Below, piece after piece: positions 1 to 64,000 of a stretch of DNA of 64,000 bases. Where the stretch lies: contig CAIQUS010000060.1 in assembly GCA_903875045.1 (NCBI GenBank), positions 5,690 to 69,689 on the forward strand, written 5' to 3'. Below the pieces are notes generated by a model. The model saw only the letters and a program-made list of their open reading frames with translations, made no database searches and was not told the DNA's origin. The position numbers and the translations under genes are program-made. Origin of the DNA: an uncultured Bacteroidales bacterium. Lineage in GTDB: Bacteria > Bacteroidota > Bacteroidia > Bacteroidales > FEN-979. Numbering within the stretch: the first letter of the stretch is position 1; each line of letters starts with the position of its first letter.

Positions 1-48
1 ATTTGTCGCCTGATATGATCCCAGGTATAAATTTTTGACTTTATTATG

Positions 49-1095
49 CTAAGCCTGTCCATTTTTTTGTTTGTTGAATGAGAGTAAAATCAGTGAAATA
101 CCACCTATAAATAAAATCATGCTGGTTTGGGCAACCCATGAAATCCATCCCAAAGCCAATCCTGTCGTACGAACGATACCATAAAGCAACATGGTTTCCT
201 GGATAATTGCCGGATACAATCCGATACCTCCAGGGGTGACCATAATTCCAACGCTTCCCAGTACCAATGCTGAAAGAGCTGCTCCCGGGCTGAGGGTAGA
301 CGTATCCGCAAAACAGAAAAAGCAGACATAGATCATGAAAAAATAAAGTGCCCAGATGGCGATTGAATAAAAAATGAAAAGCCCGGGTTTGTTGATCTGA
401 CTGAGTGATTTTAGTCCTTCCCAGAAACCAAGGATCAGATTTGTAACTTTATGGAAAATTTTTGAATTCGCGATTTTTCTGCGAAGTAAGTAAACCATGG
501 ATATAATGATGATCCCCAGGGTTACCAATGAAAAAATAAAAACCTTACTGAATATGGGATTGTTGAATTTTTCGGCCAGTTTCGGGTAAATATATGAGTT
601 AAGATAATGTCCGATTGTTCCGGCCTGGGTCACAATCATCAGAAAGAATAACATGATGAATAAGATCATATCAATGGTCCTTTCAGTGATCACCGTGCCA
701 AATGATTTATTGAAAGGAATCTTTTCATAACGTGCAAGAATTCCGCACCTCGTTACTTCTCCCAGTCTGGGGAATGCCATATTCGCGAAATATCCCACCA
801 TTACTGCAAAAAAAGTGTTTTTCAGCGAGGGATGGTATCCCATTGGCTCAAGGAACAACCTCCATCGCAAGGCGCGGAGCAGGTGACTTGTTATACCCAT
901 TAAAATGGTAAGGATTACCCATCTGTATTTGGCAATGCGAAAGGAGTGTATGATTTGAACTCTTTCGTCAGGCGTTAATCCCCTGAGAGATAACCAAATG
1001 ATGAAAATGCCCAGACCTAAGAAAATTGTAAATTTAATAAAGGTTGTAACTTTATTGGTTCCGGGGGGTTCTTCAAGAGTGAATTCGGCCATCAA
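49..1095 (-). CDS. Polytopic membrane protein, UPF0104 / lysylphosphatidylglycerol-synthase TM-region-like (flippase-like) family
   Basis: 348-aa ORF with about 8 hydrophobic segments and an 'LRALRWRLFL'-type motif recalled from this family. Not searched. Confidence 0.55.
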   Translation of the reverse strand: MMAEFTLEEPPGTNKVTTFIKFTIFLGLGIFIIWLSLRGLTPDERVQIIHSFRIAKYRWVILTILMGITSHLLRALRWRLFLEPMGYHPSLKNTFFAVMVGYFANMAFPRLGEVTRCGILARYEKIPFNKSFGTVITERTIDMILFIMLFFLMIVTQAGTIGHYLNSYIYPKLAEKFNNPIFSKVFIFSLVTLGIIIISMVYLLRRKIANSKIFHKVTNLILGFWEGLKSLSQINKPGLFIFYSIAIWALYFFMIYVCFFCFADTSTLSPGAALSALVLGSVGIMVTPGGIGLYPAIIQETMLLYGIVRTTGLALGWISWVAQTSMILFIGGISLILLSFNKQKNGQA

Positions 1096-1204
1096 TGTGT
1101 TTTTTTACCTTTGACGAATGTGTTTTTCCGTCGAAAAAGGTCATACGGCAGTTGATTTATTGCTTCTATGGTTTCACAACCTGAAACAGCATTATCATGC
1201 AAAA

Positions 1205-2056
1205 TTACGAAAAAAGTTCAATATTGTCGATCAGCCTCACCTCACCAAGAAAAACAGCAATAAATGCTACCAGCTGGTTTTTGTATTTCCAGTTCTCAGC
1301 CGGCAACAGGCTCTGCTTATCACCGATTTCAAAGTATTCAACACGCAATGCCGGATTTTCCTGTATTTTTTTTATTCCCCATTCTTTTAATTCACTCACC
1401 GGGATTGTACCTGCTTTTTCTTTAACATCACATAATATCTGATAAATTTTCGGTGCAATGTTCCGTTCAGCGTTTGTAAGTCGCGTATTTCGTGAACTCA
1501 TCGCGAGTCCATCCGGTTCCCTGATCGTTTCGCAGGAGATAATTTCCACTGGCAGTTCCAGTTTTTCAACAAGGTACTTAATGACAGCAAGTTGTTGGAA
1601 ATCTTTCTTGCCGAAATAGGCCCGGGTTGGTTTTACGATGTCAAACAGTTTTTTAACAACGATAGCGACCCCGTTGAAATGCCCCGGACGGAATTTACCC
1701 TCCATCACCTTATCGAGCATACCGAATTCAATGTCAAGCAGGTAAATTTCGCCATCCGGATACATTTCGGCCTTCTCAGGTGCAAAAACCACGTCACAGG
1801 CATGTTCCTCCAGCATTCTCCGGTCCTGTTCAAAAGTTCGGGGATACTTTGCCAGGTCCTCCTGATTGTTGAACTGAATCGGATTAACAAAAATGCTGCA
1901 AACTGTTATGTCGTTCTCCAATTTTGATCGCCGGATCAGTCCCAAATGGCCTTCATGCAAAGCACCCATGGTGGGGACAAATCCAATCGTCAAGCCTTTT
2001 TGAATCTCGGTTTTCAGATAATCCTTAACTTCCTGAATCCTCGTAAATTGTCGCAT
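1205..2056 (-). CDS. panC: Pantoate--beta-alanine ligase
   Basis: 283 aa. N-terminal 'VPTMGALHEGHLGLI' HIGH-type signature and the length are typical of PanC. Confidence 0.93.
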   Translation of the reverse strand: MRQFTRIQEVKDYLKTEIQKGLTIGFVPTMGALHEGHLGLIRRSKLENDITVCSIFVNPIQFNNQEDLAKYPRTFEQDRRMLEEHACDVVFAPEKAEMYPDGEIYLLDIEFGMLDKVMEGKFRPGHFNGVAIVVKKLFDIVKPTRAYFGKKDFQQLAVIKYLVEKLELPVEIISCETIREPDGLAMSSRNTRLTNAERNIAPKIYQILCDVKEKAGTIPVSELKEWGIKKIQENPALRVEYFEIGDKQSLLPAENWKYKNQLVAFIAVFLGEVRLIDNIELFS

Positions 2057-2252
2057 TGTTTGTTTGGTTTAAATTAGTTTCAGGTCTCCAGGCTGAATCC
2101 ATTCCCGAACAACTGGATAGTTATTTCCCTTTTCTTTTTTGGAAGGGTGAGGAGTTTTATGGGACCATTGTCAAAGATAAAGTGAATTTGAAGAGAGACA
2201 TAACATCCGGGGGAAAATAATCATATAAATGTTAAAATCAGTTTATTTTGTC

Positions 2253-2260
2253 TATATTTG
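2253..2260 (+). promoter_or_regulatory. Candidate -7 box (TAtaTTTG) for the orphan response regulator
   Basis: tatatttg lies 36 nt upstream of the ATG at 2296. Confidence 0.35.
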
Positions 2261-2295
2261 ATGTATATTAGCATTATGAAATCATTTAACGGAGC

Positions 2296-2658
2296 ATGTA
2301 TCGAATTTTACAAATAGAAGATCTTCCTTCCGATGCTTATCTGGTGAAACGGGAAGTGAAAAAAGTACTTAATCCCTGCGAATTTCAGATAGTTGAAGAT
2401 AAAGAAACATTTTTAACCGCATTGCAGGAATTCAAACCTGATATCATTATTTCAGATTTTAGTATGCCTGGTTTTGATTGGCGTTCTGCACTCATTTTAC
2501 GGATGGAGCGCGTTCCTGATGTGCCATTTATAGTGGTGACCGGTTCAACTAGCGAAGTGATCAGAAACCAATGTATTGCAGCAGGTGCCACCGATTTTAT
2601 CAGTAAAAATGCGATCCAGGAATTGGGGCCTGCGATATTAAAGGCAATGAAGCAATAG
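2296..2658 (+). CDS. Stand-alone response regulator receiver (CheY-like) domain protein
   Basis: 120 aa. 'DIIISDFSMPGFD' phospho-acceptor region and 'VVTG' and 'K' positions fit a REC domain. No output domain. Confidence 0.8.
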   Translation: MYRILQIEDLPSDAYLVKREVKKVLNPCEFQIVEDKETFLTALQEFKPDIIISDFSMPGFDWRSALILRMERVPDVPFIVVTGSTSEVIRNQCIAAGATDFISKNAIQELGPAILKAMKQ

Positions 2659-2659
2659 A

Positions 2660-3892
2660 TCAGAGGCTTCCTTCATCGTATGCTTTTTCTCCATGCAACG
2701 CCACATCCAGGCCTTGTTTTTCATGTTGTTCCGACACACGCACCTTTGTTACCAGGTTGATCAATGCCAGCATGATGTAGGTGAAAATGAAGGCGTAGGC
2801 TGAAGCGGCAATTACAGTGATCAGTTGTTTAAGGAAAAATGAACTTTGTCCAAACCACAATCCTTCGGTTATAACGGCCGGGTTGATCATTTTTGTGGCG
2901 AAAACGCCAAGCAGAATGGTTCCAAGCACACCGCCGATTCCATGAACTCCCCATACATCGAGCGCGTCATCCCAATTCAACTTGTTTTTTAATTGTACAG
3001 CCAGGTAACATGTCACACCGGCCGCTACTCCGATGATGGGCGCCGACCACATGGGGACAAATCCCGCGCATGGAGTGATGGTTGCCAAACCGGCAATGGA
3101 ACCTGTCAACAGCCCAAGAAGTTTCGGACGCCCTTCGCGGATCCATTCAATGGCCACCCAGGCTGCCGTTGCAAAGGATGCTGCAACATCCGTATTAATA
3201 AATGCCAGCGCTGTGATTTTATCTACCTGTAACTCACTGCCGGCATTGAAACCGTACCATCCAAACCATAATAAACCACTCCCGATGGCAACAAGGGGGA
3301 TACTGTTGGGCGTCGAATTTTTATCTGATCGGGCACCTACATAAAATACCGAAGCCAGGGCTGCAAAACCTGCGGTGGCATGTACTACAATCCCACCTGC
3401 AAAATCAAGAACACCCCATTGCGCGAGCAACCCGTTTCCCCAGATCATGTGCACAAACGGATAGTACACCATGATCTGCCAAACAGTCAGAAAGATCATG
3501 TATGACCTGAAGGTTACACGATTTACAAACGCACCTGTAATGAGGGCCGGGGTGATGATTGCAAACATCATCTGGTAAACAATGAAAACAATTTCGGGGA
3601 TTTTTCCGTTGCCTGAATAAATGGAATCGATCGTAATACCGTTCAGAAAGATTTTATCCAGGTTCCCGAAAATCCCGCCTTCTCCGCCACTGAAACAAAG
3701 CGAATATCCGAATGTGACCCATAAAACAGTTGTCCAACCTAAAGAGGCGAAACTTTGTATCATGATCCCCAATATGTTCCTTTTCGTGGCCAGGCCACCA
3801 TAAAAAAACGCCAGTGCCGGCGTCATTAACATAACCAGGCTTGCCGATAACAGCATAAACCCGGTTGATCCAACATCGATTGTGCCTGTCAT
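2660..3892 (-). CDS. amt: Ammonium transporter (Amt family)
   Basis: 410 aa, 11-12 TM segments. 'FMLLSASLVMLMTPALAFFYGGL' and 'VHATAGFAALA' are classic Amt/AmtB motifs. Confidence 0.95.
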   Translation of the reverse strand: MTGTIDVGSTGFMLLSASLVMLMTPALAFFYGGLATKRNILGIMIQSFASLGWTTVLWVTFGYSLCFSGGEGGIFGNLDKIFLNGITIDSIYSGNGKIPEIVFIVYQMMFAIITPALITGAFVNRVTFRSYMIFLTVWQIMVYYPFVHMIWGNGLLAQWGVLDFAGGIVVHATAGFAALASVFYVGARSDKNSTPNSIPLVAIGSGLLWFGWYGFNAGSELQVDKITALAFINTDVAASFATAAWVAIEWIREGRPKLLGLLTGSIAGLATITPCAGFVPMWSAPIIGVAAGVTCYLAVQLKNKLNWDDALDVWGVHGIGGVLGTILLGVFATKMINPAVITEGLWFGQSSFFLKQLITVIAASAYAFIFTYIMLALINLVTKVRVSEQHEKQGLDVALHGEKAYDEGSL

Positions 3893-3894
3893 AC

Positions 3895-3933
3895 AATTTT
3901 AGATTTACGATTTACGATTTACGATTTATGATC
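3895..3933. repeat. Tandem heptamer array (GATTTAC, ~5 units) in the porin-amt spacer
   Basis: aatttta gatttac gatttac gatttac gatttat gatc. Confidence 0.9.
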
Positions 3934-3948
3934 TCTTTTATTCGCATG

Positions 3949-4776
3949 CTACAGTGATAGACCAAATACCAAAAACACACTCTGCGCCTGAGGATTGGTT
4001 ATTACAGAGCCAAACAGGGGCAGAGAATAATCTTTTGTAATGGTGAGGGATTTGGTAATGGTCAATCCGGCATTGATCACCCCGGCTGATGGCCCGTACC
4101 AGGATGAACCAAAGGGAATTCCGCCGACAAATGGTTTGAGTCCGAAACCTTTGACATTAAACTGGTAAGCTGCTTCAAAATAGGTGGAGTAGTTGTTCTT
4201 GTTTCCGGTTCCGTAAACACCAGTAGAATCTTTCCCTTTATCAGCACCATAAACCAGCGTACCCGCGTAGAGTTGCAGAGGGAATTTTTCAGGACCTGCC
4301 CATGACAGGCAAATCTCGACCGTATGACCGGTTGTTTTATTTTTAAAATTGAAGTATTTGTTTCCGTTATTTGGTTCCAGGGAATTAGGCAAAAAGTAAT
4401 CGTAGGCCATAATGGTGAAGCCTTTTAACGTATAAGAAAGGTAAAAATCAACCTCTGCATAATGGCCCATGTTTGCAATCGTTGAATCGTTGATTTGTCG
4501 GGAATACGCTCCAAGACCGTAAGAACCCCAGAAACCGGCTTTGAACCCCGCAACTGAAAAGGCAATAGCCGGCTGAATGGCAGGTGAATTCCCATAATCG
4601 GTACCCCGCCAGATGTAGCGGCTTACCAGGTCGGCACCAGCGCTAAATGTGGCAGCGCTGCTGGTGGTATCTTCCATTTTGTTTTCATCCTGTAACTGGG
4701 CAAATGAAAGCGATGCAAGCGATATAAAAAAAGCTGCAAGTACAATTGATTTGAAAAAGGCTGTTTCCATTTTCAT
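3949..4776 (-). CDS. Putative outer-membrane beta-barrel porin encoded upstream of amt
   Basis: Start chosen at internal Met giving signal peptide 'MKMETAFFKSIVLAAFFISLASLSFAQ'. Alternating aromatic/Gly-rich beta-strand pattern and a C-terminal aromatic-rich strand. Same strand as amt, 56 nt upstream. Confidence 0.5.
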   Translation of the reverse strand: MKMETAFFKSIVLAAFFISLASLSFAQLQDENKMEDTTSSAATFSAGADLVSRYIWRGTDYGNSPAIQPAIAFSVAGFKAGFWGSYGLGAYSRQINDSTIANMGHYAEVDFYLSYTLKGFTIMAYDYFLPNSLEPNNGNKYFNFKNKTTGHTVEICLSWAGPEKFPLQLYAGTLVYGADKGKDSTGVYGTGNKNNYSTYFEAAYQFNVKGFGLKPFVGGIPFGSSWYGPSAGVINAGLTITKSLTITKDYSLPLFGSVITNPQAQSVFLVFGLSL

Positions 4777-4790
4777 TGCGATGTGTTTTT

Positions 4791-4816
4791 TGTTAATAAT
4801 TTCACATGCAATATTA
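4791..4816 (-). promoter_or_regulatory. TAATATTG box followed by a CRP/FNR-type palindrome (TGTGAAATTATTAACA) just upstream of the porin-amt operon
   Basis: Minus-strand reading is taatattg-ca-tgtgaaattattaaca, ending 14 nt before the porin ATG. There is one half-site mismatch to TGTGA-N6-TCACA. Confidence 0.4.
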
Positions 4817-4985
4817 CCACAGCCGGATTGTTCACACAATCCTGTAAACTACTGAATTTTAATAAGCTAAAACCGGGGGAAATACTACGTGGTTTCCGTA
4901 GGTTCAAAAGGGCAAACTCTTATGCAGCAGGGCGATTTTATATCGGAGATATCGTCAAAAATAATCCTCCGGCTTTCCATCATGG

Positions 4986-5645
4986 TTAAATTTCCACAAT
5001 TTTGTTCCTGATGGCATATTTAATCAGTTCAACGGTCGACTTCAGCTCCAGCTTTTTCATAATATGGTTTTTATGGGTTTCCACCGTACGGATACTGATA
5101 TCCAGCTGATCGCTGATCTCCTTGTTGATAAAACCTTCGGCAAATAGTTTTAGGATTTCTATCTCTCTGGTAGTAAGTGAAATGGAATTCCCAGGGGAAG
5201 TCATGTCATCTTCCTTTGCTTTTCGTACATAACTTTTCAGCATGATACGTGAGATGGAATCCGAAAAAAACTCTTCCCCTTCGTAAATGGCATGAATGGC
5301 ATTCAGGAGTTCCTCCCTGGAGGTGTTTTTTGGCAGGTAACCGCGGGCGCCTGCTTTTACCGAATTAAAAATGAAATCCTCATTGGTGTACATGGAGAGA
5401 ATGAGTACCCTGGTGGCAGGATACTCTGCTGAAATCCGTTTGGTGATCTCAATGCCATTGGTATCAGGTAATGAGATGTCGAGGATAAGGATATCGGGTG
5501 GTTCAATGGCAATTTTTTCAAAACACTCTCTGCCTGAGGAGGCTTCTCCCAGAATATGGAGTTCTTCGGCACTGATCAGCAACGATTTAATTCCATCCCT
5601 GACAAGTTGGTGGTCATCAACGAGAAAAATTCTGATTTTTGGCAT
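4986..5645 (-). CDS. NarL/LuxR-family two-component response regulator (REC + HTH_LuxR)
   Basis: 219 aa. 'IFLVDDHQLVRDG', 'ILILDISLPDTNG' and a C-terminal 'LTTREIEILKLFAEGFINKEISDQLDISIRTVETHKNHIMKKL' LuxR HTH. Confidence 0.9.
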   Translation of the reverse strand: MPKIRIFLVDDHQLVRDGIKSLLISAEELHILGEASSGRECFEKIAIEPPDILILDISLPDTNGIEITKRISAEYPATRVLILSMYTNEDFIFNSVKAGARGYLPKNTSREELLNAIHAIYEGEEFFSDSISRIMLKSYVRKAKEDDMTSPGNSISLTTREIEILKLFAEGFINKEISDQLDISIRTVETHKNHIMKKLELKSTVELIKYAIRNKIVEI

Positions 5646-7422
5646 AAGTTGTAATAATTGGTACTTTTAAAATGATTGTTGTTCCCTGCAAAGGGGTAGA
5701 GCGTATATCTATTTGTCCTTGTAATAAAATTGCCCGTTCACGCATGTTGTGAATTCCGTTTCCACTGTTGTTTACAATGGTTTCGGGTGAGAAACCTTTG
5801 CCGTCATCGCAGATCATCAGGGTCAGCAGGTCAGTGTCAAGGTAAAGGGTAACTTTCACCTCACGGGCTTCGGCATGTTTTACAATGTTATTCAAGGCCT
5901 CCTGTGTTAGTCTGTAAATATAGGTTTTAATCTTCTTATCCAGTTCGTCAAAATTTCCTTTGGCTTCAAAATGAATACGCAAGCCACTGTGTTCTTCCGT
6001 TTCAGAAAAGAGGTTTCTGAAAGCGATTGGTATACTGAAAACTTCAAGAACAGAAGGCATGAGATTGTTCGAAATACGACGGACTTCATCGATAATCTGA
6101 TCAAAATAGTTCTTCAATTCCTGGATGGAGTTCCTGATGTCTTTCCCATCCTGATACAATAAATTTTCCAGTCGTAGTTTGATTGCTATGAGCGACTGCC
6201 CGATACCATCGTGCAGCTCGCGCGACAAACGCTGGCGTTCCATCTCTTCACCGTCAAATACCGATTGAATCCTTCCGAATCTTTCGCTTTGGAGTTCAGT
6301 GGTTTTCTCTTTGATCTGTCGGGCCATGATGTTAAAGGAATTGGTAAGTGACCCGATCTCATCCCGGGTGTTGACAGGGAGGTCGATGTCGTAAGTGCCT
6401 TTTCCCAGGTTAACGGTTGCATCCCGAAGCAGGATCAGTGGTTTGGTGATTCGTCGGGAAATGAACCAAACCAGTGCAAAAAATATGACCATGATGATTA
6501 CGCTCAATAACAGAATACGCGTACGTGTCTCGTAGATCGGGATCATCGCCTCTTTAAGGTCTATTTCGGCCAGAATCGCCCAGTTCAGTCCGGGAACATC
6601 AATCAAACTATAGGATGAAAGCACCGGCACCCCGCGGTAATCATTGGTTGCAATGGCACCCGAAATACCGCTGATTGCATCTGTAGCCGATTGTGTTTTA
6701 ACTAAGGTCCGTAAGATGGAATTTGGCTGGAACCTGGAGGTTGACCGCATCAGATAATCCGGGCCCACCAGGTAAGTCTCACCACTTGACCCAAGGCCAT
6801 TCAAAGGATCATTGTTCAGCATGATGGTGTTAATTGCCTGAATTGAAACCGCAAGAATCAGGATAGTTCCACCAGATTTGTTGTCTTTCGCGGGGCTGTT
6901 AGTTTTGATGGCGATCAACTGAAACGGTTCCCCATTGTGTTTATCTGTTAAGAAGTCGGTAATAACCACGTTCCTGTCGTTCACTTGTGCCCTGAGTGCC
7001 GATAAAATATTTTCTGGGATTACAGGAGGGCAAACAACAAGGGTGTCATTTACGCCACCCTTCATTAAAATCCCTTCTCGCCCCAGGATGTAGAATGCTG
7101 TGAAATAATTTCCCGGCAACCGGAGCGCTGCGATGAGTTTCTCCCACTCCCGGTGGCTCCTGCCTTCATCCGTTAAAGGTGAGGTGGGTGGAATGGAGCC
7201 TGCCATCATGGCCAGCAAGGTGATATCCCTTGTCCTGTCGGCATAGAATTGCCTGATTTGATTTTTTTTTACGATCCGGAGAGAAGTAAGCTGATCAAAG
7301 GTGCGGCTCATCAGCGCTTCCCTGGTGTTGTAAAAGGAGACGGTCGTGATGATCGTGATGGAGCCAATACCCAATAATACAAAGTATAGAATTAGTTTCT
7401 CGGTAAGCGTGCTGACCTTCAT
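5617..7422 (-). CDS. Sensor histidine kinase (extracytoplasmic Cache-like domain, HAMP, HisKA_3, HATPase_c)
   Basis: 601 aa with two TM segments flanking a ~270-aa periplasmic region. 'LSRELHDGIGQSL' HisKA_3 H-box and 'GNGIHNMRERA...GTTIILKVP' ATPase motifs. Overlaps the cognate regulator by 29 nt. Confidence 0.85.
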   Translation of the reverse strand: MKVSTLTEKLILYFVLLGIGSITIITTVSFYNTREALMSRTFDQLTSLRIVKKNQIRQFYADRTRDITLLAMMAGSIPPTSPLTDEGRSHREWEKLIAALRLPGNYFTAFYILGREGILMKGGVNDTLVVCPPVIPENILSALRAQVNDRNVVITDFLTDKHNGEPFQLIAIKTNSPAKDNKSGGTILILAVSIQAINTIMLNNDPLNGLGSSGETYLVGPDYLMRSTSRFQPNSILRTLVKTQSATDAISGISGAIATNDYRGVPVLSSYSLIDVPGLNWAILAEIDLKEAMIPIYETRTRILLLSVIIMVIFFALVWFISRRITKPLILLRDATVNLGKGTYDIDLPVNTRDEIGSLTNSFNIMARQIKEKTTELQSERFGRIQSVFDGEEMERQRLSRELHDGIGQSLIAIKLRLENLLYQDGKDIRNSIQELKNYFDQIIDEVRRISNNLMPSVLEVFSIPIAFRNLFSETEEHSGLRIHFEAKGNFDELDKKIKTYIYRLTQEALNNIVKHAEAREVKVTLYLDTDLLTLMICDDGKGFSPETIVNNSGNGIHNMRERAILLQGQIDIRSTPLQGTTIILKVPIITTYAKNQNFSR

Positions 7423-7500
7423 GGTTTTTTACTACTTTTGAATCCTTTCAATCTGAAAGGGAACAGGATCACCGGACAAACATAATAAAAATAAACATCT

Positions 7501-9870
7501 ATGGGGTCACGATTTGTAAGGGAAACACGTAAATGTTTCTTTATTATCTGTCTGATTTGTATTTTTATCAATCCTGAGAAGTTGGCTGGGCAGCAAAAAA
7601 CTGTTACCTATTATGCTGATCCTTCAGCCATCCCGCCTGATTTGCCGATCACCATCAAGCACCTCAACGCCCATATCAGCTTCAAACCAGAGAAAAACCT
7701 TGTGGTTGGTACTGCAGAATTTTACTTTATTCCAAACCGGCAGCCAATCGATTCCATTGTTTTCCATGCACCGGATTTCAAGGTTACTTCCGTTAAGATA
7801 AATGACAAAGAGGTTAAGTTTCATCAAACCGGCAGCAATCTGGTTGTCCATCCTGATTCAGTGCCATGGAAATCACCTCTTAAACACATGGTATCAAGCC
7901 TGTCTTCCATACTTATCACTTATACCGCCACCCCGCTTGCCGGCCTGATATATTTTATCGGCTGGCAGCCAGGGGAGGAGGGCAAGCGCAAACAGATTTG
8001 GGCACACCGCCCCCATGGCTGGATTCCATACATAGACGGACGCATCACCGTCGATATGTTTATTACGTTTGATAGTAAGTCCAAGGTTTTTTCCAATGGC
8101 GAACGGATGGAGGTAAAGGAAAATCGTGACGGCACCAAAACCTGGCATTATGCCATGAAAAAGGATCACCCGTTTTTTTCCACATCATTGGTTATAGGTG
8201 ATTACAATTTTAAAAGCACAAAAACCTCACGCGGGGTACCACTTGAATTCTGGTACTATTCCGATATGCCCGAACGGGTTGGCACTACCTATATGTACAC
8301 CGAACGAATGTTCGATTTTCTTGAAAAGGAGCTGGGATTCAACTATCCCTATTCACAATACCGCGAAGCGCCTGTGATTGATTATATGTACGGAGCCATG
8401 GAAACCACTACCAGTACCGTATTTGGCGACTATATGCAGATCACACCAAGAGCCTGGTGGCAGCGGAATTATGTAAACGTAAATGTCCATGAACTCGCTC
8501 ATCAGTGGTTTGGAAATTGTGTGGCGCATTACGTGAACAGAGATGTATGGCTTACAGAGAGTTTTGCCACCTATTATGCCAAAATGTTTGAAAAGAGTAT
8601 TTTCGGGGACGATTATTATCAAAATATCCGAAATGATGAAATGCGCCTTACCTTCGAGGCAGCTAAAAATAATGATTATCCCGTTGGTGGAAGCCAGGGC
8701 GGGGTTCAGCGGATATATCAAAAAGGTTCCCTGGTTCTGGAAATGCTTAACACTGTGATGGGTGACCGTGCTTTTCGGGATGCTGTTCAGTCTTATTTGA
8801 ATAAATTTGCCTTCGGGTATGCCGAAACAAGCGATTTTATGCGATGTGTTTATGAGGCATCAGGAAAACCCTATAACTGGTTTTTCGACCAATGGATACT
8901 CCGGGGTGGTGAGCCAGAATACCTTGTGAAGGATTCTGTTTCAAATGATTCACTGGAAAACAGATATACGATCTTTAGGATCTGGCAGGTGCAGAAAGTC
9001 AATGAATTGAATGGACTTTTTAAAATGCCGGTTGAATTTGAAGTCCATTACCAGGATGGTACCAGCGACCGGGTGAAAACGTGGATTGAAAAACAATATT
9101 CGGAGGTTTCTGTGCCAAATCCCCAAAAGAAGCCGATAAGGTTTTTGCTGTTTGACCCAAACCGGAAAATCCTGAAAAAAGTAACATTTGCAAAAACTTT
9201 TGAAAATCTCATTGCCCAGGCAGTGAATGCAGACAACATGGTTGACCGGTATGATGCATGGATGGCGCTGCGGCCAGAGCCGGTAGCCAGAAAATCCGAC
9301 TTTCTTATCTCTGCATTCCGCAAAGAAACATTCTGGTTGATCCGGTCGGAGATCCTACAGCAACTTGCGTACGACAAATCTCCGGAGTCAGTGGAGGTAT
9401 TCCGGCAGGCCTTGCACGACAAGGATGCCAATGTACGGAGAACCGCTCTCATGACGCTAAACCCGGTACCGGAATTGCTTCAGAGCACAGTGGAAGCGTT
9501 GTTGTACGATTCGAGTTATCTGAATGTGGAATATGCACTGCAGGCGCTATGTGTCTCATTTCCAAAAAATGTTGATCAGTATCTTGACCTCACCAGGGAC
9601 ATGGAGGGGTGGCGTGGAAAGAATATCAGGATGATGTGGATTGCTGTTGCCCTTGCCAATGGGAAAACGGAATATCTGCCTGAACTCATCAGCTATAGTA
9701 GCCCTAAGTTCGAATTCGAGACCAGAATGAATGCGTTTAATCTTTTGAAAAAGCTAAAATACAGCGACCCTGAAACAAAAAAATACGCTGAAGGTGCCAG
9801 TAAACATTGGAATTATAAACTGAGTGGCGCTGCAAAGGAATACTTGAAAGAGGTGAAAATTGAAAATTAG
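7501..9870 (+). CDS. M1-family zinc aminopeptidase with C-terminal HEAT-like repeats
   Basis: 789 aa with a signal peptide. 'VHELAHQWFGN' HEXXH plus a downstream 'WLTESFATY' glutamate, which is the gluzincin M1 signature. Confidence 0.85.
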   Translation: MGSRFVRETRKCFFIICLICIFINPEKLAGQQKTVTYYADPSAIPPDLPITIKHLNAHISFKPEKNLVVGTAEFYFIPNRQPIDSIVFHAPDFKVTSVKINDKEVKFHQTGSNLVVHPDSVPWKSPLKHMVSSLSSILITYTATPLAGLIYFIGWQPGEEGKRKQIWAHRPHGWIPYIDGRITVDMFITFDSKSKVFSNGERMEVKENRDGTKTWHYAMKKDHPFFSTSLVIGDYNFKSTKTSRGVPLEFWYYSDMPERVGTTYMYTERMFDFLEKELGFNYPYSQYREAPVIDYMYGAMETTTSTVFGDYMQITPRAWWQRNYVNVNVHELAHQWFGNCVAHYVNRDVWLTESFATYYAKMFEKSIFGDDYYQNIRNDEMRLTFEAAKNNDYPVGGSQGGVQRIYQKGSLVLEMLNTVMGDRAFRDAVQSYLNKFAFGYAETSDFMRCVYEASGKPYNWFFDQWILRGGEPEYLVKDSVSNDSLENRYTIFRIWQVQKVNELNGLFKMPVEFEVHYQDGTSDRVKTWIEKQYSEVSVPNPQKKPIRFLLFDPNRKILKKVTFAKTFENLIAQAVNADNMVDRYDAWMALRPEPVARKSDFLISAFRKETFWLIRSEILQQLAYDKSPESVEVFRQALHDKDANVRRTALMTLNPVPELLQSTVEALLYDSSYLNVEYALQALCVSFPKNVDQYLDLTRDMEGWRGKNIRMMWIAVALANGKTEYLPELISYSSPKFEFETRMNAFNLLKKLKYSDPETKKYAEGASKHWNYKLSGAAKEYLKEVKIEN

Positions 9871-9873
9871 CAA

Positions 9874-11130
9874 TTGAAAACGAAAAAGTTTCTTACCCGG
9901 ACAGTACTGCTCGTATCGTTTGTGAGCCTTTTCACCGATATTGCCAGTGAAATGCTTTATCCGATCATGCCTGTTTACCTTAAATCGATAGGGTTTTCTG
10001 TTTTACTGATAGGGATTCTGGAAGGAGTGGCTGAGGCAACCGCCGGGTTAAGCAAGGGTTATTTCGGGCATCTCTCGGATATCAAAAAACGGCGTGTTCC
10101 ATTTGTGCGTGCCGGTTATATGCTGAGTGCCTTTTCAAAACCCATGATGGCCGTTCTTACCTTCCCGTTATGGATATTTTTTGCCCGGACCCTCGACCGG
10201 TTTGGCAAAGGAATCCGAACAAGTGCCCGCGATGCCATGTTAAGTGACGAAACTACCCCGGAGCACAAAGGAAAAGTGTTTGGCTTTCACCGTTCGATGG
10301 ATACAACCGGCGCTGCCATTGGGCCAATTCTGGCTTTGATCTATCTGTGGTTTTATCCCGGCCAGTACAAATGGATGTTCGTCATAGCATTCGTTCCCGG
10401 CCTCATCGCCATTGCGCTTACATTTTTATTGAAGGATAAGGTTACAGGGTCACAGGGCCACAAGGTCACAGGGCCACAAGGTCACAGGGTCACAAAGTCA
10501 CAAGGTCGCCACATCATCACATCATCAAATCATCATATCGGCTTTTTTTCCTATTTGAAATACTGGTCGCGTGCTTCCTCCGGATTCAGATTTCTGGTTG
10601 CAGGGTTACTTGCGTTTACTCTTTTCAACAGCTCCGATGCTTTCCTTCTGCTGGCACTTAAAGAGCAAAACCTTTCCGATACCATGATGATCGGTGTTTA
10701 TATCTTTTACAATCTTGTTTATGCATTTTTTGCATATCCGGTTGGCGTCCTTGCCGATCGTATCGGGCTCAGAACCATGATGATCATCGGTCTTTTCCTC
10801 TTTGCCTTTGTTTATACAGCCATGGGATTTGCCTCCACCCTGACCATTTTCGGCCTACTCTTTTTTCTATACGGGATTTATGCCGCCTGCACCGAAGGAA
10901 TATCCAAGGCGCTCATCTCGAACATGGCAGATCAGGCCGATACCGCCACCGCCATAGGGTTCTTTAACAGCCTGGCAAGCATATTCACCCTACTTGCAAG
11001 TTCATTGGCCGGGGTGCTGTGGTACTCCATCGGGCCAAAGGCCATGTTTATGATTTCAGGGATCGGGGTTTTTGCGGTGGCGTGTTACCTGTTGTTTGTT
11101 TGGAACCACTTCACAGTGAGAAAGGTATGA
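9874..11130 (+). CDS. MFS transporter carrying a 32-codon repeat-derived insertion in its central loop
   Basis: 418 aa, TTG start, 12 predicted TM segments in a 6+6 layout. The loop segment 'VTGSQGHKVTGPQGHRVTKSQGRHIITSSNHH' is encoded by 12 tandem octamers. Confidence 0.8.
   Translation: MKTKKFLTRTVLLVSFVSLFTDIASEMLYPIMPVYLKSIGFSVLLIGILEGVAEATAGLSKGYFGHLSDIKKRRVPFVRAGYMLSAFSKPMMAVLTFPLWIFFARTLDRFGKGIRTSARDAMLSDETTPEHKGKVFGFHRSMDTTGAAIGPILALIYLWFYPGQYKWMFVIAFVPGLIAIALTFLLKDKVTGSQGHKVTGPQGHRVTKSQGRHIITSSNHHIGFFSYLKYWSRASSGFRFLVAGLLAFTLFNSSDAFLLLALKEQNLSDTMMIGVYIFYNLVYAFFAYPVGVLADRIGLRTMMIIGLFLFAFVYTAMGFASTLTIFGLLFFLYGIYAACTEGISKALISNMADQADTATAIGFFNSLASIFTLLASSLAGVLWYSIGPKAMFMISGIGVFAVACYLLFVWNHFTVRKV
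10441..10536 (+). repeat. Tandem octamer array (12 units, 96 nt) inside the MFS coding sequence, in frame
   Basis: gttacagg gtcacagg gccacaag gtcacagg gccacaag gtcacagg gtcacaaa gtcacaag gtcgccac atcatcac atcatcaa atcatcat, read directly from the sequence. Confidence 0.95.
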
Positions 11131-11155
11131 TGCCTTTATGAAGACTGCGGAGTAA

Positions 11156-12736
11156 TCAATGACAGATCAGTAGTTTCTGGGAGTATTTCTTATTCCTGAC
11201 CTGGGCCTGAATAAAATAAACTCCGTTTGGTCGGGAGTTCAGATTAATCTGTGTCTTGTTGATCATGGGGGTTGATGATTCATAAACGGTATTGCCCATA
11301 ACATCAAATATCTTCAGACTCGTTACAGCTTGTGAACCCGGTTGATCGGCAGTTATCTGAAAATGGCCATCCGATGGATTTGGGTTCACCTTGAACAAGT
11401 TATCATCTGATTCCTTCTCTCCTGCGCCGCCTGTTACTGCTACGCATCCCTCAAAAGTTGACAGCCCTGCATTTGTAACCACAGGATGCGAAGTGGCCAA
11501 AGCTCCGCCTGACACAATGGTTGAGGTAACCGGAGTGATATAGACAGTTATAGTATCCGAAGCTACAATCATTGGCATAACACAATCTAAACCATTTCCC
11601 AATGAATCTGTTTTGATGATTCCGATTTGCGGGTGATCAGTCGGAGCCATTTTGACGCCAGGCACCGGGCCATTTCCCAAAAGAAGAAAACCATGGTCGT
11701 CCGATTCAACAACATCAACCGAAAGGATCACCAGTGATTGTGCCCACTGAATATTTCCGATCGAATCTATTTTTATCATCGGCCCGCCTCCCCAACTTGT
11801 TGTGGCAAATATGAACCCGCCATCGGAAGACGGATTTAATTTCGGTGCAGGCAAATCATTGAACATTGTTCCGAAATACTCCTGATAATTCCTGCCCCAC
11901 ATAAAATCGCCGGAAAAGTTTGTTTTAAGAAGCACGATCCCTTTATCTGCGGTAGATATCTGGCATAAAAAACCTGTTGGCGTTTCGACCACATCAAATC
12001 CTGCCATGTAATTTGAAGTACTGAGGGTCAATTTTTTAACCCAGGAAATGGTACCTGAACCAGTTAGTTTAAGGAGGTATCCTGATGACTTGAAAGGGGA
12101 AAAAGTATCCATTTCACCAGTGAGGATGAAACCTCCATCGGAAGTTTGCCTGATGGAAGATGCATAGGTGGTTTCATTCCCGGCGGATAAAAAATTACAC
12201 CACACGATGTTTCCAGAATTGTTGAGTTTTACCACAACAATTTTTGAATATGGCGCAGTTGCTAAAGAAAGAGATCCTGCAATGACGAACCCATCGTCGC
12301 TGGTTTGCTGAATATCAAAGGGTATGGCTGAATTACCCATATCGAGTATTCGTGTCCACAAGGTATCTCCTGCAGACGTTATTTTGACAACAAAAATATT
12401 AAAACCCCCAAGGATTGAACCAGGTGTACTGCCGCACAACATGAAGCAGGAATCATTTGTGTTAGAGATACATGTAAAACGTGTATAATCCGCACTGCCG
12501 ATCTTGGTGTCCCAGACAATGTTTCCCGCGGTGTTCACTTTCAGCACCAGCGCCTTATTGTCTTTCTCTCCGGCGATCAGATAATTCTGATCGAAGGTTT
12601 TTATCACAGAATAGCCCTGAGCAGAGCCATACGGATCATAAAATACTTTCGTGAATGTCGGTTGTTGCGCTTTCAGTTCAGCTGTGAAACAGTAAAGAAA
12701 TACACATGCTGCGAGAATTCCATATTTTGCCTTCAT
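11156..12736 (-). CDS. Secreted repeat (beta-propeller-like) protein with T9SS C-terminal sorting domain
   Basis: Start reset to 'MKAKYGILAACVFLYCFTAELKAQQ' (signal peptide). About 8 repeats of the '(K)xNxxGNIVW...TSDGGF' type. The C-terminus 'NPNPSDGHFQI...GVYFIQAQV..KYSQKLLI' fits a Por/T9SS CTD. Confidence 0.7.
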   Translation of the reverse strand: MKAKYGILAACVFLYCFTAELKAQQPTFTKVFYDPYGSAQGYSVIKTFDQNYLIAGEKDNKALVLKVNTAGNIVWDTKIGSADYTRFTCISNTNDSCFMLCGSTPGSILGGFNIFVVKITSAGDTLWTRILDMGNSAIPFDIQQTSDDGFVIAGSLSLATAPYSKIVVVKLNNSGNIVWCNFLSAGNETTYASSIRQTSDGGFILTGEMDTFSPFKSSGYLLKLTGSGTISWVKKLTLSTSNYMAGFDVVETPTGFLCQISTADKGIVLLKTNFSGDFMWGRNYQEYFGTMFNDLPAPKLNPSSDGGFIFATTSWGGGPMIKIDSIGNIQWAQSLVILSVDVVESDDHGFLLLGNGPVPGVKMAPTDHPQIGIIKTDSLGNGLDCVMPMIVASDTITVYITPVTSTIVSGGALATSHPVVTNAGLSTFEGCVAVTGGAGEKESDDNLFKVNPNPSDGHFQITADQPGSQAVTSLKIFDVMGNTVYESSTPMINKTQINLNSRPNGVYFIQAQVRNKKYSQKLLICH

Positions 12737-12949
12737 AACTTGATGTTTTAAAAATCTGTTGTGATCTGAATACATTGGTTTGGAAATCAAAGCCTTTTCA
12801 AATTTAATGAATTTGTAAAATGCCAGGTTGTTTTTTTTACATATTTTTTTATTTGTATTTTCGCTAACCATTATGACATGAGATAAACCCATGCATACCC
12901 TGTCACCCTTTTTCTGCAGAAGTGGCGGGGTGAGGTAAAACCCTGCCTT

Positions 12950-15196
12950 ATGAAACATTTTTTTATTTTGTGCTTTGCCCTGGTATTTGCGACTGTTACT
13001 CAATCACAGTCGTACATTCCCCTTACCGATAACATGGTCGTTAGCAGTAACTCCAATATCAAATTTGCGGGAGGGAACTATGTGTTTTCTGATGTCCCGG
13101 CAGATGGTGTGATCCAGCTCAACGGGGTTCAGAATGTTATTCTGGATGGTGACAGTTGTCGTGTAAACGGCGTCGGAAAAGCTGGCTACATGATCAAAAT
13201 CAACAATTCACATAACATTGTGATCAAAAATTTTGATTCTGTATTCAGTTATAAATATGCGGTTTATATCATGAATTCCGACCACATCACGATCAATGGC
13301 AATGTGTTTTGTCGTAACAAGGTTGATTCGGCCGGATGGATCGATGTATGGGCCGACTATACACAAGCCCTCGGTGGAGGTGTGATGATGTATCAGAGCC
13401 GGGCTGCCGATATTTTCGACAACGTGATGACCATGCAAAATGATGGTGTCGCACTCTATCACTGCGACAGCATAAATATCCACAACAATGATTTCTCCTG
13501 GAACACATCTTACGGCATCCGGATGTTCTGGACAGATACCTGCCATATCTATCAGAATAATTGTTCAAATGTTAACCGCCCCAAAACCGACCCCAGCGAC
13601 TGTGCCGCACTGCTTCTGATTATTTCAAATGGAAACAGGGTGGAAAACAATGACTTGTCATATTCAGGAGATGGAGTATTTCTTGGGCAGTACCAGCATT
13701 CCAACACGCCGAACAACAATTACTTTGCTTATAATGAATGCTCCTATTCACCTCACAATGCCATTGAGGCCACGTTTGCTGATGGCAATGTTTACAAACA
13801 CAACAATTGCAACTACAGTCATTATGGTTTGTGGCTTGGATATTCCTTTAACTCAGTGATCGACAGCAATGAGATCATCGGAAATTATCAGTCAGGGATT
13901 GCCATCGACAGGGGGTTCAACAATCAGATAACAAACAACCTGATACAGGATAACCCCATTGGTATCGAGTTGTGGGAGGGTTCCCCGGCCACAGGTTATA
14001 GTTCGTTCCACTCCCAGGATTATCCTGTTCATCATAACCTGTTCGATGGCAATACACGGGCGATTTCATCCATCAATACAAAGCATGCAGTGGTCATGTT
14101 CAATGATTTCAACTACAGTCAGACTGCAAGCCTACACCTTGAAGGAGCTTCCACCACCGATACCATCACAGGAAATACATTCAGAATGCCCACCGGATAC
14201 CATATATATAATAATTCCGCATATTCGAAGTATGCCCCCGGGAATTTATTTTTGCCTTCTGATACGGCCTTGATCAGCGCCAAAATATTTGACAAACGCG
14301 ATAATACAGCGAAGGGGGCAGTTATCTGGCAGCCTGAATTGCCAGGCCAGGTAACAATATTGCAAACGCATCCCCCATGCGATTTGGCAGAACCGGCTTC
14401 TCTCTGGTATGCCTACCCGGAGGTTGGTTATCCTGCAAAAGTGAAGTTTCCCGATTCGGTTTATTTTGACAGTACTGAAAAAAAGATTGGTGCAGCATCG
14501 GTAAAGCTTGTTACAAGCAGGGGATATGACCTCGCACTCAATTATCGCCCTTCGGAAGATTCCCTGTCACGATGGGTCCTTAATGATCTTGACACACTCT
14601 ATTTTTGGGTGCGGACCATCAGGCAACCACAATATGGTTTCCAGTTTTTTTCTGTACGCATAGGCGATGATCATGGGAATTATTACAAATATACTGCATC
14701 CCCAACACTCCTGAATGCAGCAAACCTGATGTGGAAACAATACAAGTTCCCACTTTCCGGTGGAGGTCAGTTCACCCGGTCGGCAGTTGGGGCCATGTCG
14801 TTGGAGCAGGTTAATTATGTGGAAATTCATGCCGATACCTGGGATTATGGTTTTACCCTTTGGGTTGACGGAGTTCAATTTGCGCCATGTTCCCCGATCG
14901 TTGGCATTGCAGCAAATACGCCTTCAGATCAGGATGCCCTTGTGAACTTCCCGAATCCATTCTCAGGAACCACCAGAATTGCATATCGGGTAAAAGATAC
15001 CGGTCCGGTAAAACTGGAAGTTTTTGATTTTCATGGTACCCGGATCATAACCCTGGTCGAGGAGTACCTCCAGGCAGGTGATCATGAAGTAGAATGGAAT
15101 ACCTCTGGGAGCCCGAATCCGGAAAACGGGATTTTCCTGCTTAAATTAACCACATCACAAGGAATCATCACACAAAAAATGGTACAATTAAGATAA
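12950..15196 (+). CDS. Right-handed parallel beta-helix (pectin-lyase-fold/NosD-like) protein with T9SS C-terminal sorting domain
   Basis: 748 aa, signal peptide 'MKHFFILCFALVFATVTQSQ'. Repeated 'N.I..N' beta-helix rungs. The C-terminus 'NFPNPFSGTTRIAY...GIFLLKLTTSQGIITQKMV' fits a T9SS CTD. Confidence 0.7.
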   Translation: MKHFFILCFALVFATVTQSQSYIPLTDNMVVSSNSNIKFAGGNYVFSDVPADGVIQLNGVQNVILDGDSCRVNGVGKAGYMIKINNSHNIVIKNFDSVFSYKYAVYIMNSDHITINGNVFCRNKVDSAGWIDVWADYTQALGGGVMMYQSRAADIFDNVMTMQNDGVALYHCDSINIHNNDFSWNTSYGIRMFWTDTCHIYQNNCSNVNRPKTDPSDCAALLLIISNGNRVENNDLSYSGDGVFLGQYQHSNTPNNNYFAYNECSYSPHNAIEATFADGNVYKHNNCNYSHYGLWLGYSFNSVIDSNEIIGNYQSGIAIDRGFNNQITNNLIQDNPIGIELWEGSPATGYSSFHSQDYPVHHNLFDGNTRAISSINTKHAVVMFNDFNYSQTASLHLEGASTTDTITGNTFRMPTGYHIYNNSAYSKYAPGNLFLPSDTALISAKIFDKRDNTAKGAVIWQPELPGQVTILQTHPPCDLAEPASLWYAYPEVGYPAKVKFPDSVYFDSTEKKIGAASVKLVTSRGYDLALNYRPSEDSLSRWVLNDLDTLYFWVRTIRQPQYGFQFFSVRIGDDHGNYYKYTASPTLLNAANLMWKQYKFPLSGGGQFTRSAVGAMSLEQVNYVEIHADTWDYGFTLWVDGVQFAPCSPIVGIAANTPSDQDALVNFPNPFSGTTRIAYRVKDTGPVKLEVFDFHGTRIITLVEEYLQAGDHEVEWNTSGSPNPENGIFLLKLTTSQGIITQKMVQLR

Positions 15197-15216
15197 CCAG
15201 GCCTGATCGCCGGATT

Positions 15217-15257
15217 TTCTAATTTCTAATTTCCAATTTCAACTTTCCAAATTTCCC
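15217..15257. repeat. Tandem heptamer array (TTCTAAT, ~6 units) between convergent genes
   Basis: ttctaat ttctaat ttccaat ttcaact ttccaaa tttccc. Confidence 0.9.
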
Positions 15258-15258
15258 G

Positions 15259-17682
15259 CTAGAACTTTGCCGTCAGTTTCAGATTAACCATCCTCGGTGT
15301 AAGATAATTAGGTACAGCATATTCTTTTCCATTGATGTCGGTTATCCAGAGGTAGGAAATGGTATTGCTGATTTGCAGCAGGTTGAATACATCAAGCGAT
15401 ATCCACATCGATTCGATGACCCTCAGCGGGTTTTTTGCCGAAAAATTAGTCTGCTGGCCAATTAATTGTTTCGACAACCCGATATCAACACGCCGATAAG
15501 GCGGAATGCGCATAGTTTGTGCACTTCGGGGTGAATCGGGGGGGCCGAATGGCAGCCCTGTCCCATAAACCAGGGTCAGATTCATTTTCCAGGTTGGAAA
15601 TCCGGGAATATAATCCTGGAAGAAGATGGCCAGGTTCATCCTTTGGTCGGTTGGCCTTGGGATCCAGGATCCCTGGAAATACTCCTCTGTTTTGAGAAAG
15701 GATAAACTGGCCCATGATTCAGCCCCCTTGACAAATTCACCATGAACACGAAAATCGATCCCGACCGCATATCCGTGGGCTTCATTGGTACCATAATACC
15801 TGATCTTCATGTTGTCGATTTCGTATGGGATCAGGTTCTGAATGTTTTTATAATATGCTTCCGTGACAAATTTGAACGGACGTCCCCACGCTTTGAAGTA
15901 ATAGTCGCTGCCGGCTACCACCTGTATGGATGTTTGCGCCTTAAGCCCTGGCACAATATTCCCCTGCAAATCTGCCATTTCACGAAAGGTTGGAGGCTGG
16001 GAATAAAAACCGGATGAAAGCCTGAAAACAGTTTCATGCTTCCAATGTGGTTTAAAGGATATATTCACCCTTGGATTGAGCAGGAACTGACCGTTAAAAT
16101 CATAATAGATTGCCCGTATCCCTGCAGTGAGTGAAATGTCGTTCGATTGATTTTTAAAGGTCCATGTATCCTGAATGAATGCTGAGATACGGTTGGTGTT
16201 AACGGTATTATTGCTCCTGATGACATTATAAAGGATCAGGTCCCCTTTGGGAGGATACTGAGCACCCAAAGTGTCGGGAGGCCGGGGAATTGAATACCCG
16301 GCTGAATCCTGCAATTCCCATTCGTCGATGGAATAATTAAACAATTCATGCTGGTATTTTAAACCCCAGGACAAGTTGCTTTTATCCTTATCCCAATATC
16401 CCCGGTGTTCCATGTTAAATACAGTGCCATTCAGGTAATTCCTGGCATGCTGCAGGTATGCTCCAACCCCCATGATCTCAGTGATCTGGCCCTGCCCGCT
16501 GCCCTGGAATACTTCCAGTTTCCCGAGCCAGTATTCCCCGGATATATCATACGTTTCAGCCTCATAAGTCTGGAAAGCGGATGCAATAAGTTTTAAACGG
16601 ATGTTTTGTTTTGGTTTGAAATGGAGTGTAACAGCGCTGAGCCAGTTCTGGTAACGGTCGGATTCGCGCCCGTCAAAGTATATTTTTATTTTATAGGCTT
16701 CATCAATGGTACCGAAACTGGTTTCACGGGTTTCAGGAACCAGGTTATAGGCGTTGTCGGTAAAGGTTCCAAAAACGGAAAGTTCCCACTTCTTGTTGAT
16801 TTCATAATTCAACATTCCCTGTATATCGAAAAACCTTGGTTTGTAATTTCCCTTTGTGTCAAGGCCTTTGAGCAAGTATGTATTTGTTTTATAGCGTGTT
16901 CCGAGAAGAAATGAAAACTTTTTTGTAAAAGTGCCTTCCACATGGGCGGAAGCACCCAGCAAACTTACATCGAACGATGCAGCAAACTCGGTGGGTTTTT
17001 TGTATTTGATATCCAGTACAGATGACATTTTGTCGCCATACTTCGCATCAAAGCCGCCGGAAGAAAATGATATACCAGACACAAGATCAGGATTGAGAAA
17101 ACTCTGGCCTTCCTGTTGACCAGACCGCACCAGGAATGGCCGGTAAATTTCGATATCGTTGACAAATACCAGATTTTCATCGTAATTGCCGCCACGCACA
17201 GAATATTGTGAACTCAGTTCGTTGCGTGATGACACGCCTGGCATGGTTTTAATTAAATCTTCCACGCTGGCATTGATTGTGGGAATGAAGGTAAGCACCT
17301 TTGGATCAAGACGGCTGAATGTGCTTGTGCGCAACTGCTGATCTTTAACTTCAATGGATTCCAGCTGGGTTGAAATTGCCTGGAGGGTATGATCAAGTTT
17401 TTGCCGCTCATTTTCCTTGAGTATGACAGGGATTGAATCGGTTTCATAACCGATATAGGAAAATAAGATCACAACATGCTGGTTTGCAGGCACCGGCAAC
17501 TCAAACCGACCGTCTTTACCGGTCGTAACACCTGCCGTTGTTCCCTTTACCGCGATGTTGACAAACTGAAGTGGCTGATTTTCAACTCCTTTTACAATAC
17601 CTGAAACGCTTGCCTGTTGAGCCAGGACCGCCTCTGCAAGGAAAATGAAAATAACCAGGGTTGTGAAAATGGATTTTCTCAA
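15259..17682 (-). CDS. TonB-dependent outer-membrane receptor with N-terminal CarboxypepD_reg-like domain
   Basis: 807 aa with a signal peptide. 'VSGIVKGVENQPLQFVNIAVKGTTAGVTTGKDGRFEL' carboxypeptidase-regulatory fold, a plug region and a C-terminal beta-barrel ending in an aromatic residue ('LTAKF'). Confidence 0.8.
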   Translation of the reverse strand: MRKSIFTTLVIFIFLAEAVLAQQASVSGIVKGVENQPLQFVNIAVKGTTAGVTTGKDGRFELPVPANQHVVILFSYIGYETDSIPVILKENERQKLDHTLQAISTQLESIEVKDQQLRTSTFSRLDPKVLTFIPTINASVEDLIKTMPGVSSRNELSSQYSVRGGNYDENLVFVNDIEIYRPFLVRSGQQEGQSFLNPDLVSGISFSSGGFDAKYGDKMSSVLDIKYKKPTEFAASFDVSLLGASAHVEGTFTKKFSFLLGTRYKTNTYLLKGLDTKGNYKPRFFDIQGMLNYEINKKWELSVFGTFTDNAYNLVPETRETSFGTIDEAYKIKIYFDGRESDRYQNWLSAVTLHFKPKQNIRLKLIASAFQTYEAETYDISGEYWLGKLEVFQGSGQGQITEIMGVGAYLQHARNYLNGTVFNMEHRGYWDKDKSNLSWGLKYQHELFNYSIDEWELQDSAGYSIPRPPDTLGAQYPPKGDLILYNVIRSNNTVNTNRISAFIQDTWTFKNQSNDISLTAGIRAIYYDFNGQFLLNPRVNISFKPHWKHETVFRLSSGFYSQPPTFREMADLQGNIVPGLKAQTSIQVVAGSDYYFKAWGRPFKFVTEAYYKNIQNLIPYEIDNMKIRYYGTNEAHGYAVGIDFRVHGEFVKGAESWASLSFLKTEEYFQGSWIPRPTDQRMNLAIFFQDYIPGFPTWKMNLTLVYGTGLPFGPPDSPRSAQTMRIPPYRRVDIGLSKQLIGQQTNFSAKNPLRVIESMWISLDVFNLLQISNTISYLWITDINGKEYAVPNYLTPRMVNLKLTAKF

Positions 17683-17691
17683 GGTAAGTTG

Positions 17692-18351
17692 TTATTTCAG
17701 TCGTTCTTTCTGAGATTTGAACTTCCCGTCTTTCCAGGCTTTAATAAATTTCGCCCAGGCAAAAGGGTTAAAAATATTGTAGGGTTGTATTTGTCCGTAA
17801 TAATAAAGTTTGCTTGTTTGGTTGTCGATGTAATTTCTGTAGTTCATGTTGGCATCCATGGGGTATTCCTCCGCACGCATCCTTATATCAGCTGCCAGCA
17901 GGTTTTTACGTGCAATTTCCAGATCATCATCCGGAATTTTTGTTTCAACAAAAGCCCGTTTGAAATCTTCGAGGGTTGGCCATGGAAAAATAAATGCTGC
18001 TGCAAGGGTAAGTGTGTCAGCCGACATCAGTTGAATCAGTGAATATCTTTGTTTGGTAATCGTATCGGGAATGATGAAGGAAACAGGTTTGAATCCCAGG
18101 GCTGTAAAAACCACTGTGTCATGCTGATGGGCAACAAAAGAAAAGTAACCATTTATATCGCTTGTAGTTCCACGGTGGCTGCAGACATCGAAAATTTTTG
18201 CATACGGAACCGGGTTCAGGCTGTCGGCCGTAATGGTGATACCTGAAAATTGAACCAAACTGCTGTTGTCATCCTGATCCTGGGCCTGTAATGAAATGCA
18301 AAAAAAAGTGAAGGTGAGTAAGGAAAAAAAATGGAACAGGCATTTTTTCAT
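17692..18351 (-). CDS. Carboxypeptidase-regulatory-like domain protein (secreted)
   Basis: 219 aa with a signal peptide. 'QFSGITITADSLNPVPYAKIF...TTSDINGYFSF' CarboxypepD_reg-like motif. 9 nt upstream of the TonB receptor on the same strand. Confidence 0.55.
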   Translation of the reverse strand: MKKCLFHFFSLLTFTFFCISLQAQDQDDNSSLVQFSGITITADSLNPVPYAKIFDVCSHRGTTSDINGYFSFVAHQHDTVVFTALGFKPVSFIIPDTITKQRYSLIQLMSADTLTLAAAFIFPWPTLEDFKRAFVETKIPDDDLEIARKNLLAADIRMRAEEYPMDANMNYRNYIDNQTSKLYYYGQIQPYNIFNPFAWAKFIKAWKDGKFKSQKERLK

Positions 18352-18420
18352 TCGTGGGTAGTTGTATTTTAATATCTTAAAACGGAAAAACTCCCGGTTT
18401 ATTTCTCAATGGGGATGGCA

Positions 18421-18453
18421 AAAAAAATGCTGTTACGGCGTAACAGCATTTTT
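18421..18453 (-). terminator. Rho-independent terminator downstream of rpmB
   Basis: Stem gctgttac/gtaacagc (extendable with A/T pairs), 3-nt loop. It is followed on the minus strand by a run of 7 U (plus-strand aaaaaaa 18421-18427). Lies 18 nt after the rpmB stop. Confidence 0.7.
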
Positions 18454-18470
18454 ACCCATGAAAAAAAAAC

Positions 18471-18710
18471 TTACTTAGCAAGATATCCTTTTTCCCTTGC
18501 CTCCTTGATGCAGGTATAAACGCCTTTTTTATTCATGTGGCGTAATCCTTCTGCCGATACTCTTAATTTGATATCGCGGTTTTCTTCCGATACAAAAAAG
18601 GTCTTGGTTTGTATATTCGGGCTGAACCAACGTTTTGATTTCTTATTGGAATGAGAGACTTTATGCCCTTTGATTGCAATCTTTCCGGTAATTTCACAAA
18701 TCCTTGCCAT
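18471..18710 (-). CDS. rpmB: 50S ribosomal protein L28
   Basis: 79 aa. 'MARICEITGK..KGHKVSHSNKKSKRWF.PN' is the canonical L28 N-terminus. Confidence 0.95.
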   Translation of the reverse strand: MARICEITGKIAIKGHKVSHSNKKSKRWFSPNIQTKTFFVSEENRDIKLRVSAEGLRHMNKKGVYTCIKEAREKGYLAK

Positions 18711-18747
18711 GGCTATTTTGATTAAAATGGTATTTCAAAATGGAGTG

Positions 18748-18755
18748 CAAAGATA
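18748..18755 (-). promoter_or_regulatory. Bacteroidota -7 promoter box (TAtcTTTG) upstream of rpmB
   Basis: Minus-strand TATCTTTG matches the TAnnTTTG consensus, 38 nt upstream of the rpmB ATG. Confidence 0.45.
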
Positions 18756-18802
18756 GTTGTATTATTTTAAACCACCAAAGAAATAATAAATCAAAACATT
18801 GT

Positions 18803-20059
18803 TTATTGACTCACAAGATTTTTCCTCAACAAATTTAACGCCTGCAGTGCGGTTCGGCGGATATTCCGTTCTCTGTTGTCCCCAAACAGATACTGCATGG
18901 CGTATACGTCATAGGGTGTGGCAATGGCTATCCAGGTAGTTCCAACCGGTTTATCAGGGCTACCACCATCCGGACCAGCAATTCCAGAGGTTGCAATGGC
19001 ATAGTCTGCCTTGAATTTTGCCCGCACCGATATTGCCATTTCAGTGACCACCTGTTTACTTACAGCGCCATACTCTTTTATGTTTTCTGCATGAACCCCC
19101 AGGATCTGCTCTTTGATCTCATTGGAGTACGCAACGACAGAACCTTTAAAATAGGTTGAACTTCCCGGAATACTGGTAATCATCTGGGCAATGGCACCCC
19201 CGGTACAACTCTCAGCGATAGCCAGGGTTGCGTCTCTTTCCCGCAAAAGCATTCCAACAACCCCTTCAAGCGTTTCATTGTCATAGCCAAAAATATACTC
19301 GGGGATTAATGTCTGTAATTTTAAAACTTCTGTTCCAACCTCATTATGAAGAATGTTTTCCTCGGGGCCCACTCCCGAAAGTCGTAACCTTACCATACCG
19401 GGCTGAGGAAGATATGCCAGTTTAATATGCGATGGCAATGCGTTTTCCCATGATTCGATGCGGTCGGCCAGAAATGATTCTCCGACACCTTGTGTCAGTA
19501 CTGTTTTGTGATAAATGAATGGGGTGTTAAAAGTTTGTTTCAACCACGGAATGACATATTCGGTCATCATGGTTTTCATCTCAAAAGGCACACCGGGCAT
19601 CGACACAAAAATGGTTTTTCCGCCGCCACCACGTTTCTTCTCAAACCACATTCCACGGGCTGTCCCCAGTTTATTCGGAATACCGGTACAATTTTCGGGC
19701 AATTCGGCCTGCTGGCGGTTAAGTTCTGTTACCGGGTATCCACGGCGGGTAAATAACTCTTCCACATCCTGGTAGGCGGCGCTGTTAAATACCAGCTTTG
19801 TATTGAAATATTCACAAAGCGTATGTTTGGTAATATCATCTTTCGTTGGGCCGATACCTCCGGAAATTAAAACAACTTCTACCCGTTTTTCTGCCTCAGC
19901 GAGTGCATCCAGAATATGTTGCCGTGAATCGCTGATAACGGAATACTGATATACACTGAACCCGGAAAGGTTCAATTGCTCTGCCATCCAGGCAGCATTG
20001 GTATTAATGACCTGCCCGATAAGCAGTTCATCCCCGATGTTGATGATCTCTATTTTCAT
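18803..20059 (-). CDS. cinA: CinA-family competence/damage-inducible protein (MoCF-binding + nicotinamide-nucleotide amidohydrolase domains)
   Basis: 418 aa. 'MKIEIINIGDELLIGQVINTNAAWMA', 'GGIGPTKDDITK' and a C-terminal 'ESCTGGAIA...TSGIAGPDGG' PncC-like domain. Confidence 0.9.
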   Translation of the reverse strand: MKIEIINIGDELLIGQVINTNAAWMAEQLNLSGFSVYQYSVISDSRQHILDALAEAEKRVEVVLISGGIGPTKDDITKHTLCEYFNTKLVFNSAAYQDVEELFTRRGYPVTELNRQQAELPENCTGIPNKLGTARGMWFEKKRGGGGKTIFVSMPGVPFEMKTMMTEYVIPWLKQTFNTPFIYHKTVLTQGVGESFLADRIESWENALPSHIKLAYLPQPGMVRLRLSGVGPEENILHNEVGTEVLKLQTLIPEYIFGYDNETLEGVVGMLLRERDATLAIAESCTGGAIAQMITSIPGSSTYFKGSVVAYSNEIKEQILGVHAENIKEYGAVSKQVVTEMAISVRAKFKADYAIATSGIAGPDGGSPDKPVGTTWIAIATPYDVYAMQYLFGDNRERNIRRTALQALNLLRKNLVSQ

Positions 20060-20063
20060 TTTG

Positions 20064-20071
20064 CAAATTTA
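20064..20071 (-). promoter_or_regulatory. Candidate -7 box (TAaaTTTG) for cinA
   Basis: Minus-strand TAAATTTG lies only about 5 nt before the ATG, implying a very short or absent leader. Confidence 0.3.
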
Positions 20072-20137
20072 GTGAAATTGGTGTATCCTGACCTAATACT
20101 GTCATTGAGTGCCTTCCCCGATTGACCGGCTTTTTAT

Positions 20138-20145
20138 TACCTTTG
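20138..20145 (+). promoter_or_regulatory. Candidate -7 box (TAccTTTG) for the nucleoside phosphorylase gene
   Basis: TACCTTTG lies 17 nt upstream of the ATG at 20162. Confidence 0.4.
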
Positions 20146-20161
20146 CAAAAAACCAACTATC

Positions 20162-21037
20162 ATGCCCTTTCTTGCAGAACCAGACCTGATCGTTAATGAC
20201 AACGGAAGTGTTTACCATATTTGTATGAGGCCTGAAGACCTCGCTGATACCGTTATTGTGGTGGGTGACCCGCAAAGGGTCCATGAAATATCTGATCATT
20301 TCACCGGAATTGACCATCGCGCCTCGAATCGGGAGTTCATCTCTCAAACAGGGTATTTCAATGGGAAACGGATCACGGCTTTGTCAACCGGGATTGGCAC
20401 CGACAATTGTGACATTGTGATGCACGAACTTGACGCCCTCGCAAATTTCGATTTGAAAACCAGGGTCCAGAAACCGGTTCAGCGTTCGTTGAGCATTATC
20501 CGTATCGGAACTTCGGGTTCGATACAAGCCGATGTCCCGGTGAACAGTTTTGGGTTATCCACCCATGCTGTGGGGCTCGACAATTTGCTCCATTTTTACA
20601 AAGGAACCCCGGGTATCATTGATCATGGAATGACCGAAGCGTTCGCTGAACATGCCGCATGGCCGGTGGATCTTTCAAAACCATATTTTATAAAGGGATC
20701 TGACAGGCTGATTGATTTGTTCAGACCTTATGCCGTGGCAGGCATTACCGCTACGGCACCGGGGTTTTACGGACCGCAGGGGCGGTTTTTAAGATTGCCC
20801 CTTACCGATCCCGACATGATTAAGAAACTTCAGAGTTTCAGATATCAGGGGCATCGCATTGTGAATTTCGAAATGGAAACCTCTGCATTGTATGGCCTTG
20901 GAGCCCTCATGGGACATGAAATGGTCACCATTTGTACCCTGATTGCAAATCGTGCCACCGGCGATTATAATCCTGATCACAAAAAAGTGGTCAATTCATT
21001 GATTGCATTGGTTCTGCAACAAATTACCCTGTCGTAG
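20162..21037 (+). CDS. Nucleoside phosphorylase (PNP_UDP_1 family, uridine-phosphorylase-like)
   Basis: 291 aa. 'VVGDPQRV', 'STGIG', 'IRIGTSGS' and 'NFEMETSALY' motifs of the PNP/UDP phosphorylase fold. Confidence 0.75.
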   Translation: MPFLAEPDLIVNDNGSVYHICMRPEDLADTVIVVGDPQRVHEISDHFTGIDHRASNREFISQTGYFNGKRITALSTGIGTDNCDIVMHELDALANFDLKTRVQKPVQRSLSIIRIGTSGSIQADVPVNSFGLSTHAVGLDNLLHFYKGTPGIIDHGMTEAFAEHAAWPVDLSKPYFIKGSDRLIDLFRPYAVAGITATAPGFYGPQGRFLRLPLTDPDMIKKLQSFRYQGHRIVNFEMETSALYGLGALMGHEMVTICTLIANRATGDYNPDHKKVVNSLIALVLQQITLS

Positions 21038-21061
21038 AGACACACTGCAGTGCGTCTCTAC
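21034..21061 (+). other. 28-nt near-perfect palindrome overlapping the phosphorylase stop codon
   Basis: gtagagacAcactg/cagtgCgtctctac: 13 of 14 positions pair. No U-tract follows. Confidence 0.5.
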
Positions 21062-21099
21062 CCTGCGTAAATAAATGTAGGATCCAAAACGAACAATCC

Positions 21100-21969
21100 A
21101 TGTCCACACCAACAGATAACGCTACCCTTAATGCCCTGATCAACCTAATGGATGAGCCTGATGAATCAGCGTTCAACCTGATCAGGCAACAGATTTTATT
21201 ACGGGGCACAAGGGCCCTTGCACCATTGGAAAGAGCCCTGGACAACACTTTCGATACGATTGTCCAGGATCGTATTAAGGCCATTATCCGGATTATTTTT
21301 CGGGAAGATATGTTTGCGGAATTTTCAAACTGGTTCCATTATGAATCCTCCGATTTGCTCAAAGGGTTTATGCTGGTTACAAAAACTGAATTTCCATCGT
21401 TGAACCAGGAGGAAATTGTGATCAAAATCGAACAGATGAAAATGGACATCTGGATTGAACTGCATGAGAACCTCACCGCCTTTGAAAATGTTAAAGTAAT
21501 CAATCACCTGCTTTTCGACATTCATCATTTTGAGGGGAATAAAAGTGATTTGACCTCGCCTCAAAACAGCTATATCAACTCATTGCTTGAAAGTAAAAAG
21601 GGAAGTCCGTTATCTTTGGGGATGCTTATCATCATCCTGGCACAAAGACTTGGATTACCGATTTACGGGGTAAACCTGCCACAGCATTTTATCTTGGCAT
21701 ATCTCACTGATACAGGCATCGATCATCCCGGTGAAAATGATGTGCTTTTTTATATCAATCCGTTCAACAACGGGGCTATATTTACACGGCGTGAAATCGA
21801 ATTGTTTATCGGACAAATGAAGATCAAGCCTGAAACATCCTTTTTTACCCCGTGTACCAATACCGACATCATACGCCGGCTGATCAACAACCTGATTTAT
21901 TCATACAAACAATCAGGAAATTTGGATAAAATCGAAGATTTGGAAACAATGTTAATTGCCTTTAAATGA
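21100..21969 (+). CDS. Transglutaminase-like / SirB1-like family protein
   Basis: 289 aa. The central 'KKGSPLSLGMLIIILAQRLGLPIYGVNLPQHFIL' resembles the Transglut_core2 (SirB1 N-terminal) family. Recalled, not searched. Confidence 0.5.
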   Translation: MSTPTDNATLNALINLMDEPDESAFNLIRQQILLRGTRALAPLERALDNTFDTIVQDRIKAIIRIIFREDMFAEFSNWFHYESSDLLKGFMLVTKTEFPSLNQEEIVIKIEQMKMDIWIELHENLTAFENVKVINHLLFDIHHFEGNKSDLTSPQNSYINSLLESKKGSPLSLGMLIIILAQRLGLPIYGVNLPQHFILAYLTDTGIDHPGENDVLFYINPFNNGAIFTRREIELFIGQMKIKPETSFFTPCTNTDIIRRLINNLIYSYKQSGNLDKIEDLETMLIAFK

Positions 21970-23081
21970 AAAATAAACTATATGTACTCCTGCTAATCCC
22001 TGTCGTCTTGTTACTTTCTGGCTGGGGTTCAAAGGGGCATCGGAAAATAAGCCAGAACATGGCCATCTGCCTGCCAGCCCAGATGTCATTTCTGAAGCCT
22101 GTTTGGACAAATTTCATCTCCACCCATGCAAGCGATGCCGATTACCGTAAGGACCAGGATCCCAACGAATCCCCCCGGCATTATATTGACATCGACAACT
22201 ACCCTGAATTCATACAAACCGGGCGCATTATTCAAACGTATGATTCTATTGTTGAAAAATTCGGTAATGCCTTCGTGGTTGACCAGGGGATACTTCCATG
22301 GGCTACATTGAGAACGTTTGATTCATTGAAGAACTGCTTTCAGCGGAGGGATTGGAACAGATCAGCTTTATTTGCGGCAGACCTGGGCCATTATGTGGCT
22401 GATGGTCACATGCCCCTGCACATCACTAAGAACTACAACGGAGGAATGACAGGCCAAACCGGAATTCATTCGCGGTATGAATCAAATTTGGTTAGCCGGT
22501 ATGAAGCACAAATTGTTTACCCGGCCGATTCCGCCCATTATATTGAAAATCCAGGTGCATTTATTTTTAATTATCTGTATGGTGATTACAAATATGTTGA
22601 CAGTTTGCTACTTGCTGATCAATATGCGACCAATTTGGCGGGTAATACGAGCTCCGATGCTTATTATCAGGCTTTATGGGCAAAATCGGGCGATTTTACC
22701 ATCCTGCTGATGCGAAATGGTTCCACTCATCTGGCCGATTTGATTTATACCGCCTGGGTGCAGGCTGGCAGTCCGGTGATGTATCCCAATGGGATTGATG
22801 AAGCTGATAATGCTGATCATTTGCGGTTTCTTCAGGTTTTCCCAAATCCGGCCTCACAAACAGTCAATTTCCCGATTGTCGTCACAGATGACCGCAAAAT
22901 GGTATCGTTGACAGTGTATGATACCAGCGGAACGCTGAAAGACACGGTGTTAAACAAGGAAATGGCCGAGGGATATCATAAAATAACCTGGGATGTTAAG
23001 GGACTTGATCCGGGTGTTTATTTTTGTAAGATGGAGTCTGGAAATATTTCGGCCACCCAGCGATTCGTTGTGGTACGATGA
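21966..23081 (+). CDS. S1/P1-nuclease-family protein with T9SS C-terminal sorting domain
   Basis: 371 aa. The mature N-terminus 'GWGSKGHRKIS' (W-G-x-x-G-H), 'HYIDID' and 'DLGHYVADGHMPLH' metal ligands are typical of S1/P1 nucleases. The C-terminus 'FPNPASQTVNF...GVYFCKMESG..ATQRFVVV' fits a T9SS CTD. Confidence 0.65.
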   Translation: MKNKLYVLLLIPVVLLLSGWGSKGHRKISQNMAICLPAQMSFLKPVWTNFISTHASDADYRKDQDPNESPRHYIDIDNYPEFIQTGRIIQTYDSIVEKFGNAFVVDQGILPWATLRTFDSLKNCFQRRDWNRSALFAADLGHYVADGHMPLHITKNYNGGMTGQTGIHSRYESNLVSRYEAQIVYPADSAHYIENPGAFIFNYLYGDYKYVDSLLLADQYATNLAGNTSSDAYYQALWAKSGDFTILLMRNGSTHLADLIYTAWVQAGSPVMYPNGIDEADNADHLRFLQVFPNPASQTVNFPIVVTDDRKMVSLTVYDTSGTLKDTVLNKEMAEGYHKITWDVKGLDPGVYFCKMESGNISATQRFVVVR

Positions 23082-23097
23082 TTGGTTCCGACCCTTG

Positions 23098-23688
23098 TCA
23101 TTTTACGAGCAGTTTACAGAATGTTTTCCACAGGATGGTAAAGTATTCCCCAACATTCATGTGATCAATATACCTTCTGTTGATCATTATTTTTGCGGGC
23201 ATCACCTCTTCAATGTATGTTTTTTCGGGGTTAGAAGATCGACCAAGTAATTCATTCTCATTGATATACTCAATGGAGGCATAATCGGTGATGCCGGGCT
23301 TTACCATGAGTACTATCCGCTGTTCCGGGGTATAGCAATCGACATATTTTCGGATTTCCGGGCGCGGGCCAACCAGACTCATCTGTCCCTTTAAAACGTT
23401 AATCAGTTGAGGCAATTCATCAAGTTTGAATTTTCTGAGAAAATACCCGGCACGGGTGATGCGGCTGTCTCTTGCACCGATGGTAAGACCACCTTGTTTT
23501 TCCGCATTGGTGGCCATTGTCCGGAATTTTAATAACCTGAAGTCCACCCCGTTCTTACCAACCCTTGATTGAGCATAAAAAACCCCGCCACGCGAATCGG
23601 CCATGATAATTAGACAAATTATCAGTAAAACCGGTAAAAGCAGGATGAGCCCGACCAAAGAAAAAAGAAAATCAAAAAACCGGATCAT
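23098..23688 (-). CDS. Undecaprenyl-phosphate sugar phosphotransferase (Bac_transf, PglC/WbaP-like small type)
   Basis: 196 aa with an N-terminal re-entrant helix. 'LKFRTM', 'DELPQLINVLKGQMSLVGPRP' are signature motifs. Confidence 0.9.
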   Translation of the reverse strand: MIRFFDFLFSLVGLILLLPVLLIICLIIMADSRGGVFYAQSRVGKNGVDFRLLKFRTMATNAEKQGGLTIGARDSRITRAGYFLRKFKLDELPQLINVLKGQMSLVGPRPEIRKYVDCYTPEQRIVLMVKPGITDYASIEYINENELLGRSSNPEKTYIEEVMPAKIMINRRYIDHMNVGEYFTILWKTFCKLLVK

Positions 23689-24908
23689 TTTGACGTATAA
23701 TATACCACCTTCAACACCGACTCAACCACGGCATTGACAACTGTATCCACCATTTCATCCGTGAGATCGTAGTATACCGGTAAACTGATTTCCCGTGAAA
23801 AATTATCATAAGCCACCGGAAAATCAAGGATGTCATATCCCTCATTGCAGTAATAGGTCATCATGGGGAGAGGCACAAAATGCACATTGACGGCTACTTC
23901 ACGGTTAAAAATTTCCTGGATCACCTGGTCCCGCTGCTGTTCATTAATCCCGTTGATGCGAAGCAAAAAAACATGGAAGGATGATTTTTTCTCATCGTTC
24001 TCATATTCCGGGATCTGCGCCCAATCATATTTTGCAAAGGCTCCGGCATATTTATCAAAGATTTGTTTACGCCTGACCAGCATGTCGCTGTCATATCGGG
24101 CTATCTCAACTAAACCGATTGAGGCCTGGATGTCGGTCATATTATATTTGTATCCAGGTTCAATGATATCATAACGCCACCCTCCGATCTGGGTTTTTGC
24201 CAGAGCGTCTTTGGTTTGCCCATGCAACGACTTGGCATTCAACTCGCGGTAAATGGCATCATGATCAAAAGGTTCTGGCAGGTTCAGGCAAACAGCTCCA
24301 CCTTCGGCAGTCGTGAGGTTTTTTACGGCATGAAACGAATAAACTGTGATATCAGTAAGATTTCCCACTTTTTTTTCATGATATTGCCCGCCGATGGAAT
24401 GTGCGGCATCCGACAGCACCAGAATCCGGTTCAGCAAATGTTGTTCTTTGGTTAAAGGACAGAAATGCTCCTGAATTTCAGGCCGTCGTACCAATGCATT
24501 GATGGCGTCGTAATCGCATGGCCAACCTGCAATATCAACCGGGATAATTACCTTTGTTCGTGGAGTAATTGCTTTTTCAATGGCTTCTACTGAGATGTTG
24601 AAATCATCATCTGCATCCACGAAAACGACCTTTGCACCGCAATGGACCACAACGTTGGCGGTTGCCGCATAGGTGTAGGCTGGAACGATCACCTCATCGC
24701 CCTCCTTCACCCCATACCAGCGAAGCATCAGCTCGAGTCCTGCCGAAGCCGAACTCACGCAAAGCGTTACTTTGTGGCCTCCATAAGCAGTGAGCAGGTT
24801 CTCAAATCTCTTGGTCTTCGGTCCGGTGGTAATCCAGCCTGAATGGAGCGTGTCAACAACCTCATCCACAATCTTCTGGTCAATCCGGGGCGGACTAAAT
24901 GGGATCAT
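23685..24908 (-). CDS. DegT/DnrJ/EryC1/StrS-family sugar aminotransferase
   Basis: 407 aa. '[10 protein letters not shown]', 'DAAHSIG' and '[14 protein letters not shown]' (PLP lysine region). 4-nt overlap with the sugar transferase. Confidence 0.9.
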
Positions 24909-25861
24909 AGATTATTGGAATGAAGAAAATTCAGGATGTTTGTTTCGATTCGCCGGAGAATGTTTGAATCATCGGCTTTAACAAATTTTTCGCCGGTAAT
25001 GCCTTCATAGAGCTCGATGTAGCGGTCGGATATTTCTTTGACCCAGGCATCGCCCATTTCAGGGACCTGCTGGCCCTCTTTTCCCATAAAACCATTGGCC
25101 ATAAGCCATTCGCGCACAAATTCCTTCGAAAGCTGACGTTGTTGTTCACCACTGGCCTGGCGTTCTTCATATCCGTAAAGGTAAAAATACCTGGAAGAAT
25201 CAGGAGTGTGGATTTCATCGCACAGATAGATTTTTCCATCGGCACCTTTCCCGAACTCATATTTTGTATCTACGAGAATCAGTCCTTTCTGAGCGGCCAT
25301 TTCAGTGCCACGTTTGAACAATGCAAAAGTGTATTTTTTAATAAGGTCATATTCTGCTGCCGGAATCAATCCCTGGGCAAGAAGCTCTGATTCTGTAATA
25401 TCTTCATCATGACCTTCGGCGGCTTTGGTAGTAGGCGTAATGATCGGCTCAGGAAACCGCTGATGCTCTTTCATCCCGTCGGGGACAGGCACACCACAAA
25501 TTTCCCGTGAACCTTTTTGATAGGTTCGCCATGAACTTCCGGTAAGATATCCGCGGATGATCATCTCTACCGGATAAATCCTGCAGAAGCGCCCGATGGT
25601 AACATTGGGGTCGGGAGAGGCTATTTTCCAGTTCGGACAAATATCTGCAGTGGCATCCAGAAATTTTGAAGCAATCTGGTTGAGAACTTGTCCCTTATAG
25701 GGGATCCCCCTTGGAAGGACGACGTCGAAGGCCGAAATCCGGTCGCTGGCAACCATCACAAGAAATTGATCATTAATGTTATATACATCACGGACTTTCC
25801 CTGTATAGAGATTTTTCTGGCCTGGGAAAGTGAAACTGGTTTTTTGAAGAACGTTGGTCAT
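24905..25861 (-). CDS. purC: Phosphoribosylaminoimidazole-succinocarboxamide synthase
   Basis: 318 aa. '[10 protein letters not shown]', 'ASDRISAFD' and 'LVDTKYEFG' are SAICAR synthetase motifs. Confidence 0.93.
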
Positions 25862-25884
25862 GGCTCGTTTTTTTTTTTGATGAG

Positions 25885-25892
25885 CAAAGATA
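25885..25892 (-). promoter_or_regulatory. Candidate -7 box (TAtcTTTG) for purC
   Basis: Minus-strand TATCTTTG lies 24 nt upstream of the purC ATG. Confidence 0.45.
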
Positions 25893-25951
25893 AGGCAAAT
25901 TGAGTTATGGTATAATCAATAAAAATATATTTATAATATGTAAATACTAAT

Positions 25952-25972
25952 TATCTTTGTAAGCTAAATTTG
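25952..25972 (+). promoter_or_regulatory. Two adjacent candidate -7 boxes (TAtcTTTG, TAaaTTTG) upstream of the toxin-antitoxin pair
   Basis: tatctttg at 25952-25959 and taaatttg at 25965-25972. The ATG is at 25978. Confidence 0.4.
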
Positions 25973-25977
25973 CAACG

Positions 25978-26238
25978 ATGACGAAGAAAGTAACTTATAC
26001 CAGTACATTGCCTGAGGATGTTATGGAGACAGTTAATGATTATTCGGAAAAAAATAACATCTCAAAAAACAAGGTCGTTGAAAACGCCCTTCGGCAATTT
26101 TTTTTCGGTATAAAGCAAAACGATTTCAGGGAGGGGTTTAAGCGTGCAGCCAATGATATTGAGATGAGATTAATTGCTGAGGAGGGGATGGATGACTATT
26201 CCGAAATCCTACAACAGAACGAAAAGAAAAGGAAATGA
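25978..26238 (+). CDS. Putative antitoxin (small acidic C-terminus, RHH/MazE-like position)
   Basis: 86-aa ORF that overlaps the downstream MazF-like gene by 4 nt (ATGA). Called from size and genetic position, not from a recognised motif. Confidence 0.55.
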   Translation: MTKKVTYTSTLPEDVMETVNDYSEKNNISKNKVVENALRQFFFGIKQNDFREGFKRAANDIEMRLIAEEGMDDYSEILQQNEKKRK

Positions 26239-26567
26239 GGCAGTGCGACATATACATGGCCTCTCTTGATCCTGCAATGGGTGCGGAACAGCAGGGGACC
26301 AGACCTGTACTAATCATCAGTGGTGATGCCTTGAACGAGATGACAGATCTTTGCATTGTATGCCCACTGACTACTAAAATAAAAAATTATCCCGGATCGG
26401 TTATATTATTGAAAAATAAACAAAACGGACTTACTGACGACTCAGAGGTACTTGCTTTTCAGGTGAGGGTCATGTCAAAAAATCGTCTGATCAGGAAAGT
26501 TGGCACTATTTCCAAAGTGGAATTGGACCGCATCAAATCAGGGTTGATAAACGTATTGACCTTTTGA
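26235..26567 (+). CDS. mazF: Type II toxin, MazF/PemK-family endoribonuclease
   Basis: 110 aa. 'CDIYMASLDPAMGAEQQGTRPVLIIS' and 'VCPLTTK' match the PemK/MazF fold signature. Confidence 0.85.
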   Translation: MRQCDIYMASLDPAMGAEQQGTRPVLIISGDALNEMTDLCIVCPLTTKIKNYPGSVILLKNKQNGLTDDSEVLAFQVRVMSKNRLIRKVGTISKVELDRIKSGLINVLTF

Positions 26568-26584
26568 GGGTTAATATTTCCGCT

Positions 26585-27529
26585 CTAATTCTCACCACTA
26601 TACGCTTCAATAATCCTGCTTACCAGTTTATGCCTGATAATGTCGGATTTGTCGAGGTAAACAAAGTCAATCCCGGGGATGTTGGCAAGGACTTTTTGAG
26701 AATGCATCAACCCGCTGGTTTGGTTTTTCGGCAGGTCAATCTGGGTGATGTCGCCTGTAACAATGAACTTTGCAGATGAACCCATCCGCGTGAGAAACAT
26801 CTTTAACTGGCTGGGGGTGGTGTTCTGGGCTTCATCAAGAATTGCAAAGGCATTGTTGAGTGTCCTGCCACGCATGAAAGCCAGTGGTGCGATTTCAATA
26901 ATGCGCTCTTCAATATACTGGAGAAGTTTTTGAGTGGGCAGCATGTCCCCGAGTGCATCATACAGTGGTTGCATGTAAGGATCAAGTTTCTCTTTTAAAT
27001 CACCCGGCAGAAAACCCAGGTTTTCACCCGCTTCCACGGCCGGCCGGGTGAGAATGATCCTCTGAATCTCCTTGTTTTTCAAGGCGCGCACTGCCATGGC
27101 AACTGCGGTATAGGTCTTTCCGGTTCCGGCCGGGCCAATCGCGAACACCAGGTCATTTTTCAGGCTGCTTTCAACGAGTTTGCGCTGGTTGGCTGTTCGT
27201 GCCCTGATCAACAAGCCATTTTTGCCATGGACAAGTACATCATTTTGACCTTCAGGTGCCATGACAGGACCATTTGAATCCGGGTTCAGCAATAACCCGA
27301 TATCTGTTTTTGTCAGTTTGCCGAATTTTTCAAAATGTAGCAGCAGCGAAGTGAACTTGTCTTCAAAATCAAGCAGATCCGATTCTTCGCCAAATATTTT
27401 GATAAAATTATCCCTTGAAACGATTTTTATTTTCGGAAAAAAATTGCGTATTACCTCCAGATTCTGGTCATTGGCGCCAAAAATATCAAGCGGATGAAAG
27501 GATTCAATGTTAATTAGCTTCTCGCTCAT
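26585..27529 (-). CDS. phoH: PhoH-family ATPase
   Basis: Start reset to 'MSEKLINIE'. 'GPAGTGKTYTAVAMAV' Walker A, 'ILDEAQNTT' and 'TGDITQIDLP' are PhoH motifs. Confidence 0.9.
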   Translation of the reverse strand: MSEKLINIESFHPLDIFGANDQNLEVIRNFFPKIKIVSRDNFIKIFGEESDLLDFEDKFTSLLLHFEKFGKLTKTDIGLLLNPDSNGPVMAPEGQNDVLVHGKNGLLIRARTANQRKLVESSLKNDLVFAIGPAGTGKTYTAVAMAVRALKNKEIQRIILTRPAVEAGENLGFLPGDLKEKLDPYMQPLYDALGDMLPTQKLLQYIEERIIEIAPLAFMRGRTLNNAFAILDEAQNTTPSQLKMFLTRMGSSAKFIVTGDITQIDLPKNQTSGLMHSQKVLANIPGIDFVYLDKSDIIRHKLVSRIIEAYSGEN

Positions 27530-27572
27530 GAAAAATTTATACCTTTGAATACGCAAATGTACGAATATTTCC

Positions 27573-28352
27573 ATGGCTATTATCACACTTACAACCGACT
27601 GGGGGCTGAAAGATCACTATACCGGGGCTGTCAAAGGCGCGATCCTCCGGATGTTGCCCGATGCACAAATTGTTGATATTTCGCACCACATTCCTGCATT
27701 TGATCTCAACCAGGCGGCCTTTATCATTCGAAATGTTTACCGCAACTTTCCCGATGGGACCATCCATATCCTGGCAATAAATACGGAGGCAGCTGTTGAT
27801 ACCCCTCATACCCTTGTTTTTCATCACGGTCATTATTTCATCGGGGCCGATAATGGGATTTTTTCGTTGTTGTTTGATGATAAACCAACCAAAATCATTG
27901 AGTTGGACATCATGCAGGATTCAGATTATTTTACATTTTCAACTCGCGATGTATTTGTAAAAGTTGCGTGTCATATTGCCAGCGGTCAGCCCATGGAAAA
28001 ACTGGGGTTCCTCAAACAAAACCTCATGCAGAAAATGGCCTTCCAGCCGGTAATTCAGGGCGATCTGCTCAAAGGGAAGGTTATTTATATTGACAATTAC
28101 GAGAATGTTTTTATCAACATCACAGAGGCATTGTTTAAATCTGCTGTTAAGACCCGCAAATTTGCAATCACTTTTCGCTCACTGAACTATCGAATTACTG
28201 AAATCAGTAAATCATATAAGGATGTAAGCCAGGGCGAAATGCTTGCACTTTTTTCGACCAGCGGGTATATAGAAATTGCCATCCGAGAAGGCAAGGCAAG
28301 CAGTCTGCTGGGGTTAAAGATGGATCAGCTGGTAACGGTTGAATTGCTTTAA
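27573..28352 (+). CDS. SAM hydrolase / SAM-dependent chlorinase-fluorinase family protein (DUF62)
   Basis: 259 aa. 'IITLTTDWGLKDHYTGAVKGAI' and 'VDISHHIPAFD' are characteristic of S-adenosyl-L-methionine hydroxide adenosyltransferases. Confidence 0.8.
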   Translation: MAIITLTTDWGLKDHYTGAVKGAILRMLPDAQIVDISHHIPAFDLNQAAFIIRNVYRNFPDGTIHILAINTEAAVDTPHTLVFHHGHYFIGADNGIFSLLFDDKPTKIIELDIMQDSDYFTFSTRDVFVKVACHIASGQPMEKLGFLKQNLMQKMAFQPVIQGDLLKGKVIYIDNYENVFINITEALFKSAVKTRKFAITFRSLNYRITEISKSYKDVSQGEMLALFSTSGYIEIAIREGKASSLLGLKMDQLVTVELL

Positions 28353-28391
28353 AAAACATTTGAAAATATCTTTACCAAATAACTAACACTC

Positions 28392-28874
28392 TTGGAAAAA
28401 TCAAAAAATATTGCACTTGTTGGCCATGATAACCGTAAGAAAGACCTGGTAGAATGGGTCGAATTCAATTATAAAACCCTGTTGGGGCATCACCTGATCT
28501 GTACGGGCACAACAGGCAAACTTGTGGAGGAGACGATTCTCAATAAACTGGAGGAGGAAGAGAAGATCACCTTCGATATCGTCAAACTCAAATCCGGGCC
28601 CCTTGGCGGCGATCAGCAATTGGGTGCCATGATTGCTGAAGGCAAGATCGACCTGCTTATCTTTTTCTGGGATCCCATGCAACCTCAGCCCCACGATGTG
28701 GATGTAAAAGCGCTTCTTAGAATTACGGTCGTTTATAATATCCCTACAGCCTGTAATCGGTCAACCGCCGATTTCATGATTTCATCCCACCTTCTGAAGG
28801 AGCCTTATGAACCACGTCTCGCTGATTATTCAGGTTATGTTTCGCGGCAGATCCCCGGAAATGTTCCTGCCTGA
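28392..28874 (+). CDS. mgsA: Methylglyoxal synthase
   Basis: 160 aa, TTG start. 'IALVGHDNRKKDLV', 'ICTGTTG', 'SGPLGGDQQ' and 'PHDVDVKALLR' motifs. Confidence 0.9.
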   Translation: MEKSKNIALVGHDNRKKDLVEWVEFNYKTLLGHHLICTGTTGKLVEETILNKLEEEEKITFDIVKLKSGPLGGDQQLGAMIAEGKIDLLIFFWDPMQPQPHDVDVKALLRITVVYNIPTACNRSTADFMISSHLLKEPYEPRLADYSGYVSRQIPGNVPA

Positions 28875-28929
28875 TGCAATTTGATGGCTGAAAAATGCTA
28901 ATTTTGCACGCCCTTAAATCAACGAGTAA

Positions 28930-29661
28930 ATGCTGACGCTTTTTAAAAAAGAGATCAATGGTTTCCTGAACTCCCTCATTGGCTATATCGTTATCATGGT
29001 ATTCCTGCTGATGACTGGGCTTTTCCTTTGGGTTTTTCCGCTTGAATTCAATGTGCTCGATTTCGGTTTTGCAGGGTTAGACGGCCTTTTTATCATTGCC
29101 CCTTTTGTGTTTCTATTTCTGATCCCTGCGATCACCATGCGGTCGTTTGCAGATGAGAAGAAAAGTGGAACGCTGGAATTGCTGATGACCCAGCCACTTA
29201 CCGACCTTCAGGTCATTTTAGCCAAATATGCTGCCGGGGTCGTGTTGGTACTATTCTCCTTATTACCAACATTGGTATACTACTTTTCGGTTTACCGGCT
29301 GGGACTTCCTCCGGGAAATCTCGACTCAGGCAGTATCTGGGGATCCTATATCGGCCTGTTTTTCCTTGGCGCCAGTTTTGTTGCAATAGGAATATTTGCC
29401 TCCTCACTGACCGATAATCAAATTGTTTCCTTTATTCTGGCTGTATTTATCAGTTTTATTCTCTACATGGGGTTTGAGTTTGTCTATTCATTCCTGGTTT
29501 CTGGAAAAACCGGACTGATGATCCAGTCATTGGGGCTTAGTGCCCATTACTCCTCGATGAGTCGTGGTGTGGTCGATACCCGCGACCTTGTGTATTTTAT
29601 CAGTGTCACAGCCATCTTTATTCTGATGACAAAATTATCTCTGGAGACCAGGAAATGGTAA
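28930..29661 (+). CDS. gldF: Gliding-motility-associated ABC transporter permease
   Basis: 243 aa with 6 TM segments. 'FADEKKSGTLELLMTQP' is an ABC-2 permease motif. It is followed by a gldG-like gene. Confidence 0.75.
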   Translation: MLTLFKKEINGFLNSLIGYIVIMVFLLMTGLFLWVFPLEFNVLDFGFAGLDGLFIIAPFVFLFLIPAITMRSFADEKKSGTLELLMTQPLTDLQVILAKYAAGVVLVLFSLLPTLVYYFSVYRLGLPPGNLDSGSIWGSYIGLFFLGASFVAIGIFASSLTDNQIVSFILAVFISFILYMGFEFVYSFLVSGKTGLMIQSLGLSAHYSSMSRGVVDTRDLVYFISVTAIFILMTKLSLETRKW

Positions 29662-31421
29662 AACCTGAAATGACAGATAAAAAGAAAAGCATAAAAAGAG
29701 GTAATATAACCGGGCTTCTGCTGGGGTTGGCCATTATTGTTCTGATCAATGTGATCTCTGCATTTATTTTTACCCGGATTGACCTTACCGCCGAAAAACG
29801 TTATTCACTTTCCCCGGCTACCAAAAAGTTGCTTAAAAAACTCGATGATGTTGTTTTTTTCAAGGTTTACCTTTGCGGCGATTTACCTCCCGGATTTCAA
29901 CGTTTGTCGAATGAAACACGCGAGATGCTTGATGAATTCAGGGCTTACAGCGATAACATTCAATATCAATTCATAGATCCGTCTGAAAATCCAAACACCA
30001 AGGAAAGGAATGATGGATTTCGATTGCTTGCCGAACGTGGTTTGCAACCTACCGATTTGAGGGTCAATAAAAAAGGAGAGTCGTCACAAATTATTATTTT
30101 CCCCGGGGCTATGGTTTCATACCATGGAAAAGAGCTTCCGGTACAGTTGCTGATGGCACAATTACAGGAGGATCCAAACAAGGTGCTGAACAACAGCATT
30201 CAGTCCCTGGAGTATAACCTGGCAAGTGTGATCAAGAACCTGACCACGCCTATTAAACCACGTGTGGCCATTATCGAAGGTCAGGGAGAACTTAATCAGC
30301 TGGAAACAATTGATTTGCAAACATCACTTTCTGAATTCTATAACGTTGACCGGATTACCCTCAATAAAAAAATAACAAGCCTGGCAATTCGCATCAAATC
30401 TGACTCAACACACGATGTGCTGATCAACAAGTATCGGGCGATCATCATCGCAAAGCCGACTACCCCATTTGATGAACGCGATAAATTTCTGATCGACCAG
30501 TTTATTATGCGGGGCGGAAAAGTTCTCTGGCTGCTTGATCCCGTTTTTGCAAGCATGGATAGTTTGCAGCGGTACAACTCAACCATGGGCATCCCAAATG
30601 ATATCAACCTGGAGGATATGCTCTTTAATTATGGCGTTCGATTGAATGTCAACCTGGTTCAGGATCTGAATGCACTGCCTATTCCTGTGAAAACCGGCCA
30701 GGTCGGAAACCAGCCGCAGTTTGACTTTTTTAAATGGTATTTTTTTCCTGTACTGATGCCATCGGTTAACCATCCTGTGGTAAACGGGCTTAATGCCATT
30801 AAAACAGAATTTTTAAGTACCCTTGATACGGTAACTGCCCCTGGGATAAAAAAGACCATTCTCCTTGAAACCTCGCCTTATGCCCGAACGGTGAATGCTC
30901 CGGCTTTTATTGACCTTGAAATATTAAAGAAACAACCAAATGAACGAATGTTCAATCAGGGTCCAATGCCTGTTGCAGTTCTGCTTGAAGGAGAATTTCC
31001 ATCTTCTTTCCTGTTCCGGATACCGCCAGAACTTGCAGACAATGCTTCACTTGGCTATAAAGACAAGAGTAAGAAAACAAAAATGATCATCATTTCCGAT
31101 GGCGATATTGTTAAAAATCAATTCCATTTTTCACAGGGATATCCTATGCCTTTGGGATATGATCAATATACAAAACAAACATTCGGGAATAAGGATCTGG
31201 CTTTGAATGCCGTTAATTATTTGTGTGATGATTCCGGATTGATATCAGTACGTTCCCGTGAATTGAAGCTCAGGATGCTCGATACAGCGAAGGTCTCAAA
31301 GCAACGGATTCTGTGGCAATTACTCAATATTCTGCTTCCGATCTTTTTAATCACAATTTTCGGCTTTGTAAAATACCGGCTGCGTAAAAGAGCTTATGCA
31401 GGTCCGGTCCGCAAAAGTTAA
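29655..31421 (+). CDS. gldG: Gliding-associated ABC transporter auxiliary component
   Basis: 588 aa with N- and C-terminal TM anchors. 'RIDLTAEKRYSLS' is a typical GldG N-terminus. Overlaps gldF by 7 nt. Confidence 0.75.
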   Translation: MVKPEMTDKKKSIKRGNITGLLLGLAIIVLINVISAFIFTRIDLTAEKRYSLSPATKKLLKKLDDVVFFKVYLCGDLPPGFQRLSNETREMLDEFRAYSDNIQYQFIDPSENPNTKERNDGFRLLAERGLQPTDLRVNKKGESSQIIIFPGAMVSYHGKELPVQLLMAQLQEDPNKVLNNSIQSLEYNLASVIKNLTTPIKPRVAIIEGQGELNQLETIDLQTSLSEFYNVDRITLNKKITSLAIRIKSDSTHDVLINKYRAIIIAKPTTPFDERDKFLIDQFIMRGGKVLWLLDPVFASMDSLQRYNSTMGIPNDINLEDMLFNYGVRLNVNLVQDLNALPIPVKTGQVGNQPQFDFFKWYFFPVLMPSVNHPVVNGLNAIKTEFLSTLDTVTAPGIKKTILLETSPYARTVNAPAFIDLEILKKQPNERMFNQGPMPVAVLLEGEFPSSFLFRIPPELADNASLGYKDKSKKTKMIIISDGDIVKNQFHFSQGYPMPLGYDQYTKQTFGNKDLALNAVNYLCDDSGLISVRSRELKLRMLDTAKVSKQRILWQLLNILLPIFLITIFGFVKYRLRKRAYAGPVRKS

Positions 31422-31423
31422 TT

Positions 31424-32491
31424 ATGAAAAAAAACAAAACTATTTTTATTGTCTTTATCGCGCTGGCACTGATTGCATTGGTATTGTGGCTTACCCAGTC
31501 TGCAACAACATTCAGGCGATCGTTGAGTGATTTTAGCGTCAGTGACACTTCAACTATCACCAGGATCTTTATGTCCGATAAAAATAACAATAGTGTTACC
31601 CTGAATAAAAAATCACCCGGTCTTTGGATGGTAAATGATAAATATCTTGCACAAAACCAAAGTGTCGGCCTGCTGCTGAAAACAATGCTGCAACTCGAAG
31701 TCCAGCAGCCTGTTGCCAAGGCTGCACATGATAATATCATCAAGGAACTTGCCGTAAATTCTGTAAAGGTTGAAATTTACCAGATGGTTTATCGGATCGA
31801 TCTGTTTGGGGCCATTCGGTGGTTCCCTCATGAAAAGCTGACCAAAGTGTATTATGTGGGTGGCGCCACCCCAAGCAACCAGGGTTGTTTCATGCTGATG
31901 CAGAATTCCTCTGAACCATTCATCGTATGCCTGCCGGGGTTCAGGGGTTTTGTTTCCCCGAGATATAGCCCGATTGAAAAATACTGGCGGAATTACAATG
32001 TTTTCAAAAAAACCATTCCTGAAATTGCCGTTGTGAAAGTTGATATCCCGTCAACCCCCGATTATTCTTATGAAGTCAGGAATAACGGGAATAACAAATT
32101 TGTGTTGATCTCACTGGCCGATCAAAAGGAAGTGGAAAACTATGACACACTCAAACTATTGAATTTTCTATCCGGTTTCAGGAACCTGAACTACGAGGCG
32201 CTGTTGAATGATATGGACAAAGCCCGTAAAGATTCCATCCTGAATTCTCAGCCGTTTATCATTATAACCCTTACCGATACGGCAGGGGTGAGTAAAACAA
32301 TCACTACTTTTCATAAACAGGGTCCATCAGGCCAGCTGGATCCCAAAGGGGCACCCTTGCCGTATGACCTTGACAGGTTGTATGCTTCAGTGAATGATGG
32401 CCAGGATTTTACGATCATTCAATATTTTACTTTTGATAAAGTATTACGGCCAAAACCATTTTTTTTCAAAGATGCCCCATCGAAAAAGTAA
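31424..32491 (+). CDS. DUF4340-like protein (conserved partner downstream of gldG)
   Basis: 355 aa with a single N-terminal TM segment. Called from position 2 nt after gldG. Family assignment from memory. Confidence 0.45.
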   Translation: MKKNKTIFIVFIALALIALVLWLTQSATTFRRSLSDFSVSDTSTITRIFMSDKNNNSVTLNKKSPGLWMVNDKYLAQNQSVGLLLKTMLQLEVQQPVAKAAHDNIIKELAVNSVKVEIYQMVYRIDLFGAIRWFPHEKLTKVYYVGGATPSNQGCFMLMQNSSEPFIVCLPGFRGFVSPRYSPIEKYWRNYNVFKKTIPEIAVVKVDIPSTPDYSYEVRNNGNNKFVLISLADQKEVENYDTLKLLNFLSGFRNLNYEALLNDMDKARKDSILNSQPFIIITLTDTAGVSKTITTFHKQGPSGQLDPKGAPLPYDLDRLYASVNDGQDFTIIQYFTFDKVLRPKPFFFKDAPSKK

Positions 32492-32511
32492 TCTGGTTAA
32501 GAGGATAGGCC

Positions 32512-33762
32512 TTGCCTGCCATGAATAAAGAAGTCATCAAATATCTTACCGGACGATTTATCCCTGCCATTGTAAATGTGGCAGTAATCGTTCTTGCCAT
32601 CAGGTTTCTCGGTCCGGTCGAGTATGGTAAGTATTCTTTGCTGATATACACAGTTTTACTGGTTATTACCCTAAGTTTTAACTGGGTGCAGGTTAGTATT
32701 CTCCGGTTTCTTGCTGGTATGCCCCGTGAAACAAATGTTGTAATGAGCAGGTTTTTCGACCTGACCATCTTTAGCGCTTTATTTTCAACCTTGATTGTTA
32801 TTCTTCTGGGTATATGGTATTTTCATTTGTCGTGGTTGGAATTATTGCTGATCGCCCTTTTTGCCTTTCTTAACCATTTCTACCTGTTTCATCAGGCAAT
32901 CCTGCAGGCATACCATAAAACCATTCGAACCGCAATTTTGGAAGGTTCAGACCAATTGATCATACTTATTGTGCTTCTTGTCGGCCTCTTCTTCTTTGAA
33001 TGGAGATCCTCATTACTGTTGTTCAGTTCACTTGTGATCGGAGTGGCAGGTGTGCTGATTTTGCGGTCACTTATCAGGGTTAAAGGGCTTCTTACCATTG
33101 ATTTGACACATATATACTGGGATTCGAGATTTTCAGCGAAAGTTGCCGAGTTTGGTTACGGAATCACCTTATGGCTCTTCCTTTCACACTTGCTCATGGC
33201 CATGGACCGTTTTATTATTATGGAGTATCTGGGCTATCGGGATGCGGGAATGTATTCGGCGTTAAAAGACCTCCTGTTTAAATGTATTTCGTTCGCAAGT
33301 TTTCCGATTTATATTTCATATCAGGCTAAAATACATGAACAATGGAATTCACGGCATCACAGAGAAGCCTGGGTGGCGATCAAGGAGGCACTTAGTTTTG
33401 AGATTCTTATTTTTATCATTTTCTTTATTGCCTTCATGGTTGTTAAACAGATGTTGCTTGAGGAAGTTCTGAAAATCCCTGAAGTTGACATCTGGCTGAT
33501 TTATCTTCCTGTGCTTCTGGCTGCTTTTCTATGGCAGGCAGGCCTTCTTTTTCAAAGGTTTGCCGAACTTGTTTTCCGGTCAGCATATATGCTTGGTGCC
33601 ATTGGGATTGTCGTAGCACTGAACCTGATACTTAACCTTGTTTTCGTACCTGTTTACGGGTTGATAGCCTCTTCCCTGGCACTTTTGTTTACCTCACTGT
33701 TATATGCTGGTTTTATCGTGCTCCTTTCTTTCATTGCTGGTCAGCGACTTTCAAAAGAATAA
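32512..33762 (+). CDS. Polysaccharide/oligosaccharide flippase (MOP/Wzx-like)
   Basis: 416 aa with about 12 TM segments. The N-terminal 'GRFIPAIVNVAVIVLAIRFLGPVEYGKYSLL' resembles Wzx-type flippases. Confidence 0.6.
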   Translation: MPAMNKEVIKYLTGRFIPAIVNVAVIVLAIRFLGPVEYGKYSLLIYTVLLVITLSFNWVQVSILRFLAGMPRETNVVMSRFFDLTIFSALFSTLIVILLGIWYFHLSWLELLLIALFAFLNHFYLFHQAILQAYHKTIRTAILEGSDQLIILIVLLVGLFFFEWRSSLLLFSSLVIGVAGVLILRSLIRVKGLLTIDLTHIYWDSRFSAKVAEFGYGITLWLFLSHLLMAMDRFIIMEYLGYRDAGMYSALKDLLFKCISFASFPIYISYQAKIHEQWNSRHHREAWVAIKEALSFEILIFIIFFIAFMVVKQMLLEEVLKIPEVDIWLIYLPVLLAAFLWQAGLLFQRFAELVFRSAYMLGAIGIVVALNLILNLVFVPVYGLIASSLALLFTSLLYAGFIVLLSFIAGQRLSKE

Positions 33763-33816
33763 CCAGGGGAGTTTGTCGAATTGTACTATTTTTGAACTCC
33801 TGTAAAATGATATTGC

Positions 33817-35061
33817 ATGCGACACCACGTTCATGAACGTATATTTTGGATTTCCTGCATTGCCATTGCATTTTTTCAACCTGTTTTTGGACGGATCGTG
33901 CCCCTGTGCATCGGGATAATGGTGTTGAACTGGCTGGTTGATGGCCGCTTTGTACATAATTTGCTGAGAGTCCTCAGCGAACCAATGCGTAAATATACCC
34001 TGGGTTTTGCCTCATTATATCTTCTGTATCTGATTGGACTTCTCTATACGACAAACTTTGATTATGGCTGGTTTGACCTTGAGGTAAAATTGTCGCTCCT
34101 TGTGTTTCCATTGGTTTTTGCCACCTCTCCATGGCCTTTGTTTTCACCACAACGTTTAAATTTTATCCTCTGGGGTTTTGTGACAGGTTGCCTGGCAGGG
34201 GCGCTGATCTTTTTGGGACATGCATCTGTGAATGAATATTCCTACCGGATCCCCAACTCTTTTTATTACATGAAGCTGGCCTGGTTTTTTCATCCAAGCT
34301 ATTTGTCCATGTATTATAATTTTGCTATTGCGGTGCTTATATTGAAGATGTTAAAAGGTTTAAATGGACATTTTGTGAAATCCTTGTTCATGGTTGGCTT
34401 GATTTTATTTCTTGCCGTGATGATTTTGCTTCTCTCCTCAAAAGCGGGGGTTTTTACACTTGGGGCGATTATTCTTCTTGCAGCTCTTTACTCATGGAAA
34501 AAGATGAAGTCAAAATTGACGGGCCTGTTGATTGTTGGAAGTGGTGTGGCTCTGTTTGGAATTAGTTATTGGCTGGCACCGGTAGCTTTTTCGCGCATTT
34601 CTGCGGCGGGACACGCTGTTTCTTCTCAACCTTCCTCTGCACGATTGCAATCAGAAAGCAACGCCGACCGAATGGCCGTATGGGTAACAGCAATAGGTAT
34701 TCTGAAAGAAAACTATTTGACAGGTGTTGGCACGGGAGATGTCAAGGATGCCCTGCTTGACGGCTACAAAAAAAATAATATGATTCCTGCCTTTGAACAT
34801 CAATTCAACGCTCACAATCAATACCTTCAAACCTTTGTTACCCTGGGAATCGGGGGCTTTCTGCTTTTGGTTGTTCTAATGGTTCATCCGGCCTTATGGG
34901 CATTTCGAAACGGCCAGGTTCTTTACTTCGCTTTTTTATTGATATTCGGGATGAATATTTTAGTTGAATCAATGCTGGAAGTTCAGGCGGGAGTCGTCTT
35001 TTATGCTTTTTTTAATATTTTACTCTTCACGGCAAAAAGAAACGGGGACACAGTTTCCTGA
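33817..35061 (+). CDS. O-antigen ligase/polymerase family (Wzy_C) membrane protein
   Basis: 414 aa, polytopic. A large loop with 'SSKAG', 'GVGTGD' and 'AHNQYLQTFVTLGIGG' is typical of Wzy_C proteins. Confidence 0.65.
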   Translation: MRHHVHERIFWISCIAIAFFQPVFGRIVPLCIGIMVLNWLVDGRFVHNLLRVLSEPMRKYTLGFASLYLLYLIGLLYTTNFDYGWFDLEVKLSLLVFPLVFATSPWPLFSPQRLNFILWGFVTGCLAGALIFLGHASVNEYSYRIPNSFYYMKLAWFFHPSYLSMYYNFAIAVLILKMLKGLNGHFVKSLFMVGLILFLAVMILLLSSKAGVFTLGAIILLAALYSWKKMKSKLTGLLIVGSGVALFGISYWLAPVAFSRISAAGHAVSSQPSSARLQSESNADRMAVWVTAIGILKENYLTGVGTGDVKDALLDGYKKNNMIPAFEHQFNAHNQYLQTFVTLGIGGFLLLVVLMVHPALWAFRNGQVLYFAFLLIFGMNILVESMLEVQAGVVFYAFFNILLFTAKRNGDTVS

Positions 35062-35095
35062 GCCCCCGTTTGAATCAAAATGAACTGGTCGGTTC

Positions 35096-36469
<1,374 letters not shown>

Positions 36470-36515
36470 TTAATAATTGAGTGTGGTATACCAATAGAAT
36501 ATGATACCTTGAGTA

Positions 36516-36537
36516 TGTGAAATAATTCACAATATTA
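36516..36537 (-). promoter_or_regulatory. TAATATTG box overlapping a perfect CRP/FNR-type palindrome TGTGA-N6-TCACA upstream of gdhA
   Basis: Plus strand tgtgaaataattcaca at 36516-36531. On the minus strand a taatattg box overlaps the palindrome by 2 nt. The site is 62-77 nt upstream of the gdhA ATG. Confidence 0.45.
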
Positions 36538-36633
36538 AATAAAATTTCTGACAGCAAAGTTATAAAATTGATTTTTTTTTTGATAAAGATTTATAATTCA
36601 ATTTGATAAGAAATATACGTACCGTAAATACGT

Positions 36634-36651
36634 AATACACGTATGTGTATT
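36634..36651. promoter_or_regulatory. Small hairpin/inverted repeat within a cluster of ACGTA motifs in the gdhA-hydrogenase intergenic region
   Basis: aatacac-gtat-gtgtatt gives a 7-bp stem. tacgta occurs at 36616 and 36629 and cacgta at 36638. Confidence 0.3.
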
Positions 36652-36832
36652 AAGGGAAAAAATCATTTTCAATGAAGGTGTCCATTTATCAGAAGGGCTA
36701 TCCGTCTAAAACCATTGAAAACATAATGGCTCCCATTATTTAGAATTCATATAAATTAGCATCGACCTATTGACATATAGCAAATATGATATATTTTTAC
36801 AAATCAATGTAACCATTTAAACCGATCGTGTT

Positions 36833-37942
36833 ATGGAGAATCAGAGACCTTCTTTTTACGAGGAAGCCATAGGGAAAGGTGTGTCCCGACGGGATTTCCT
36901 TAAGTTTTGCGCCACCATGGCAGCCTTTCTTGGATTGGAAGCCAGTGGCGTGAGCCAAATAGTGAAAGCACTTGAATCAAAGCCCAGGCTTCCTGTGATT
37001 TGGTTCCATTTTCAGGAATGTACATGCTGCAGTGAGTCTTTCATCCGGGCATCGCATCCGTTGGTTGCAGATATTGTTCTGAATAAAATTTCCCTCGACT
37101 ATCAGGAAACATTGATGGCCGCCTCCGGAGTTCAGGCTGAAGATGCATACAAAGCGGTGATGCAGAAATACCCCGGTGAATACATTGTAATGGTTGAAGG
37201 TTCCATCCCTACTGAAAATGAGGCCTATTGTTGTATCGGAGGCCGAAGTGCGCTTCAGATTCTTCAGGAAGCTGTAAAAAATTGCAAGGCTGTGGTGGCC
37301 TGGGGTAATTGCGCTTCTGCCGGATGTGTTCAGGCTGCAAGCCCCAATCCAACCGGTGCAAAACCAGTTCATAAAGTTATCAGCGGCAAACCGGTTATCA
37401 ATGTGCAGGGCTGTCCGCCTATTGCCGATGTTATGGCTGGTGTTGTTGTCCACTTGCTTACATTCGACCGCATTCCACAGTTAGACGGATTAGGCCGCCC
37501 GAAAGCCTTTTATTCGCGCAGGGTGCACGACACTTGCTACCGCAGGGCCAATTTCGATGCCGGTTTATTTGTTGAATCATTCGATGATGAAGGTGCAAAG
37601 CGTGGTTATTGCCTCTATAAAATGGGATGCAAAGGTCCTGTTACCTACAACGCATGCGGAATTATCAAATGGAACGACAGTGTTAGTTACCCTATTCAGT
37701 CGGGGCATCCCTGTATAGGATGTGCAGAAGCCGGATTTTGGGACAACGGCCCGTTCTATCAGCACCTGCCTGAAGTCGCAGGATTCGGTATCGAAACCAC
37801 TGCCGACAAAATTGGAGTGGGTCTCGGAGTTGCTACGGCGGTCGGTATTGCCGGCCATGCCATTGTAACCAACATCCGCAAACATAAAGAGATTATAAAT
37901 GAAGAACCTGAAGCAGGTTCCACAGTTGAAACCAAGAAATAA
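36833..37942 (+). CDS. hyaA: [NiFe] hydrogenase small subunit (Tat-exported)
   Basis: 369 aa. 'SRRDFLKFCATMAA' twin-arginine signal, Cys clusters for three Fe-S centres ('CTCCSES', 'GCPP', 'CIGCAE') and a C-terminal TM anchor. Confidence 0.95.
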   Translation: MENQRPSFYEEAIGKGVSRRDFLKFCATMAAFLGLEASGVSQIVKALESKPRLPVIWFHFQECTCCSESFIRASHPLVADIVLNKISLDYQETLMAASGVQAEDAYKAVMQKYPGEYIVMVEGSIPTENEAYCCIGGRSALQILQEAVKNCKAVVAWGNCASAGCVQAASPNPTGAKPVHKVISGKPVINVQGCPPIADVMAGVVVHLLTFDRIPQLDGLGRPKAFYSRRVHDTCYRRANFDAGLFVESFDDEGAKRGYCLYKMGCKGPVTYNACGIIKWNDSVSYPIQSGHPCIGCAEAGFWDNGPFYQHLPEVAGFGIETTADKIGVGLGVATAVGIAGHAIVTNIRKHKEIINEEPEAGSTVETKK

Positions 37943-37950
37943 TCATAGCC

Positions 37951-39669
37951 ATGGCAGAAAGAATCGTAATAGATCCCATCACCCGCATTGAAGGTCACCT
38001 GCGGGTTGAAATTGAAATCCAGGATGGTAAAATCACCGATGCCTTCAGTGCAGGCACCATGGTGCGAGGCATCGAAACTATTTTAAAAGGCCGCGATCCG
38101 AGGGATGCATGGGCTTTTGTAGGCCGGGTATGCGGAGTTTGTACTTCAACCCATTCACTAACCTCTGTGAGAACGGTCGAAAACGCCTTAGGCATTGCTG
38201 TACCTCCCAATGCTGAACTCATCCGGAACCTGATGGCCAACGCATTGTACATTCAGGACCATGTTGTTCATTTTTACCAGCTGCATGCCCTCGACTGGGT
38301 GGATGTGGTGTCGGCACTCAAAGCCAATCCGGCCGAAGCATCGCGGATCGCACAAAGCATATCCCCCTGGGCTAAAAGTTCTGTTGGTTATTTCACGGAC
38401 ATCCAGAAGAAATTTAAAAATTTCGTCGACAGCGGCCAGTTGGGCATTTTTGCCAATGGATACTGGGGGCACAAGGCTTACAAACTACCCCCTGAAGTGA
38501 ACCTCATTGCGGTTGCACATTATCTTGAAGCACTCGAATGGCAAAAAGAACTTGTGAAGGTCCATACCGTTTTTGGCGGAAAAAACCCTCATCCCAACTA
38601 CCTGGTTGGTGGCGTTCCCTGCTCAATCAATATTGATGAGGCCAATGCAGTGAATGCAGAACGCCTTGCGTTTGTCGGCAAACTGTTTGAGGATGCCAAG
38701 ACCTTCGTTGATCAGGTTTATATTCCGGATTTACTGGCAATTGCTTCCTTTTATAAAGACTGGGGCGCAATTGGCGGAGGTTTGACGAATTATTTGTCTT
38801 TCGGTGATTTCCCGTCCAATGGCTATAACAATCCTGAGAGTTTCAAAATGCCACGCGGTGCCATATTGGGACGTGACCTCAGCAAAATCCATGAAGTTAA
38901 GGCTGAAGACCCTGAACAGATTCAGGAGTACATCAACAATTCGTGGTATGAATATTCCAAGGGTGACAAAACCGGACTGCATCCCTGGGATGGAGAAACC
39001 AAATTTAACTATACCGGGCCCAAACCTCCGTATGAACAACTGGATGTTTCACAGAAGTACAGTTGGGTGAAAACCCCGCGCTGGAAAGGAAACCCGATGG
39101 AAGTTGGACCACTGTCACGCATGCTTGTGGGCTACGCTTCCGGCAGGGCAGATTACAAGGAGGTAATCGAAAGCACCTTGAAAACACTTGATGTACCAGT
39201 TGCCGCTTTATTCTCAACACTTGGCAGAACAGCCGCCAGGGGGCTTGAAACCAAGTTGGTGTGCGGATGGGCGCTGGAGTTTTATCAACAACTTCTTGCC
39301 AACATCAAGAATGGTGATTCCCGTACCCAAAATAACGCAAAATGGGAACCTGAATCCTGGCCTAAACAGGCAAAAGGCATTGGTATGGTGGAAGCTCCCC
39401 GCGGTGCTTTGTCGCATTTCATTGTCATCGAAGACAAAAAAATTGCGAATTATCAATTGGTTGTGCCTACTACCTGGAATGCTTCACCCCGCGATTTAAA
39501 GGGTCAACGCTCGGCCTTCGAGGAATCCCTGATCGGAACTCCGGTAGCTGATCCGAAAATTCCGCTTGAGGTGCTTCGTACCATTCACTCCTTCGATCCT
39601 TGCCTGGCTTGTGCCGTGCATTTGTATGACGAAAATGGAACTACCATTCATGACCTGAAAACCTATTAA
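37951..39669 (+). CDS. hyaB: [NiFe] hydrogenase large subunit
   Basis: 572 aa. 'RIEGHLR', N-terminal 'RVCGVCTSTH' and C-terminal 'DPCLACAVH' Ni-binding motifs, followed by a 15-aa extension typical of protease-processed large subunits. Confidence 0.95.
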   Translation: MAERIVIDPITRIEGHLRVEIEIQDGKITDAFSAGTMVRGIETILKGRDPRDAWAFVGRVCGVCTSTHSLTSVRTVENALGIAVPPNAELIRNLMANALYIQDHVVHFYQLHALDWVDVVSALKANPAEASRIAQSISPWAKSSVGYFTDIQKKFKNFVDSGQLGIFANGYWGHKAYKLPPEVNLIAVAHYLEALEWQKELVKVHTVFGGKNPHPNYLVGGVPCSINIDEANAVNAERLAFVGKLFEDAKTFVDQVYIPDLLAIASFYKDWGAIGGGLTNYLSFGDFPSNGYNNPESFKMPRGAILGRDLSKIHEVKAEDPEQIQEYINNSWYEYSKGDKTGLHPWDGETKFNYTGPKPPYEQLDVSQKYSWVKTPRWKGNPMEVGPLSRMLVGYASGRADYKEVIESTLKTLDVPVAALFSTLGRTAARGLETKLVCGWALEFYQQLLANIKNGDSRTQNNAKWEPESWPKQAKGIGMVEAPRGALSHFIVIEDKKIANYQLVVPTTWNASPRDLKGQRSAFEESLIGTPVADPKIPLEVLRTIHSFDPCLACAVHLYDENGTTIHDLKTY

Positions 39670-39672
39670 GCC

Positions 39673-40395
39673 ATGAGAAACCGATCTGTCCCTTTGCGTG
39701 AGGTGCATGTGTGGGAGATGCCTGTCCGTGTCTACCATTGGATCAATGCACTGTGTATAACCACGCTGTGTGTTACCGGTTACTTAATCGGTGACCCTCT
39801 TGCCTTGATGAATGGCACAGAAGCCTATTTCAACTATTGGTTCGGAACTGTCAGGTTCATTCATTTTATCAGCGCTTTCCTGTTCTTTTTCAATTTCATT
39901 TTTCGGTTATATTGGGGTTTTACAGGGAATGAATTTTCACGGTGGTACAATTATATCCCACTCAAACGCTGTCAATGGAAAGAGATGCTTGATGTAATTA
40001 AAGTTGATGTGCTTCAGGTAACCAATAAAAAGATTGATTCAATTGGCCATAATTCTCTGGCTAGTTTTATCTATTTTATTACTTTCCTTATCTTCCTGCT
40101 GCAATGTCTTACCGGTTTCGGAATGTATGCTGCCATGAGTAATGCTTTTCTGCCTAAACTATTTGCCTGGGTGGTTCCATTTCTCGGGGGAGACATGAAT
40201 GTACGTCAAATCCATCATATCCTGATGTGGGCTTTCATCCTCTTCGCGATGGTGCACATGTATCTGGTATTTTATCATGATTATATCGAACGTCGCGGAG
40301 TTACATCTTCCATGATCGGTGGCTGGAAATTCATCGAAGAAGATGTGATTGAGCGTCACGATAACAAATCGGAAGATTGCCCTAAAAAGTTATAA
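39673..40395 (+). CDS. hyaC: Ni/Fe-hydrogenase b-type cytochrome subunit
   Basis: 240 aa with 4 TM segments. 'RVYHWINALCI' and conserved His residues of the CybH/HyaC family. Confidence 0.85.
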   Translation: MRNRSVPLREVHVWEMPVRVYHWINALCITTLCVTGYLIGDPLALMNGTEAYFNYWFGTVRFIHFISAFLFFFNFIFRLYWGFTGNEFSRWYNYIPLKRCQWKEMLDVIKVDVLQVTNKKIDSIGHNSLASFIYFITFLIFLLQCLTGFGMYAAMSNAFLPKLFAWVVPFLGGDMNVRQIHHILMWAFILFAMVHMYLVFYHDYIERRGVTSSMIGGWKFIEEDVIERHDNKSEDCPKKL

Positions 40396-40414
40396 CTTCT
40401 AAATAGCAGCGCGT

Positions 40415-40903
40415 TTGTCTGACCTGCAAAATGATATCCTGGTTCTCGGGATCGGTAATTTATTGATGAATGATGAAGGTGTGGGAATCCATGCAGTTAC
40501 CCGTTTGGAAAAGGAGGGGATAAAGGGGGCCGACACAATGGATGGTGGTACAGGCGGGTTTCATCTGCTGGCTTTTATACAGTCCTATAAGATTATCATC
40601 ATCATTGATGCCTCACTTGATCAGTTTCCTCCCGGGCATGTGAGGGTTTTACAACCGCGTTACGCAAAAGATTTCCCAAAGCAGTTGAGTGCCCATGAAA
40701 TAGGGCTTAAAGACTTGATCGATTCAGCTATTTTATTGGGAAATATGCCTGAACTTCACCTGGTTGCCATTTCTGTGAATGATTTTCAGGATATGGGAAT
40801 GGATCTTTCACCGGAAGTGGAAGGTGCAATCCCATTGGCAATCAGGCATGTCAGGGCAATTGTTGAAAAGAACTCTTCATCCCGTCCCAACCCTGCGCAG
40901 TGA
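40415..40903 (+). CDS. hyaD: Hydrogenase maturation endopeptidase
   Basis: 162 aa, TTG start. 'ILVLGIGNLLMNDEGVGIHA', 'IIIIDA' and 'SAHE' motifs of the HyaD/HybD family. Confidence 0.85.
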   Translation: MSDLQNDILVLGIGNLLMNDEGVGIHAVTRLEKEGIKGADTMDGGTGGFHLLAFIQSYKIIIIIDASLDQFPPGHVRVLQPRYAKDFPKQLSAHEIGLKDLIDSAILLGNMPELHLVAISVNDFQDMGMDLSPEVEGAIPLAIRHVRAIVEKNSSSRPNPAQ

Positions 40904-41936
40904 CAGGTATTGATTTCCCGTCGGGGGTAATCATATATTTTCCTTCTGAGGAGGCAGTCATGTGACCGATAATGGTGATCTCGGAAATGTCTTTAATCTT
41001 TTCGTAATCATCCTGTTTTATAGTAAAAAGCAGTTCATAATCTTCACCGCCACTCAGTGCAGCCACACTTGGGATAATTTTATACTCCTTGGCAAGTTCA
41101 CGGGTATGGGCATCTATTGGAATTTTCCCCTCAAATAGCTTGCAACCCACACCGGATTGTTTGCAGATATGGAGGATCTCGGAAGCCAATCCGTCGGAAA
41201 TATCAATCATGGAGGTTGGCCTGACACCAATTCCGAGAAGAAGATTGCGGATATCGGTCCTTGCTTCGGGTTTTAACTGCCGGCCAACCTGATAGTCGAA
41301 CCCGGATAGTTCGGGCTGCATATTCGGGTCAACCTTGAATACCGACTTCTCACGTTCGAGGATGAGCAGGCCTATGAATGCACTGCCTAAATCTCCTGTT
41401 ACGCACAGGAGATCACCTGACCTGGCACCGCTCCGGTAGGTTACCTCTTCTTTTTTAGCTTCCCCGATAATGGAAACGGAAATCATCAGCCCTTTTACAT
41501 TCGAGCTTGTATCGCCACCTACCAGGTCAACTTTATATTTTTCACACGCCATCAGAATACCGGCGTAAATTTCATCAAGCGCCTCGGCCGAAAATCTGCT
41601 GGAAACAGCCAGTGAAACGGTCATTTGCTTCGGAATACCGTTCATGGCTGCAATATCAGAAAAGTTCACCACCGCAGCTTTGTATCCCAAGTGTTTGAAA
41701 GGAACGTAGGTAAGGTCGAAATGGATTCCCTCCACCAGGAGGTCGGTTGAAAGTAAAATTACCTTATCCCCGGCCTCAATCACCGCCGCATCATCGCCAA
41801 TACCTTTCAGTGTTTCCGGATGAAAGTGCTTTACATTTCTGGTCAACCGGTCAATCAGGCCAAATTCTCCCAGCGATGCCAGCGAAGTGAGCCCTGTTTT
41901 GGCTTCAGAAGATTTTTTGTTTCTTTTTTCGTACAT
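40851..41936 (-). CDS. thiL: Thiamine-monophosphate kinase
   Basis: Start reset to 'MYEKRN...'. 'LGEFGLIDRL', 'GIGDDAAV', 'STDLLVEGIHF' and 'GGDTS' are AIR-synthase-related ThiL motifs. Confidence 0.9.
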   Translation of the reverse strand: MYEKRNKKSSEAKTGLTSLASLGEFGLIDRLTRNVKHFHPETLKGIGDDAAVIEAGDKVILLSTDLLVEGIHFDLTYVPFKHLGYKAAVVNFSDIAAMNGIPKQMTVSLAVSSRFSAEALDEIYAGILMACEKYKVDLVGGDTSSNVKGLMISVSIIGEAKKEEVTYRSGARSGDLLCVTGDLGSAFIGLLILEREKSVFKVDPNMQPELSGFDYQVGRQLKPEARTDIRNLLLGIGVRPTSMIDISDGLASEILHICKQSGVGCKLFEGKIPIDAHTRELAKEYKIIPSVAALSGGEDYELLFTIKQDDYEKIKDISEITIIGHMTASSEGKYMITPDGKSIPVTAQGWDGMKSSFQQLP

Positions 41937-42038
41937 GAAAATCTGTTTGGAGTTTTGAATATGGGACTTCTCAGTCGACAAAATTACAACTAAAAGGCAA
42001 AAGGAGCAGGATTTCAGCGTTCAAGAAACATTTTTGTC

Positions 42039-42046
42039 TAATTTTG
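42039..42046 (+). promoter_or_regulatory. Candidate -7 box (TAatTTTG) for the downstream T9SS cargo gene
   Basis: taattttg lies 18 nt upstream of the ATG at 42064. Confidence 0.4.
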
Positions 42047-42063
42047 GAAAACTGATTTATACA

Positions 42064-43311
42064 ATGAATATTTTGCGTCTCTGTTTCATTTTGATTCTGG
42101 CGATCCAGCCTTCCCTCTCCGGTTTTTCGCAGGATACAACCAAAGTTCTTTTTATCGGCAACAGTTTTATGAGTTTTAATGATTTGCCCACGCTGTTCAG
42201 CCAACTCGCGGAGGGTTCCGGAGAGCATGTGGTTGTTGCCTCCCATGTCCCGGGAGGCGCTTCGGTGGGAGACACCATCCAGGGAACTTTTGCACACATG
42301 TATAACCCGGAGGTATATGCATTGATCAAAAGCAACGATTGGGATTATCTTTTCCTGCAGGACAGACAAAGCCGTTTTGCCATGAGCCGCGGTATTTTTC
42401 CGGGTGACAGCAAAGTCATTGAAGGCCATATTAAAATCAGGGATTCCCTTTTGTTTTACCATCCATGCTCCCATCTGATCTGGTTTGCCGGGTTCGGAAC
42501 AAAAAACGGATATCCCCCATATTCGACAACGGGAGTTGGATTAATTGATAGTATATATCAGAATTACAGGTGTTTAATAGATACAGCCGGACAAGTCATT
42601 GCACCCATTGGCCCCGCATATTTAAGAATAATTGCCAATTTTCCTGCCATCGATCTCTGGGGCCCTGATGAAGAACATCCTTCGATGAAAGGATCGATGT
42701 TAATTGCAAGTGTGCTTTATACTACTGTTTTCAAATCTTCTCCGGTTGTAAGCAGTTTTAATCCCGGGATACCTGTTGAAGAGGATTCCATTTTAAATAT
42801 GACAGGTTATCAAACCACCATAGACAGTTTATCTTTTACAGGCCTGGCAGGTATTACACCTCCAGTGATTCAGGATGGAGATTCGTTGTATGTTTTTGGT
42901 TATCAGGACTGCAATTGGTTTTTCAATGGTTCGCCATTTCCTTCCGATAATTGTGGGGCATTTATGACTCAGCCCGGATACTATTATGCTGTGGTAACTG
43001 ATGCACACGGATGTACATTCAGAACCCGGGAACAATATTATTCAGTTTTTACCGGAACCGATGAACTGCCTGATGAAGCAGGTGCTTTTTTTGTATTCCC
43101 TGATCCGGTGTTTACAAAGCTTAAAGTCATTTCTGAAGTCCCATTGAAAAAACTGAGCTTTTATAACGCTTCGGGTGTCATGATGCAAGAACTTATGGAT
43201 CCTTCAAATCAGACAGAACTGGATGTCTCCGGCTGGTCAAAGGGGTTATATCTTATTATCGGGGTCCGGGAAGATGGAACACGCTATCAAAAAAAAGTGT
43301 TCAAGAGATGA
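42064..43311 (+). CDS. Secreted SGNH/DUF4886-like hydrolase-fold protein with T9SS C-terminal sorting domain
   Basis: Start reset to the signal peptide 'MNILRLCFILILAIQPSLSGFSQ'. 'VLFIGNSF' is an SGNH block-I-like motif. The C-terminus 'FVFPDPVFTKLKV...GLYLIIGVREDGTRYQKKVFK' fits a T9SS CTD. Confidence 0.5.
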   Translation: MNILRLCFILILAIQPSLSGFSQDTTKVLFIGNSFMSFNDLPTLFSQLAEGSGEHVVVASHVPGGASVGDTIQGTFAHMYNPEVYALIKSNDWDYLFLQDRQSRFAMSRGIFPGDSKVIEGHIKIRDSLLFYHPCSHLIWFAGFGTKNGYPPYSTTGVGLIDSIYQNYRCLIDTAGQVIAPIGPAYLRIIANFPAIDLWGPDEEHPSMKGSMLIASVLYTTVFKSSPVVSSFNPGIPVEEDSILNMTGYQTTIDSLSFTGLAGITPPVIQDGDSLYVFGYQDCNWFFNGSPFPSDNCGAFMTQPGYYYAVVTDAHGCTFRTREQYYSVFTGTDELPDEAGAFFVFPDPVFTKLKVISEVPLKKLSFYNASGVMMQELMDPSNQTELDVSGWSKGLYLIIGVREDGTRYQKKVFKR

Positions 43312-43371
43312 CAGGACCAATATTCTGTAATAACTGCCCACTAGAGAAATGAAAACCTGACAATATACAAA

Positions 43372-44682
43372 ATGGTAAAAAAAATCCTTGAAAATTTCAA
43401 GATAGCGTCTCTCAATAAGATGCAGCTGGCGGCCATTGAAACGGCCAAAAAATCGGCTGACATCGTGCTGCTTTCTCCCACCGGATCGGGAAAAACCCTG
43501 GCTTTCTTGTTACCTGTTTTAACCAATTTAAAGTCCGACGGAATAGGGGTCCAGGCATTGATCCTGGTTCCTTCACGGGAATTGGCCATGCAGATTGAGC
43601 AGGTTTTCAAGCAAATGAACACCGGTTTCAAGGTGAACTGCTTTTATGGCGGACATGCCACAAAAACAGAACGGAATAATTTATCCCATCCTGCTGCCGT
43701 AGTTGTTGGAACACCTGGCAGGATTGCCTTTCATCTGCGAAACGATCATTTTGAAACTGATAACATCCACACCTTAATACTGGATGAATTTGACAAAGCC
43801 CTTGAATTCGGATTTGCAGCAGAAATGTCGTTCATTATCAGTCAATTGAAAAAGGTTAAACAGCGTATTCTGACCTCTGCAACCAACATGTCCGAGCTGC
43901 CTGGATTCACCGGAATTAAAAACCCGGTTAAACTCAATTTTTTAAACAGCGAATCTCCGACCACAGCGGGATTAAAGGTGAAGTATCTGAAAGCTGCAGA
44001 TGCTGACAAATTGCAACTCTTATTTGCGCTTGTATGCAAGCTGCAAAATAAACCAACCCTGATCTTTTGCAACCACAGGGAGGCTGTTGAGCGCATCGGA
44101 GTTTTGCTACTGGACAAAGGTTTGGCTCACGGCATTTTTCATGGTGGACTGGAACAGGAAGATCGTGAACGTGCGCTGATAAAATTCAGAAACGGAAGTC
44201 ATCGGGTACTCATTACCACCGATCTTGCTTCCCGCGGATTGGATATCCCCGAAATAGAAGCTGTTATACATTACCAGTTACCTGGCACATCAGACATTTT
44301 CACCCACAGGAATGGCAGGACTGCCAGGATGAATGCGAAAGGAACCTCCTACTTGCTGCTGGCTGCCTATGACCACCTGCCTCCATTCCTGACGGAACAA
44401 CCTGAGTTGGAAACCCTGCCGGAAAAAACCATATTGCCCGGAAAAGCACCATGGAGAACCCTGTTCATTGGTGCCGGGAAAAAGGAGAAGATTAATAAGA
44501 TGGATGTAGTGGGACTGATTTTACAAAAAGGAAAACTTGCACGGGAAGAACTTGGACTGGTGGAAGTTCTCGATCATGCCGCCTATGCCGCTGTGCATTC
44601 CGGAAAAATTGAAAAGGTTGTCAGTTTACTAAAAGATGAAAAGATAAAAAACAAGAAGGTGAAAATAGAGATTTCGTGGTGA
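43372..44682 (+). CDS. DEAD-box ATP-dependent RNA helicase with DbpA-like C-terminal RNA-binding domain
   Basis: 436 aa. 'SPTGSGKT' (motif I), 'DEFD' (II), 'SAT' (III), 'HRNGRTAR' (VI) and a C-terminal ~75-aa DbpA-type domain. Confidence 0.9.
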   Translation: MVKKILENFKIASLNKMQLAAIETAKKSADIVLLSPTGSGKTLAFLLPVLTNLKSDGIGVQALILVPSRELAMQIEQVFKQMNTGFKVNCFYGGHATKTERNNLSHPAAVVVGTPGRIAFHLRNDHFETDNIHTLILDEFDKALEFGFAAEMSFIISQLKKVKQRILTSATNMSELPGFTGIKNPVKLNFLNSESPTTAGLKVKYLKAADADKLQLLFALVCKLQNKPTLIFCNHREAVERIGVLLLDKGLAHGIFHGGLEQEDRERALIKFRNGSHRVLITTDLASRGLDIPEIEAVIHYQLPGTSDIFTHRNGRTARMNAKGTSYLLLAAYDHLPPFLTEQPELETLPEKTILPGKAPWRTLFIGAGKKEKINKMDVVGLILQKGKLAREELGLVEVLDHAAYAAVHSGKIEKVVSLLKDEKIKNKKVKIEISW

Positions 44683-45272
44683 TGTATGATAGTAAAATGA
44701 ATTTGAAATCAGACGATATGACAATGACAACCATTTCTGGCCGGGAGGTACTGTTTTCGGTATTTGAATTGAAGGATGCAGATCAACTCACCGAATATTA
44801 TGAGCATTTGAGTGAGTTATCAAGAAAACGATATGGGCCTCATCAGTTTGATAAACAATCAATTATTGACTTATACGGTAAAAGGGGCGGTCATCAGGGT
44901 TACATAGCCAGGGAACCAGGTTCGCCGACGATAATTGCCTATTCAATCATCAGATTTGGATGTCTGGAGCACGATCTCGGAAGGCTGAAATCCTACGGAC
45001 TGAATATGGATGTTGAAACAGATTCGGTGTACGCACCCTCTGTTGCCGATGCGTGGCAAAGTTGCGGAGTTGGCAATAGCATGTTCCTTTTCATCCTGGA
45101 AGACTTGAAACGGATCGGAATAACCAGGGTCATTTTATGGGGTGGGGTGCAGGCAGACAATGAAAAGGCGGTAGGCTTTTATAAAAAAAATGGTTTTCAA
45201 AAGCTTGGTGAGTTCGAACACAACGGCAATAATATTGATATGATGCTTGAAATTAAGCAGGTAACTGCTTAA
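44676..45272 (+). CDS. GNAT-family N-acetyltransferase
   Basis: 198 aa. 'WQSCGVGNSMF' (Q/RxxGxG/A acetyl-CoA loop) and 'NEKAVGFYKKNGF' motifs. Confidence 0.7.
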   Translation: MVMYDSKMNLKSDDMTMTTISGREVLFSVFELKDADQLTEYYEHLSELSRKRYGPHQFDKQSIIDLYGKRGGHQGYIAREPGSPTIIAYSIIRFGCLEHDLGRLKSYGLNMDVETDSVYAPSVADAWQSCGVGNSMFLFILEDLKRIGITRVILWGGVQADNEKAVGFYKKNGFQKLGEFEHNGNNIDMMLEIKQVTA

Positions 45273-45284
45273 TTTCAAGCATCA
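45241..45284. terminator. Perfect 20-bp inverted repeat (4-nt loop) spanning the GNAT stop codon; candidate bidirectional terminator
   Basis: tgatgcttgaaattaagcag-gtaa-ctgcttaatttcaagcatca checked base by base. It lies between convergent genes. No clean U-tract. Confidence 0.55.
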
Positions 45285-45310
45285 TAAATAATAATGAATG
45301 TTGACGCTTG

Positions 45311-45412
45311 TTATTTCTTGGCTTTCTTCTCTTTTTTCTCAAGCCTTTTTTCCTTCAACGTCTTTGTGGGTTCTTTTTTGACCTCTTTTTTCTGATCTTG
45401 TCCTTTTGACAT
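45311..45412 (-). CDS. Possible 33-aa lysine-rich small protein (below the ORF-track cut-off)
   Basis: Hand translation gives MSKGQDQKKEVKKEPTKTLKEKRLEKKEKKAKK*. It sits 42 nt downstream of the DUF3127-like gene on the same strand. There is no other support. Confidence 0.25.
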   Translation of the reverse strand: MSKGQDQKKEVKKEPTKTLKEKRLEKKEKKAKK

Positions 45413-45454
45413 AGCTTTTGGTGTTTAAGGTTGGTTCACTTGATTGACTGTTCA

Positions 45455-45799
45455 TTAAAAGGGCATGTTGTCGCCTGATGGCATTTCGTAATATCCCGGA
45501 GGGGGTTCGTGTTCCGGCGGAATGGATTGCACAGTACTTTTCTTAGCGATTTTCCAGGCTTTGGCTTCGGTATACCATCTGTTATTGAATTCCCTGCTCT
45601 CGAGGTCGAAAGAGACCTCGGCATCTTCGCCTTCCGCCAGTTTGAACTGGTCTATTTTGTCTCCCCACAGTGAAAAACAGATTTTTCGCGGTATCTGGGC
45701 CGACGTTTCAATGATAAATTCCTGTTTTTTCCAGATACCGTTCTTCCCTTCGCCCGACTGGAGAGGTAAAATTTTGATAACTCTTCCTGTTATTTCCAT
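45455..45799 (-). CDS. DUF3127-family (OB-fold-like) small protein
   Basis: Start reset to 'MEITGRVIKILPLQSGEGKNGIWKKQEFIIET', the typical N-terminus recalled for DUF3127. Confidence 0.55.
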   Translation of the reverse strand: MEITGRVIKILPLQSGEGKNGIWKKQEFIIETSAQIPRKICFSLWGDKIDQFKLAEGEDAEVSFDLESREFNNRWYTEAKAWKIAKKSTVQSIPPEHEPPPGYYEMPSGDNMPF

Positions 45800-45999
45800 G
45801 ATAAACAACTACTTAAAATGCAAAAAAGATGATGATTTTTATTGAACTAAATTAAAACAATTTGATATACGAAAACCGTTTGTTGATAATTTTGGGTTAG
45901 TTCGAAAAAATACTCCGGTATTTTGCAGTTTTATCGGTTATTCATTTTGGTTGATATGTTCAGATTATAATTATATATAACTTTATAAAAAAAATCATC

Positions 46000-47667
46000 A
46001 TGAAAGCAATTATACATAGGCTCAGCTTTATTCATGACATTTGGAAAACATCAGGAAAGGCTCTTTTACTTCTTTTTGTGTTTTTAAATACTTTTTCAGT
46101 TTATTCACAGAGTTGGGCTCCTGTTGGTGGCGGGATGAACAACTGGGTTTATGCCACGACTATTTTTAATGGGGAACTCATTGCAGGTGGTCTTTTTACT
46201 TCGGCTGGCGGGGTGGCCGCCAACCATGTTGCCCGATGGAATGGAACTACATGGGCGCCATTGGGCTCAGGTGTAAATGGCAAAGTGAATGCACTGATTG
46301 TTTACAAAGGGAGCCTGGTTGCAGCAGGTGAATTTACCAATGCCGGCGGGCTTGATGTTAATTTCATTGCCCAATGGGACGGGACGGCCTGGGATGACCA
46401 ACTGGGCGGGGTTGGAAATACTGTCACATCTCTGGCGGTTATTGGAACTGATCTGTTTGTTGGTGGTTATTTTACCGAAGCTGATAATACTCCCGTGAAT
46501 TATATTGCCAAACGCAATTCAACCGGGTGGCACTCTCTGGGTGGCGGGATGGGAGGGGTGGGGTTGTCTGAAAAGGCAGTTATGGGTTTAACTGTTTATA
46601 ACGGAGAACTTTATGCCGGTGGATTTTTTACGACCGCCGGTGGCATACCTGCCAATCATATTGCCAAATGGGATGGCACCTCGTGGTCGGCTTTGGGAAC
46701 AGGTGTCGGAAATGTTGTTTATTCGCTGGCCGGTTATAATGGCAACCTGGTTGCCGGCGGACTTTTTATAAGTGCCGGCGGCAATCCTGCCAACTATATC
46801 GCTTCCTGGGATGGTACCTCCTGGTCGGCGATGGGCAGTGGCATGAGTGGCACATTTTATCAATATGTATTAACCTTGACCGTTTATAACAACAATCTGA
46901 TCGCAGGGGGCTATTTCACACATTCAGATGGCTTACAAACCAATGGCATTGCCAAGTGGAATGGTTCAGCGTGGAGTGCGATGGGGGGAGGTTTTTTTTA
47001 CCCCGCCAATGTATATGGCGCCCATACACTTTGCCTTTATGGCAGCGAATTAATTGTTGGCGGATTATTTTCATCTGCCGGTGGAACAGGCGCATCGCAT
47101 ATAGCGAGCTGGACTGAGCCCATTGTACCTGTTACGCTCAGCATTCAGGATGAAATTGTTCCAAACGGAACCACGATTTGCTACGATGCAACCCAAACAA
47201 TTACGGTTGCCGGCAACGGAACATCCTGTTTTGTTCAGGATGGAGGCATGGCTACCATGATTGCGGGACAAAATATAGTCTACCTCCCTGGAACGAAAGT
47301 CGATTCAGGGGGTTATCTGCTCGGTTATATAACCAATGCTGCACAATATTGCCTTTCCCCGTTCTCCCCAATGTCGGGCTTTTCGGTTGGAAAGGATAAC
47401 CAGTTGGTAAGTTCAGCCAAACCGGAATGTAAGGTTTATCCAAATCCCTCCGGCGGGCTTTTTAATGTTGAGTTAACCAACCTTCAGAAATCCCAAATGG
47501 TAAAAATGGAAGTCTTTAATATCCATGGCAAACCGGTGTTATCCTTGGAATTAAGAGATGAAAAGAACCATCAGCTTTCGCTGTCTGACAATCCTCCCGG
47601 AGTCTATTATGTCCGTCTGATCTCTTCAACAGGAACAGAAACCATAAAAATACTCCGGCAACAATAA
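46000..47667 (+). CDS. Secreted seven-repeat (beta-propeller-like) protein with T9SS C-terminal sorting domain
   Basis: 555 aa. Seven ~47-aa repeats 'W(D/N)GT.W..LG.G....V..L..Y.G.L.AGG.F..AGG..AN.IA'. The C-terminus 'VYPNPSGGLFNV...GVYYVRLISSTGTETIKIL' fits a T9SS CTD. Confidence 0.65.
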   Translation: MKAIIHRLSFIHDIWKTSGKALLLLFVFLNTFSVYSQSWAPVGGGMNNWVYATTIFNGELIAGGLFTSAGGVAANHVARWNGTTWAPLGSGVNGKVNALIVYKGSLVAAGEFTNAGGLDVNFIAQWDGTAWDDQLGGVGNTVTSLAVIGTDLFVGGYFTEADNTPVNYIAKRNSTGWHSLGGGMGGVGLSEKAVMGLTVYNGELYAGGFFTTAGGIPANHIAKWDGTSWSALGTGVGNVVYSLAGYNGNLVAGGLFISAGGNPANYIASWDGTSWSAMGSGMSGTFYQYVLTLTVYNNNLIAGGYFTHSDGLQTNGIAKWNGSAWSAMGGGFFYPANVYGAHTLCLYGSELIVGGLFSSAGGTGASHIASWTEPIVPVTLSIQDEIVPNGTTICYDATQTITVAGNGTSCFVQDGGMATMIAGQNIVYLPGTKVDSGGYLLGYITNAAQYCLSPFSPMSGFSVGKDNQLVSSAKPECKVYPNPSGGLFNVELTNLQKSQMVKMEVFNIHGKPVLSLELRDEKNHQLSLSDNPPGVYYVRLISSTGTETIKILRQQ

Positions 47668-47710
47668 CCCTTTACCATTTCACCATTTCGCCATTTCGCC
47701 ATTTTTCCCC
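47667..47710 (+). repeat. Tandem octamer array (CCATTTCG type, ~5 units) starting at the stop codon of the upstream gene
   Basis: ccatttca ccatttcg ccatttcg ccattttt cccc, read directly. Confidence 0.9.
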
Positions 47711-47740
47711 CAAACAGGCATTCCAATACCTGAATTGTTG

Positions 47741-47748
47741 TATCTTTG
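47741..47748 (+). promoter_or_regulatory. Candidate -7 box (TAtcTTTG) for sufBCD
   Basis: tatctttg lies 68 nt upstream of the sufB ATG, immediately after the octamer array. Confidence 0.4.
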
Positions 47749-47815
47749 CCCGACAATGGATTTATCCTCTTTTATTGGCTTAAAAATGACTAGATTTGTT
47801 CTAAATTATTGATCA

Positions 47816-49273
47816 ATGGAATCCCCATCAAACAAAATCCTGGATGAAGTAACGCAGGGTGATTACAAATATGGATTTGTCACGGATATCGAAACGGAAT
47901 TTGCCCCCATCGGACTTTCTGAGGATACCGTCCGTTATATCTCTCAAAAGAAAAACGAACCTGAATTTATGCTTCAATTCAGGTTAAAGGCTTACCGTCA
48001 CTGGCTTACCATGTCGCAGCCCCATTGGGCACACCTGAACATTGAACCGATCAAATTTCAGGATATTATTTTTTACGCAGCCCCAAAGAAAAAGCAGGAG
48101 TTGTCGAGTCTCGATGAGGTTGACCCTGAATTACTGGCAACCTTCAACAAACTGGGGATTTCACTGGATGAACAAAAAAAACTGGCCGGTGTGGCCGGTG
48201 TGGCAGTGGATGCTGTTATTGACAGTGTGTCGGTTAAAACGACGTTTTCAGAGACCCTGTCAAAGCATGGAATTATCTTTTGCTCTTTCAGTGAAGCAGT
48301 TCAAAACCATCCCGACCTGGTGAAACAATACATGGGGTCGGTGGTTCCTTACACGGATAACTATTTTGCCGCGCTCAATTCTGCTGTTTTCAGCGACGGC
48401 TCTTTCTGCTTTATTCCCAAAGGTGTGCGCTGCCCTATGGAATTGTCGACCTACTTTCGTATCAATGCTGCCAATACAGGTCAATTTGAACGTACGCTTA
48501 TTGTTGCAGAGGAGGGGGCTTATGTGAGTTATATGGAAGGTTGTACGGCACCCCAGCGTGATGAAAACCAGCTTCATGCCGCCATTGTCGAAATTGTGGC
48601 CATGAAAGATGCTGAAGTAAAGTATTCAACCGTGCAAAACTGGTATCCCGGCGACAAAAACGGGTTGGGCGGGATTTATAATTTTGTGACGAAACGTGGC
48701 ATCTGCAAGGGGAATAATTCCAAAATCAGCTGGACACAGGTGGAGACAGGCTCATCGATCACCTGGAAATATCCAAGCTGCATCCTGCTTGGAGATCATT
48801 CGGTAGGGGAGTTCTATTCCGTAGCTGTTACCAACAACCACCAGCAGGCCGATACAGGTACAAAAATGATGCACCTTGGTAAAAATACACGCAGTACCAT
48901 CATCTCCAAAGGAATTTCGGCCGGCAAGAGCAATAACTCTTACCGCGGACTGGTACGTATTTCGAAGAATGCGGTCAATTCCCGGAATTACAGCCAATGT
49001 GATTCACTCCTTCTTGGTGCCAAATGCGGGGCACATACCTGGCCGTACATACAGGTTGACAATAAATCATCTATTGTGGAACATGAGGCCACCACTTCGA
49101 AAATATCCGAAGATCAGCTCTTTTATTGCCAGCAACGCGGTATCTCGGCAGAAAGCGCCATCGGCCTCATTGTAAACGGTTATGCAAAGGAGGTGTTGAA
49201 ACAACTGCCCATGGAATTCGCAGTGGAAGCTCAGAAACTGCTGTCTATTTCACTGGAAGGGAGTGTGGGGTAA
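47816..49273 (+). CDS. sufB: Fe-S cluster assembly scaffold protein SufB
   Basis: 485 aa. 'YKYGF', '[14 protein letters not shown]', 'VQNWY' and '[21 protein letters not shown]' are SufB hallmarks. Confidence 0.95.
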
Positions 49274-49326
49274 TGTGATGATGTGATAATGTGATGATGT
49301 GATAATTTGAAGATTTGAGTTTTTTT
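49271..49326 (+). repeat. Tandem octamer array (16-nt super-period) in the sufB-sufC spacer, beginning in the sufB stop codon
   Basis: taatgtga tgatgtga taatgtga tgatgtga taatttga agatttga gttttttt. Confidence 0.9.
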
Positions 49327-49339
49327 TTAATTTAAAAGT

Positions 49340-50092
49340 ATGTTGCTACAGATTAAAAATTTACATGCCAGTATCAATGGCAAAGAGATTCTTCGGGGGG
49401 TTAACCTCGAGGTAAACAAGGGTGAAGTTCATGCGATCATGGGGCCGAATGGAACCGGGAAAAGCACGTTGGCTTCGGTGATTGCCGGTCGGGAGGTATT
49501 TGATGTCACCGCCGGGGAGATTCGCTATAACGGCAAAGATCTTCAAAAGCTTTCCATCGAGGACCGTGCCCGTGAAGGGATATTTCTCGGGTTTCAATAC
49601 CCGGTGGAAATTCCCGGGGTAAGTATAACCAATTTTATGCGTACTGCCGTAAATGAGATTCGCAAATTTAAAGGTCTTGATCCATTACCGGGAGGCGAAT
49701 TTCTCCGCTTGATGGAAGAGAAAAAAAGGTTGGTGGAGATTACCTCGAACCTTACGAATCGCTCAGTCAATGAAGGTTTTTCAGGGGGTGAAAAGAAAAA
49801 AAATGAAATTTTCCAGATGGCGATGCTTGAACCCATGCTGGCAATTCTCGATGAAACGGATTCGGGCCTCGACATCGATGCCCTTCGCATCGTGGCCAAT
49901 GGCGTGAACAAACTACGTCGCCCCGATAACGCTTTTGTGGTGATCACACACTACCAGCGTCTGCTCGATTATATCATTCCAGACTTTGTGCATGTTTTGT
50001 TCGAAGGTAAAATTGTAAAATCGGGGGGGAAGGAACTGGCACTCGAACTCGAAGAGAAAGGTTACGACTGGATAAAGAAGGAACAAGGATAA
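49340..50092 (+). CDS. sufC: Fe-S cluster assembly ATPase SufC
   Basis: 250 aa. 'GPNGTGKST' Walker A, '[11 protein letters not shown]' ABC signature and '[10 protein letters not shown]' Walker B. Confidence 0.95.
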
Positions 50093-50095
50093 CAA

Positions 50096-50141
50096 TCTTC
50101 CCGTCCCCCTCTCCCCGGGAAGAGGGGGACGGGGGGAGAGG
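50096..50141 (+). other. GC-rich stem-loop with two mutually exclusive pairings in the sufC-sufD spacer
   Basis: Pairing A is cccgtccccctct (50100-50112) with agagggggacggg (50121-50133). Pairing B is cctctcccc (50108-50116) with ggggagagg (50133-50141). The sufD ATG is at 50156. Confidence 0.6.
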
Positions 50142-50155
50142 TAAAAAAACATTCA

Positions 50156-51565
50156 ATGCAAACCAACATAAAAGAACCCATCACACTGGAGCGGTTTACC
50201 GGTCTTTATCAAAAGAACCGGGCCTTCCTGATGGTAAACGATACGCCGATGCTGGCCGGAAAAAGGGACCGTGCCTTTGAAGCTTTCTCCACGCTGGGCT
50301 TTCCTGATACAAGCATGGAAACCTGGCGTTTGACCAACCTGGATGAGAGTTTCAGCCGTGGCTACGATTATCACCTCCGTCCCATGGAGGAGGTAGATAT
50401 TCAGAAAGTTTTCCGCTGCAACATCCCACATCTGGATACAGCAGTCATCGGACAGCTCAACGGGTGGTATGTCTCGAAAGATGTTCCGCTGATGGAGCTT
50501 GGCAACGGGATCATCATGGGCAGCCTGGCTGAGGCCCGCAAGAAATATCCTCAGCTGGTTGAAAAATATTTTGGCACCATGGCCGATGATACAAGCGATG
50601 GGTTTACTGCGCTGAATACAGCTTTTGTTCAGGACGGGGTGTTTATTTATGTGCCCGACAATGTGAAAAGCCCAAAACCCGTTCAGCTGATCAATGTCAT
50701 CCATCATGAGGAGAACCTTTTCCTGCAATCCCGGAACCTGATCCTGGTGGGTGCAAATGCCAAACTTTCACTGGTTCATTGCGATGATTCGTATAACCAC
50801 CAGGCCAGTTTTTCAAATATCGTCACCGAAATCCATGTCGGCGAACATGGGGTCATGGACCATTATAAATTACAAAACCTCAACAACAACAGTACGCTTA
50901 TCAGTTCGGTCTTTTTCCGTCTGGAAGCATCCGCCAGCCTTGATTCACATTACATCTCACTCAACGGTGGTTTGTTAAGGAACAATATCTGGGTACTTTT
51001 CAATGGCCCGCACGGAAATGCAAACATTTATGGCATTTACCTGATGGACCGCAAGCAGCATGTTGACAACCAGGTTTTTGTTGACCACGCCTGGCCAGAT
51101 TGTTCGAGTAATGAAACATTCAAAGGAATTCTTGATGAACATGCACGTGCCATCTTCAACGGGCATGTGCTCGTTCGCCGTGATGCCACCAAAACCGATG
51201 CACGCCAGAGTAATAAGAACATATTATTGACAGATACGGCAAGGGTAAATTCCAAACCTTTCCTGGAGATTTACAATGATGATGTTAAGTGTTCGCATGG
51301 CTCGACAACAGGTCAGCTCGATCAGGAGTCGATGTTTTATCTGAGGCAGCGCGGTATTGGTGAGGAAACTGCACGAATGTTGCTGATGTTTGCATTTGCT
51401 GATGAAATAGTTGCGAAAATATCCATCCCGCAATTGCGTCAGCGCATCGAAGACATGGTGAAGAAACGGTTGCAGGGCGAACTCCAGATTTGCGAACAGT
51501 GTGTGCTTCACTGCAGTACCCCAGAGCACCCTGTGGAGTTTTTTATTGACATGAGCAAAGTTTAG
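50156..51565 (+). CDS. sufD: Fe-S cluster assembly protein SufD
   Basis: 469 aa. Beta-helix repeats and a C-terminal 'KCSHGSTTGQLDQESMFYLRQRGI' motif shared with SufB/SufD. Confidence 0.9.
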   Translation: MQTNIKEPITLERFTGLYQKNRAFLMVNDTPMLAGKRDRAFEAFSTLGFPDTSMETWRLTNLDESFSRGYDYHLRPMEEVDIQKVFRCNIPHLDTAVIGQLNGWYVSKDVPLMELGNGIIMGSLAEARKKYPQLVEKYFGTMADDTSDGFTALNTAFVQDGVFIYVPDNVKSPKPVQLINVIHHEENLFLQSRNLILVGANAKLSLVHCDDSYNHQASFSNIVTEIHVGEHGVMDHYKLQNLNNNSTLISSVFFRLEASASLDSHYISLNGGLLRNNIWVLFNGPHGNANIYGIYLMDRKQHVDNQVFVDHAWPDCSSNETFKGILDEHARAIFNGHVLVRRDATKTDARQSNKNILLTDTARVNSKPFLEIYNDDVKCSHGSTTGQLDQESMFYLRQRGIGEETARMLLMFAFADEIVAKISIPQLRQRIEDMVKKRLQGELQICEQCVLHCSTPEHPVEFFIDMSKV

Positions 51566-51600
51566 CGAATATAGAATAACCCATTACGAAATGTTTTTTA

Positions 51601-51679
51601 CCACTTAGGCACTAAGAACACGCAGAGACACTGAGAATAAGAAACTTAGTGATTCTTAGTGTTCTTAGTGTCTTAGTGG
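51601..51679 (+). terminator. Long imperfect hairpin built from inverted short-period repeats, followed by TTTTATT; candidate terminator after sufD
   Basis: ccacttaggcactaagaacac (51601-51621) pairs with gtgttcttagtgtcttagtgg (51659-51679) at 19 of 21 positions. Both arms are arrays of cacNNaga / tcttagtg units. Confidence 0.55.
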
Positions 51680-51696
51680 TTTTATTGTATGAATTA

Positions 51697-53541
51697 ATGA
51701 AGGCCCGCATGAACTCCCCTGTATCTGTATATACGAAACGAATTGAGGATTTCACCTCCGGAATCGACCAGTTGAGGAAGCCGCTTCTGTGGATTCCATG
51801 GCTGAGGCTTTTGTTATTCGTGGGTACAGGTGTTTCAATTTATTATTCTTTCCGGTTCCCGGGACCGCTGTTTGTGGTTGTTTCTGTTTTATCATTCATT
51901 GGCTTTCTAATAGCGGGATTTGTTGACGGTGACTTTAAAAAACGGATCAAACGGTTTGAAAATCTCATCCGGATCAATGAGCTGGAAATTCTGGCGATTG
52001 GCGGAAACTATGCAGGATTTGACCCCGGAAACAGGTTTGTCGACCAGGACCATCCTTATACCCACGATCTTGATATTTTTGGCGAGGGATCTTTATTTCA
52101 ATATGTCAACCGTACGTCAACCATTTTTGGAAGTGAAAGGCTGGCAGATTATTTCAGCAATGCCTTTCATTTCAGTGATAAAATCCTGGAACGTCAGCAA
52201 GCCATCGCAGAACTCACTGACAAGATTGAATTCAGGCAGCAATTCCAACTGATTTTCCATGAACAGGATACCTCCCGCAACGATCTTGCTGCCATGAATG
52301 ATTGGCTGCAAGGACGTGAAAATACAAAGTGGCTCAACCTCATAAAAGTTGTATCCTTCGTTCTTCCGCTGATAACCCTGAGTATACTGCTACTCTCAGT
52401 TGCAGGAAAGCTTCCATATCAGATACCGGTGATCATGGTAACGATGCAAATGTTCATTGTATTCGCCTTCAGCCGCAAAACGCAGTTGGTTCATCAGGCA
52501 GTAACATCTCAGGTTAAGATATTGAAAAAGTATGCGCTGGCACTTTCGCTTATCGAAGAAATATCGTTCACTGCAGACCTCAATATCAAATTACAAAACA
52601 ACCTGAGACATGATCCTTATACCAAGCCGGGCAGAATTATTAAACGGTTTTCAAATTTGCTGAACATGATGGATTCAAACCTGAACCTTCTGGTATCGGT
52701 GATTATGAACGGTTTATTTATGTTCAATATCCATGTGATGATGGCGGTGGAAAGGTGGCGTTTGACTTACCGTGAACTGGTTCCGGTTTGGTTTGATGTA
52801 TTGGCGGAAATCGATGCCCTTTCGAGCCTTGGCACATTTGCGTTTAATAACCCTCAATATATTTATCCGGTTCCCGTATCGGAGGGTTTTCAATTCGTGG
52901 CTGAAAAGATTGGTCATCCGCTTATTCCGACCGAAACACGGGTTGTCAACGACATTGAGATTTCGGGGTGGAACCAATTCCGGATCATCACCGGCGCCAA
53001 CATGTCGGGGAAGAGTACTTTCCTGCGAACGGTCGGCATTAATTTACTGCTGGCCATGACGGGGGCACCGGTTTGCGGAAAGCGACTCATTTTTTATCCG
53101 ATCGAAATACACAGCAGCATTCGCACCAATGATTCGCTGACAAAACGTGAATCGTACTTTTATGCAGAACTCAAACGGCTGAAGGAGATCATTGCCGAAC
53201 TTGAAAGTGGTAATCAGAAGCTGATTTTACTGGATGAAATCCTGAAAGGGACCAATTCCTCCGACAAACAAACCGGATCGATCGCCTTGATCAAACAACT
53301 GATGAAATACAAACTGGCAGGATTATTTGCCACCCATGATCTTGCGTTGGGCGATCTGATCAACCATTATCCCGACAACATCCGGAATCTTTGTTTTGAA
53401 ATTCACATTTCAGGTGATAAAATGGAGATTGATTACAAACTTTCCCCTGGAGTGTGCCGCAACCTGAATGCTTCCTTCCTGATGAAAAACATGGGGATCA
53501 TTCTGGATGAAGATCCTCTGAAAATGAAAGGTGCCATTTGA
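51697..53541 (+). CDS. MutS-related ATPase (MutS domain V) with N-terminal membrane segments
   Basis: Start reset to 'MKARMNSP' (alternative Met at 51709). Hydrophobic helices near the N-terminus and mid-protein. 'ITGANMSGKSTFLRTVG' Walker A, 'LILLDEILKGTNS' Walker B and 'ATHD' motifs. Confidence 0.75.
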   Translation: MKARMNSPVSVYTKRIEDFTSGIDQLRKPLLWIPWLRLLLFVGTGVSIYYSFRFPGPLFVVVSVLSFIGFLIAGFVDGDFKKRIKRFENLIRINELEILAIGGNYAGFDPGNRFVDQDHPYTHDLDIFGEGSLFQYVNRTSTIFGSERLADYFSNAFHFSDKILERQQAIAELTDKIEFRQQFQLIFHEQDTSRNDLAAMNDWLQGRENTKWLNLIKVVSFVLPLITLSILLLSVAGKLPYQIPVIMVTMQMFIVFAFSRKTQLVHQAVTSQVKILKKYALALSLIEEISFTADLNIKLQNNLRHDPYTKPGRIIKRFSNLLNMMDSNLNLLVSVIMNGLFMFNIHVMMAVERWRLTYRELVPVWFDVLAEIDALSSLGTFAFNNPQYIYPVPVSEGFQFVAEKIGHPLIPTETRVVNDIEISGWNQFRIITGANMSGKSTFLRTVGINLLLAMTGAPVCGKRLIFYPIEIHSSIRTNDSLTKRESYFYAELKRLKEIIAELESGNQKLILLDEILKGTNSSDKQTGSIALIKQLMKYKLAGLFATHDLALGDLINHYPDNIRNLCFEIHISGDKMEIDYKLSPGVCRNLNASFLMKNMGIILDEDPLKMKGAI

Positions 53542-53565
53542 AAAACATTTATTTATGTGGCTAAA

Positions 53566-53708
53566 GCCACAGATGTAATTTGCAATCCAAAACAGTTGGC
53601 TAAAGCCAACTGCAATAGATGAAGTGCTCAGAATGATGAATATCTATTGCAGCCAACTTCAGCTGACTGTTTGCAATGACAGCTTATGAGAATAGGGGCT
53701 TTAGCCCC
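53566..53708. repeat. Cluster of nested palindromes sharing a GGCTAAAGCC core in a convergent intergenic region
   Basis: tgtggc-taaa-gccaca (53566-53581), cagttggc-taaa-gccaactg (53593-53612), ctgcaatagat...atctattgcag (53610-53620 with 53642-53652) and ggggc-ttta-gcccc (53695-53708, the same core on the minus strand). Confidence 0.8.
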
Positions 53709-53717
53709 ATTTATATG

Positions 53718-56522
53718 TTATTTTTTATTCACCAGTTCCGGTTTCCCAAAACCAATTTTATCCAGTGGGGCCAGTTGCGTTTTGGCATCCCCGGCAATCA
53801 CATAATACATTTTTAACGGGTCGATGTATTTAGTTGCCAGTGCTTTGAGTTGGTCGATGGTCATGTTTTGCACGATGGCTTGTTCATTTTTCACATAATC
53901 CACAGGCATGTTGTACAAACTGATGTCACTCAACATCCCTATTTTCGCACCGAGCGTTTCAAATTGCCTGGCGTAACCCCTGATGAGGGAATTGCGTGTA
54001 AAATCAAGGTCATCCGCTTTGATCTCCGGTCCGTATCTTGCCATCAGGTCCTTGAAAATTGCCACAGATTCTTCTGTAGCTGATGAACGAACGTTGGCAC
54101 TGGCCATGAAAAATCCGGGAACAATGCCACCGGCAAAACCGGTACGTGCACCATAAGTGTAGCCTTTTTCTTCGCGCAATACCAGGTTAACATTGCCATT
54201 GAAAGATCCGCCCAGTTTGTAATTCATCACAGTTGCAGGAAAATAGTCTTTGTCCTGACGGGCGAGACTCAGGCACCCGATGTTGATCACAGATTGCTTG
54301 GCTCCGGGAACATCGATAAAGTAAATTTTCGACTGTTGCAAAGGCGCGGGCAGGGGGTACGCGGGGAAATTTACTGTCTTTGCTTTCCATTCAGCAGCAA
54401 GTGGCTGAAGGGATGCGGTCACCTTATCTTTTGTGATACTGCCGGCAACCAGGAATGATGCAATGGATGGTGAAAAAGTTTTAGCGTAAAAGGCTTTGAG
54501 GTCGTCGATGGTAATGGCTGCAATGGATTCTTCTGTTCCAGTCCGGTCGGTGGCGAGGATATGGCCTTTACCATAGACCAATTCATTGAATTCATTTCGG
54601 GCAAGTGTTGTCGGACTGGCTTTCTGGCGTTTAATGTTGTTGAGCAAGCGGGTTTTTATCATTGTAAATTCTTCCATATCCCACCTTGGCTCCAGAAGAA
54701 TTTCCTTCGCCAGTGCCAGTACTTCAGTATAGTTTCTGGTAAGCGAATTGGCTGAAAGTGTAATAGAATTGTTCGAAGCATTCAGGTTGATGGATGCTCC
54801 CAGTTTGTCGATCGCTTCTTCAAGTTCGAGAGGTGTTTTGTTTTTGGTACCCTCCATCATCAATTCGCACACAAAATTTGCCACGCCTGGTTTTTCAATC
54901 GGGTCCAGTAAATGGCCTCCCTTCATTTCCACCGAAAACTGGACAAGAGGAAGTTCATCCTGCTCGATGCCAAATATCTGCATGCCATTTGAAAGTTTGG
55001 AATTCCATACCAAAGGAAGATTAAGGGCCGGGTCAGGTCCGTCTGCCGGCATGACGGAACGGTCGATCAGGGTAGGTGTTTTGGTGATCGTCTCATCCAT
55101 TTTGGCCTTAATGTCAACCTGAGCTGCATCAGCAATACTTTCTTCCTTTACAGCGGCTTTCGTTGATCCGTCAACGGCCATGTTCAGTTGTCCTTTTGGC
55201 ACAAAGCTGGTTACGAGAAAAGGCTTGTCTTTGATATATTTGCCATAAACCCTCAGAATATCAGATTTGGTGACAGATTTTAACTTCTCAATGTCTGTTT
55301 TGTAATAGGCAGGATCACCTTTGTCTTCATTATAGGATGCCAACTGAAACGATTTTCCCAGGATGCTGCTGATACCGTTGTAGAAATCGGTCTCCTGGCT
55401 TGCCTTGATGCGTTCCACATCTTCATTGGTAAAACTCTCTTTTTCAAACATGTTAAAGGCTTCAAACACGCCTTTTTCAATGTCATTCAGGTTCACTCCC
55501 TCATTGGCAGTGGCGCTGATCACGAAAGTGCCGGCTATTTCCTGCGAGCCGTTATAAGCGCGTTGGCTGGAAGAGAGTTTTTTCTCTTTTTCAAGAATTT
55601 TATACAGGGGGGCTTTCTTTCCACGGGATAAGATCTGGGCAAGGTATTCCAGTGCATAAGAATCATCCTGGTATGCTTCAACCGTTGGCCAGATCATCCT
55701 GATCTGGGAGGCTTTTGCAAAATTATCTTCATGGTAAATCTTTTTTGTCTTGTCAAGGGTAACCGGGACCGGTTTGGGATCGGCGACAGTTTTGCCGGGT
55801 TTGATCTCGCCAAAATATTTTTCAATGAGCTTTTTTGCCGTTTTTATGTCAAAATCACCTGCCAAAACCAGTGTGGAATTATTTGGAACATAATAGGTGT
55901 CGTGAAACGCTTTTACGTCGGCAACTGTGGCATTTTTGAGATCATCCATCTCGCCGATAACCGTCCAGCTGTATGGATGTCCTTTTGGGTAGAGGTTCGT
56001 GGCCACCACCCAGCTGGTAAATCCATAAGGCTGGTTGTCGTACGATTGCCGTTTCTCGTTCTGAACCACATTCTGCTGGATGTTGAAAGCATTGTCGGTC
56101 ACGGTGTTGATCATATAACCCATACGGTCCGATTCCATCCACAGGATCTTCTCCAGGGCGTTTTTGGGAACTATTTCATAATAGGTTGTCGCATCATTGC
56201 TGGTGCCGCCATTCAGTGTTCCGCCTGCATTCTGGATAATCTTGAAAAACTGGTCTTCCGGAACATTCTCCGACCGCTGGAACATCATGTGCTCAAAAAG
56301 ATGGGCAAAGCCGGTGCGGCCTTCAACTTCGCGGTTTGATCCCACATGGAAGCGGATGGCAAGCGCCACAATGGGGTCGGAACGATCGACATGGAGAATG
56401 ACATCAAGTCCGTTGGACAAGGTGTATTTTTCGAATTCAATTTTCAGTTCAGTCTTTGGCTGGCCAATAGCCAGCTGCATCAGACCTGCAATCGCAAATA
56501 ACAGAAGGAACATTTTTTTCAT
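53718..56522 (-). CDS. Tandem M16-family (pitrilysin/insulinase-like) zinc peptidase, secreted
   Basis: Start reset to the signal peptide 'MKKMFLLLFAIAGLMQLAIGQ'. 'HLFEHMMFQ' is the inverted HxxEH zinc motif. The ~930-aa length is consistent with two fused M16 halves. Confidence 0.85.
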   Translation of the reverse strand: MKKMFLLLFAIAGLMQLAIGQPKTELKIEFEKYTLSNGLDVILHVDRSDPIVALAIRFHVGSNREVEGRTGFAHLFEHMMFQRSENVPEDQFFKIIQNAGGTLNGGTSNDATTYYEIVPKNALEKILWMESDRMGYMINTVTDNAFNIQQNVVQNEKRQSYDNQPYGFTSWVVATNLYPKGHPYSWTVIGEMDDLKNATVADVKAFHDTYYVPNNSTLVLAGDFDIKTAKKLIEKYFGEIKPGKTVADPKPVPVTLDKTKKIYHEDNFAKASQIRMIWPTVEAYQDDSYALEYLAQILSRGKKAPLYKILEKEKKLSSSQRAYNGSQEIAGTFVISATANEGVNLNDIEKGVFEAFNMFEKESFTNEDVERIKASQETDFYNGISSILGKSFQLASYNEDKGDPAYYKTDIEKLKSVTKSDILRVYGKYIKDKPFLVTSFVPKGQLNMAVDGSTKAAVKEESIADAAQVDIKAKMDETITKTPTLIDRSVMPADGPDPALNLPLVWNSKLSNGMQIFGIEQDELPLVQFSVEMKGGHLLDPIEKPGVANFVCELMMEGTKNKTPLELEEAIDKLGASINLNASNNSITLSANSLTRNYTEVLALAKEILLEPRWDMEEFTMIKTRLLNNIKRQKASPTTLARNEFNELVYGKGHILATDRTGTEESIAAITIDDLKAFYAKTFSPSIASFLVAGSITKDKVTASLQPLAAEWKAKTVNFPAYPLPAPLQQSKIYFIDVPGAKQSVINIGCLSLARQDKDYFPATVMNYKLGGSFNGNVNLVLREEKGYTYGARTGFAGGIVPGFFMASANVRSSATEESVAIFKDLMARYGPEIKADDLDFTRNSLIRGYARQFETLGAKIGMLSDISLYNMPVDYVKNEQAIVQNMTIDQLKALATKYIDPLKMYYVIAGDAKTQLAPLDKIGFGKPELVNKK

Positions 56523-56575
56523 GACAGGGGCAGTTTTTGTGAGTGTTAAATCGGCCATAAAGCTACGACTTTTTT

Positions 56576-56651
56576 CTGATCCTGCGCACCTGATCCCACG
56601 CACCTGGCATCGCGCACCCCATGGGCCTGGCATCGCGCACCTAACCCCACG
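56576..56651. repeat. 14-nt (2x7) tandem repeat array in the divergent M16 / sufS promoter region
   Basis: ctgatcctgcgcac ctgatcccacgcac ctggcatcgcgcac [cccatgggc] ctggcatcgcgcac ctaaccccacg. Confidence 0.85.
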
Positions 56652-56668
56652 ATTAAGCGTGGGGTTAG
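56641..56668. other. 11-bp stem hairpin at the end of the 14-nt array
   Basis: ctaaccccacg-attaag-cgtggggttag checked base by base. Confidence 0.7.
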
Positions 56669-56694
56669 ACACAGTCCGCTATCTCTAACTTTCG

Positions 56695-56702
56695 TACTTT
56701 TG
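56695..56702 (+). promoter_or_regulatory. Candidate -7 box (TActTTTG) for sufS
   Basis: tacttttg lies 18 nt upstream of the ATG at 56720. Confidence 0.45.
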
Positions 56703-56719
56703 CAATCTAATCCCAAAGC

Positions 56720-57940
56720 ATGAGTTTAAACATCGAGCAAATAAGAGCTGACTTCCCGATTCTCCACCAGCAGATATACCGGCGCCCGCTGATCTATTTC
56801 GACAACGCGGCATCGACACAGAAACCTAGACTGGTCATTGACGCCATCCGGCACTATTACGAACACGATAACTGCAACATCCACCGCGGGGTGCATTACC
56901 TGAGCGTGAAAGCAACCGAGGCCTATGAGGAAGCACGAAAGGAGATCCAAAGATTTATCAACGCGAAAAGCACACATGAGATCATATTCACCAAGGGCGC
57001 CACGGAATCATTGAACCTCGTGGCTTCCTCTTTTGGGAAACGGTACATCCAAAGGGGTGATGAGGTGATTACCAGCATCATGGAACACCACTCAAACTTT
57101 GTTCCATGGCAGCAGATGTGCCTTGAACGCGGGGCTACTTTGCGTGTATTGGGTATCAATGAACATGGTGAGCTTGATCTGGATGAGCTGAAAGACCTGT
57201 TGAATGAAAAAACCCGGCTGATCGCGGTAACCCATGTGTCAAATGTGCTCGGAACCATCAATCCTGTAAAGGAAATCGTTGGTTTGGCGCATCAGCATGG
57301 CATCCCGGTACTGCTCGACGGTGCGCAGGGTGTTTCACATCTGCCGGTGGATGTGCAGGATCTTGATTGCGACTTCTATTGTTTCTCCGGGCATAAGATG
57401 TATGCCCCTATGGGAACAGGCGTGATGTATGGCAAGGAAAAATATCTTGAGGAATTGCCACCATACCAGCTTGGAGGCGAAATGATTAAAGATGTTTATC
57501 TCGATCATACCACCTTTAATGAATTGCCCTTCAAATTTGAAGCTGGTACACCCAACGTGGAAGGGGTGATGGGGATGAAGGCCGCCATTGCTTACCTGCA
57601 GCAACTCGGAATGGATAATATTGCGGCTTATGAGGAGCGGTTACTGAAATATGCAACCGAGCAATTGTCGGCAATCGAAGGAATTAAATTTTACGGTACT
57701 GCTCCGCACAAGGCCAGCCTGGTTTCATTTATCATCGGGGATATTCATCCTTATGATGCAGGTATGATCATCGATAAAATGGGAATAGCGGTCCGTACAG
57801 GTCATCATTGCGCCATGCCACTGATGGATTTCCTTAAAATTCCCGGAACGGTGAGAGCTTCTTTCGCATTTTACAATACCATGGAAGAGGTTGACCAATT
57901 GATCGCAGCCATTCATAAAGCGAAGGCGATGCTCACTTAA
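56720..57940 (+). CDS. sufS: Cysteine desulfurase, SufS subfamily (class V aminotransferase)
   Basis: 406 aa. 'FPIL......IYFDNAASTQKP', 'HHSN', 'SGHKMYAPMGTGV' (PLP lysine) and 'RTGHHCA' (catalytic Cys). Confidence 0.9.
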   Translation: MSLNIEQIRADFPILHQQIYRRPLIYFDNAASTQKPRLVIDAIRHYYEHDNCNIHRGVHYLSVKATEAYEEARKEIQRFINAKSTHEIIFTKGATESLNLVASSFGKRYIQRGDEVITSIMEHHSNFVPWQQMCLERGATLRVLGINEHGELDLDELKDLLNEKTRLIAVTHVSNVLGTINPVKEIVGLAHQHGIPVLLDGAQGVSHLPVDVQDLDCDFYCFSGHKMYAPMGTGVMYGKEKYLEELPPYQLGGEMIKDVYLDHTTFNELPFKFEAGTPNVEGVMGMKAAIAYLQQLGMDNIAAYEERLLKYATEQLSAIEGIKFYGTAPHKASLVSFIIGDIHPYDAGMIIDKMGIAVRTGHHCAMPLMDFLKIPGTVRASFAFYNTMEEVDQLIAAIHKAKAMLT

Positions 57941-57959
57941 AGGGGTTCCCCTGTGATCT

Positions 57960-59591
57960 TTATTTTCTGATCGTTTCCGCAGATACAGAATCTGCTTTGG
58001 CTTTGCGCTCATCAGCACCCTGATTCACTTCAATCCCGTTTTCGGTCATTTGAAAAGTGGATTCATCTGAGGAATTTATCATGTAATACCAAAATAATTT
58101 AAGTTTTTGGAACTCGGGGGTGAAATGGATGTATTTCCCCCTGGGAACCCTGATAATCACATCGATGATTTGACCACGCCAGCATTCTTCCTTGGGAAGT
58201 CGCAGAAACGGACTGATTTTCAGTGTTGACCCTGATGTGGCTGATTGGAAACGGAGCGCAGTGAGGTGTTGATGTGCCTCCAGCCTGGATTTTCCGCGGG
58301 CCATGGCAACTTGTGTAATGGAAAACAGGCTGTCATTCGATTCTTCAATCTGAATTTTTGGCAAAACATACAACTCCTTGTCTTCTGAAATGATCGTTTT
58401 CCAGTCAGCGAGTAAAATATATTGATCGTTGTCGAGATACTTCATGCCGGGATCATCCTGGAACATAGAAACGAACAGGGTATCGCAATCCGGTTTTTCA
58501 AGTGCGATATCAATTTGTTTTTTGTCATCAAATTTATATAGGTTGTAAATTTTCAGCGCCGATGATGCAAGGAAAAAGAGGGCCAAAACCCAGATGTTGA
58601 ACATGGTAAGCCCAAGATGCCTGATCCGGTCAAAACGGAATACCATCCGCAGTCCGTTGTAAAAAAGCATCAATAATGGAATGCCCAATACCATCAGAAG
58701 GATTACCTGCAAAAACCCAACAGGCATATTGCATCCGATCAATAATTTTGCGAGTTCAGGAAAGGCAAGAACAGTGAACTCATTATCAGAATAAAGTCCG
58801 CCGGTCCATCCAAGTGTGTAGGCAAGCAGGGCGACAAGTAAACTAAGCCCGATGATGATCAGGATTATACCGGAAAGGATAACCAGTCCTCTCCCGAAAA
58901 AAGCCAGAACCTCAACAACTCCTTTTCCGATTACTTCAAAAAAGGATCGTGACCCTGCCCCGGCCCGTTTGACTGTTGCGGCAGATTCACTGGCCATTTG
59001 TCCGATCTGACCGCGAAGTGCAGAGATCTCTTTCCGCATGGATTCTTCGATGCTGGAGATGTTGACTTTTTTGCCACGCATCTCCAGTTTGTCGGTGGTT
59101 GACTGAGCTTCCGGGATGACAAACCAGAGAACGAGGTACAACAGGAAGCCGGAACCTCCGGCCGCAATAAATATGATGAAAATCAACCTTACCCATACCG
59201 GATCAAGGTGGAAGTATGCTGCAATACCAGAGCAAACACCGGCGATGATCTTTTCATCGGGATTCCTGAAAAACCGCTTATTTCCTTTTTCTGTGTCTGG
59301 TGATTGATTGTTGGACTGTGGGTTCTCCTCCGGGTCAATTTCAACCGGTTGTCCCATAATGGCAATGACCTCCGCCACCTCTTCCAGGGTAATAACCTGT
59401 TTCGTTTCTGAGCGTTTCTCATTCAGTATCTCAGCGATACGCGATTCGATGTCATTCAGGATATCCTGGTATCCTTCCTCCTGGCTGAAATGTTTTTTCA
59501 GGTTTTCAAGATATTGGTTCAAGGAAATATAGGCATCCTCATCAATGTGGAACACAATCCCGCCAAGGTTTATCGTCAGTGTTTTTTTCAT
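57960..59591 (-). CDS. PspC-domain membrane protein
   Basis: 543 aa. 'RFFRNPDEKIIAGVCSGIAAYFHLDPVWVRLIFIIF' is a PspC domain, followed by several TM segments and a long C-terminal region. Immediately downstream of padR. Confidence 0.75.
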   Translation of the reverse strand: MKKTLTINLGGIVFHIDEDAYISLNQYLENLKKHFSQEEGYQDILNDIESRIAEILNEKRSETKQVITLEEVAEVIAIMGQPVEIDPEENPQSNNQSPDTEKGNKRFFRNPDEKIIAGVCSGIAAYFHLDPVWVRLIFIIFIAAGGSGFLLYLVLWFVIPEAQSTTDKLEMRGKKVNISSIEESMRKEISALRGQIGQMASESAATVKRAGAGSRSFFEVIGKGVVEVLAFFGRGLVILSGIILIIIGLSLLVALLAYTLGWTGGLYSDNEFTVLAFPELAKLLIGCNMPVGFLQVILLMVLGIPLLMLFYNGLRMVFRFDRIRHLGLTMFNIWVLALFFLASSALKIYNLYKFDDKKQIDIALEKPDCDTLFVSMFQDDPGMKYLDNDQYILLADWKTIISEDKELYVLPKIQIEESNDSLFSITQVAMARGKSRLEAHQHLTALRFQSATSGSTLKISPFLRLPKEECWRGQIIDVIIRVPRGKYIHFTPEFQKLKLFWYYMINSSDESTFQMTENGIEVNQGADERKAKADSVSAETIRK

Positions 59592-59614
59592 GGATTATTA
59601 TATTGTATGTAAAG

Positions 59615-59944
59615 TCAGTTAATTCCGATTATTTTTTCTACCGATCCGATCAAATCCTGCCAATCGGCGGTCAGCCCTGCCAGGTATTTCATACCCGTTT
59701 CGGTAATCTGGTGGTATTTTCGCGGAGGCCCCGATTTCGACTCTTCCCAGCGATACACCGTGAGCCCGTCGTTTTTCAGCCGTGTGAGCAACGGGTACAA
59801 GGTTCCTTCAACAACGATGAGTTTTGCTTCCTTTAACTTCGTGATGATGTCGGAAGCATAAGCGTCCTGTTTTGCGATGATCGCCAGGATACAGAGTTCG
59901 AGGACTCCTTTTCGCATCTGGGCATTTTGGTTTTCTGTGTTCAT
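59615..59944 (-). CDS. PadR-family transcriptional regulator
   Basis: Start reset to 'MNTENQNAQMRKGVLELCILAII'. 'GTLYPLLTRLKNDGL' is a winged-helix PadR signature. Confidence 0.85.
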   Translation of the reverse strand: MNTENQNAQMRKGVLELCILAIIAKQDAYASDIITKLKEAKLIVVEGTLYPLLTRLKNDGLTVYRWEESKSGPPRKYHQITETGMKYLAGLTADWQDLIGSVEKIIGIN

Positions 59945-60015
59945 GCGGCAAAGGTAATATAATTTTAGTACTATGCAATGCAAGGTAGTATAATTTATGA
60001 TTTTTTAACAGAAGA

Positions 60016-60141
60016 GTGGGCGAGTGGACGAGTGGGCGAGTGGGCAGGTGAACGGGTTGACGGGTGAACGGGTGAACGGGTAAACGGGTAGACGGGCGAA
60101 CGGGTAAACGGGTAAACAGGTGGACGGGTGAACAGGTGTGG
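60016..60141 (+). repeat. Tandem octamer array, G-rich orientation, ~15.75 units (left arm of the four-helix-bundle cassette)
   Basis: gtgggcga gtggacga gtgggcga gtgggcag gtgaacgg gttgacgg gtgaacgg gtgaacgg gtaaacgg gtagacgg gcgaacgg gtaaacgg gtaaacag gtggacgg gtgaacag gtgtgg. Confidence 0.95.
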
Positions 60142-60205
60142 ATAAAAGTTATTAACAAAGGGCTTACTTTAATCATTTTTTCTGATAAAGCATTAAATAA
60201 AAGCA

Positions 60206-60556
60206 ATGTATGCACATAAAAAGTTATCTTTATGGCAGGGGAGTATGGATCTTGCGGTAATTGTTTATCGGGTTACAGCCGGATTCCCGAAATCCGAAAT
60301 GTTTGGATTATCAAGCCAGGTCAGGAGATCCGTAGTATCAATTCCAGCAAACATCAGTGAAGGAGCAGGCCGTGGCAGACCGAGAGAATTTATCAGGTTT
60401 CTAAGAATATCAAATGGTAGTCTTTCCGAACTTGATACACATTTGGATCTGGCTTTCCGACTCAATTATATCGAAGCGGAGACCTTTAACGATCTCACGG
60501 GCAAAATGAGAAAAATCAGTGCACAAATTTCCGGTTTGATCAGATCACTGGAATAA
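60206..60556 (+). CDS. Four-helix-bundle protein (23S rRNA intervening-sequence protein / S23p family, the fold family of DGR Avd)
   Basis: 116 aa. 'LAVIVYRVTAGFPKSEMFGLSSQVRRSVVSIPANISEGAGR....EFIRFLRISNGSLSELDTHL' is the characteristic signature of this family. Confidence 0.85.
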   Translation: MYAHKKLSLWQGSMDLAVIVYRVTAGFPKSEMFGLSSQVRRSVVSIPANISEGAGRGRPREFIRFLRISNGSLSELDTHLDLAFRLNYIEAETFNDLTGKMRKISAQISGLIRSLE

Positions 60557-60573
60557 AAACCAAAATATCATTT

Positions 60574-60645
60574 CACCCGTTTACCTGTTTACCTGTTTAC
60601 CTGTTTACCTGTTTACTTGTTCACTCGCCCACTCGTCCACACATT
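60574..60645 (+). repeat. Tandem octamer array, C-rich orientation, 9 units (right arm, mirror image of 60016-60141)
   Basis: cacccgtt tacctgtt x4 tacttgtt cactcgcc cactcgtc cacacatt. 60622-60640 is the exact reverse complement of 60024-60042 (19 nt). Confidence 0.95.
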
Positions 60646-60650
60646 TTCCT

Positions 60651-60658
60651 TAACTTTG
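60651..60658 (+). promoter_or_regulatory. Candidate -7 box (TAacTTTG) for sufE
   Basis: taactttg lies 21 nt upstream of the ATG at 60679, directly after the array. Confidence 0.4.
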
Positions 60659-60678
60659 CTCCTTAAATATAGCCTCCT

Positions 60679-61104
60679 ATGACCATCCCAGAAAAAGAAT
60701 CCCAAATCATCACCGAGTTCGCCATGTTCGACGACTGGATTGATAAATACAATTACCTTATTGAACTTGGGAAAACACTTAACGTGATCGAAGAACAGTA
60801 TAAAACAGACCAATACCTGATTACCGGATGCCAGTCGAAGGTGTGGCTTCACGCATCCATCAGGGAAGGCAAGGTGGTTTTCACCGGCGACAGCGATGCC
60901 ATCATCACAAAAGGGATTGTGAGCCTGCTGATACAGGTGCTTTCCGATCAAACCCCCGATGAAATCATCCAGGCAAAACTGGAATTTATCGACAAGATCG
61001 GTTTGCAGGAACACCTCTCACCAACCCGCAGCAACGGACTTTCGGCGATGATCAAACAGATGAAACTTTATGCCACTGTATTTAAAATGAAACGCGGAAA
61101 CTAA
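60679..61104 (+). CDS. sufE: SufE-family cysteine desulfuration (sulfur acceptor) protein
   Basis: 141 aa. 'DWIDKYNYLIELGK' and 'ITGCQSKVWL' (persulfide-accepting Cys) motifs. Confidence 0.85.
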   Translation: MTIPEKESQIITEFAMFDDWIDKYNYLIELGKTLNVIEEQYKTDQYLITGCQSKVWLHASIREGKVVFTGDSDAIITKGIVSLLIQVLSDQTPDEIIQAKLEFIDKIGLQEHLSPTRSNGLSAMIKQMKLYATVFKMKRGN

Positions 61105-61108
61105 CTAA

Positions 61109-61150
61109 AACCGTTCACACCTTTATCTCCACCCGTTACCCGTCCACCCT
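61109..61150 (+). repeat. Degenerate C-rich octamer array after the sufE stop
   Basis: ccgttcac acctttat ctccaccc gttacccg tccaccct. The 8-nt phase is weak but recognisable and the words are shared with neighbouring arrays. Confidence 0.5.
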
Positions 61151-61156
61151 ATAATT

Positions 61157-61240
61157 CCGTACCTACGGCACGGAAAATGGTTATGATCTATGACTGGCTA
61201 CCAAAAGTTGGCTCCTACGGAGCCGGAAGGTAAATTTGCC
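61157..61240 (+). repeat. 84-nt double-hairpin element, copy 1
   Basis: Hairpin 1 is ccgtacc-tac-ggcacgg and hairpin 2 is ggctcc-tac-ggagcc, 53 nt apart. 72 of 84 positions are identical to copy 2, and both hairpins are 100% conserved. Confidence 0.85.
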
Positions 61241-61242
61241 TG

Positions 61243-61346
61243 CCACTCGTCCACTCGTCCACTTGCCCACTCGTCCACTCGTCCACTTGCCCACTCGCCC
61301 ACTCGTCCACTCGCCCACTTGCCCACTCGCCCACTCGCCCAACTGA
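61243..61346 (+). repeat. Tandem octamer array, C-rich, 13 units, abutting the ATPase stop codon
   Basis: ccactcgt x2 ccacttgc ccactcgt x2 ccacttgc ccactcgc ccactcgt ccactcgc ccacttgc ccactcgc x2 ccaactga. Confidence 0.95.
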
Positions 61347-62470
61347 TCACCCTAAAACCTCCGGATAATTCTTCCGATTAACTTCCCTGAATGTGAAAGG
61401 TTGATATTCTTTGCTAAAACTTTCAGGTATCCGGATTCTCTTTGATGGACTCCATTTAAACTCAAAAGCCTCAAATTCGGCATTTTTTTCCCGCACCAGG
61501 TCAACTTCCTGTTGCTGGTGTGTCCGCCAGAAATAATAAGAGGCGATATTGTCCTCATATTGATCTTTCTTGATGATTTCGCTAACGAGGTAGTTCTCCC
61601 ACAATTTTCCGGTATCATCACGTAATGCAAGTGGGTTGAACTGATTGATCAGGGCGTTTCTTATACCGTTGTCCCAAAAATAGACCTTTCGGGATTTCTT
61701 TATTTCATTGCGTTGATTCCTTGCAAGTGATGGCAGTGTGAAAATTACAAACGACTTTTCCAGAAGATCGAGGTAGCGGATCACGGTATTCCGGTCGCAT
61801 CCTGCAGTTTCTCCCAATTCGGTGAGGGAAACTTCACCGGTGATCTGGAGTGCAAGTGCTTTCAATATTTTGGGAATGATGCTGGGTTTTCTGACCGAAT
61901 CCAATGACAAAATATCCTTGTACAGGTAATCTCCTGCAAGTTCATGAAGGAGCTTTGGCTTTTCCAGTTGTGAAAGAACAATTTCCGGATACATGCCGTA
62001 AATTAGCCGCTGTTCAAGCAGCCGGTTTTCTTCCATTTCCGAAAAAGCCCCGGTCAGTTCTGAATAAGAAAACGGGTGAAGTTGAAACTCAAGTTTTCTT
62101 CCGGTAAGCGGCTCGTGAATAGTGTCCCGTAACCCCAGTGCAGAGGATCCTGTGACAATCAGTTGAATATCCTTCAGATGATCAGTAATCAGTTTTAGTG
62201 TAACGCCAATGTTTTGAATCCGCTGTGCTTCATCGATGATCAGCAATTCCTTGTTTCCAATCCTGTGCTTGAGTTCTGTCGAACCTGGACGGTTGAGAAA
62301 CTGTTCCACATCCGGTTCATCACAATTCAGGAATAAAAATGATTTTCCGATGATTTTGCCAATTCCAGCGCCAGTGTTGTTTTCCCGACCTGCCGTGCAC
62401 CGGTGATGTGAACTGCTTTCCCACTGAAAAGGTATTTTTCAATGACCGCCTGAAGCTTCCTCTGAATCAT
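61347..62470 (-). pseudogene. AAA+ ATPase (AAA_14 + DUF4143 type) interrupted by a -1 frameshift in a homopolymer
   Basis: The N-terminal 47 codons 'MIQRKLQAVIEKYLFSGKAVHITGARQVGKTTLALELA...' (Walker A) stop at 62327-62329. The +2 frame continues 'KIIGKSFLFLNCDEPDVEQFLN...IIDEAQRI...' into the 320-aa ORF. The switch maps to the A4 run at 62354-62357. Confidence 0.75.
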
Positions 62471-62532
62471 AATATATGAATTAATTCACAAGTTTAATAT
62501 AAAATTCATGAATAGGTTCCTATATTTTAATA

Positions 62533-62572
62533 AATGGCGAAATGTCGAAATGGCGAAATAGCGAAATCAGAT
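62533..62572 (+). repeat. Tandem octamer array (AATGGCGA type, 5 units)
   Basis: aatggcga aatgtcga aatggcga aatagcga aatcagat. This is the reverse complement of the CCATTTCG word family. Confidence 0.9.
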
Positions 62573-62587
62573 TTCCTGTAAATAATC

Positions 62588-62671
62588 CCGTACCTACGGC
62601 ACGGAAAATCATTATAATTACTGACCGGCTATCAATATTTGGCTCCTACGGAGCCGAAAGGTAAATTCGCC
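62588..62671 (+). repeat. 84-nt double-hairpin element, copy 2
   Basis: Same two hairpins with the same 53-nt spacing as copy 1. It is flanked by inverted arrays (62533-62572 and 62663-62694). Confidence 0.85.
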
Positions 62672-62766
62672 ATTTCGCCATTTTCCCATTTTCCCTGTTT
62701 ACCCGTTCACCTGTTTCCCTTTCCACCTGCCCACTCGCCCACTTGCCCACTTGCCCACCTGGTCAC
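62663..62766 (+). repeat. Tandem octamer array, 13 units, with a stepwise gradient of unit types, abutting the oxidoreductase stop codon
   Basis: aaattcgc catttcgc cattttcc x2 ctgtttac ccgttcac ctgtttcc ctttccac ctgcccac tcgcccac ttgcccac x2 ctggtcac. Confidence 0.95.
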
Positions 62767-63407
62767 CTCCTCAACAATTTAAACGCATGTCCCCACTCAT
62801 TCCTGAGAAATCCCGGGATACACCACAACATACACAGTGGTTCAATAGCTCTTGCAGCCTCAACCGCACCCATATCCTCAGTTTCCCAGCCAAACTGGCC
62901 GAGGATGGCAGTTACCTGTCTTTTTGCCTCCGGATCGTTACCGCATATAAACATGGATGGTTTGATCCCGCCGAAATCGGGGTTGATCATAAAGTTGTTT
63001 CCCACGCTGTTAAAGGCTTTAACAAACCGTGCTTCGGGCACCACCAACTGCAACTGTTCCATCTGGGAACTGCCGAGATTGGTGTAATATTGCAGTACTC
63101 CGTTCACGGGGGCAGCATCGGCAATAGGATTCGTGGTATCAATCACGATCTTTCCTCGAAAATTGGTAATACCCGCAAGTTGGAGGGCTGCTTCTGCCAT
63201 GTTTCCTTTTACGGCAAGGACGATGATTTCTCCGAATGCAGCAGCATCTCTGAAGCTCCCTGTAACGGCATTGTTCGTTTTGAGCCATTCAGCCAGTTTC
63301 GAAATGTCTCTTGTGCCCAGCATTACGTCATATCCGTGTTTCAGGAAGCCACTTCCCAGCATCTGGGCGACAACGCCTGAACCTAAAATTCCGATTTTTG
63401 TTTTCAT
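62763..63407 (-). CDS. NAD(P)-binding oxidoreductase (NADPH-dependent F420 reductase / ProC-like Rossmann family)
   Basis: 214 aa. The N-terminal 'KIGILGSGVVAQMLGSGFLKHGYDV' dinucleotide fold and overall similarity recalled to NpdG-like proteins. Confidence 0.7.
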   Translation of the reverse strand: MKTKIGILGSGVVAQMLGSGFLKHGYDVMLGTRDISKLAEWLKTNNAVTGSFRDAAAFGEIIVLAVKGNMAEAALQLAGITNFRGKIVIDTTNPIADAAPVNGVLQYYTNLGSSQMEQLQLVVPEARFVKAFNSVGNNFMINPDFGGIKPSMFICGNDPEAKRQVTAILGQFGWETEDMGAVEAARAIEPLCMLWCIPGFLRNEWGHAFKLLRR

Positions 63408-63456
63408 TGTTTTTGAAGGTTTGGTTTATGATTGGTTAGTATACTTGGGTTTGTTG

Positions 63457-63507
63457 GCAAGTGGGCGAGTGGGCGAGTGGACAAGTGGACGAGTGGGCGG
63501 GTGGGGG
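63457..63507 (+). repeat. Tandem octamer array, G-rich orientation, ~6 units
   Basis: gcaagtgg gcgagtgg gcgagtgg acaagtgg acgagtgg gcgggtgg ggg. Confidence 0.9.
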
Positions 63508-63630
63508 AAATTAGTTGTTCCTGGATTTCCACCCGGCAATTACCTCTTTCAAATGAACCCTTCTCTGTTGGCAAAGGAGGAGAGTTTTTGGGGTAAAGTG
63601 TTGTATGTCCTTCCGAGCGCATGGATCGAT

Positions 63631-64000
63631 TCATGAAGAAGTATTATTATCCCCATGTGTCCACCTGCCCACTCGTCCACTCGCCCACTTGCCCACCTTT
63701 TTCCTTATCCTCCCGACCACCGAAAACCTCGACATATCTATCAGTTTATGATTCAGCAGATAGGTAATCACCCTTTTTTCGATTTCATGGTGGAGCGGAA
63801 GGAGGATTGCTATGAGAAAAATTTTAATAAGCAGTACTTTCCAGGGTTCGCCATGAGTGATCTCTTCTATCCTGTGATCAGCCAGTAAAATAATGAACTC
63901 AAAGAGGAAGATGAATGAGAAGAAACCCAGCATCCTGATGATCCACTCGGGAACCTTCAGGCTCCCAAGCATGATCAATAATACAAATGCCGAAAGGATC
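63631..64000 (-). CDS. C-terminal fragment of a membrane protein; reading frame is open to the window edge and its last ~16 codons lie in an octamer array
   Basis: There is no in-frame stop between 63978 and 64000. Two hydrophobic helices are visible. The tail '...KKVGKWASGRVGRWTHGDNNTSS' is translated from the array at 63653-63700. Confidence 0.35.
   Translation of the reverse strand, partial: ILSAFVLLIMLGSLKVPEWIIRMLGFFSFIFLFEFIILLADHRIEEITHGEPWKVLLIKIFLIAILLPLHHEIEKRVITYLLNHKLIDMSRFSVVGRIRKKVGKWASGRVGRWTHGDNNTSS
63653..63700 (+). repeat. Tandem octamer array, C-rich orientation, 6 units (inverted partner of 63457-63507)
   Basis: ccatgtgt ccacctgc ccactcgt ccactcgc ccacttgc ccaccttt. Its reverse complement has the same unit order as 63457-63507. 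Confidence 0.9.

Follow-up and report, generated by a model that had tools for sequence, protein, structure and literature searches.

In the 23S rRNA gene of Coxiella, an intervening sequence (IVS) carries an S23p open reading frame (ORF) and, in its 5' region, a short tandem run of the heptamer GACAGAT, with two or three copies depending on the strain; the first copy is where RNase III cuts, and the IVS is excised (PMC4990558). In Riemerella, the locus tag of the four-helix-bundle (4HB) gene RAYM_06462 falls between a SufA-family gene and SufB, and its response to iron resembles that of the suf genes (PMC5609570). A 4HB gene of the IVS family also occupies the suf operon of the bacterium considered here, where it is bracketed by two complementary arrays of 8-nt units within the 64,000-nt stretch of DNA that was analysed (the window). 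We propose, with a probability of about one half, that such modules are IVS-like cassettes residing in operons, the tandem-repeat arms of which may form stems in the transcript and recombine.

Octamer arrays and their pairing

The original prediction described a mosaic at 59990-63700 in which octamer arrays delimit every gene or element. Tandem Repeats Finder and a lag-autocorrelation scan both recovered the period-8 arrays it had listed (Table 1), and the scan found none in shuffled sequence. Over the whole window, 13 arrays were counted at lag 8 (830 nt), two at lag 7, one at lag 9, and none at lags 4-6 or 10-12; nine of the 13 lag-8 arrays lie within 60009-63701. The arrays sum to 591 nt, or 15.9% of 59990-63700, within the 15-20% estimated beforehand. 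Delimitation by arrays holds in part: seven of the eight have a clean 8-nt period, but A3 has no period-8 signal and is a decayed array at most, which leaves sufE and E1 without a bounding array on the A3 side. A6 grades from CGCCATTT through GTTTACCC/GTTCACCT to GCCCACTC-type units and starts immediately after the oxidoreductase stop codon; A4 directly adjoins the AAA pseudogene at the 3' end of the latter, and the 3' end of a minus-strand ORF that has hydrophobic stretches and no Pfam family overlaps A8.

Table 1. Features of the array-rich region, in window coordinates
Feature	Position	Strand	Description
A1	60014..60141	+	G-rich octamer array, 16 units; lag-8 identity 0.78; 12 G3+ tracts
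4HB leader	60142..60205	+	conserved words AAGTTATTAACA and TTTTCTGATAAAGC
4HB gene	60206..60556	+	'23S rRNA intervening sequence protein' / S23p family; PF05635 1.1e-36
A2	60574..60645	+	C-rich octamer array; lag-8 identity 0.83
-7-like promoter box	60647..60654	+	TAACTTTG; fits TAnnTTTG; just upstream of sufE
sufE	60679..61104	+	PF02657 3e-47; last gene of suf operon split by insertions
A3	61109..61150	+	C-rich, unit-like words; lag-8 identity 0.38, same as lags 7 and 9
E1	61151..61240	-	copy 1 of two-hairpin repeat; 3' of minus-strand AAA gene; z -3.3 on minus strand; terminator-like
A4	61243..61346	+	C-rich octamer array, 13 units, GCCCACTC-type; lag-8 identity 0.84
AAA_14/DUF4143 ATPase gene	61347..62470	-	frameshifted (Pfam); N-terminal ORF 62327-62470, C-terminal ORF 61347-62309
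A5	62532..62572	+	AAATGGCG-type octamer array, 5 units; lag-8 identity 0.76; left arm around E2
E2	62582..62671	-	copy 2 of two-hairpin repeat; 3' of minus-strand oxidoreductase gene
A6	62663..62766	+	composite C-rich array; lag-8 identity 0.75
F420_oxidored/NADP oxidoreductase-like gene	62763..63407	-	PF03807 3e-17; weak npdG match; payload of A6/A7
A7	63456..63507	+	G-rich octamer array, ~6 units, GGCGAGTG-type; lag-8 identity 0.84; 5 G3+ tracts
145-nt payload	63508..63652	.	between A7 and A8
A8	63653..63700	+	C-rich octamer array, ~5 units; lag-8 identity 0.72

The arrays are not an assembly artefact, because independent metagenome assemblies reproduce them. The spacer running from PadR through A1 to the 4HB gene is identical in three other metagenome samples; 61235-63879 is 99.96% identical, with zero indels, in another sample, and A4 in another sample differs by one substitution and zero indels. 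The sole copy-number difference across samples concerns A2 (three units instead of four in one sample), and the arrays are not hypervariable.

The three pairs to which a stem-forming polarity had been ascribed (A1/A2, A5/A6, and A7/A8) are strongly complementary, and A6/A7 constitutes a fourth pair of neighbouring reverse complements with stem potential. The RNA duplex energy of A1/A2, which are complementary at 82% over 66 nt, is -125.9 kcal/mol versus -63.6 +/- 5.0 for shuffles (z -12.5); z is about -9 for A7/A8, about -6 for A5/A6 (-5.9 to -6.4 for A5 with A6a), and -5.5 to -8 for A6/A7 around the oxidoreductase gene, while direct array pairs show no pairing. The left part of A6 is complementary to A5 and its right part to A7; A7 has partners in A6 on its left, A8 on its right, and also A4. 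Folding of the whole A1-4HB-A2 module predicts a structure that encloses the ORF. Of 61 pairs of adjacent arrays no more than 3 kb apart, 11 exceed the 99% null in inverted orientation (about 0.6 expected), in line with the anticipated excess, and only four independent direct pairs are left after exclusion of two loci with higher-order repeats. Mismatches between the window arms, read on the plus strand, comprise 11 of the G.U type versus none of the A.C type; pooled over cassettes, as a test of RNA-level versus DNA-level selection, the counts are 53 and 48, which is not significant. The sense strand is favoured by duplex energy in 12 of 17 cassettes, yet in only three of the eight strongest stems.

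The 4HB module and the DNA beyond sufE

A1 and A2 form an ordered inverted repeat that mirrors block for block: the outer block of A1 (four GAGTGGGC-type units) matches the outer GCCCACTC-type block of A2, and the inner GGGTGAAC/GGGTAAAC-type block matches four to five copies of GTTTACCT, with GGGTAAAC opposite GTTTACCT. In the predicted stem, A1 is the 5' arm, A2 the 3' arm, and the 4HB gene the payload. The encoded protein scores 125 bits with TIGR02436 (cutoff 24), and its nearest solved structure is 2GSC (XCC0516). Its dN/dS of 0.10-0.19 against orthologues, at dS of at least 1.3, shows that the gene is under purifying selection. TAnnTTTG is the consensus of the Bacteroidetes -7 promoter box, and a box of this type precedes sufE at the equivalent position in three relatives (L091, L006, and L007). 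As sufE has this box after the C-rich array and the 4HB gene has its conserved leader, the arms need not share one transcript.

All gene calls (PF05635, SufE, the split AAA_14/DUF4143 gene, and the F420_oxidored-like gene) were confirmed by Pfam, as was the predicted lack of integrase, transposase, and reverse transcriptase among the 57 window ORFs searched (nearly all of at least 110 aa). The frameshifted AAA_14/DUF4143 gene is called with the identical split in another sample. The oxidoreductase gene within A6/A7 has arms of the opposite polarity, relative to the gene, to those of the 4HB module. The two copies of the element originally noted as 84 nt long, E1 and E2, are 86% identical over 84-90 nt; the hairpins of E1 on the minus strand are CGTGCC-GTA-GGTACG and GCTCC-GTA-GGAGC. 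The repeat family, which occurs on 32 metagenome contigs with covarying closing pairs, is REP-like; no Rfam or published family was found for it. In the 145-nt segment (63508-63652), there was no ORF, no fold signal (z 0.2 and 0.0), and no similarity among the sequences compared.

The same site in relatives

One relative (L006) has PadR, a GGGTAAAC array, the 4HB gene, a GTTCACCC array, and sufE in this order; the 4HB gene is followed by sufE in three more (L092-L094) and, from gene calls only, on the contig with P0007. In the closest relative (L090/L091, SufE 85% identical), the arms are the same and on the same sides, but the 4HB gene and leader are inverted between them, so that in L091 the leader has travelled with the gene to the other arm; this arrangement was recovered from two samples by two assemblers. 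A 71%-identical 4HB gene with arm units as in the window occurs in another neighbourhood (L089). The gene order without arrays, which the original prediction led one to look for, is also seen: PadR-sufE is free of both arrays and 4HB gene in a closer relative (L007), which constitutes a loss of the module, and in more distant relatives sufS and sufE are directly adjacent.

Relatives have the module at the window's site and with its GGGTRAAC unit. Across these lineages, the arms retain the GGGTRARC unit, their period of 8 nt, and mutual complementarity despite saturated synonymous sites, dS of at least 1.3 meaning that neutral DNA is randomised between these lineages. The 4HB module is therefore ancestral to this Bacteroidales clade and vertically inherited rather than a recent insertion, with A1/A2 as the oldest array pair. 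The unit of the other window stems, GAGTGGGC, is locally derived and found in this species only. The view of the region as recently built accessory DNA thus stands only for the part to the right of sufE (E1/E2, the AAA pseudogene, and the oxidoreductase gene), which is lineage-specific.

Distribution of the gene-plus-arms design

A survey of 80 GTDB Bacteroidota suf loci yielded 16 4HB genes, the window excluded. Eight of them have a flank inverted-repeat score of at least 30, with tandem arms of 7-8-nt units, versus 2 of 1492 random windows (p ~1e-19). The 17 4HB genes recovered by an iterated profile search all lie in or beside the suf operon, in the same orientation as the operon. Across different lineages, every spacer of the suf operon is occupied, and three operons (L066, L075, and L080) hold two or three cassettes each. 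Arm units differ between cassettes, even inside one operon, and vary widely by site and lineage; many cassettes elsewhere in Bacteroidota have A/T-rich arms of the AAAGTTT type. In 13 of 15 cassettes, G outnumbers C in the upstream arm when the sense strand is read.

At least four bacterial phyla have the design within housekeeping operons. In Xanthomonas campestris, four GGGAATC units and their inverted counterpart enclose an XCC0516-type gene between accB and accC; it is present in five of the six 4HB genes sampled from cyanobacterial plasmids (e.g., between cas6 and cas4), in a CheY-4HB-CheA operon, and in a bshC-4HB-mutL arrangement of an acidobacterium (Pyrinomonadaceae). The 4HB gene is not always co-transcribed with the host operon: L091 has it inverted, and in Nostoc edaphicum its direction is opposite to that of the nrd genes. 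Nor are the arrays simply a property of 4HB genes, as stems also surround other payloads in the window, in L006, and in 70 Xanthomonas pairs. Neither this generality nor the link of the 4HB gene to 23S rRNA IVSs formed part of the original prediction.

Proposed mechanism and alternatives

In the proposed scheme, the arrays would be paired arms of long stems around inserted payloads. The founding unit would be an IVS-like cassette, composed of a 4HB gene (PF05635/TIGR02436) and two complementary arms of tandem 8-nt units, the G-rich one lying upstream when the gene's sense strand is read, and located between PadR and sufE in the suf operon. Upon transcription, the arms might pair into a stem of ~70-130 bp enclosing the payload. 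By analogy with rRNA IVSs, this stem could be a substrate of RNase III, cleavage by which would excise the insert or insulate it from the host transcript, so that the cassette could sit harmlessly in an essential operon; we infer both such processing and mobility of the cassettes. Replication slippage may let the arms grow and change, while selection for pairing, conversion between inverted arms, or both would keep them complementary, and crossing-over between arms could flip the payload, as in L090/L091. The remaining stems of the 3.7-kb region (around the REP-like element, the oxidoreductase gene, and the 145-nt remnant) are probably secondary products of duplication, conversion, and payload turnover, and are not read as independent mobile cassettes.

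The arrays might instead be functionless by-products of neutral slippage, i.e., simple-sequence repeats of the STRR kind in spacers, the inverted pairs being chance events or the outcome of local duplication and inversion. Arrays with 7- and 8-nt units are indeed common throughout the loci of relatives (82 arrays at lag 7 and 28 at lag 8 over 1.31 Mb), one lies in frame within an MFS gene, the enrichment in the suf span is mild (0.124 versus 0.084 per kb, p 0.03), and units differ widely among sites and lineages; published surveys explain the overrepresentation of heptamer repeats by slippage (Mrazek 2007, cited in PMC4679880). This explanation is nevertheless distinctly unlikely given the conservation of period, unit consensus, and complementarity across lineages with saturated synonymous sites, the block-by-block mirroring of the arms, inverted partners at ~20 times the null frequency and strongly concentrated around one gene family, and arrays that are near-invariant across samples rather than hypervariable. 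Also unlikely, though less so, are integron-, MITE-, or retroelement-like mobile cassettes, with arrays as terminal repeats or attachment sites for a recombinase or reverse transcriptase whose gene lies elsewhere, perhaps with the help of an Avd-like 4HB protein. The presence or absence of the module at one site among close relatives, its different neighbourhood in L089, the use of all suf-operon spacers with several cassettes in some operons, and the location of most 4HB homologues on very short contigs, as repeated flanks would give, are consistent with mobility, which has long been suspected for rRNA IVSs (PMC4990558), and the protein family is akin to Avd of diversity-generating retroelements (weak PF22296 match). 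Against this stand a window free of the enzymes named above, a 4HB protein below the Avd equivalog cutoff, dissimilar arm units, no visible target-site duplications, and the long vertical inheritance of the PadR-sufE cassette.

Still unlikely, though somewhat less so, is that the arrays act as DNA, either in a payload-inverting recombination switch or as a cruciform or G-quadruplex barrier or insulator for transcription or replication. The inversion between unchanged arms in L090/L091 would fit a switch; the G3+ tracts of A1 and A7, at 5-nt spacing, fit a G-quadruplex motif, Xanthomonas GGGAATC heptamer repeats form quadruplexes in vitro and occur as 70 convergent inverted pairs conserved between species (PMC4692102), and the pooled mismatch test does not favour RNA. 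However, the orientation is the same in all samples of the window species, giving no sign of ongoing switching, A/T-rich arms in other lineages are incapable of forming quadruplexes, and the constant polarity of the arms together with co-orientation with the host operon points to a strand-specific role. IVS-like cassettes with arms that pair in the transcript and recombine remain the preferred reading.

Comparison with known systems

The 23S rRNA IVSs of Coxiella burnetii and Leptospira (PMC4990558) share with the window module the PF05635/TIGR02436 protein family, an ORF looped out by a long stem whose two sides are flanking inverted repeats, a 5' arm with short tandem repeats (in Coxiella, GACAGAT in two or three copies, strain-dependent), and a co-oriented position inside a host transcription unit without a transposase. 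The window module differs in lying between two genes (PadR and sufE) of a protein-coding operon rather than in an rRNA gene, in its much longer, octamer-built arms (72-128 nt, 9-16 units), and in a gene clearly under purifying selection, in contrast to the decaying Coxiella ORF; RNase III excision, established experimentally for rRNA IVSs, is a prediction for the window module.

The GGGNATC heptamers of Xanthomonas and Nostoc (Rehm et al. 2015, PMC4692102) are likewise short, G-rich, and tandemly repeated, each unit having a G3 tract, and are mostly intergenic and often in inverted pairs, the pairing being conserved between species; that study links the pairs to no payload gene, although one of them is the pair around the XCC0516-type gene noted above. 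The window unit is 8 nt long and of another sequence, and many related Bacteroidota cassettes are A/T-rich, without quadruplex potential.

Cyanobacterial STRR heptamers were reportedly described by Mazel in 1990. Long simple-sequence repeats, STRR heptamers, and TAACTGA repeats (MacGregor 2015, PMC4679880; Mrazek 2007) are also tandem 5-11-nt units in spacers, of presumed slippage origin and sporadic phylogenetic spread including Bacteroidetes and Cyanobacteria, but are described as single arrays in direct orientation, often immediately before a start codon; the window has matched inverted pairs around a payload that are stable across samples.

Avd of diversity-generating retroelements is a four-helix-bundle protein of a related family, but the window protein falls under both curated cutoffs (20 versus 40 for PF22296 and 19.7 versus 80 for the NF033474 equivalog), and the window contains neither a reverse transcriptase nor a template/variable repeat pair. 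Finally, E1 and E2 alone resemble REP/BIME elements in their short conserved hairpins with covarying closing pairs, their multi-copy, extragenic occurrence, the clustering of both orientations at ~50-nt spacing on some contigs, and a GTAG word at the hairpin tip, and differ from them in combining two different hairpins in direct orientation with a conserved CTACCGAYATTT linker.

Genes and arrays of the 3.7-kb region

The suf operon of the window is arranged as sufB-sufC-sufD-[MutS2-like]-[M16 peptidase]-sufS-[PspC, PadR]-4HB-sufE, where 4HB is a four-helix-bundle gene of the S23p family, and it is broken twice, between sufD and sufS and again between sufS and sufE; more distant relatives possess an uninterrupted sufBCDSE order. 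Type IX secretion sorting domains encoded in the window mark its source as a Bacteroidota genome; among GTDB genomes, uncultured Bacteroidales/Prolixibacteraceae come closest, their SufE being at most 80% identical. A Pfam search of 57 window ORFs (nearly all ORFs of at least 110 aa) yields no integrase, transposase or reverse transcriptase, in agreement with the original prediction. The tRNA scan of the window returns neither tRNA nor tmRNA, and Rfam at the gathering threshold returns no family, rRNA included. A permissive Rfam search of the 3.7-kb region (59990-63700) and ten element-bearing contigs gives only chance matches of microRNA models on long stems.

Positions of the arrays, genes and elements discussed in the text (window coordinates unless a contig is named)
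Feature	Position	Strand	Remark
Heptamer array	3892-3939		spacer; TTTACGA-type
Octamer array, 110 nt	10436-10546		in frame within MFS transporter gene (9874-11130); AAGGTCAC-type then CACATCAT-type
Heptamer array	15211-15255		spacer; TTTCYAA-type
Apparently solitary PemK/MazF-type toxin gene	26235-26567		
Solitary octamer array	47664-47711		upstream of sufB; ACCATTTC-type
Solitary octamer array	49264-49320		between sufB and sufC; ATGTGATG-type
MutS2-like and M16 peptidase genes	51649-56672		between sufD and sufS
PspC-domain gene and PadR	57960-59983		between sufS and sufE
PadR		-	Pfam
Array A1	60014-60141		
4HB	60206-60556	+	PF05635 1.1e-36; TIGR02436 125 bits vs cutoff 24
Array A2	60574-60645		
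SufE		+	Pfam
Array A3	61109-61150		
Element E1	61151-61240		
Array A4	61243-61346		
AAA_14/DUF4143 gene over two frames (pseudogene)		-	Pfam
Array A5	62532-62572		
Element E2	62582-62671		
Array A6	62663-62766		
F420_oxidored-like gene		-	Pfam
Array A7	63456-63507		
Array A8	63653-63700		
ORF reading through A8	63631-63978	-	hydrophobic stretches; no Pfam family
Payload-free G-array/C-array hairpin	L001 1-200		
Payload-free G-array/C-array hairpin	L003 1-60		
Payload-free G-array/C-array hairpin	L092 1-130		
4HB, Xanthomonas campestris	L131 2920-3375		XCC0516 homologue between accB and accC
4HB, cyanobacterial plasmid	L136 1501-1860		cas6-4HB-cas4
4HB, cyanobacterial plasmid	L137 1489-1857		cas6-4HB-cas4

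Tandem Repeats Finder and a lag-autocorrelation scan agree on a specific excess of period-8 arrays in the 64-kb window: 13 arrays at lag 8 (830 nt), two at lag 7 and one at lag 9, with none at the remaining lags from 4 to 12 and none after shuffling. Of the 13, nine fall within 60009-63701, and Tandem Repeats Finder scores of window arrays reach 142. The original prediction placed octamer arrays at eight sites of the region and estimated their share at roughly 15-20%. Seven of the eight have a lag-8 identity of 0.72-0.84, while A3, already described as degenerate, has no period-8 signal (0.38); array sequence amounts to 591 nt, or 15.9% of the region. The GAGTGGGC unit occurs only in the window species, where six arrays within 3.7 kb contain it; duplication or conversion is thus likely to have spread it locally.

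Assembly error does not account for the arrays, since assemblies of other samples reproduce both the PadR-A1-4HB spacer (exact in three other samples) and positions 61235-63879 (one other sample, 99.96% identity, zero indels). A1 and A4-A8 have the same length in other samples; the sole difference concerns A2, which contains three GTTTACCT units instead of four in one sample. Short contigs of the window species stop inside arrays, and the arrays therefore break assemblies; in metagenomes, arms of this kind interrupt assemblies at predictable positions. Gene callers run ORFs through arms as well: the final ~17 residues of ORF 63631-63978 (..VGKWASGRVGRWTHG..) are array-encoded, and the SufE gene call on the related contig L090 is stretched to 226 aa via an array. 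The MFS-gene array encodes KVTGSQGHKVTGPQGH..., probably in the central loop of the transporter; its in-frame position indicates that such arrays can expand within coding sequence too. The two heptamer arrays are the only period-7 arrays of the window. The solitary arrays near sufB might be scars of lost cassettes (a cassette being a 4HB gene with its arms). In other lineages, the sufB-upstream and sufB-sufC spacers contain 4HB cassettes or arrays with different units.

Pairing of the arms

A1 and A2, which flank the 4HB gene, are mirrored block by block, the outer GAGTGGGC with GCCCACTC and the inner GGGTAAAC with GTTTACCT, and are 71-82% complementary over 66-72 nt. Their predicted RNA duplex has an energy of -125.9 kcal/mol, compared with -63.6 +/- 5.0 for shuffles (z -12.5); when the whole module is folded, the predicted minimum-free-energy structure encloses the 4HB ORF. 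Duplexes are also predicted for A5/A6 around the second 84-nt element (z about -6), A6/A7 around the oxidoreductase gene (z -5.5 to -8.0) and A7/A8 around the 145-nt segment (z about -9); the same-strand controls A2/A4 and A3/A4 show no pairing in this calculation. The G-array/payload/C-array modules have the stem polarity that had been proposed for them, with strong predicted duplexes for A1/A2, A5/A6 and A7/A8. The excess of inverted pairs, on which the original prediction depended, is present: in the window and the loci of 80 relatives (1.37 Mb), 11 of 61 pairs of adjacent arrays at most 3 kb apart exceed, in inverted complementarity, the 99th percentile of the between-locus null, where ~0.6 are expected. 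Direct pairs are equally numerous (11/61), seven of them from two loci with higher-order repeats.

Arm mismatches in the window, read on the plus strand, are G.U-type in 11 cases and A.C-type in none, and in L091, a relative read in the sufE direction, the counts are 13 and 3. Pooled over 20 cassettes, however, they become 53 and 48, and counts within tandem repeats are non-independent; the mismatch type was therefore dropped as proof of RNA-level selection. Duplex energy is better on the sense strand in 12 of 17 cassettes (p 0.05); among the 8 strong stems this holds for only 3. Pooled mismatches and duplex energies are equally ambiguous and do not separate selection at the RNA level from selection at the DNA level. 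A TAnnTTTG box (a match to the Bacteroidetes -7 promoter box) directly follows the C-array, belongs to sufE and is kept in four relatives, and a conserved leader precedes the 4HB gene, making co-transcription of both arms uncertain in the window.

History of the four-helix-bundle module

In L090/L091 (SufE 85% and PadR 87% identical to the window), the 4HB gene (72% identical) and its conserved leader are inverted between a PadR-proximal arm of ~15 GGGTGAGC-type units and a sufE-proximal arm of ~19. The synteny comparison envisaged with the original prediction finds the gene order without arrays in L007 (SufE 80%, PadR 83%), whose PadR-sufE spacer of 126 nt contains neither gene nor arrays; the word CACCCGGGTGACCGCTGATCTGCTCA within it may be a scar. 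L007 also encodes the MutS2-like gene, while the M16 peptidase has no tblastn match there. The gene is forward in L092-L094 (SufE 80%; 4HB 69% identical), where a payload-free G-array/C-array hairpin precedes it, and in L006 (SufE 77%, PadR 69%; 4HB 55% identical), where it lies between GGGTAAAC and GTTCACCC arrays. These states are most simply explained by an ancestral module that was lost once and inverted once. A 71%-identical 4HB gene with the same arm units is found in a different gene neighbourhood on L089, among genes for nitroreductase, DUF3127, RNase T and exonuclease VII.

Purifying selection acts on the 4HB gene (dN/dS 0.10-0.19); dS is at least 1.3 or too saturated to compute, and neutral sequence is thus randomised between these lineages. 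Across them the arms nevertheless remain complementary to each other, with a GGGTRARC unit and a period of 8 nt, a conservation which simple neutral decay does not predict.

Payload-free hairpins also occur on L001 and L003, which represent the same or related species; the example on L001 reads GTACACAG GTAAACAG GTATACAG GTAA-TTTG-TGTACCTG TTTACCTG. Both contigs also differ from the window in the junction that lies upstream of the sufE arm. These junctions and the payload-free hairpins may represent empty sites and real variants, or assembly chimeras.

The right-hand part and the two-hairpin element

The view of the region as a recent accessory mosaic applies to one part of it: the 4HB module is old and conserved, while no counterpart of the AAA pseudogene, the oxidoreductase gene or the 145-nt segment adjoins sufE in relatives, so that the right-hand part is lineage-specific. 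The 145-nt segment between A7 and A8 contains no ORF, gives no fold signal and is similar to none of the sequences compared.

E1 and E2 (84-90 nt) belong to a widespread two-hairpin repeat with the pattern CGTACC-TAC-GGCACG ... CTACCGAYATTT ... GCTCC-TAC-GGAGC, both hairpins of which occur on 32 metagenome contigs (L095-L126). The closing pairs covary (GC16/CG6/UA2/AU1 and UA17/AU5/CG2/GC2), the CCTACGG tips are invariant and the linker is conserved. On some contigs the hairpins are clustered in both orientations (nine in ~1 kb on L102). The element is similar to REP/BIME sequences in being extragenic and multi-copy, in its structure-preserving variation and in its clustering; it matches no Rfam family and constitutes an uncatalogued family, probably of Bacteroidota. 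Outside the window, its flanks do not regularly contain arrays. In the window, both copies are found 3' of minus-strand genes and are terminator-like on that strand; these hairpins are the only terminator-like structures in a promoter/terminator scan whose counts do not exceed those of shuffles.

Cassettes of the same design elsewhere

Among 80 suf-centred GTDB loci (L006-L085, 1.31 Mb, the window excluded), a single-sequence search finds 16 4HB genes and an iterated profile one more. All 17 are located in suf-operon spacers or directly adjoin the operon, on the suf strand; the same searches find none in the remaining two-thirds of the loci. The suf operon is a hot spot of 4HB cassettes across Bacteroidota, with up to three in some operons; Flagellimonas taeanensis JCM 17757 likewise has three in the surroundings of suf. 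Inverted repeats of 7-8-nt tandem units with a score of at least 30 flank 8 of the 16 scored genes, compared with 2 of 1492 random same-size windows (binomial p about 1e-19). In L080, two cassettes share one operon (sufB-4HB-sufC-4HB-sufD), each with a separate arm unit, and the whole sufB-sufC spacer is filled by arms, as it is in L029. Array enrichment in suf spacers is weak (p 0.03) and not significant after removal of cassette-bearing loci; the hot spot thus concerns the 4HB gene and not arrays generally. A Mantel test of protein against arm similarity was significant and was discarded, as the 200-nt windows it used extend into neighbouring suf genes, whose conservation confounds it. A functional tie of 4HB to Fe-S assembly is conceivable. 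In a Fur/iron study of Riemerella, a 'four helix bundle protein' (RAYM_06462) has an iron response like that of the suf genes, and its tag falls between those of SufA-family RAYM_06457 and SufB RAYM_06467 (PMC5609570).

Outside the suf operon, an octamer-armed 4HB gene adjoins EF-G (L127), and a heptamer-armed one lies between cheY and cheA in two closely related genomes (L128/L129) that differ in copy number by one unit. The closest solved relative of the window protein is XCC0516 (PDB ID: 2GSC); its Xanthomonas campestris homologue between accB and accC has the arms GGGAATC GGGAGTG GAGAATC GGGAATC and, inverted, CATTCCC CATTCTC GACTCCC TATTCCC, which suggests that some of the 70 inverted pairs reported per Xanthomonas genome hold 4HB genes. 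Five of six sampled cyanobacterial plasmid 4HB genes have inverted heptamer arms, at nrdB/nrdA, cas6/cas4 (twice), parA-like/parB and after an integrase; the two cas6-4HB-cas4 arrangements belong to CRISPR-Cas operons, and the neighbouring cas1 in Anabaena sp. 90 is annotated as type I-D cas1d. In Pyrinomonadaceae, the gene lies between bshC and mutL with GATGTCA / TGACATC arms. The upstream arm contains more G than C on the sense strand of the gene in 13 of 15 cassettes.

Proposed mechanism and significance

The observations to be accommodated comprise the architecture, its conservation, one inversion, one loss, the enrichment of the gene family and the co-orientation with host operons. In the proposed mechanism, the arms would pair within a transcript, and processing of the stem by RNase III, as in rRNA, could render the cassette harmless inside an operon. 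The arms might grow via slippage, their complementarity being upheld by selection, arm-to-arm conversion or both, and crossing-over between them could flip the payload.

More broadly, 4HB (PF05635/S23p) genes and self-complementary arms of 7-8-nt repeats may constitute one cross-phylum, operon-resident class, of which the intervening sequences (IVSs) of 23S rRNA genes would be the special case noticed first; we hold this reading tentatively, at roughly one chance in three. Members of such a class would settle in the spacers of operons that are essential or conserved (suf, accBC, che, cas, nrd, bshC-mutL, rRNA) and would be tolerated there since folding and processing of the arms would remove them from the host transcript. 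The class would also explain a substantial share of the hitherto unexplained heptamer and octamer repeats (STRR, GGGAATC pairs) in Bacteroidota, Cyanobacteria and Xanthomonas. On this reading, maintenance or movement of the element may depend on the 4HB protein, working either on the arms of its own cassette or together with a reverse transcriptase. Three puzzles have stood unconnected since about 1990: the nature of rRNA IVSs and their S23p ORFs, the abundance of heptamer/octamer tandem repeats (cyanobacterial STRR, Xanthomonas GGGAATC, Bacteroidetes repeats), and the role of genes annotated as 'four helix bundle protein', which are very common. The present comparison suggests that they are one phenomenon, a small gene between complementary tandem-repeat arms inside conserved operons. 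If true, this provides a testable model of RNase III arm processing, arm-to-arm recombination and payload inversion, with cultured organisms named for the tests.

Comparison with known systems

Several known systems were considered and rejected. A diversity-generating retroelement is contradicted by the Avd equivalog score (19.7 bits against a cutoff of 80) and by the lack of a reverse transcriptase among the window ORFs. In an integron cassette array, the delimiters would be single imperfect palindromes (attC), whereas here they are period-8 tandem arrays, and no integrase was found among the scanned window ORFs. CRISPR arrays consist of 23-50-nt repeats with unique spacers, while the window units are 8 nt long, contiguous and devoid of spacers; the sole CRISPR-DR match in the permissive Rfam scan has an E-value of 9.3.

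Long simple-sequence repeats (STRR) share with the window arrays head-to-tail units of 5-11 nt that run longer than chance, but their frequent copy-number polymorphism is not seen in the window, where A2 alone differs, by one unit. A review by MacGregor (PMC4679880), through which Mrazek's slippage hypothesis for such repeats is cited here, treats the heptamer repeats that occur sporadically in Beggiatoaceae, Cyanobacteria and Bacteroidetes. The GGGAATC repeats of Xanthomonas fold into G-quadruplexes in vitro and form 70 convergent inverted pairs per genome that are conserved between species, and a payload gene between the pairs is not mentioned by Rehm et al. (PMC4692102). The motif of those pairs, at least four consecutive G3+ tracts with short loops, is present in A1 (12 tracts) and A7 (5), separated by 5-nt loops and forming a predicted quadruplex motif; the unit described by Rehm et al. 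is the heptamer GGGNATC, while the window units are the octamers GAGTGGGC and GGGTRAAC. No paper linking 4HB/S23p to tandem or inverted repeats outside rRNA was found in the freely accessible literature, and the broader gene-plus-arms pattern appears to be undescribed so far and testable.

The closest parallel is offered by the IVSs. That of the Coxiella burnetii 23S rRNA (428 nt, helix 45) carries an S23p ORF, and its 5' region contains two or three tandem GACAGAT heptamers, depending on the strain; its inverted repeats form a stem, RNase III processing begins at the first repeat, and its mobility has been suspected and never explained (PMC4990558). The window module likewise has an S23p/PF05635 ORF, as does a subset of IVSs, and A1 and A2 are inverted repeats whose predicted stem encloses the insert. 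Short tandem repeats of variable copy number in an arm are a further likeness (three or four units in A2, with A1 invariant in three samples), although those of Coxiella are heptamers and those of the window octamers. By analogy with that system (PMC4990558), RNase III may excise the window module from a primary transcript. IVSs are inserted in helix 25 or 45 of the 23S rRNA gene, whereas the window module lies between PadR and sufE, with no rRNA according to Rfam; it is best filed as an IVS-like cassette outside rRNA.

Follow-up and report, generated by a model that had tools for sequence, protein, structure and literature searches.

The DNA analysed here, hereafter the window, is the whole stretch of 64,000 nucleotides from an uncultured Bacteroidales bacterium. 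It carries a gene of the PF05635 four-helix-bundle (4HB) family at 60206-60556, lying between a G-rich array of octamers (60014-60141) and an array that is its reverse complement (60572-60645). The gene, the arrays and a perfect complement between their outer ends, all reported in the initial annotation, are present where it had put them. The placement between padR-pspC and sufE, outside rRNA, is likewise borne out by the Pfam matches of the neighbours and by Rfam, which returns nothing at gathering score, rRNA included, in the 64-kb window. The features are:

59615..59947, minus strand: padR (with pspC behind it), left neighbour, transcribed away from the cassette; outside the element
60014..60045, plus strand: left arm, outer part, 4 octamer units GTGGRCGA (TRF period 8, 4.0 copies, 91% matches)
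60046..60141, plus strand: left arm, inner part, about 12 octamer units GTRAACRG (TRF 60047-60138, period 8, 11.5 copies)
60142..60205, plus strand: spacer of 64 nt from the left arm to the ATG, opening with the conserved core end AAGTTATTAACA
60206..60556, plus strand: 4HB gene (PF05635 / TIGR02436), 116 aa
60557..60571, plus strand: short spacer from the stop codon to the right arm
60572..60621, plus strand: right arm, inner part, about 6 units CYGTTTAC, the complement of GTAAACRG (TRF 60575-60621, period 8, 5.9 copies, 94% matches)
60622..60645, plus strand: right arm, outer part, CACTCGCC CACTCGTC CAC, with the exact complement of 60024-60042
60679..61104, plus strand: sufE, right neighbour; outside the element

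The neighbouring genes encode SufBD, a MutS-like protein, a peptidase M16, SufS, PspC, PadR, SufE, an AAA/DUF4143 protein and an F420-type oxidoreductase; among them there is neither a reverse transcriptase domain, on either side of the 4HB gene, nor a recombinase or invertase gene. Pfam recognises no transposase domain, the only Pfam matches of the flanked gene being PF05635 and a weak one to bAvd, and the PADLOC defence models give no match. No target-site duplication is found, the flanks (...TTAACAGAA / array and array / ATTTTCCTT) having no direct repeat in common. Directly next to the right arm there is a -7-like box of Bacteroidetes type (TTAACTTTGC), and this flank is kept in the relatives L084, L085 and L087, which also have in common the outermost GTCCAC unit of the right arm beside it. 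The 64-nt spacer probably holds a promoter (read by eye) and 5′UTR of the cassette's own.

The 116-aa product is a member of the 23S rRNA IVS-protein family, as had been proposed: PF05635 (23S_rRNA_IVP) matches residues 5-109 of 116 with an E-value of 1.1e-36 and 125.6 bits (cut-off 33.8), and TIGR02436 with 125.2 bits (cut-off 24). It contains the helix-2 motif Q-x-R-R-x-x-x-S-x-P-x-N-I-x-E-G, in which Q38, N49, I50, E52 and G53 are invariant and R40, R41, S45 and P47 nearly so (34 sequences), in agreement with the family motif GxxRxxxSxxxNxxE (PMC3936711). Its sequence relatives in the PDB are 2GSC (E 3.9e-41) and 2RLD, both entries containing five chains. Values of dN/dS between 0.07 and 0.15 (0.10-0.15 against L165, L167 and L164) indicate a functional protein under purifying selection. 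Its sequence has no recognisable motif of a recombinase or a nuclease, and there are no relatives among phage records.

Avd, the accessory protein of diversity-generating retroelements (DGRs), belongs to the same four-helix-bundle fold family, in which the solved relatives are pentamers, and weak matches to PF22296 (E 0.001) and NF033474 might suggest that the gene is a remnant or orphan of such an element. However, these matches reach 20 bits against a cut-off of 40 and 19.7 bits against a cut-off of 80, respectively, the neighbours encode no reverse transcriptase, no template/variable repeat pair is present and no phage match was obtained, so that this origin is effectively refuted.

Octamer arrays on both sides, as initially described, are detected by TRF with period 8 at 60014-60045, 60047-60138, 60575-60621 and 60622-60640. 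The described series of units is also there: the left arm runs from GTGGGCGA/GTGGACGA through GTGAACGG/GTAAACGG to GTAAACAG, and the right arm contains the complements in reversed order. The perfect 19-nt complement consists of 60024-60042 (GTGGACGAGTGGGCGAGTG) and its exact reverse complement at 60622-60640, within a longest inverted pair of 66 nt with 82% complementarity (60024-60089 with 60575-60640). The arms are very unequal in length, with 126 and 72 nt here and 203 and 668 nt in L029, and 11 of the 12 arm mismatches at this locus are G.T, being copies of one unit difference and not independent events. A stem of about 70 bp had been predicted, and the region does fold far more stably than shuffled sequences both as RNA and as DNA (z = -7.2 for the latter). 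The RNA fold of 60005-60655 has -234.8 kcal/mol against -170.8 +/- 7.3 in shuffles (z = -8.8), with the arms closing into one long stem in the minimum-energy as well as the centroid fold.

Octamer arrays elsewhere in the window

The arrays enclose the 4HB gene as first noted, but they are no private feature of it, as they belong to a genome-wide repeat family that occupies about seven sites in the window. These sites hold about a dozen arrays of several unit types, with three convergent pairs and a single 4HB gene, and two of them start at or on a stop codon. Period 8 accounts for 196 strongly periodic positions in the window, period 7 for 11, and periods 6, 9 and 10 for none; no array was found in 253 kb of shuffled DNA. 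Three of the sites downstream of the cassette are given below, without strand:

61239..61349: C-rich octamer array standing alone, with 12 units CCACTCGY, preceded by a copy of an 85-nt element
62527..62776: second array hairpin, gene-less; fold z = -4.9
63448..63698: third array hairpin, gene-less; fold z = -7.5

The second hairpin consists of a AAATGGCG array, a core of 85-90 nt with two UAC-loop hairpins, and a CGCCATTT array grading into CCACTCGC units; the third consists of a GGCGAGTG array, a non-coding core of 149 nt without any 4HB relic, and a CCACTCGY array. The 85-nt two-hairpin element was not found in any other locus of the comparison set. A search of the window for another 4HB gene, and of its gene-less hairpins for the decayed remains of one, returned chance matches only (E at least 0.03), inside suf genes. 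Around the arrays, Rfam gives sub-threshold chance matches only, e.g. of plant miRNA models on the long hairpin at 63460-63698.

Because arrays greatly outnumber 4HB genes, they need no such gene in cis. This bears on an explanation in which the gene is a passenger in 7-9-nt repeats that the host generates by replication slippage and that became palindromic by template switching; the gene would accumulate or best survive in their loops, gene and arms not serving each other. Arrays that are several-fold commoner than 4HB genes, and hairpins that are empty, are indeed seen in the window, in the 1.07 Mb compared and in published data (PMC4692102), and the very unequal arms point in the same direction.

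Arrays at 4HB genes in other genomes and in rRNA

Other 4HB genes, across phyla, are also bracketed by inverted short-period arrays, an association for which the initial annotation had proposed a search. Arrays of 7-, 8- or 9-nt units lie within 250 nt of 56 of the 80 homologues, which come from many phyla; under strict calls they stand on both sides in 31 loci and on one side in 25, the period always being equal on the two sides, and the remaining 24 homologues have no array at that threshold. Across the 80 homologues, coverage near the gene (up to 250 nt) and far away from it is 3.5% and 0.28% of positions for period 7, 1.06% and 0.03% for period 8, and 0.10% and 0.003% for period 9, with other periods at about zero. 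Complementary flanks at z >= 5 are present in 51 of 84 loci. In the 4HB loci of other genomes, period 7 prevails (160 of 239 arrays), followed by 8 (60) and 9 (10).

In 1.07 Mb there are 40 inverted array pairs, 28 of which enclose a 4HB gene (gap 368-603 nt), the other 12 being empty, with loops of 5-149 nt in 11 cases; no canonical pair among the 40 encloses a gene other than 4HB. The polarity 5′G-rich...C-rich 3′ is shared by 37 of them. Neither this polarity, nor the domination of each genome by one period, nor the 4HB gene as the only gene in canonical pairs is explained by slippage with a passenger gene. The same holds for arrays that occur in rRNA helix 45 only together with a 4HB ORF, for a unit type that tracks the 4HB lineage, and for the density of arrays, which is 20.3 per 100 kb in 4HB-carrying genomes and 4.7 in unselected loci (4.3-fold, a comparison that is confounded by taxonomy). 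In favour of that explanation, the period goes with the host genome rather than with the phylogeny of the 4HB protein, period-8 loci being scattered over the tree, and one site has period-8 arrays around 4HB genes of two unrelated lineages (see below). In addition, wobble pairs are not in excess among the coding-strand mismatches of arms outside rRNA (91 of G.T type and 99 of A.C type), so that RNA pairing is not visibly selected in those arms. Taken with both sides of this evidence, a mere passenger gene seems quite unlikely.

In 46 loci the 4HB gene points the same way as the genes on its two sides, and in three it is antisense to both of them; the median spacers measure 92 and 75 nt. This sense bias fits a putative co-transcription and release by RNase III. 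Two further accounts of the arrays were discarded. Many unit types (GTGAATG, GTGAAAA, AATCGTA) lack the G-tracts of a G-quadruplex, and an origin from target-site duplications would yield direct, not inverted, arrays.

The protein family takes its name from the intervening sequences (IVSs) of 23S rRNA, and 4HB ORFs inside LSU rRNA were found in L168 and L171-L178, all of them sense-oriented and arranged as in the cassette. In five distinct 23S rRNA IVSs with a 4HB ORF the arms are heptamer arrays, and their mismatches are biased towards wobble pairs (10 of G.U type, 3 of A.C type). For Coxiella, a 28-bp stem, RNase III cleavage and GACAGAT heptamers in variable number are on record (PMC4990558), and excision of the IVS by RNase III has been published for Coxiella, Leptospira and Salmonella (PMC4990558). 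The proposal of an IVS-like stem-loop cassette outside rRNA, with a gene of the 23S IVS family and perhaps selfish or mobile, is thus supported by the stem, by the other 4HB genes and by the relatives alike, and with heptamer arms in these five rRNA IVSs and in Coxiella, the analogy is stronger than could be known from the window.

The helix-45 IVSs of rRNA (Leptospira, S23p of Coxiella burnetii) resemble the cassette in size (428 nt in Coxiella, 630 nt here) and in having a PF05635 ORF in the loop and a stem of terminal inverted repeats, with tandem 7-nt units and a purine-rich 5′ arm in the five IVSs compared and in the published Coxiella data. They differ in location (rRNA, and not between padR and sufE) and in their arms, which measure about 28-40 nt, whereas those of the cassette have 126 and 72 nt and an 8-nt unit. 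An IVS in the rRNA sense replaces the loop of helix 9, 25 or 45, which the cassette does not, and RNase III excision has been demonstrated for rRNA IVSs only, while the cassette probably has its own promoter. Still, arrays and complementary flanks in many 4HB loci, and heptamer arms in rRNA IVSs, place the locus among IVS-type elements.

The padR-sufE site in related lineages

The 4HB gene and its octamer arrays occupy the padR-sufE site in all six related lineages sampled, and are seen there in L084, L085, L087, L165/L166 and L167. The interval is neither identical nor array-free in relatives: array length and unit type differ, cores are inverted and two 4HB lineages (A and B) are found. The core, i.e. 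the spacer and the gene, is inverted in L085 and L165/L166 with the polarity of the arrays unchanged, the 64-nt spacer moving together with the gene. Identity of the 4HB proteins between lineages A and B is 43-55%, as against 67-91% for SufE, PadR, PspC and SufS; three of these four neighbours place the window closest to L084. The cores at this site therefore fall into two deeply separated 4HB lineages, whose relationships disagree with those of the genes beside them. An inverted core, and a core lineage independent of its neighbours, imply that DNA recombines at the arms, and two unrelated 4HB lineages at one site imply that cores are exchanged between arrays. The arms are unstable and recombinogenic, with differences in length and unit type among close relatives.

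The inverted example in L165 has a scaffold gap in one arm; those in L166 and L085 lie on unbroken sequence, although assembly across inverted repeats can go wrong.

The unit comparison further indicates that unit type goes with core lineage. GTRAACRG units accompany the lineage-A core in L164-L167, L164 being another genomic context in which a lineage-A core with the same unit type occurs, and GTGGRCGA is the commonest unit both in other arrays of the source genome and in lineage-B relatives. Inner units travel with the core, and the outer units here look like those of the older resident array, which gives rise to the mirrored gradient of units. That gradient, to which the initial annotation had drawn attention, is real at this locus but not general, as the arms of L166 are not mirror-ordered; it is best explained as a hybrid of older outer and cassette-type inner units. 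Core replacement and the second genomic context also suggest that the cassette is mobile, with no clean insertion polymorphism among relatives: an empty orthologous site was not found, every close relative being occupied. In the distant relatives L088 and L089, there is a single array upstream of padR and another neighbour on the far side, so that they do not count in this comparison.

Two orientations of the core at one site could also be taken for a regulatory device of the host, either an invertible core that steers read-through to sufE or to padR-pspC, as in phase variation, or a stem that serves as a processing or terminator signal. The retention of the cassette in all six lineages sampled and the sufE -7-like box abutting the right arm would agree with such a role. 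However, both orientations are seen between species only: the contigs L001-L003, from three further assemblies, encode an identical 4HB protein and share the orientation of the window relative to padR. Moreover, no invertase gene lies nearby, and the same type of cassette stands in rRNA and, in many phyla, beside genes of unrelated kinds, so that it has no fixed link with the regulation of suf or psp. A regulatory switch or signal of this kind is very improbable.

A probable family of foldback cassettes and its known counterparts

The locus probably represents one member of a widespread family of foldback cassettes of the IVS type, with a 4HB gene in the loop and inverted arrays of 7-9-nt units as arms. 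Cores of such cassettes would flip between arms and pass between arrays. Within a transcription unit, both arms would be transcribed and would pair into a long duplex, which RNase III would cut, freeing the cassette RNA and leaving the host transcript or rRNA functional, and such insertions would be tolerated for that reason; the orientation of the genes across the family and the published rRNA IVSs both point this way. At the padR-sufE locus itself, co-transcription of the two arms is doubtful, as the upstream neighbour padR is divergent and a plus-strand transcript of the left arm would require a further, putative promoter. Since the site lies between divergent genes, the 4HB gene probably uses the promoter in its 64-nt spacer, and either orientation would be tolerated. 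The 4HB protein may be an Avd-like pentameric nucleic-acid binder that binds or protects the repeat arms or their RNA, and would in that case serve the element and not be a housekeeping protein of the host.

A more active part for the protein is conceivable. REPIN-RAYT systems, as Bertels and Rainey reportedly described them in 2011, consist of dispersed hairpin-forming inverted doublets and a RAYT gene flanked by REP repeats. Empty doublets there far outnumber the gene, and the gene is flanked by its own repeats, as here, where the 4HB gene lies between inverted copies of a repeat that occurs genome-wide in hairpin-forming doublets; the differences are a Y1 (IS200/IS605-type) transposase there and a four-helix bundle here, and a single REP there and tandem arrays here, trans-mobilisation in the present case being putative. 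By analogy, the 4HB pentamer would act in trans in creating, spreading or maintaining arrays, with its gene flanked by its own substrate. A unit type that follows the 4HB lineage suggests cognate pairing, and the higher array density of 4HB-carrying genomes fits as well, with the taxonomic confounding already mentioned; structural relatives are pentamers and typical arrays have 4-5 units (PMC4692102), and Avd relatives are cofactors of a templated polymerase (PMC10053308). Against it stand a 4HB protein without catalytic motif, several unit types in the window for one 4HB gene and a period that does not follow the protein tree, and we regard a RAYT-like role as unlikely. In a specific form of it, each protomer of the pentamer would bind one 7-9-nt unit, and the protein would be the trans-acting factor of a bacterial repeat element of a hitherto unrecognised class, by which arrays (heptamer SSRs, STRRs and IVS arms) are created, extended or spread; this is to be seen as a tentative idea of equally low probability. 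The near-universal 5′G-rich...C-rich 3′ polarity could in that case be the outcome of templated extension at two facing 3′ ends.

The foldback cassette favoured above has a structural parallel in eukaryotes. Foldback (FB) transposons of Drosophila have long terminal inverted repeats composed of tandem short subrepeats, and their arms promote inversions and rearrangements. As here, the subrepeat type changes from the outer to the inner end, and the loop may or may not contain coding sequence; unlike the cassette, they are eukaryotic, much larger and without a related protein.

Among bacterial repeats, there is a likeness to over-represented heptameric SSRs, namely the STRRs of cyanobacteria and the arrays with GGGAATC / GGGGAYT units in Xanthomonas and Nostoc (Rehm et al. 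2015, PMC4692102), which are likewise dispersed and mostly intergenic with a short G-rich unit, start near the end of the upstream gene, form many convergent pairs and vary in length between relatives (PMC4692102). They have a unit of 7 nt, whereas it is 8 nt here, with several unit types lacking G-tracts; the arrays in the lineage of the source genome would then be a period variant of this type. In the papers on heptamer SSRs, the arrays are discussed as SSR or G-quadruplex features, and neither 4HB genes nor IVSs are brought into connection with them (PMC4692102). In the literature searched, which left most subscription-journal papers outside, no statement of arrays flanking 4HB genes was found, the partial observations being those in Coxiella and, unremarked, in a supplementary table for Xanthomonas.

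One phenomenon would in this way join the rRNA IVS with its S23p ORF (of unknown function since 1993), the large, little-characterised 4HB family related to Avd and the excess of 7-nt repeats in many bacterial genomes (STRR, GGGAATC). If the rule holds genome-wide, IVSs would be no speciality of rRNA but the conspicuous part of a much more general class, with hairpin cassettes in operons and spacers as well; inversion, exchange of cassettes and breaks in assemblies could be expected at arrays, and array flanks would explain the many 4HB genes that lie on very short metagenomic contigs. The function of 4HB proteins would also become directly testable, e.g. with XCC0516 and the GGGAATC arrays in Xanthomonas. 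There, 186 heptamer arrays have been described (PMC4692102), and no. 15 of the GGGAATC arrays extends over the beginning of XCC0516, which is a crystallised member of the family (PMC4692102 supplement).

Four-helix-bundle genes between inverted arrays

The 116-aa ORF at 60206-60556 (+), between padR (59615-59947, -) and sufE (60679-61104, +), is a member of PF05635/TIGR02436, matching PF05635 (23S_rRNA_IVP) with 125.6 bits (cut-off 33.8) and TIGR02436 with 125.2 bits (cut-off 24). A reading as the accessory protein Avd of a diversity-generating retroelement (DGR) was rejected, since the DGR Avd models score only far below threshold for this protein. The four-helix-bundle (4HB) protein has a dN/dS of 0.07-0.15 (six comparisons) and is therefore functional; the structures solved for its relatives 2GSC and 2RLD were each deposited with five chains. 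Period-8 arrays are reported by Tandem Repeats Finder on both sides of the gene.

60014-60045, period-8 array, left
60047-60138, period-8 array, left
60575-60621, period-8 array, right
60622-60640, period-8 array, right

The left and right arrays are reverse complements (best pair 66 nt, 82% complementarity), including an exact complement of 60024-60042 with 60622-60640; the ORF, octamer arrays, mutual complementarity and 19-nt outer complement are thus as described in the initial annotation. The stem proposed there is also found: single-strand folding of 60005-60655 gives a long stem around the 4HB gene, more stable than shuffled controls both as RNA (-234.8 kcal/mol versus -170.8 +/- 7.3; z = -8.8) and as DNA (z = -7.2).

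With one genome scanned per species, 4HB homologues (41-59% identity) were found at 80 loci, in Bacteroidota, Acidobacteriota, Nitrospirota, Desulfuromonadota, Gammaproteobacteria, Cloacimonadota and others. Period 7 scores best in both 300-nt flanks of nearly all loci, and period 8 or 9 in some; periodicity is concentrated close to the gene.

Table. Strongly periodic positions around 4HB genes (period; share at most 250 nt from the gene; share more than 600 nt away)
7; 3.5%; 0.28%
8; 1.06%; 0.03%
9; 0.10%; 0.003%
5, 6, 10-12; about 0; about 0

The inverted arrays in these flanks consist of genome-specific units (e.g. GTGAATG, AACGGGT, GGGTTAT, GTGAAAA, GCGGTGAA). Under a strict call of about four or more units, arrays are present on both sides in 31 of the 80 loci, always with equal period, on one side in 25 and on neither in 24; the flanks are complementary at z >= 5 in 51 of 84 loci, so that many other 4HB genes also lie within inverted short-period arrays. 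The 1.07 Mb of fetched DNA holds 239 arrays (period 7, 160; period 8, 60; period 9, 10) and 40 adjacent inverted pairs, 28 of them around a 4HB gene (gap 368-603 nt) and 12 empty (loop 5-149 nt in 11); none of the 40 is a canonical pair around any other gene. Finished cyanobacterial plasmids share this layout, e.g. that of Calothrix, where GGGTGTA arrays flank a gene annotated as "S23 ribosomal protein", and a GGGAATC array, not remarked on in that paper, spans the start of XCC0516, a crystallised family member (PMC4692102 supplement). One locus with 9-nt units (L053, 1-610) is nested: C-rich array, 4HB gene, G-rich array, 17-nt loop and C-rich array; here the gene is followed by an empty array hairpin, which shows that a 4HB gene may lie between two hairpins as well as within one. 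Most relatives of the protein in the databases are on contigs <2 kb, and the contigs with the window's own 4HB protein (L001-L003) stop at the arrays. Short-read assemblies are broken by arrays or rRNA context, and the 4HB family is therefore probably under-binned in MAGs.

Each genome has essentially one period, which matches neither the 4HB protein tree nor host family. Within the Flavobacteriaceae, the period around 4HB genes is 8 in Confluentibacter and Galbibacter (L041, L071) versus 7 in Ochrovirga and Robertkochia (L066, L082), so that neither a host trait at family level nor, visibly, the protein clade accounts for the ruler. The polarity is 5'G-rich...C-rich 3' in 37 of 40 inverted pairs (window and loci L004-L178 of other genomes), on both strands and thus regardless of how the enclosed gene is oriented; this chirality is predicted by none of the mechanisms considered. 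Array density is 20.3 per 100 kb in genomes known to carry a 4HB gene versus 4.7 in unselected Bacteroidota loci (4.3 times), a comparison confounded by taxonomy but compatible with a relationship like that of RAYT transposases and REPINs. The element is neither a REPIN-RAYT system nor a classical transposon.

Intervening sequences of 23S rRNA and transcription of the arms

A match without annotated gene on the Azospirillum lipoferum plasmid AZO_p2 falls within a 23S rRNA gene, some 1,150 nt after the start of that gene, and the flanking rRNA sequence points to helix 45 as the insertion site. Its arms are heptamer arrays (GAGGACG GATGACA GAGGACG GAGGACA and complement). Eight other loci, which add four distinct sequences, have homologues of its protein, in each case within LSU rRNA and in sense orientation. 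The arms at all LSU rRNA loci are heptamer arrays, e.g. CAGAAGT... / ...CTTCTGA or CAGAGGA... / ...CTGTCCT, the 5' arm being the purine-rich one; their polarity is likewise 5'G-rich...C-rich 3'. In the Coxiella intervening sequence (IVS), RNase III cuts in a 28-bp stem, and two or three GACAGAT heptamers, depending on strain, precede S23p (Warrier et al., PMC4990558). Since genuine 23S rRNA IVSs with a 4HB ORF have heptamer-array arms, the IVS-like architecture proposed in the initial annotation becomes a homology of design. The window element works like an rRNA IVS but lies outside rRNA, the location that defines one. Heptamer SSRs and their convergent pairs, STRRs and IVSs have each been published; the link of 4HB genes, inverted short-period arrays and IVS arms was not found in the literature searched, outside which many older subscription papers lie. 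This link, with 4HB genes of many phyla looped out between inverted short-period arrays and the arms of IVSs made of arrays of this kind, unites three unexplained features and is readily testable.

Arm mismatches in rRNA IVSs lean to wobble pairs (sense strand, 10 of G.U type versus 3 of A.C type), with no such lean outside rRNA (91 versus 99). RNase III-type processing is well founded in the literature for rRNA IVSs, plausible for operon-embedded 4HB copies and, at the padR-sufE locus, hypothetical and perhaps irrelevant. Among the 80 loci, the upstream neighbour points the same way as the 4HB gene in 60/71 and the downstream neighbour in 60/70, at median spacers, arms included, of 92 and 75 nt.

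Table. Orientation of neighbours relative to the 4HB gene (loci with both neighbours callable)
Both co-directional: 46
Both antisense: 3
Upstream divergent, downstream co-directional: 8
Upstream co-directional, downstream convergent: 5

Because the arms allow inversion, this bias implies selection for sense orientation, in which both arms would usually be co-transcribed with the host operon, as they are in rRNA; 4HB genes wedged between cas genes (PMC3936711) fit this. The padR-sufE site is one of the 8 divergent-upstream cases and is symmetric, as in either orientation one neighbour lies behind the gene and the other ahead of it, which may explain the survival of both orientations. Here the 4HB gene would need its own promoter, a candidate being a Bacteroidetes -7-like box seen by eye in the 64-nt spacer before the gene, clearest in lineage B (TAccTTTG).

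Core exchange at the padR-sufE site

Relatives were found by a metagenome scan with the neighbouring PspC and by look-ups of the closest 4HB proteins. The order sufE-[ ]-padR-pspC-sufS recurs in six related lineages (L084, L085, L087, L165/L166, L167 and one contig without DNA), all with a 4HB gene and octamer arrays between padR and sufE. The interval is neither identical nor array-free in these relatives: array-flank boundaries are conserved, and array length and unit type (both widely), core orientation and 4HB lineage differ. The core (spacer and gene) is inverted in L085 and L165/L166 (L166 and L085 contiguous, L165 with a gap), with array polarity towards the flanks unchanged, the expected product of recombination between inverted arms. 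The 4HB proteins form lineages A (window, L165, L167) and B (L084, L085, L087), with 43-55% identity between and 65-80% within them. SufE, PadR, PspC and SufS are star-like (67-91% identity), the window being closest to L084 for 3 of the 4; given this discordance, the core has been replaced at a fixed site. The unit type goes with the core (GTRAACRG in A, GCGGACAR in B), which in this small sample is compatible with a RAYT/REPIN-like relationship, and L164 has a lineage-A core with A-type arrays in unrelated genomic context. Arrays and cores behave at the DNA level: expansion and contraction, inversion and core exchange are directly visible.

The mirrored unit gradient described earlier is present in the window arms but is not a general rule, the arms of L166 not being mirror-ordered. 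The window arms are hybrid, their outer units being B-like (GTGGRCGA) and their inner units A-type; as the origin of the gradient we infer an older resident array in which a lineage-A cassette became nested or with which it recombined. The distant relatives L088 and L089 have a single 8-nt array of GTGATGAG / GGGATGAA type upstream of padR (3475-3542 and 3509-3541), with no 4HB gene and a different far-side gene; the stretch ahead of padR seems to have housed arrays for a long time.

Octamer arrays elsewhere in the window

Period 8 accounts for 196 strongly periodic positions in the window and period 7 for 11, while periods 6, 9 and 10 have none. Octamer arrays occur at about seven sites within the 64 kb and are a genome-wide family, with unit types common to several sites (GTGGRCGA, GTRAACRG, AAATGGCG, ATGTGATG); the window has no second 4HB gene or relic.

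10438-10539, in-frame octamer array, 102 nt, AAGGTCAC x9 then CACATCAT x4, in ORF 9874-11130 (+)
47662-47711, single array, starting at the stop codon of ORF 46000-47667
49264-49320, single array, starting on the stop codon of sufB-like ORF 47816-49273
61239-61349, single array
62527-62776, inverted pair, 5'G-rich...C-rich 3', non-coding core 85-90 nt, hairpin fold z = -4.9
63448-63698, inverted pair, 5'G-rich...C-rich 3', non-coding core 149 nt, hairpin fold z = -7.5

Arrays can settle in coding sequence, as the one at 10438-10539 is in frame within a 418-aa MFS-like membrane protein and encodes KVTGSQGH-type 8-residue repeats, apparently in its central loop. The units of the arrays at 47662-47711 and 49264-49320 contain TGA or TAA, which at period 8 puts a stop codon in every frame; the latter array ends in a nine-T run ahead of the next gene. 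In 62661-62776 the units drift stepwise (CGCCATTT, CCCATTTT, CCCTGTTTA, CCCGTTCA, CCACCTGC, CCACTCGC), as if unit after unit had been copied imperfectly, and this series connects the genome's different unit types.

An 85-nt element has two copies of like orientation, separated by 1.4 kb (61155-61240 and 62586-62672), with two UAC-triloop hairpins (CCGTACCTACGGCACGG and GGCTCCTACGGAGCC) and a C-rich octamer array directly after each copy. Rfam gives no match for it, and none of the other fetched loci contains it; possible identities are a small RNA and a second cargo type of the arrays. Exactly between the two copies and their arrays lies a split AAA_14/DUF4143 ATPase gene (61347-62470, -; ORFs 61347-62309 and 62327-62470), which may have been disrupted within this repeat-rich patch.

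Follow-up and report, generated by a model that had tools for sequence, protein, structure and literature searches.

Double-hairpin elements beside a Bacteroidales ATPase pseudogene belong to a dispersed repeat family whose units cluster around Y1 transposase genes in relatives

The question raised by this locus is what two copies of a double-hairpin element, placed as direct repeats on either side of a frameshifted ATPase gene, represent. They lie in a 64,000-nucleotide stretch of DNA from an uncultured Bacteroidales bacterium, which was analysed as a whole and is referred to here as the window. Position-by-position comparison of 61157-61240 with 62588-62671 confirmed that the copies have the same orientation and are identical at 72 of 84 positions, as stated in a preliminary description made from the sequence alone. 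The 12 differences, at offsets 23, 24, 29, 32, 33, 34, 39, 45, 49, 51, 70 and 81, do all fall outside the hairpins (hairpin 1, offsets 1-17; hairpin 2, offsets 54-68). The extent of 84 nt given there holds for the core of the repeat, but a repeat finder showed that the similarity reaches 6 nt further to the left (ATAAT[T/C]), giving 90 nt in total with 86% identity. With these limits copy 1, used as the reference, occupies 61151-61240 on the + strand, between sufE and the ATPase pseudogene, which are convergent. Copy 2 occupies 62582-62671, also on the + strand, between the start of the ATPase pseudogene and the 3' end of a gene for an F420-reductase-like protein, and is bracketed by inverted octamer arrays (AAATGGCG/CGCCATTT).

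Hairpin 1 (CCGTACC-TAC-GGCACGG) lies at 61157-61173 in copy 1 and at 62588-62604 in copy 2, on the + strand in both cases and as an exact copy of the 17-mer CCGTACCTACGGCACGG. This 17-mer occurs exactly twice in the 64-kb window, even with up to 3 mismatches allowed (0.01 occurrences expected), and the 15-mer of hairpin 2, GGCTCCTACGGAGCC, also occurs twice in the window. The reported spacing of 53 nt is correct for the starts of the two hairpins, but the distance between their CCTACGG cores is 52 nt (61162 and 61214 in copy 1; 62593 and 62645 in copy 2). Similarly, the pairing proposed for hairpin 1 contains an A.C mismatch on the + strand, whereas on the - strand a G.U pair takes its place and gives a clean 9-bp stem. 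Both elements are intergenic and carry their two hairpins on the same strand; their ends (ATAAT.../...TTTGCC) are not complementary, and neither copy has an inverted partner.

The presence of no more than two copies in the window would fit a private local duplication of chance palindromes, with neither family nor function. However, when the hairpin 17-mer was used to scan one genome per species (596 Gb), at least 120 genome stretches matched; by our own arithmetic, chance alone would give about 70 matches to a 17-mer when both strands of 596 Gb are searched. Among the matches listed, 100 of the 120 stretches came from Bacteroidota, Balneolales, Ignavibacteria or Kapaibacterium, and within those 100, 98 of 127 occurrences had a CTAC-type motif downstream, together with a second hairpin. 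Conservation of hairpin 1 itself among the listed loci is partly a product of having searched with it. Matches in Streptomyces, Dryocola, Polyangiaceae and similar organisms, apparently in coding sequence and without this architecture, were taken as chance. The closest relatives among the matches listed were in Bacteroidales or Bacteroidetes metagenome-assembled genomes, or MAGs (L006/L018, L042 and L105); they share the GGCTCC/GGAGCC second stem, and their units also sit in short-period arrays. With more than 100 loci of the same architecture in other genomes, stems that covary (see below) and unrelated sequence immediately flanking the two window copies, a private duplication is refuted, and we give it practically no weight.

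The family unit was derived from the aligned second hairpins, i.e., from the part that had not been used as the query. Because an alignment made with MAFFT (A2) put loops of 3 and 4 nt out of register, the units were re-aligned by structure. The resulting unit reads TTTgCTACCgAyATTT, followed by a 6-bp stem, a loop of 3-4 nt (TAC, TAAC or GAT) and the return stem, so that CTACC lies 7 nt 5' of the stem or, on the other strand, GGTAG lies 3' of the hairpin. C5, T6 and A7 of the CTAC motif are invariant and the two loop-proximal C-G pairs almost so, while the four outer stem pairs vary by compensatory change. In alignment A3, 96% of cells were paired and changes on both sides of a pair were found in 59 cells, compared with 17 in shuffles, with slid controls pairing at 31-52%; in alignment A4, made up of 122 distinct, model-derived units, 93% of cells were paired, with 168 double-change cells compared with 52. 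These pairing and covariation figures are upper estimates, A4 leaning towards structure and A3 having been restricted to units in which 5 or more pairs form; even so, the unprocessed list of units shows plainly how varied the stems are. The preliminary description had argued for selection on the structures, and had proposed a covariance-model search of relatives for further copies and for covariation. The stem of the second hairpin does covary across the family, which bears out that argument. Mismatches on the model strand were A.C in 35 cases and G.T in 11 (20 and 11 without the recurrent GTACC stem). Because A.C mismatches outnumber G.T there, the sequences favour folding of the complement of the model strand; in the window this complement is the - strand.

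When the 64 kb were scanned with the covariance model of the unit (R1), the only full units were the two hairpins 2 with their motifs. In copy 1 the unit spans 61194-61226 on the + strand (36.7 bits, E 1.8e-7), with CTACC at 61198-61202 and hairpin 2 (GGCTCC-TAC-GGAGCC) at 61210-61224. In copy 2 it spans 62625-62657, again on the + strand (37.9 bits, E 8.6e-8), with CTATC at 62629-62633 and hairpin 2 at 62641-62655. The hairpins 1 gave partial matches, of 14.4 bits in copy 1 and 13.2 bits in copy 2. The two window copies are ordinary family members. Each departs from the family at one near-invariant position of the motif, T14 being G in copy 1 and C8 being T in copy 2, and to judge from these changes both may be relics in decay. 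In other samples, short-read contigs of this organism end within the element or just past it, which is the pattern to be expected of a multi-copy repeat. A blastn search of PLSDB plasmids with copy 2 gave no match, and the 17-mer had no match in viral contigs. In JGI metagenomes the lineage-specific double-hairpin pattern had no match, and a 22-mer had six, all in other lineages.

Units occur singly, in same-strand pairs about 53 nt apart (the form seen in the window), in head-to-head inverted doublets (L022, L028, L060, L062, L091, L104 and others) and in tandem arrays that repeat about every 53 nt. At least nine copies were present in the MAG JACJYA01 and at least five in CAVPYW01. A Lewinellaceae MAG contained at least nine identical copies of a unit of 270 nt, which is flanked by TA, ends in perfect terminal inverted repeats of 20 nt and carries two double-hairpin elements head to head. 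On these sequence features it has the look of a DDE-type MITE bearing the hairpins, unlike Y1-type movement. This burst was the one clear recent amplification seen.

Direct copies on either side of a single gene suggested, in the preliminary description, a composite unit, and both copies together with the ATPase might indeed be one mobile or once-integrated unit, such as a composite transposon, or a circle with the ATPase and a single element that entered by Campbell-type recombination with an element in the chromosome. The ATPase gene, which has AAA_14 and DUF4143 domains by Pfam, lies at 61347-62470 on the - strand, is judged not to belong to the element, and has a frameshift near 62330. The same split into 47 and 320 amino acids was found in three independent assemblies, so this is a real pseudogene, as had been claimed. 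Intact orthologues of 374 amino acids, 78-84% identical, were found in three unrelated neighbourhoods (L135, L137 and L138), with the same upstream region of about 60 nt kept at each. Such movement of the gene would suit a composite unit, as would the placing of the only two full units of the 64 kb in adjacent intergenic regions. However, no R1 unit was found at any of the three orthologue loci, and no AAA_14/DUF4143 cluster was enriched near elements among the 120 listed loci. Moreover, 14% of positions differ between the two copies and their outside flanks are unrelated, while repeats of the REP kind are commonly found in neighbouring intergenic regions. Because its orthologues occupy unrelated neighbourhoods that lack R1 units, the ATPase gene, as read from these sequences, moves between contexts but not with the elements. 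An empty site lacking the element-gene-element segment, which the preliminary description had suggested looking for, was not found: contigs with the F420-reductase-like protein or the ATPase open reading frame keep the arrangement. The only other contig with the window locus (L134) is identical to the window, and no presence/absence polymorphism of the elements was seen. The composite unit was not borne out, since the ATPase orthologues lack the elements, and we regard it as improbable; the layout in the window is best read as a coincidence of neighbours, recombination between two elements being a less likely reading.

The elements could instead act primarily as RNA, either as 3'-end stabilizers or terminators of the - strand mRNAs for the F420-reductase-like protein and the ATPase, or as small structured RNAs. 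The hairpins do lie downstream of both genes when read on the - strand, and that strand folds better, with z-scores of -4.05 and -3.20, compared with -2.72 and -1.90 for the + strand, G.U replacing the A.C of the + strand. The excess of A.C over G.T on the model strand likewise favours folding of the complement, two hairpins were flagged as terminator-like on the - strand, and the covariation fits RNA equally well. Against this, no match to Rfam was obtained at gathering or permissive thresholds: Rfam 15 gave none for the whole window at gathering score, and at E<=10 (59800-64000) the only match to the element was CRISPR-DR57, with 16.1 bits against a threshold of 39. The number of terminator-like hairpins was within the expectation from shuffles (3 compared with 1.7 +/- 1.5), which led us to reject an intrinsic terminator, and the T-run is not conserved in the family. 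Units occur in both orientations, form tandem arrays with a spacing near 53 nt and gather at Y1 genes in clusters that reach about 30 units (described below), which is how a DNA repeat behaves and not an RNA of a single gene. A primary role in RNA is therefore doubtful, if slightly less so than the composite unit. REPs are known for secondary roles in transcripts, and by analogy such a secondary role is possible for these hairpins too.

The preliminary description had also compared the palindromes with REP elements, which are recognized by RAYT-type transposases, while noting that the window has no such gene. A tblastn search of the 64-kb window was in agreement, no Y1/RAYT-type gene being found there. 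When the open reading frames of the 120 listed loci were clustered, one small family recurred, in five of them (L034, L039, L050, L063 and L089). Its products, of a 153-amino-acid class (153-158 amino acids for the Y1 proteins abutted by units in relatives), match PF01797 (Y1_Tnp) with 98-102 bits, and in all five loci units directly abut the Y1 gene on one or both sides.

Those five loci had been picked by a DNA motif, whereas the reverse test started from protein homology alone. The protein search gave more than 8000 clusters of homologues, many of them on contigs of about 1 kb, and six on long contigs were taken with 3 kb on each side. For all six proteins, R1 matches were packed against the gene and were near-absent from the rest of the locus of about 6 kb. 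At P0064 there were 11 matches, lying within 2779-2972 and 3508-3933, i.e., on either side of the gene at 3001-3465. Two matches were found just downstream of the Y1 gene at P0082, and about 12 weaker ones just downstream of it at P0018; P0011 had 4 matches, P0025 had 18, and P0061 had 27, filling about 2 kb. Clusters beside Y1 genes reach about 30 units, and clustered hairpin units thus lay alongside such a gene at 11 of 11 loci (five selected by DNA motif, six by protein). At an independent locus (L129), which was picked without reference to the double-hairpin architecture of the window, that architecture is repeated directly after the stop codon of the Y1 gene, as CCGTACC-TAAC-GGCACGG, a 28-nt spacer, TTTTTACCAATAT and a second hairpin. 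The orientation of the units relative to the Y1 gene was mixed between loci, and a fixed orientation was rejected.

The Y1 protein scored 67 bits with the NCBIfam model for IS200/IS605 transposases (NF033573), above its cut-off of 55, and 36.8 bits with the RayT model (REP_Tyr_transpos), below its cut-off of 80. Its best relatives of solved structure were the TnpA proteins of ISDra2 (the best PDB match, E 3.6e-5) and IS608, and the E. coli RAYT was absent from its PDB matches at E<=1. The protein has the motifs DH[IV]H, WQ and YIxNQxxHH, the last being of the form Y---Q--HH. In JGI, such proteins bear the label "REP element-mobilizing transposase RayT"; this appears to be a generic name and not a finding.

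There is, then, a family of repeats with a covarying stem, and clusters of its units flank a Y1 gene in relatives. We consider it probable that the two copies in the window are dispersed, non-autonomous hairpin elements of single-stranded DNA, similar to REPs or PATEs, that are serviced in trans by a Y1 enzyme. Each element consists of two same-strand hairpins 53 nt apart, the first being the widely conserved CCGTACC/GGCACGG and the second the one with the full CTACC motif. The hairpins would form in single-stranded DNA, for example in the lagging-strand template, and would be bound by a Y1 enzyme encoded elsewhere in the genome. This enzyme would recognize a hairpin together with the CTACC/GGTAG motif at its fixed distance, and would cut and rejoin near CTAC/GTAG, so spreading or maintaining the units in trans. 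On this account the copies in the window would be separate residents of neighbouring intergenic regions and the ATPase pseudogene a bystander, with any effect of 3'-end hairpins on - strand transcripts being secondary. Counted against this account were that the window has no Y1 gene and just two full units in 64 kb, that each copy departs from the family motif, that no empty site or presence/absence polymorphism was found, that the one clear recent burst resembles a DDE-type MITE, and that the orientation of the units is mixed.

A wider reading takes the CTACC-hairpin units to be the missing cognate repeats of the "orphan" Y1 subclass 1.2, forming with it a phylum-wide, REPtron-like system of Bacteroidota and their relatives that is largely kept by vertical descent, the enzyme being tied in addition to 7-8-nt arrays and to small cassettes. 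As a whole this is a long shot, although its first half, i.e., that the units and subclass 1.2 form a REPtron-like system, is supported by the evidence given here. The cassettes named in that reading, for an ATPase and a four-helix-bundle protein, sit between arrays. Tandem arrays of 7-8 nt fill intergenic regions of these genomes and resemble the STRRs of cyanobacteria. A local tie of octamer arrays to the element was tried and rejected, the odds ratio of 2.2 (p=0.012) falling to 1.5 (p=0.30) after intergenic length had been controlled for.

The outcome for the window itself is a modest one, in that the ATPase is not cargo of the elements, and the interest lies mainly in a candidate substrate for an orphan subclass of transposases. 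Subclass 1.2 had been left without substrate or role by a survey that denied it associated repeats (PMC6006769). The units supply a candidate substrate, with a fixed CTACC motif, a fixed spacing and a covarying hairpin, together with a covariance model that finds them and a consistent neighbourhood of gene and repeats at the 11 loci. The biochemistry could be approached directly with oligonucleotides and one small protein. The units also offer an explanation for recurrent assembly breaks and spurious open reading frame calls in MAGs of Bacteroidota.

Among known systems, the REP/RAYT systems (the REPtrons, BIMEs and REPINs) have been studied in depth in Proteobacteria and are regarded there as domesticated, vertically inherited replicators. 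They share with the present family short, G+C-rich hairpins with a conserved unpaired CTAC/GTAG tag, repeats that are dispersed and intergenic, and clusters that flank a low-copy Y1 HuH gene. Like canonical REPs, the units are dispersed intergenic imperfect palindromes and, in relatives, a Y1 gene is flanked by them. The likeness to REPs first suggested by the palindromes therefore stands in part: an IS200-like Y1 gene does lie within clusters of units in relatives, but the hairpin foot has no GT[AG]G and the partner is of the Y---Q--HH type. The canonical GT[AG]G tag lies 0-2 nt 5' of the hairpin foot (PMC6006769), whereas CTACC lies 7 nt 5' of the stem, and the class 2 TnpA_REP/RAYT partner has Y---NP in place of Y---Q--HH. 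We rejected canonical REP/RAYT membership on these two points, the tetranucleotide at the foot and the class of the partner protein. BIMEs and REPINs are inverted doublets; such doublets occur in several genomes of the present family, whereas the window element has two hairpins in direct orientation. Di Nocera et al. (PMC3733652), who surveyed tagged REPs, reported GTAG repeats from Proteobacteria, Cyanobacteria, Chloroflexi and the PVC group, and only CGTC repeats from Bacteroidetes. The preliminary interpretation is supported in part: the system is REP-like in kind, but neither a composite unit nor a canonical member of REP/RAYT.

With IS200/IS605 elements the family shares its partner, an IS200-type Y1 transposase by NCBIfam and PDB matches. 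These elements and their gene-less derivatives, the PATEs, also resemble the window element in having two same-strand hairpins and no terminal inverted repeats, as if a left end had been joined to a right end. IS200/IS605 elements insert on the 3' side of a fixed tetra- or pentanucleotide, do not duplicate the target and leave a clean empty site after excision; several near-identical, gene-bearing copies are present per genome. Their gene is bounded by one left and one right end, whereas arrays of many units, lying in either orientation, border the Y1 gene of the present family. In contrast to active insertion sequences, genes of subclass 1.2 are low in copy number and divergent within a genome, with a mean of 1.7 copies and 36% identity (PMC6006769). 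The TnpA of IS200/IS605 and the TnpA_REP of E. coli bind single-stranded DNA at hairpins, make their cut at a short sequence that is specified beside the hairpin and prefer the lagging-strand template (PMC6006769).

Subclass 2.6 and class 3 of TnpA_Y1 resemble the present system in that Y1 genes of Bacteroidetes and other non-proteobacterial organisms are flanked by non-canonical hairpins; these "atypical secondary structures" were found by manual inspection and have copies elsewhere in the genome (PMC6006769). Their proteins belong to other subclasses than the partner described here, with the motifs NH[LIV]H and YIH[QN]NP, or NHVH. Searches of the literature for the hairpin sequence found no report of it, and for RAYT or REPIN in Bacteroidota nothing beyond the two surveys (PMC6006769 and PMC3733652). 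Since neither these surveys nor the search with the hairpin sequence yielded such a report, the pairing of Y1 subclass 1.2 with a defined repeat family is not on record within the literature searched. It is subclass 1.2 (Quentin et al., 2018; PMC6006769, Table 1) that the partner protein resembles, in its length of about 148-158 amino acids, in the motifs DH[IV]H, WQ and YIxNQxxHH, and in its distribution in Bacteroidetes. That survey lists subclass 1.2, from Bacteroidetes and Cyanobacteria, without associated REPs, whereas at all 11 loci described here the gene stands among clustered hairpin units.

The 17-mer that forms the first hairpin of the double-hairpin element (hairpin 1) was also found in genomes of the PVC group, i.e., in the Phycisphaerales MAG JACKHI01 (loci L069, L079 and L082) and in Lentisphaeria / Victivallaceae (L027 and L090). 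It is followed there by different hairpins (e.g., GCGTCCCTATCGGGACGC), and these findings suggest that related repeat families exist outside the FCB group. At L139-L141, L143 and L144, as at many Sphingobacteriales loci (e.g., L015, L020, L031 and L044), hairpin 1 has an inverted copy of its core (CGTGCCGTAGGTACG) upstream, at a distance of roughly 15-45 nt. In these lineages, the local unit is a three-hairpin arrangement.

Arrays of hairpin units are probably a source of spurious gene calls in MAGs. At L126 (3001-4204), a Y1 gene lies within an operon for type I restriction-modification (hsdM, Y1, ..., hsdS) and is followed by ~700 nt of alternating hairpin units, annotated as a 247-aa ORF that has no Pfam match. 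At L147 (3480-5467), ~2 kb of hairpin units overlap a called ORF of 311 aa.

The DUF4143 ATPase, which in the window is the pseudogene between the two element copies (61347-62470, minus strand), behaves like a roaming cassette. Its orthologues (L135, 4860-6300; L137; L138, 4860-6300), with 78-84% identity, occupy three unrelated neighbourhoods, and an upstream region of ~60 nt is common to each. The orthologue at L138 has a 19-nt direct repeat (CCCTTAATGACCTTAATGA) on both sides, and that at L135 is followed by (CTTCTGAC)n.

Many intergenic regions of the window are filled by degenerate 8-nt tandem arrays, several of which form inverted pairs. The gene for a PF05635 four-helix-bundle protein ("23S rRNA IVS protein"; 60206-60556) is bracketed by (GNGTNNAC)n and its complement (arrays at 60014-60138 and 60575-60640), which are 82% complementary over 66 nt. 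A further array occupies 61243-61341, copy 2 of the element is bracketed by AAATGGCG/CGCCATTT arrays (62532-62567 and 62663-62761), and an ORF-less 150-nt stretch (63505-63659) lies between the arms of another inverted pair (63456-63505 and 63659-63698). There are also arrays at 47674-47704 and 49273-49318, and sufB has 8-nt arrays on either side. Octamer arrays occur outside intergenic DNA as well: one (10438-10539) lies within an MFS-type transporter ORF (9874-11130), where it reads in frame as 24-nt / 8-aa repeats (KVTGSQGH KVTGPQGH RVTKSQGR). Across the 120 genome loci listed, the commonest tandem periods were likewise 7 and 8. The local association of tandem arrays with the hairpin element was not significant after controlling for intergenic length.

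The Lewinellaceae MAG JACJYA01 carries a MITE-like unit of 270 nt (L022, L028, L062, L067, L099, L103, L106 and L112). At least nine copies, nearly identical to one another, are present at separate sites, and they often lie within (ATATTGTT)n arrays. The unit contains two double-hairpin elements head to head and has perfect 20-nt terminal inverted repeats (TATGCGAATCCAGAGCTAAA), with TA at both flanks.
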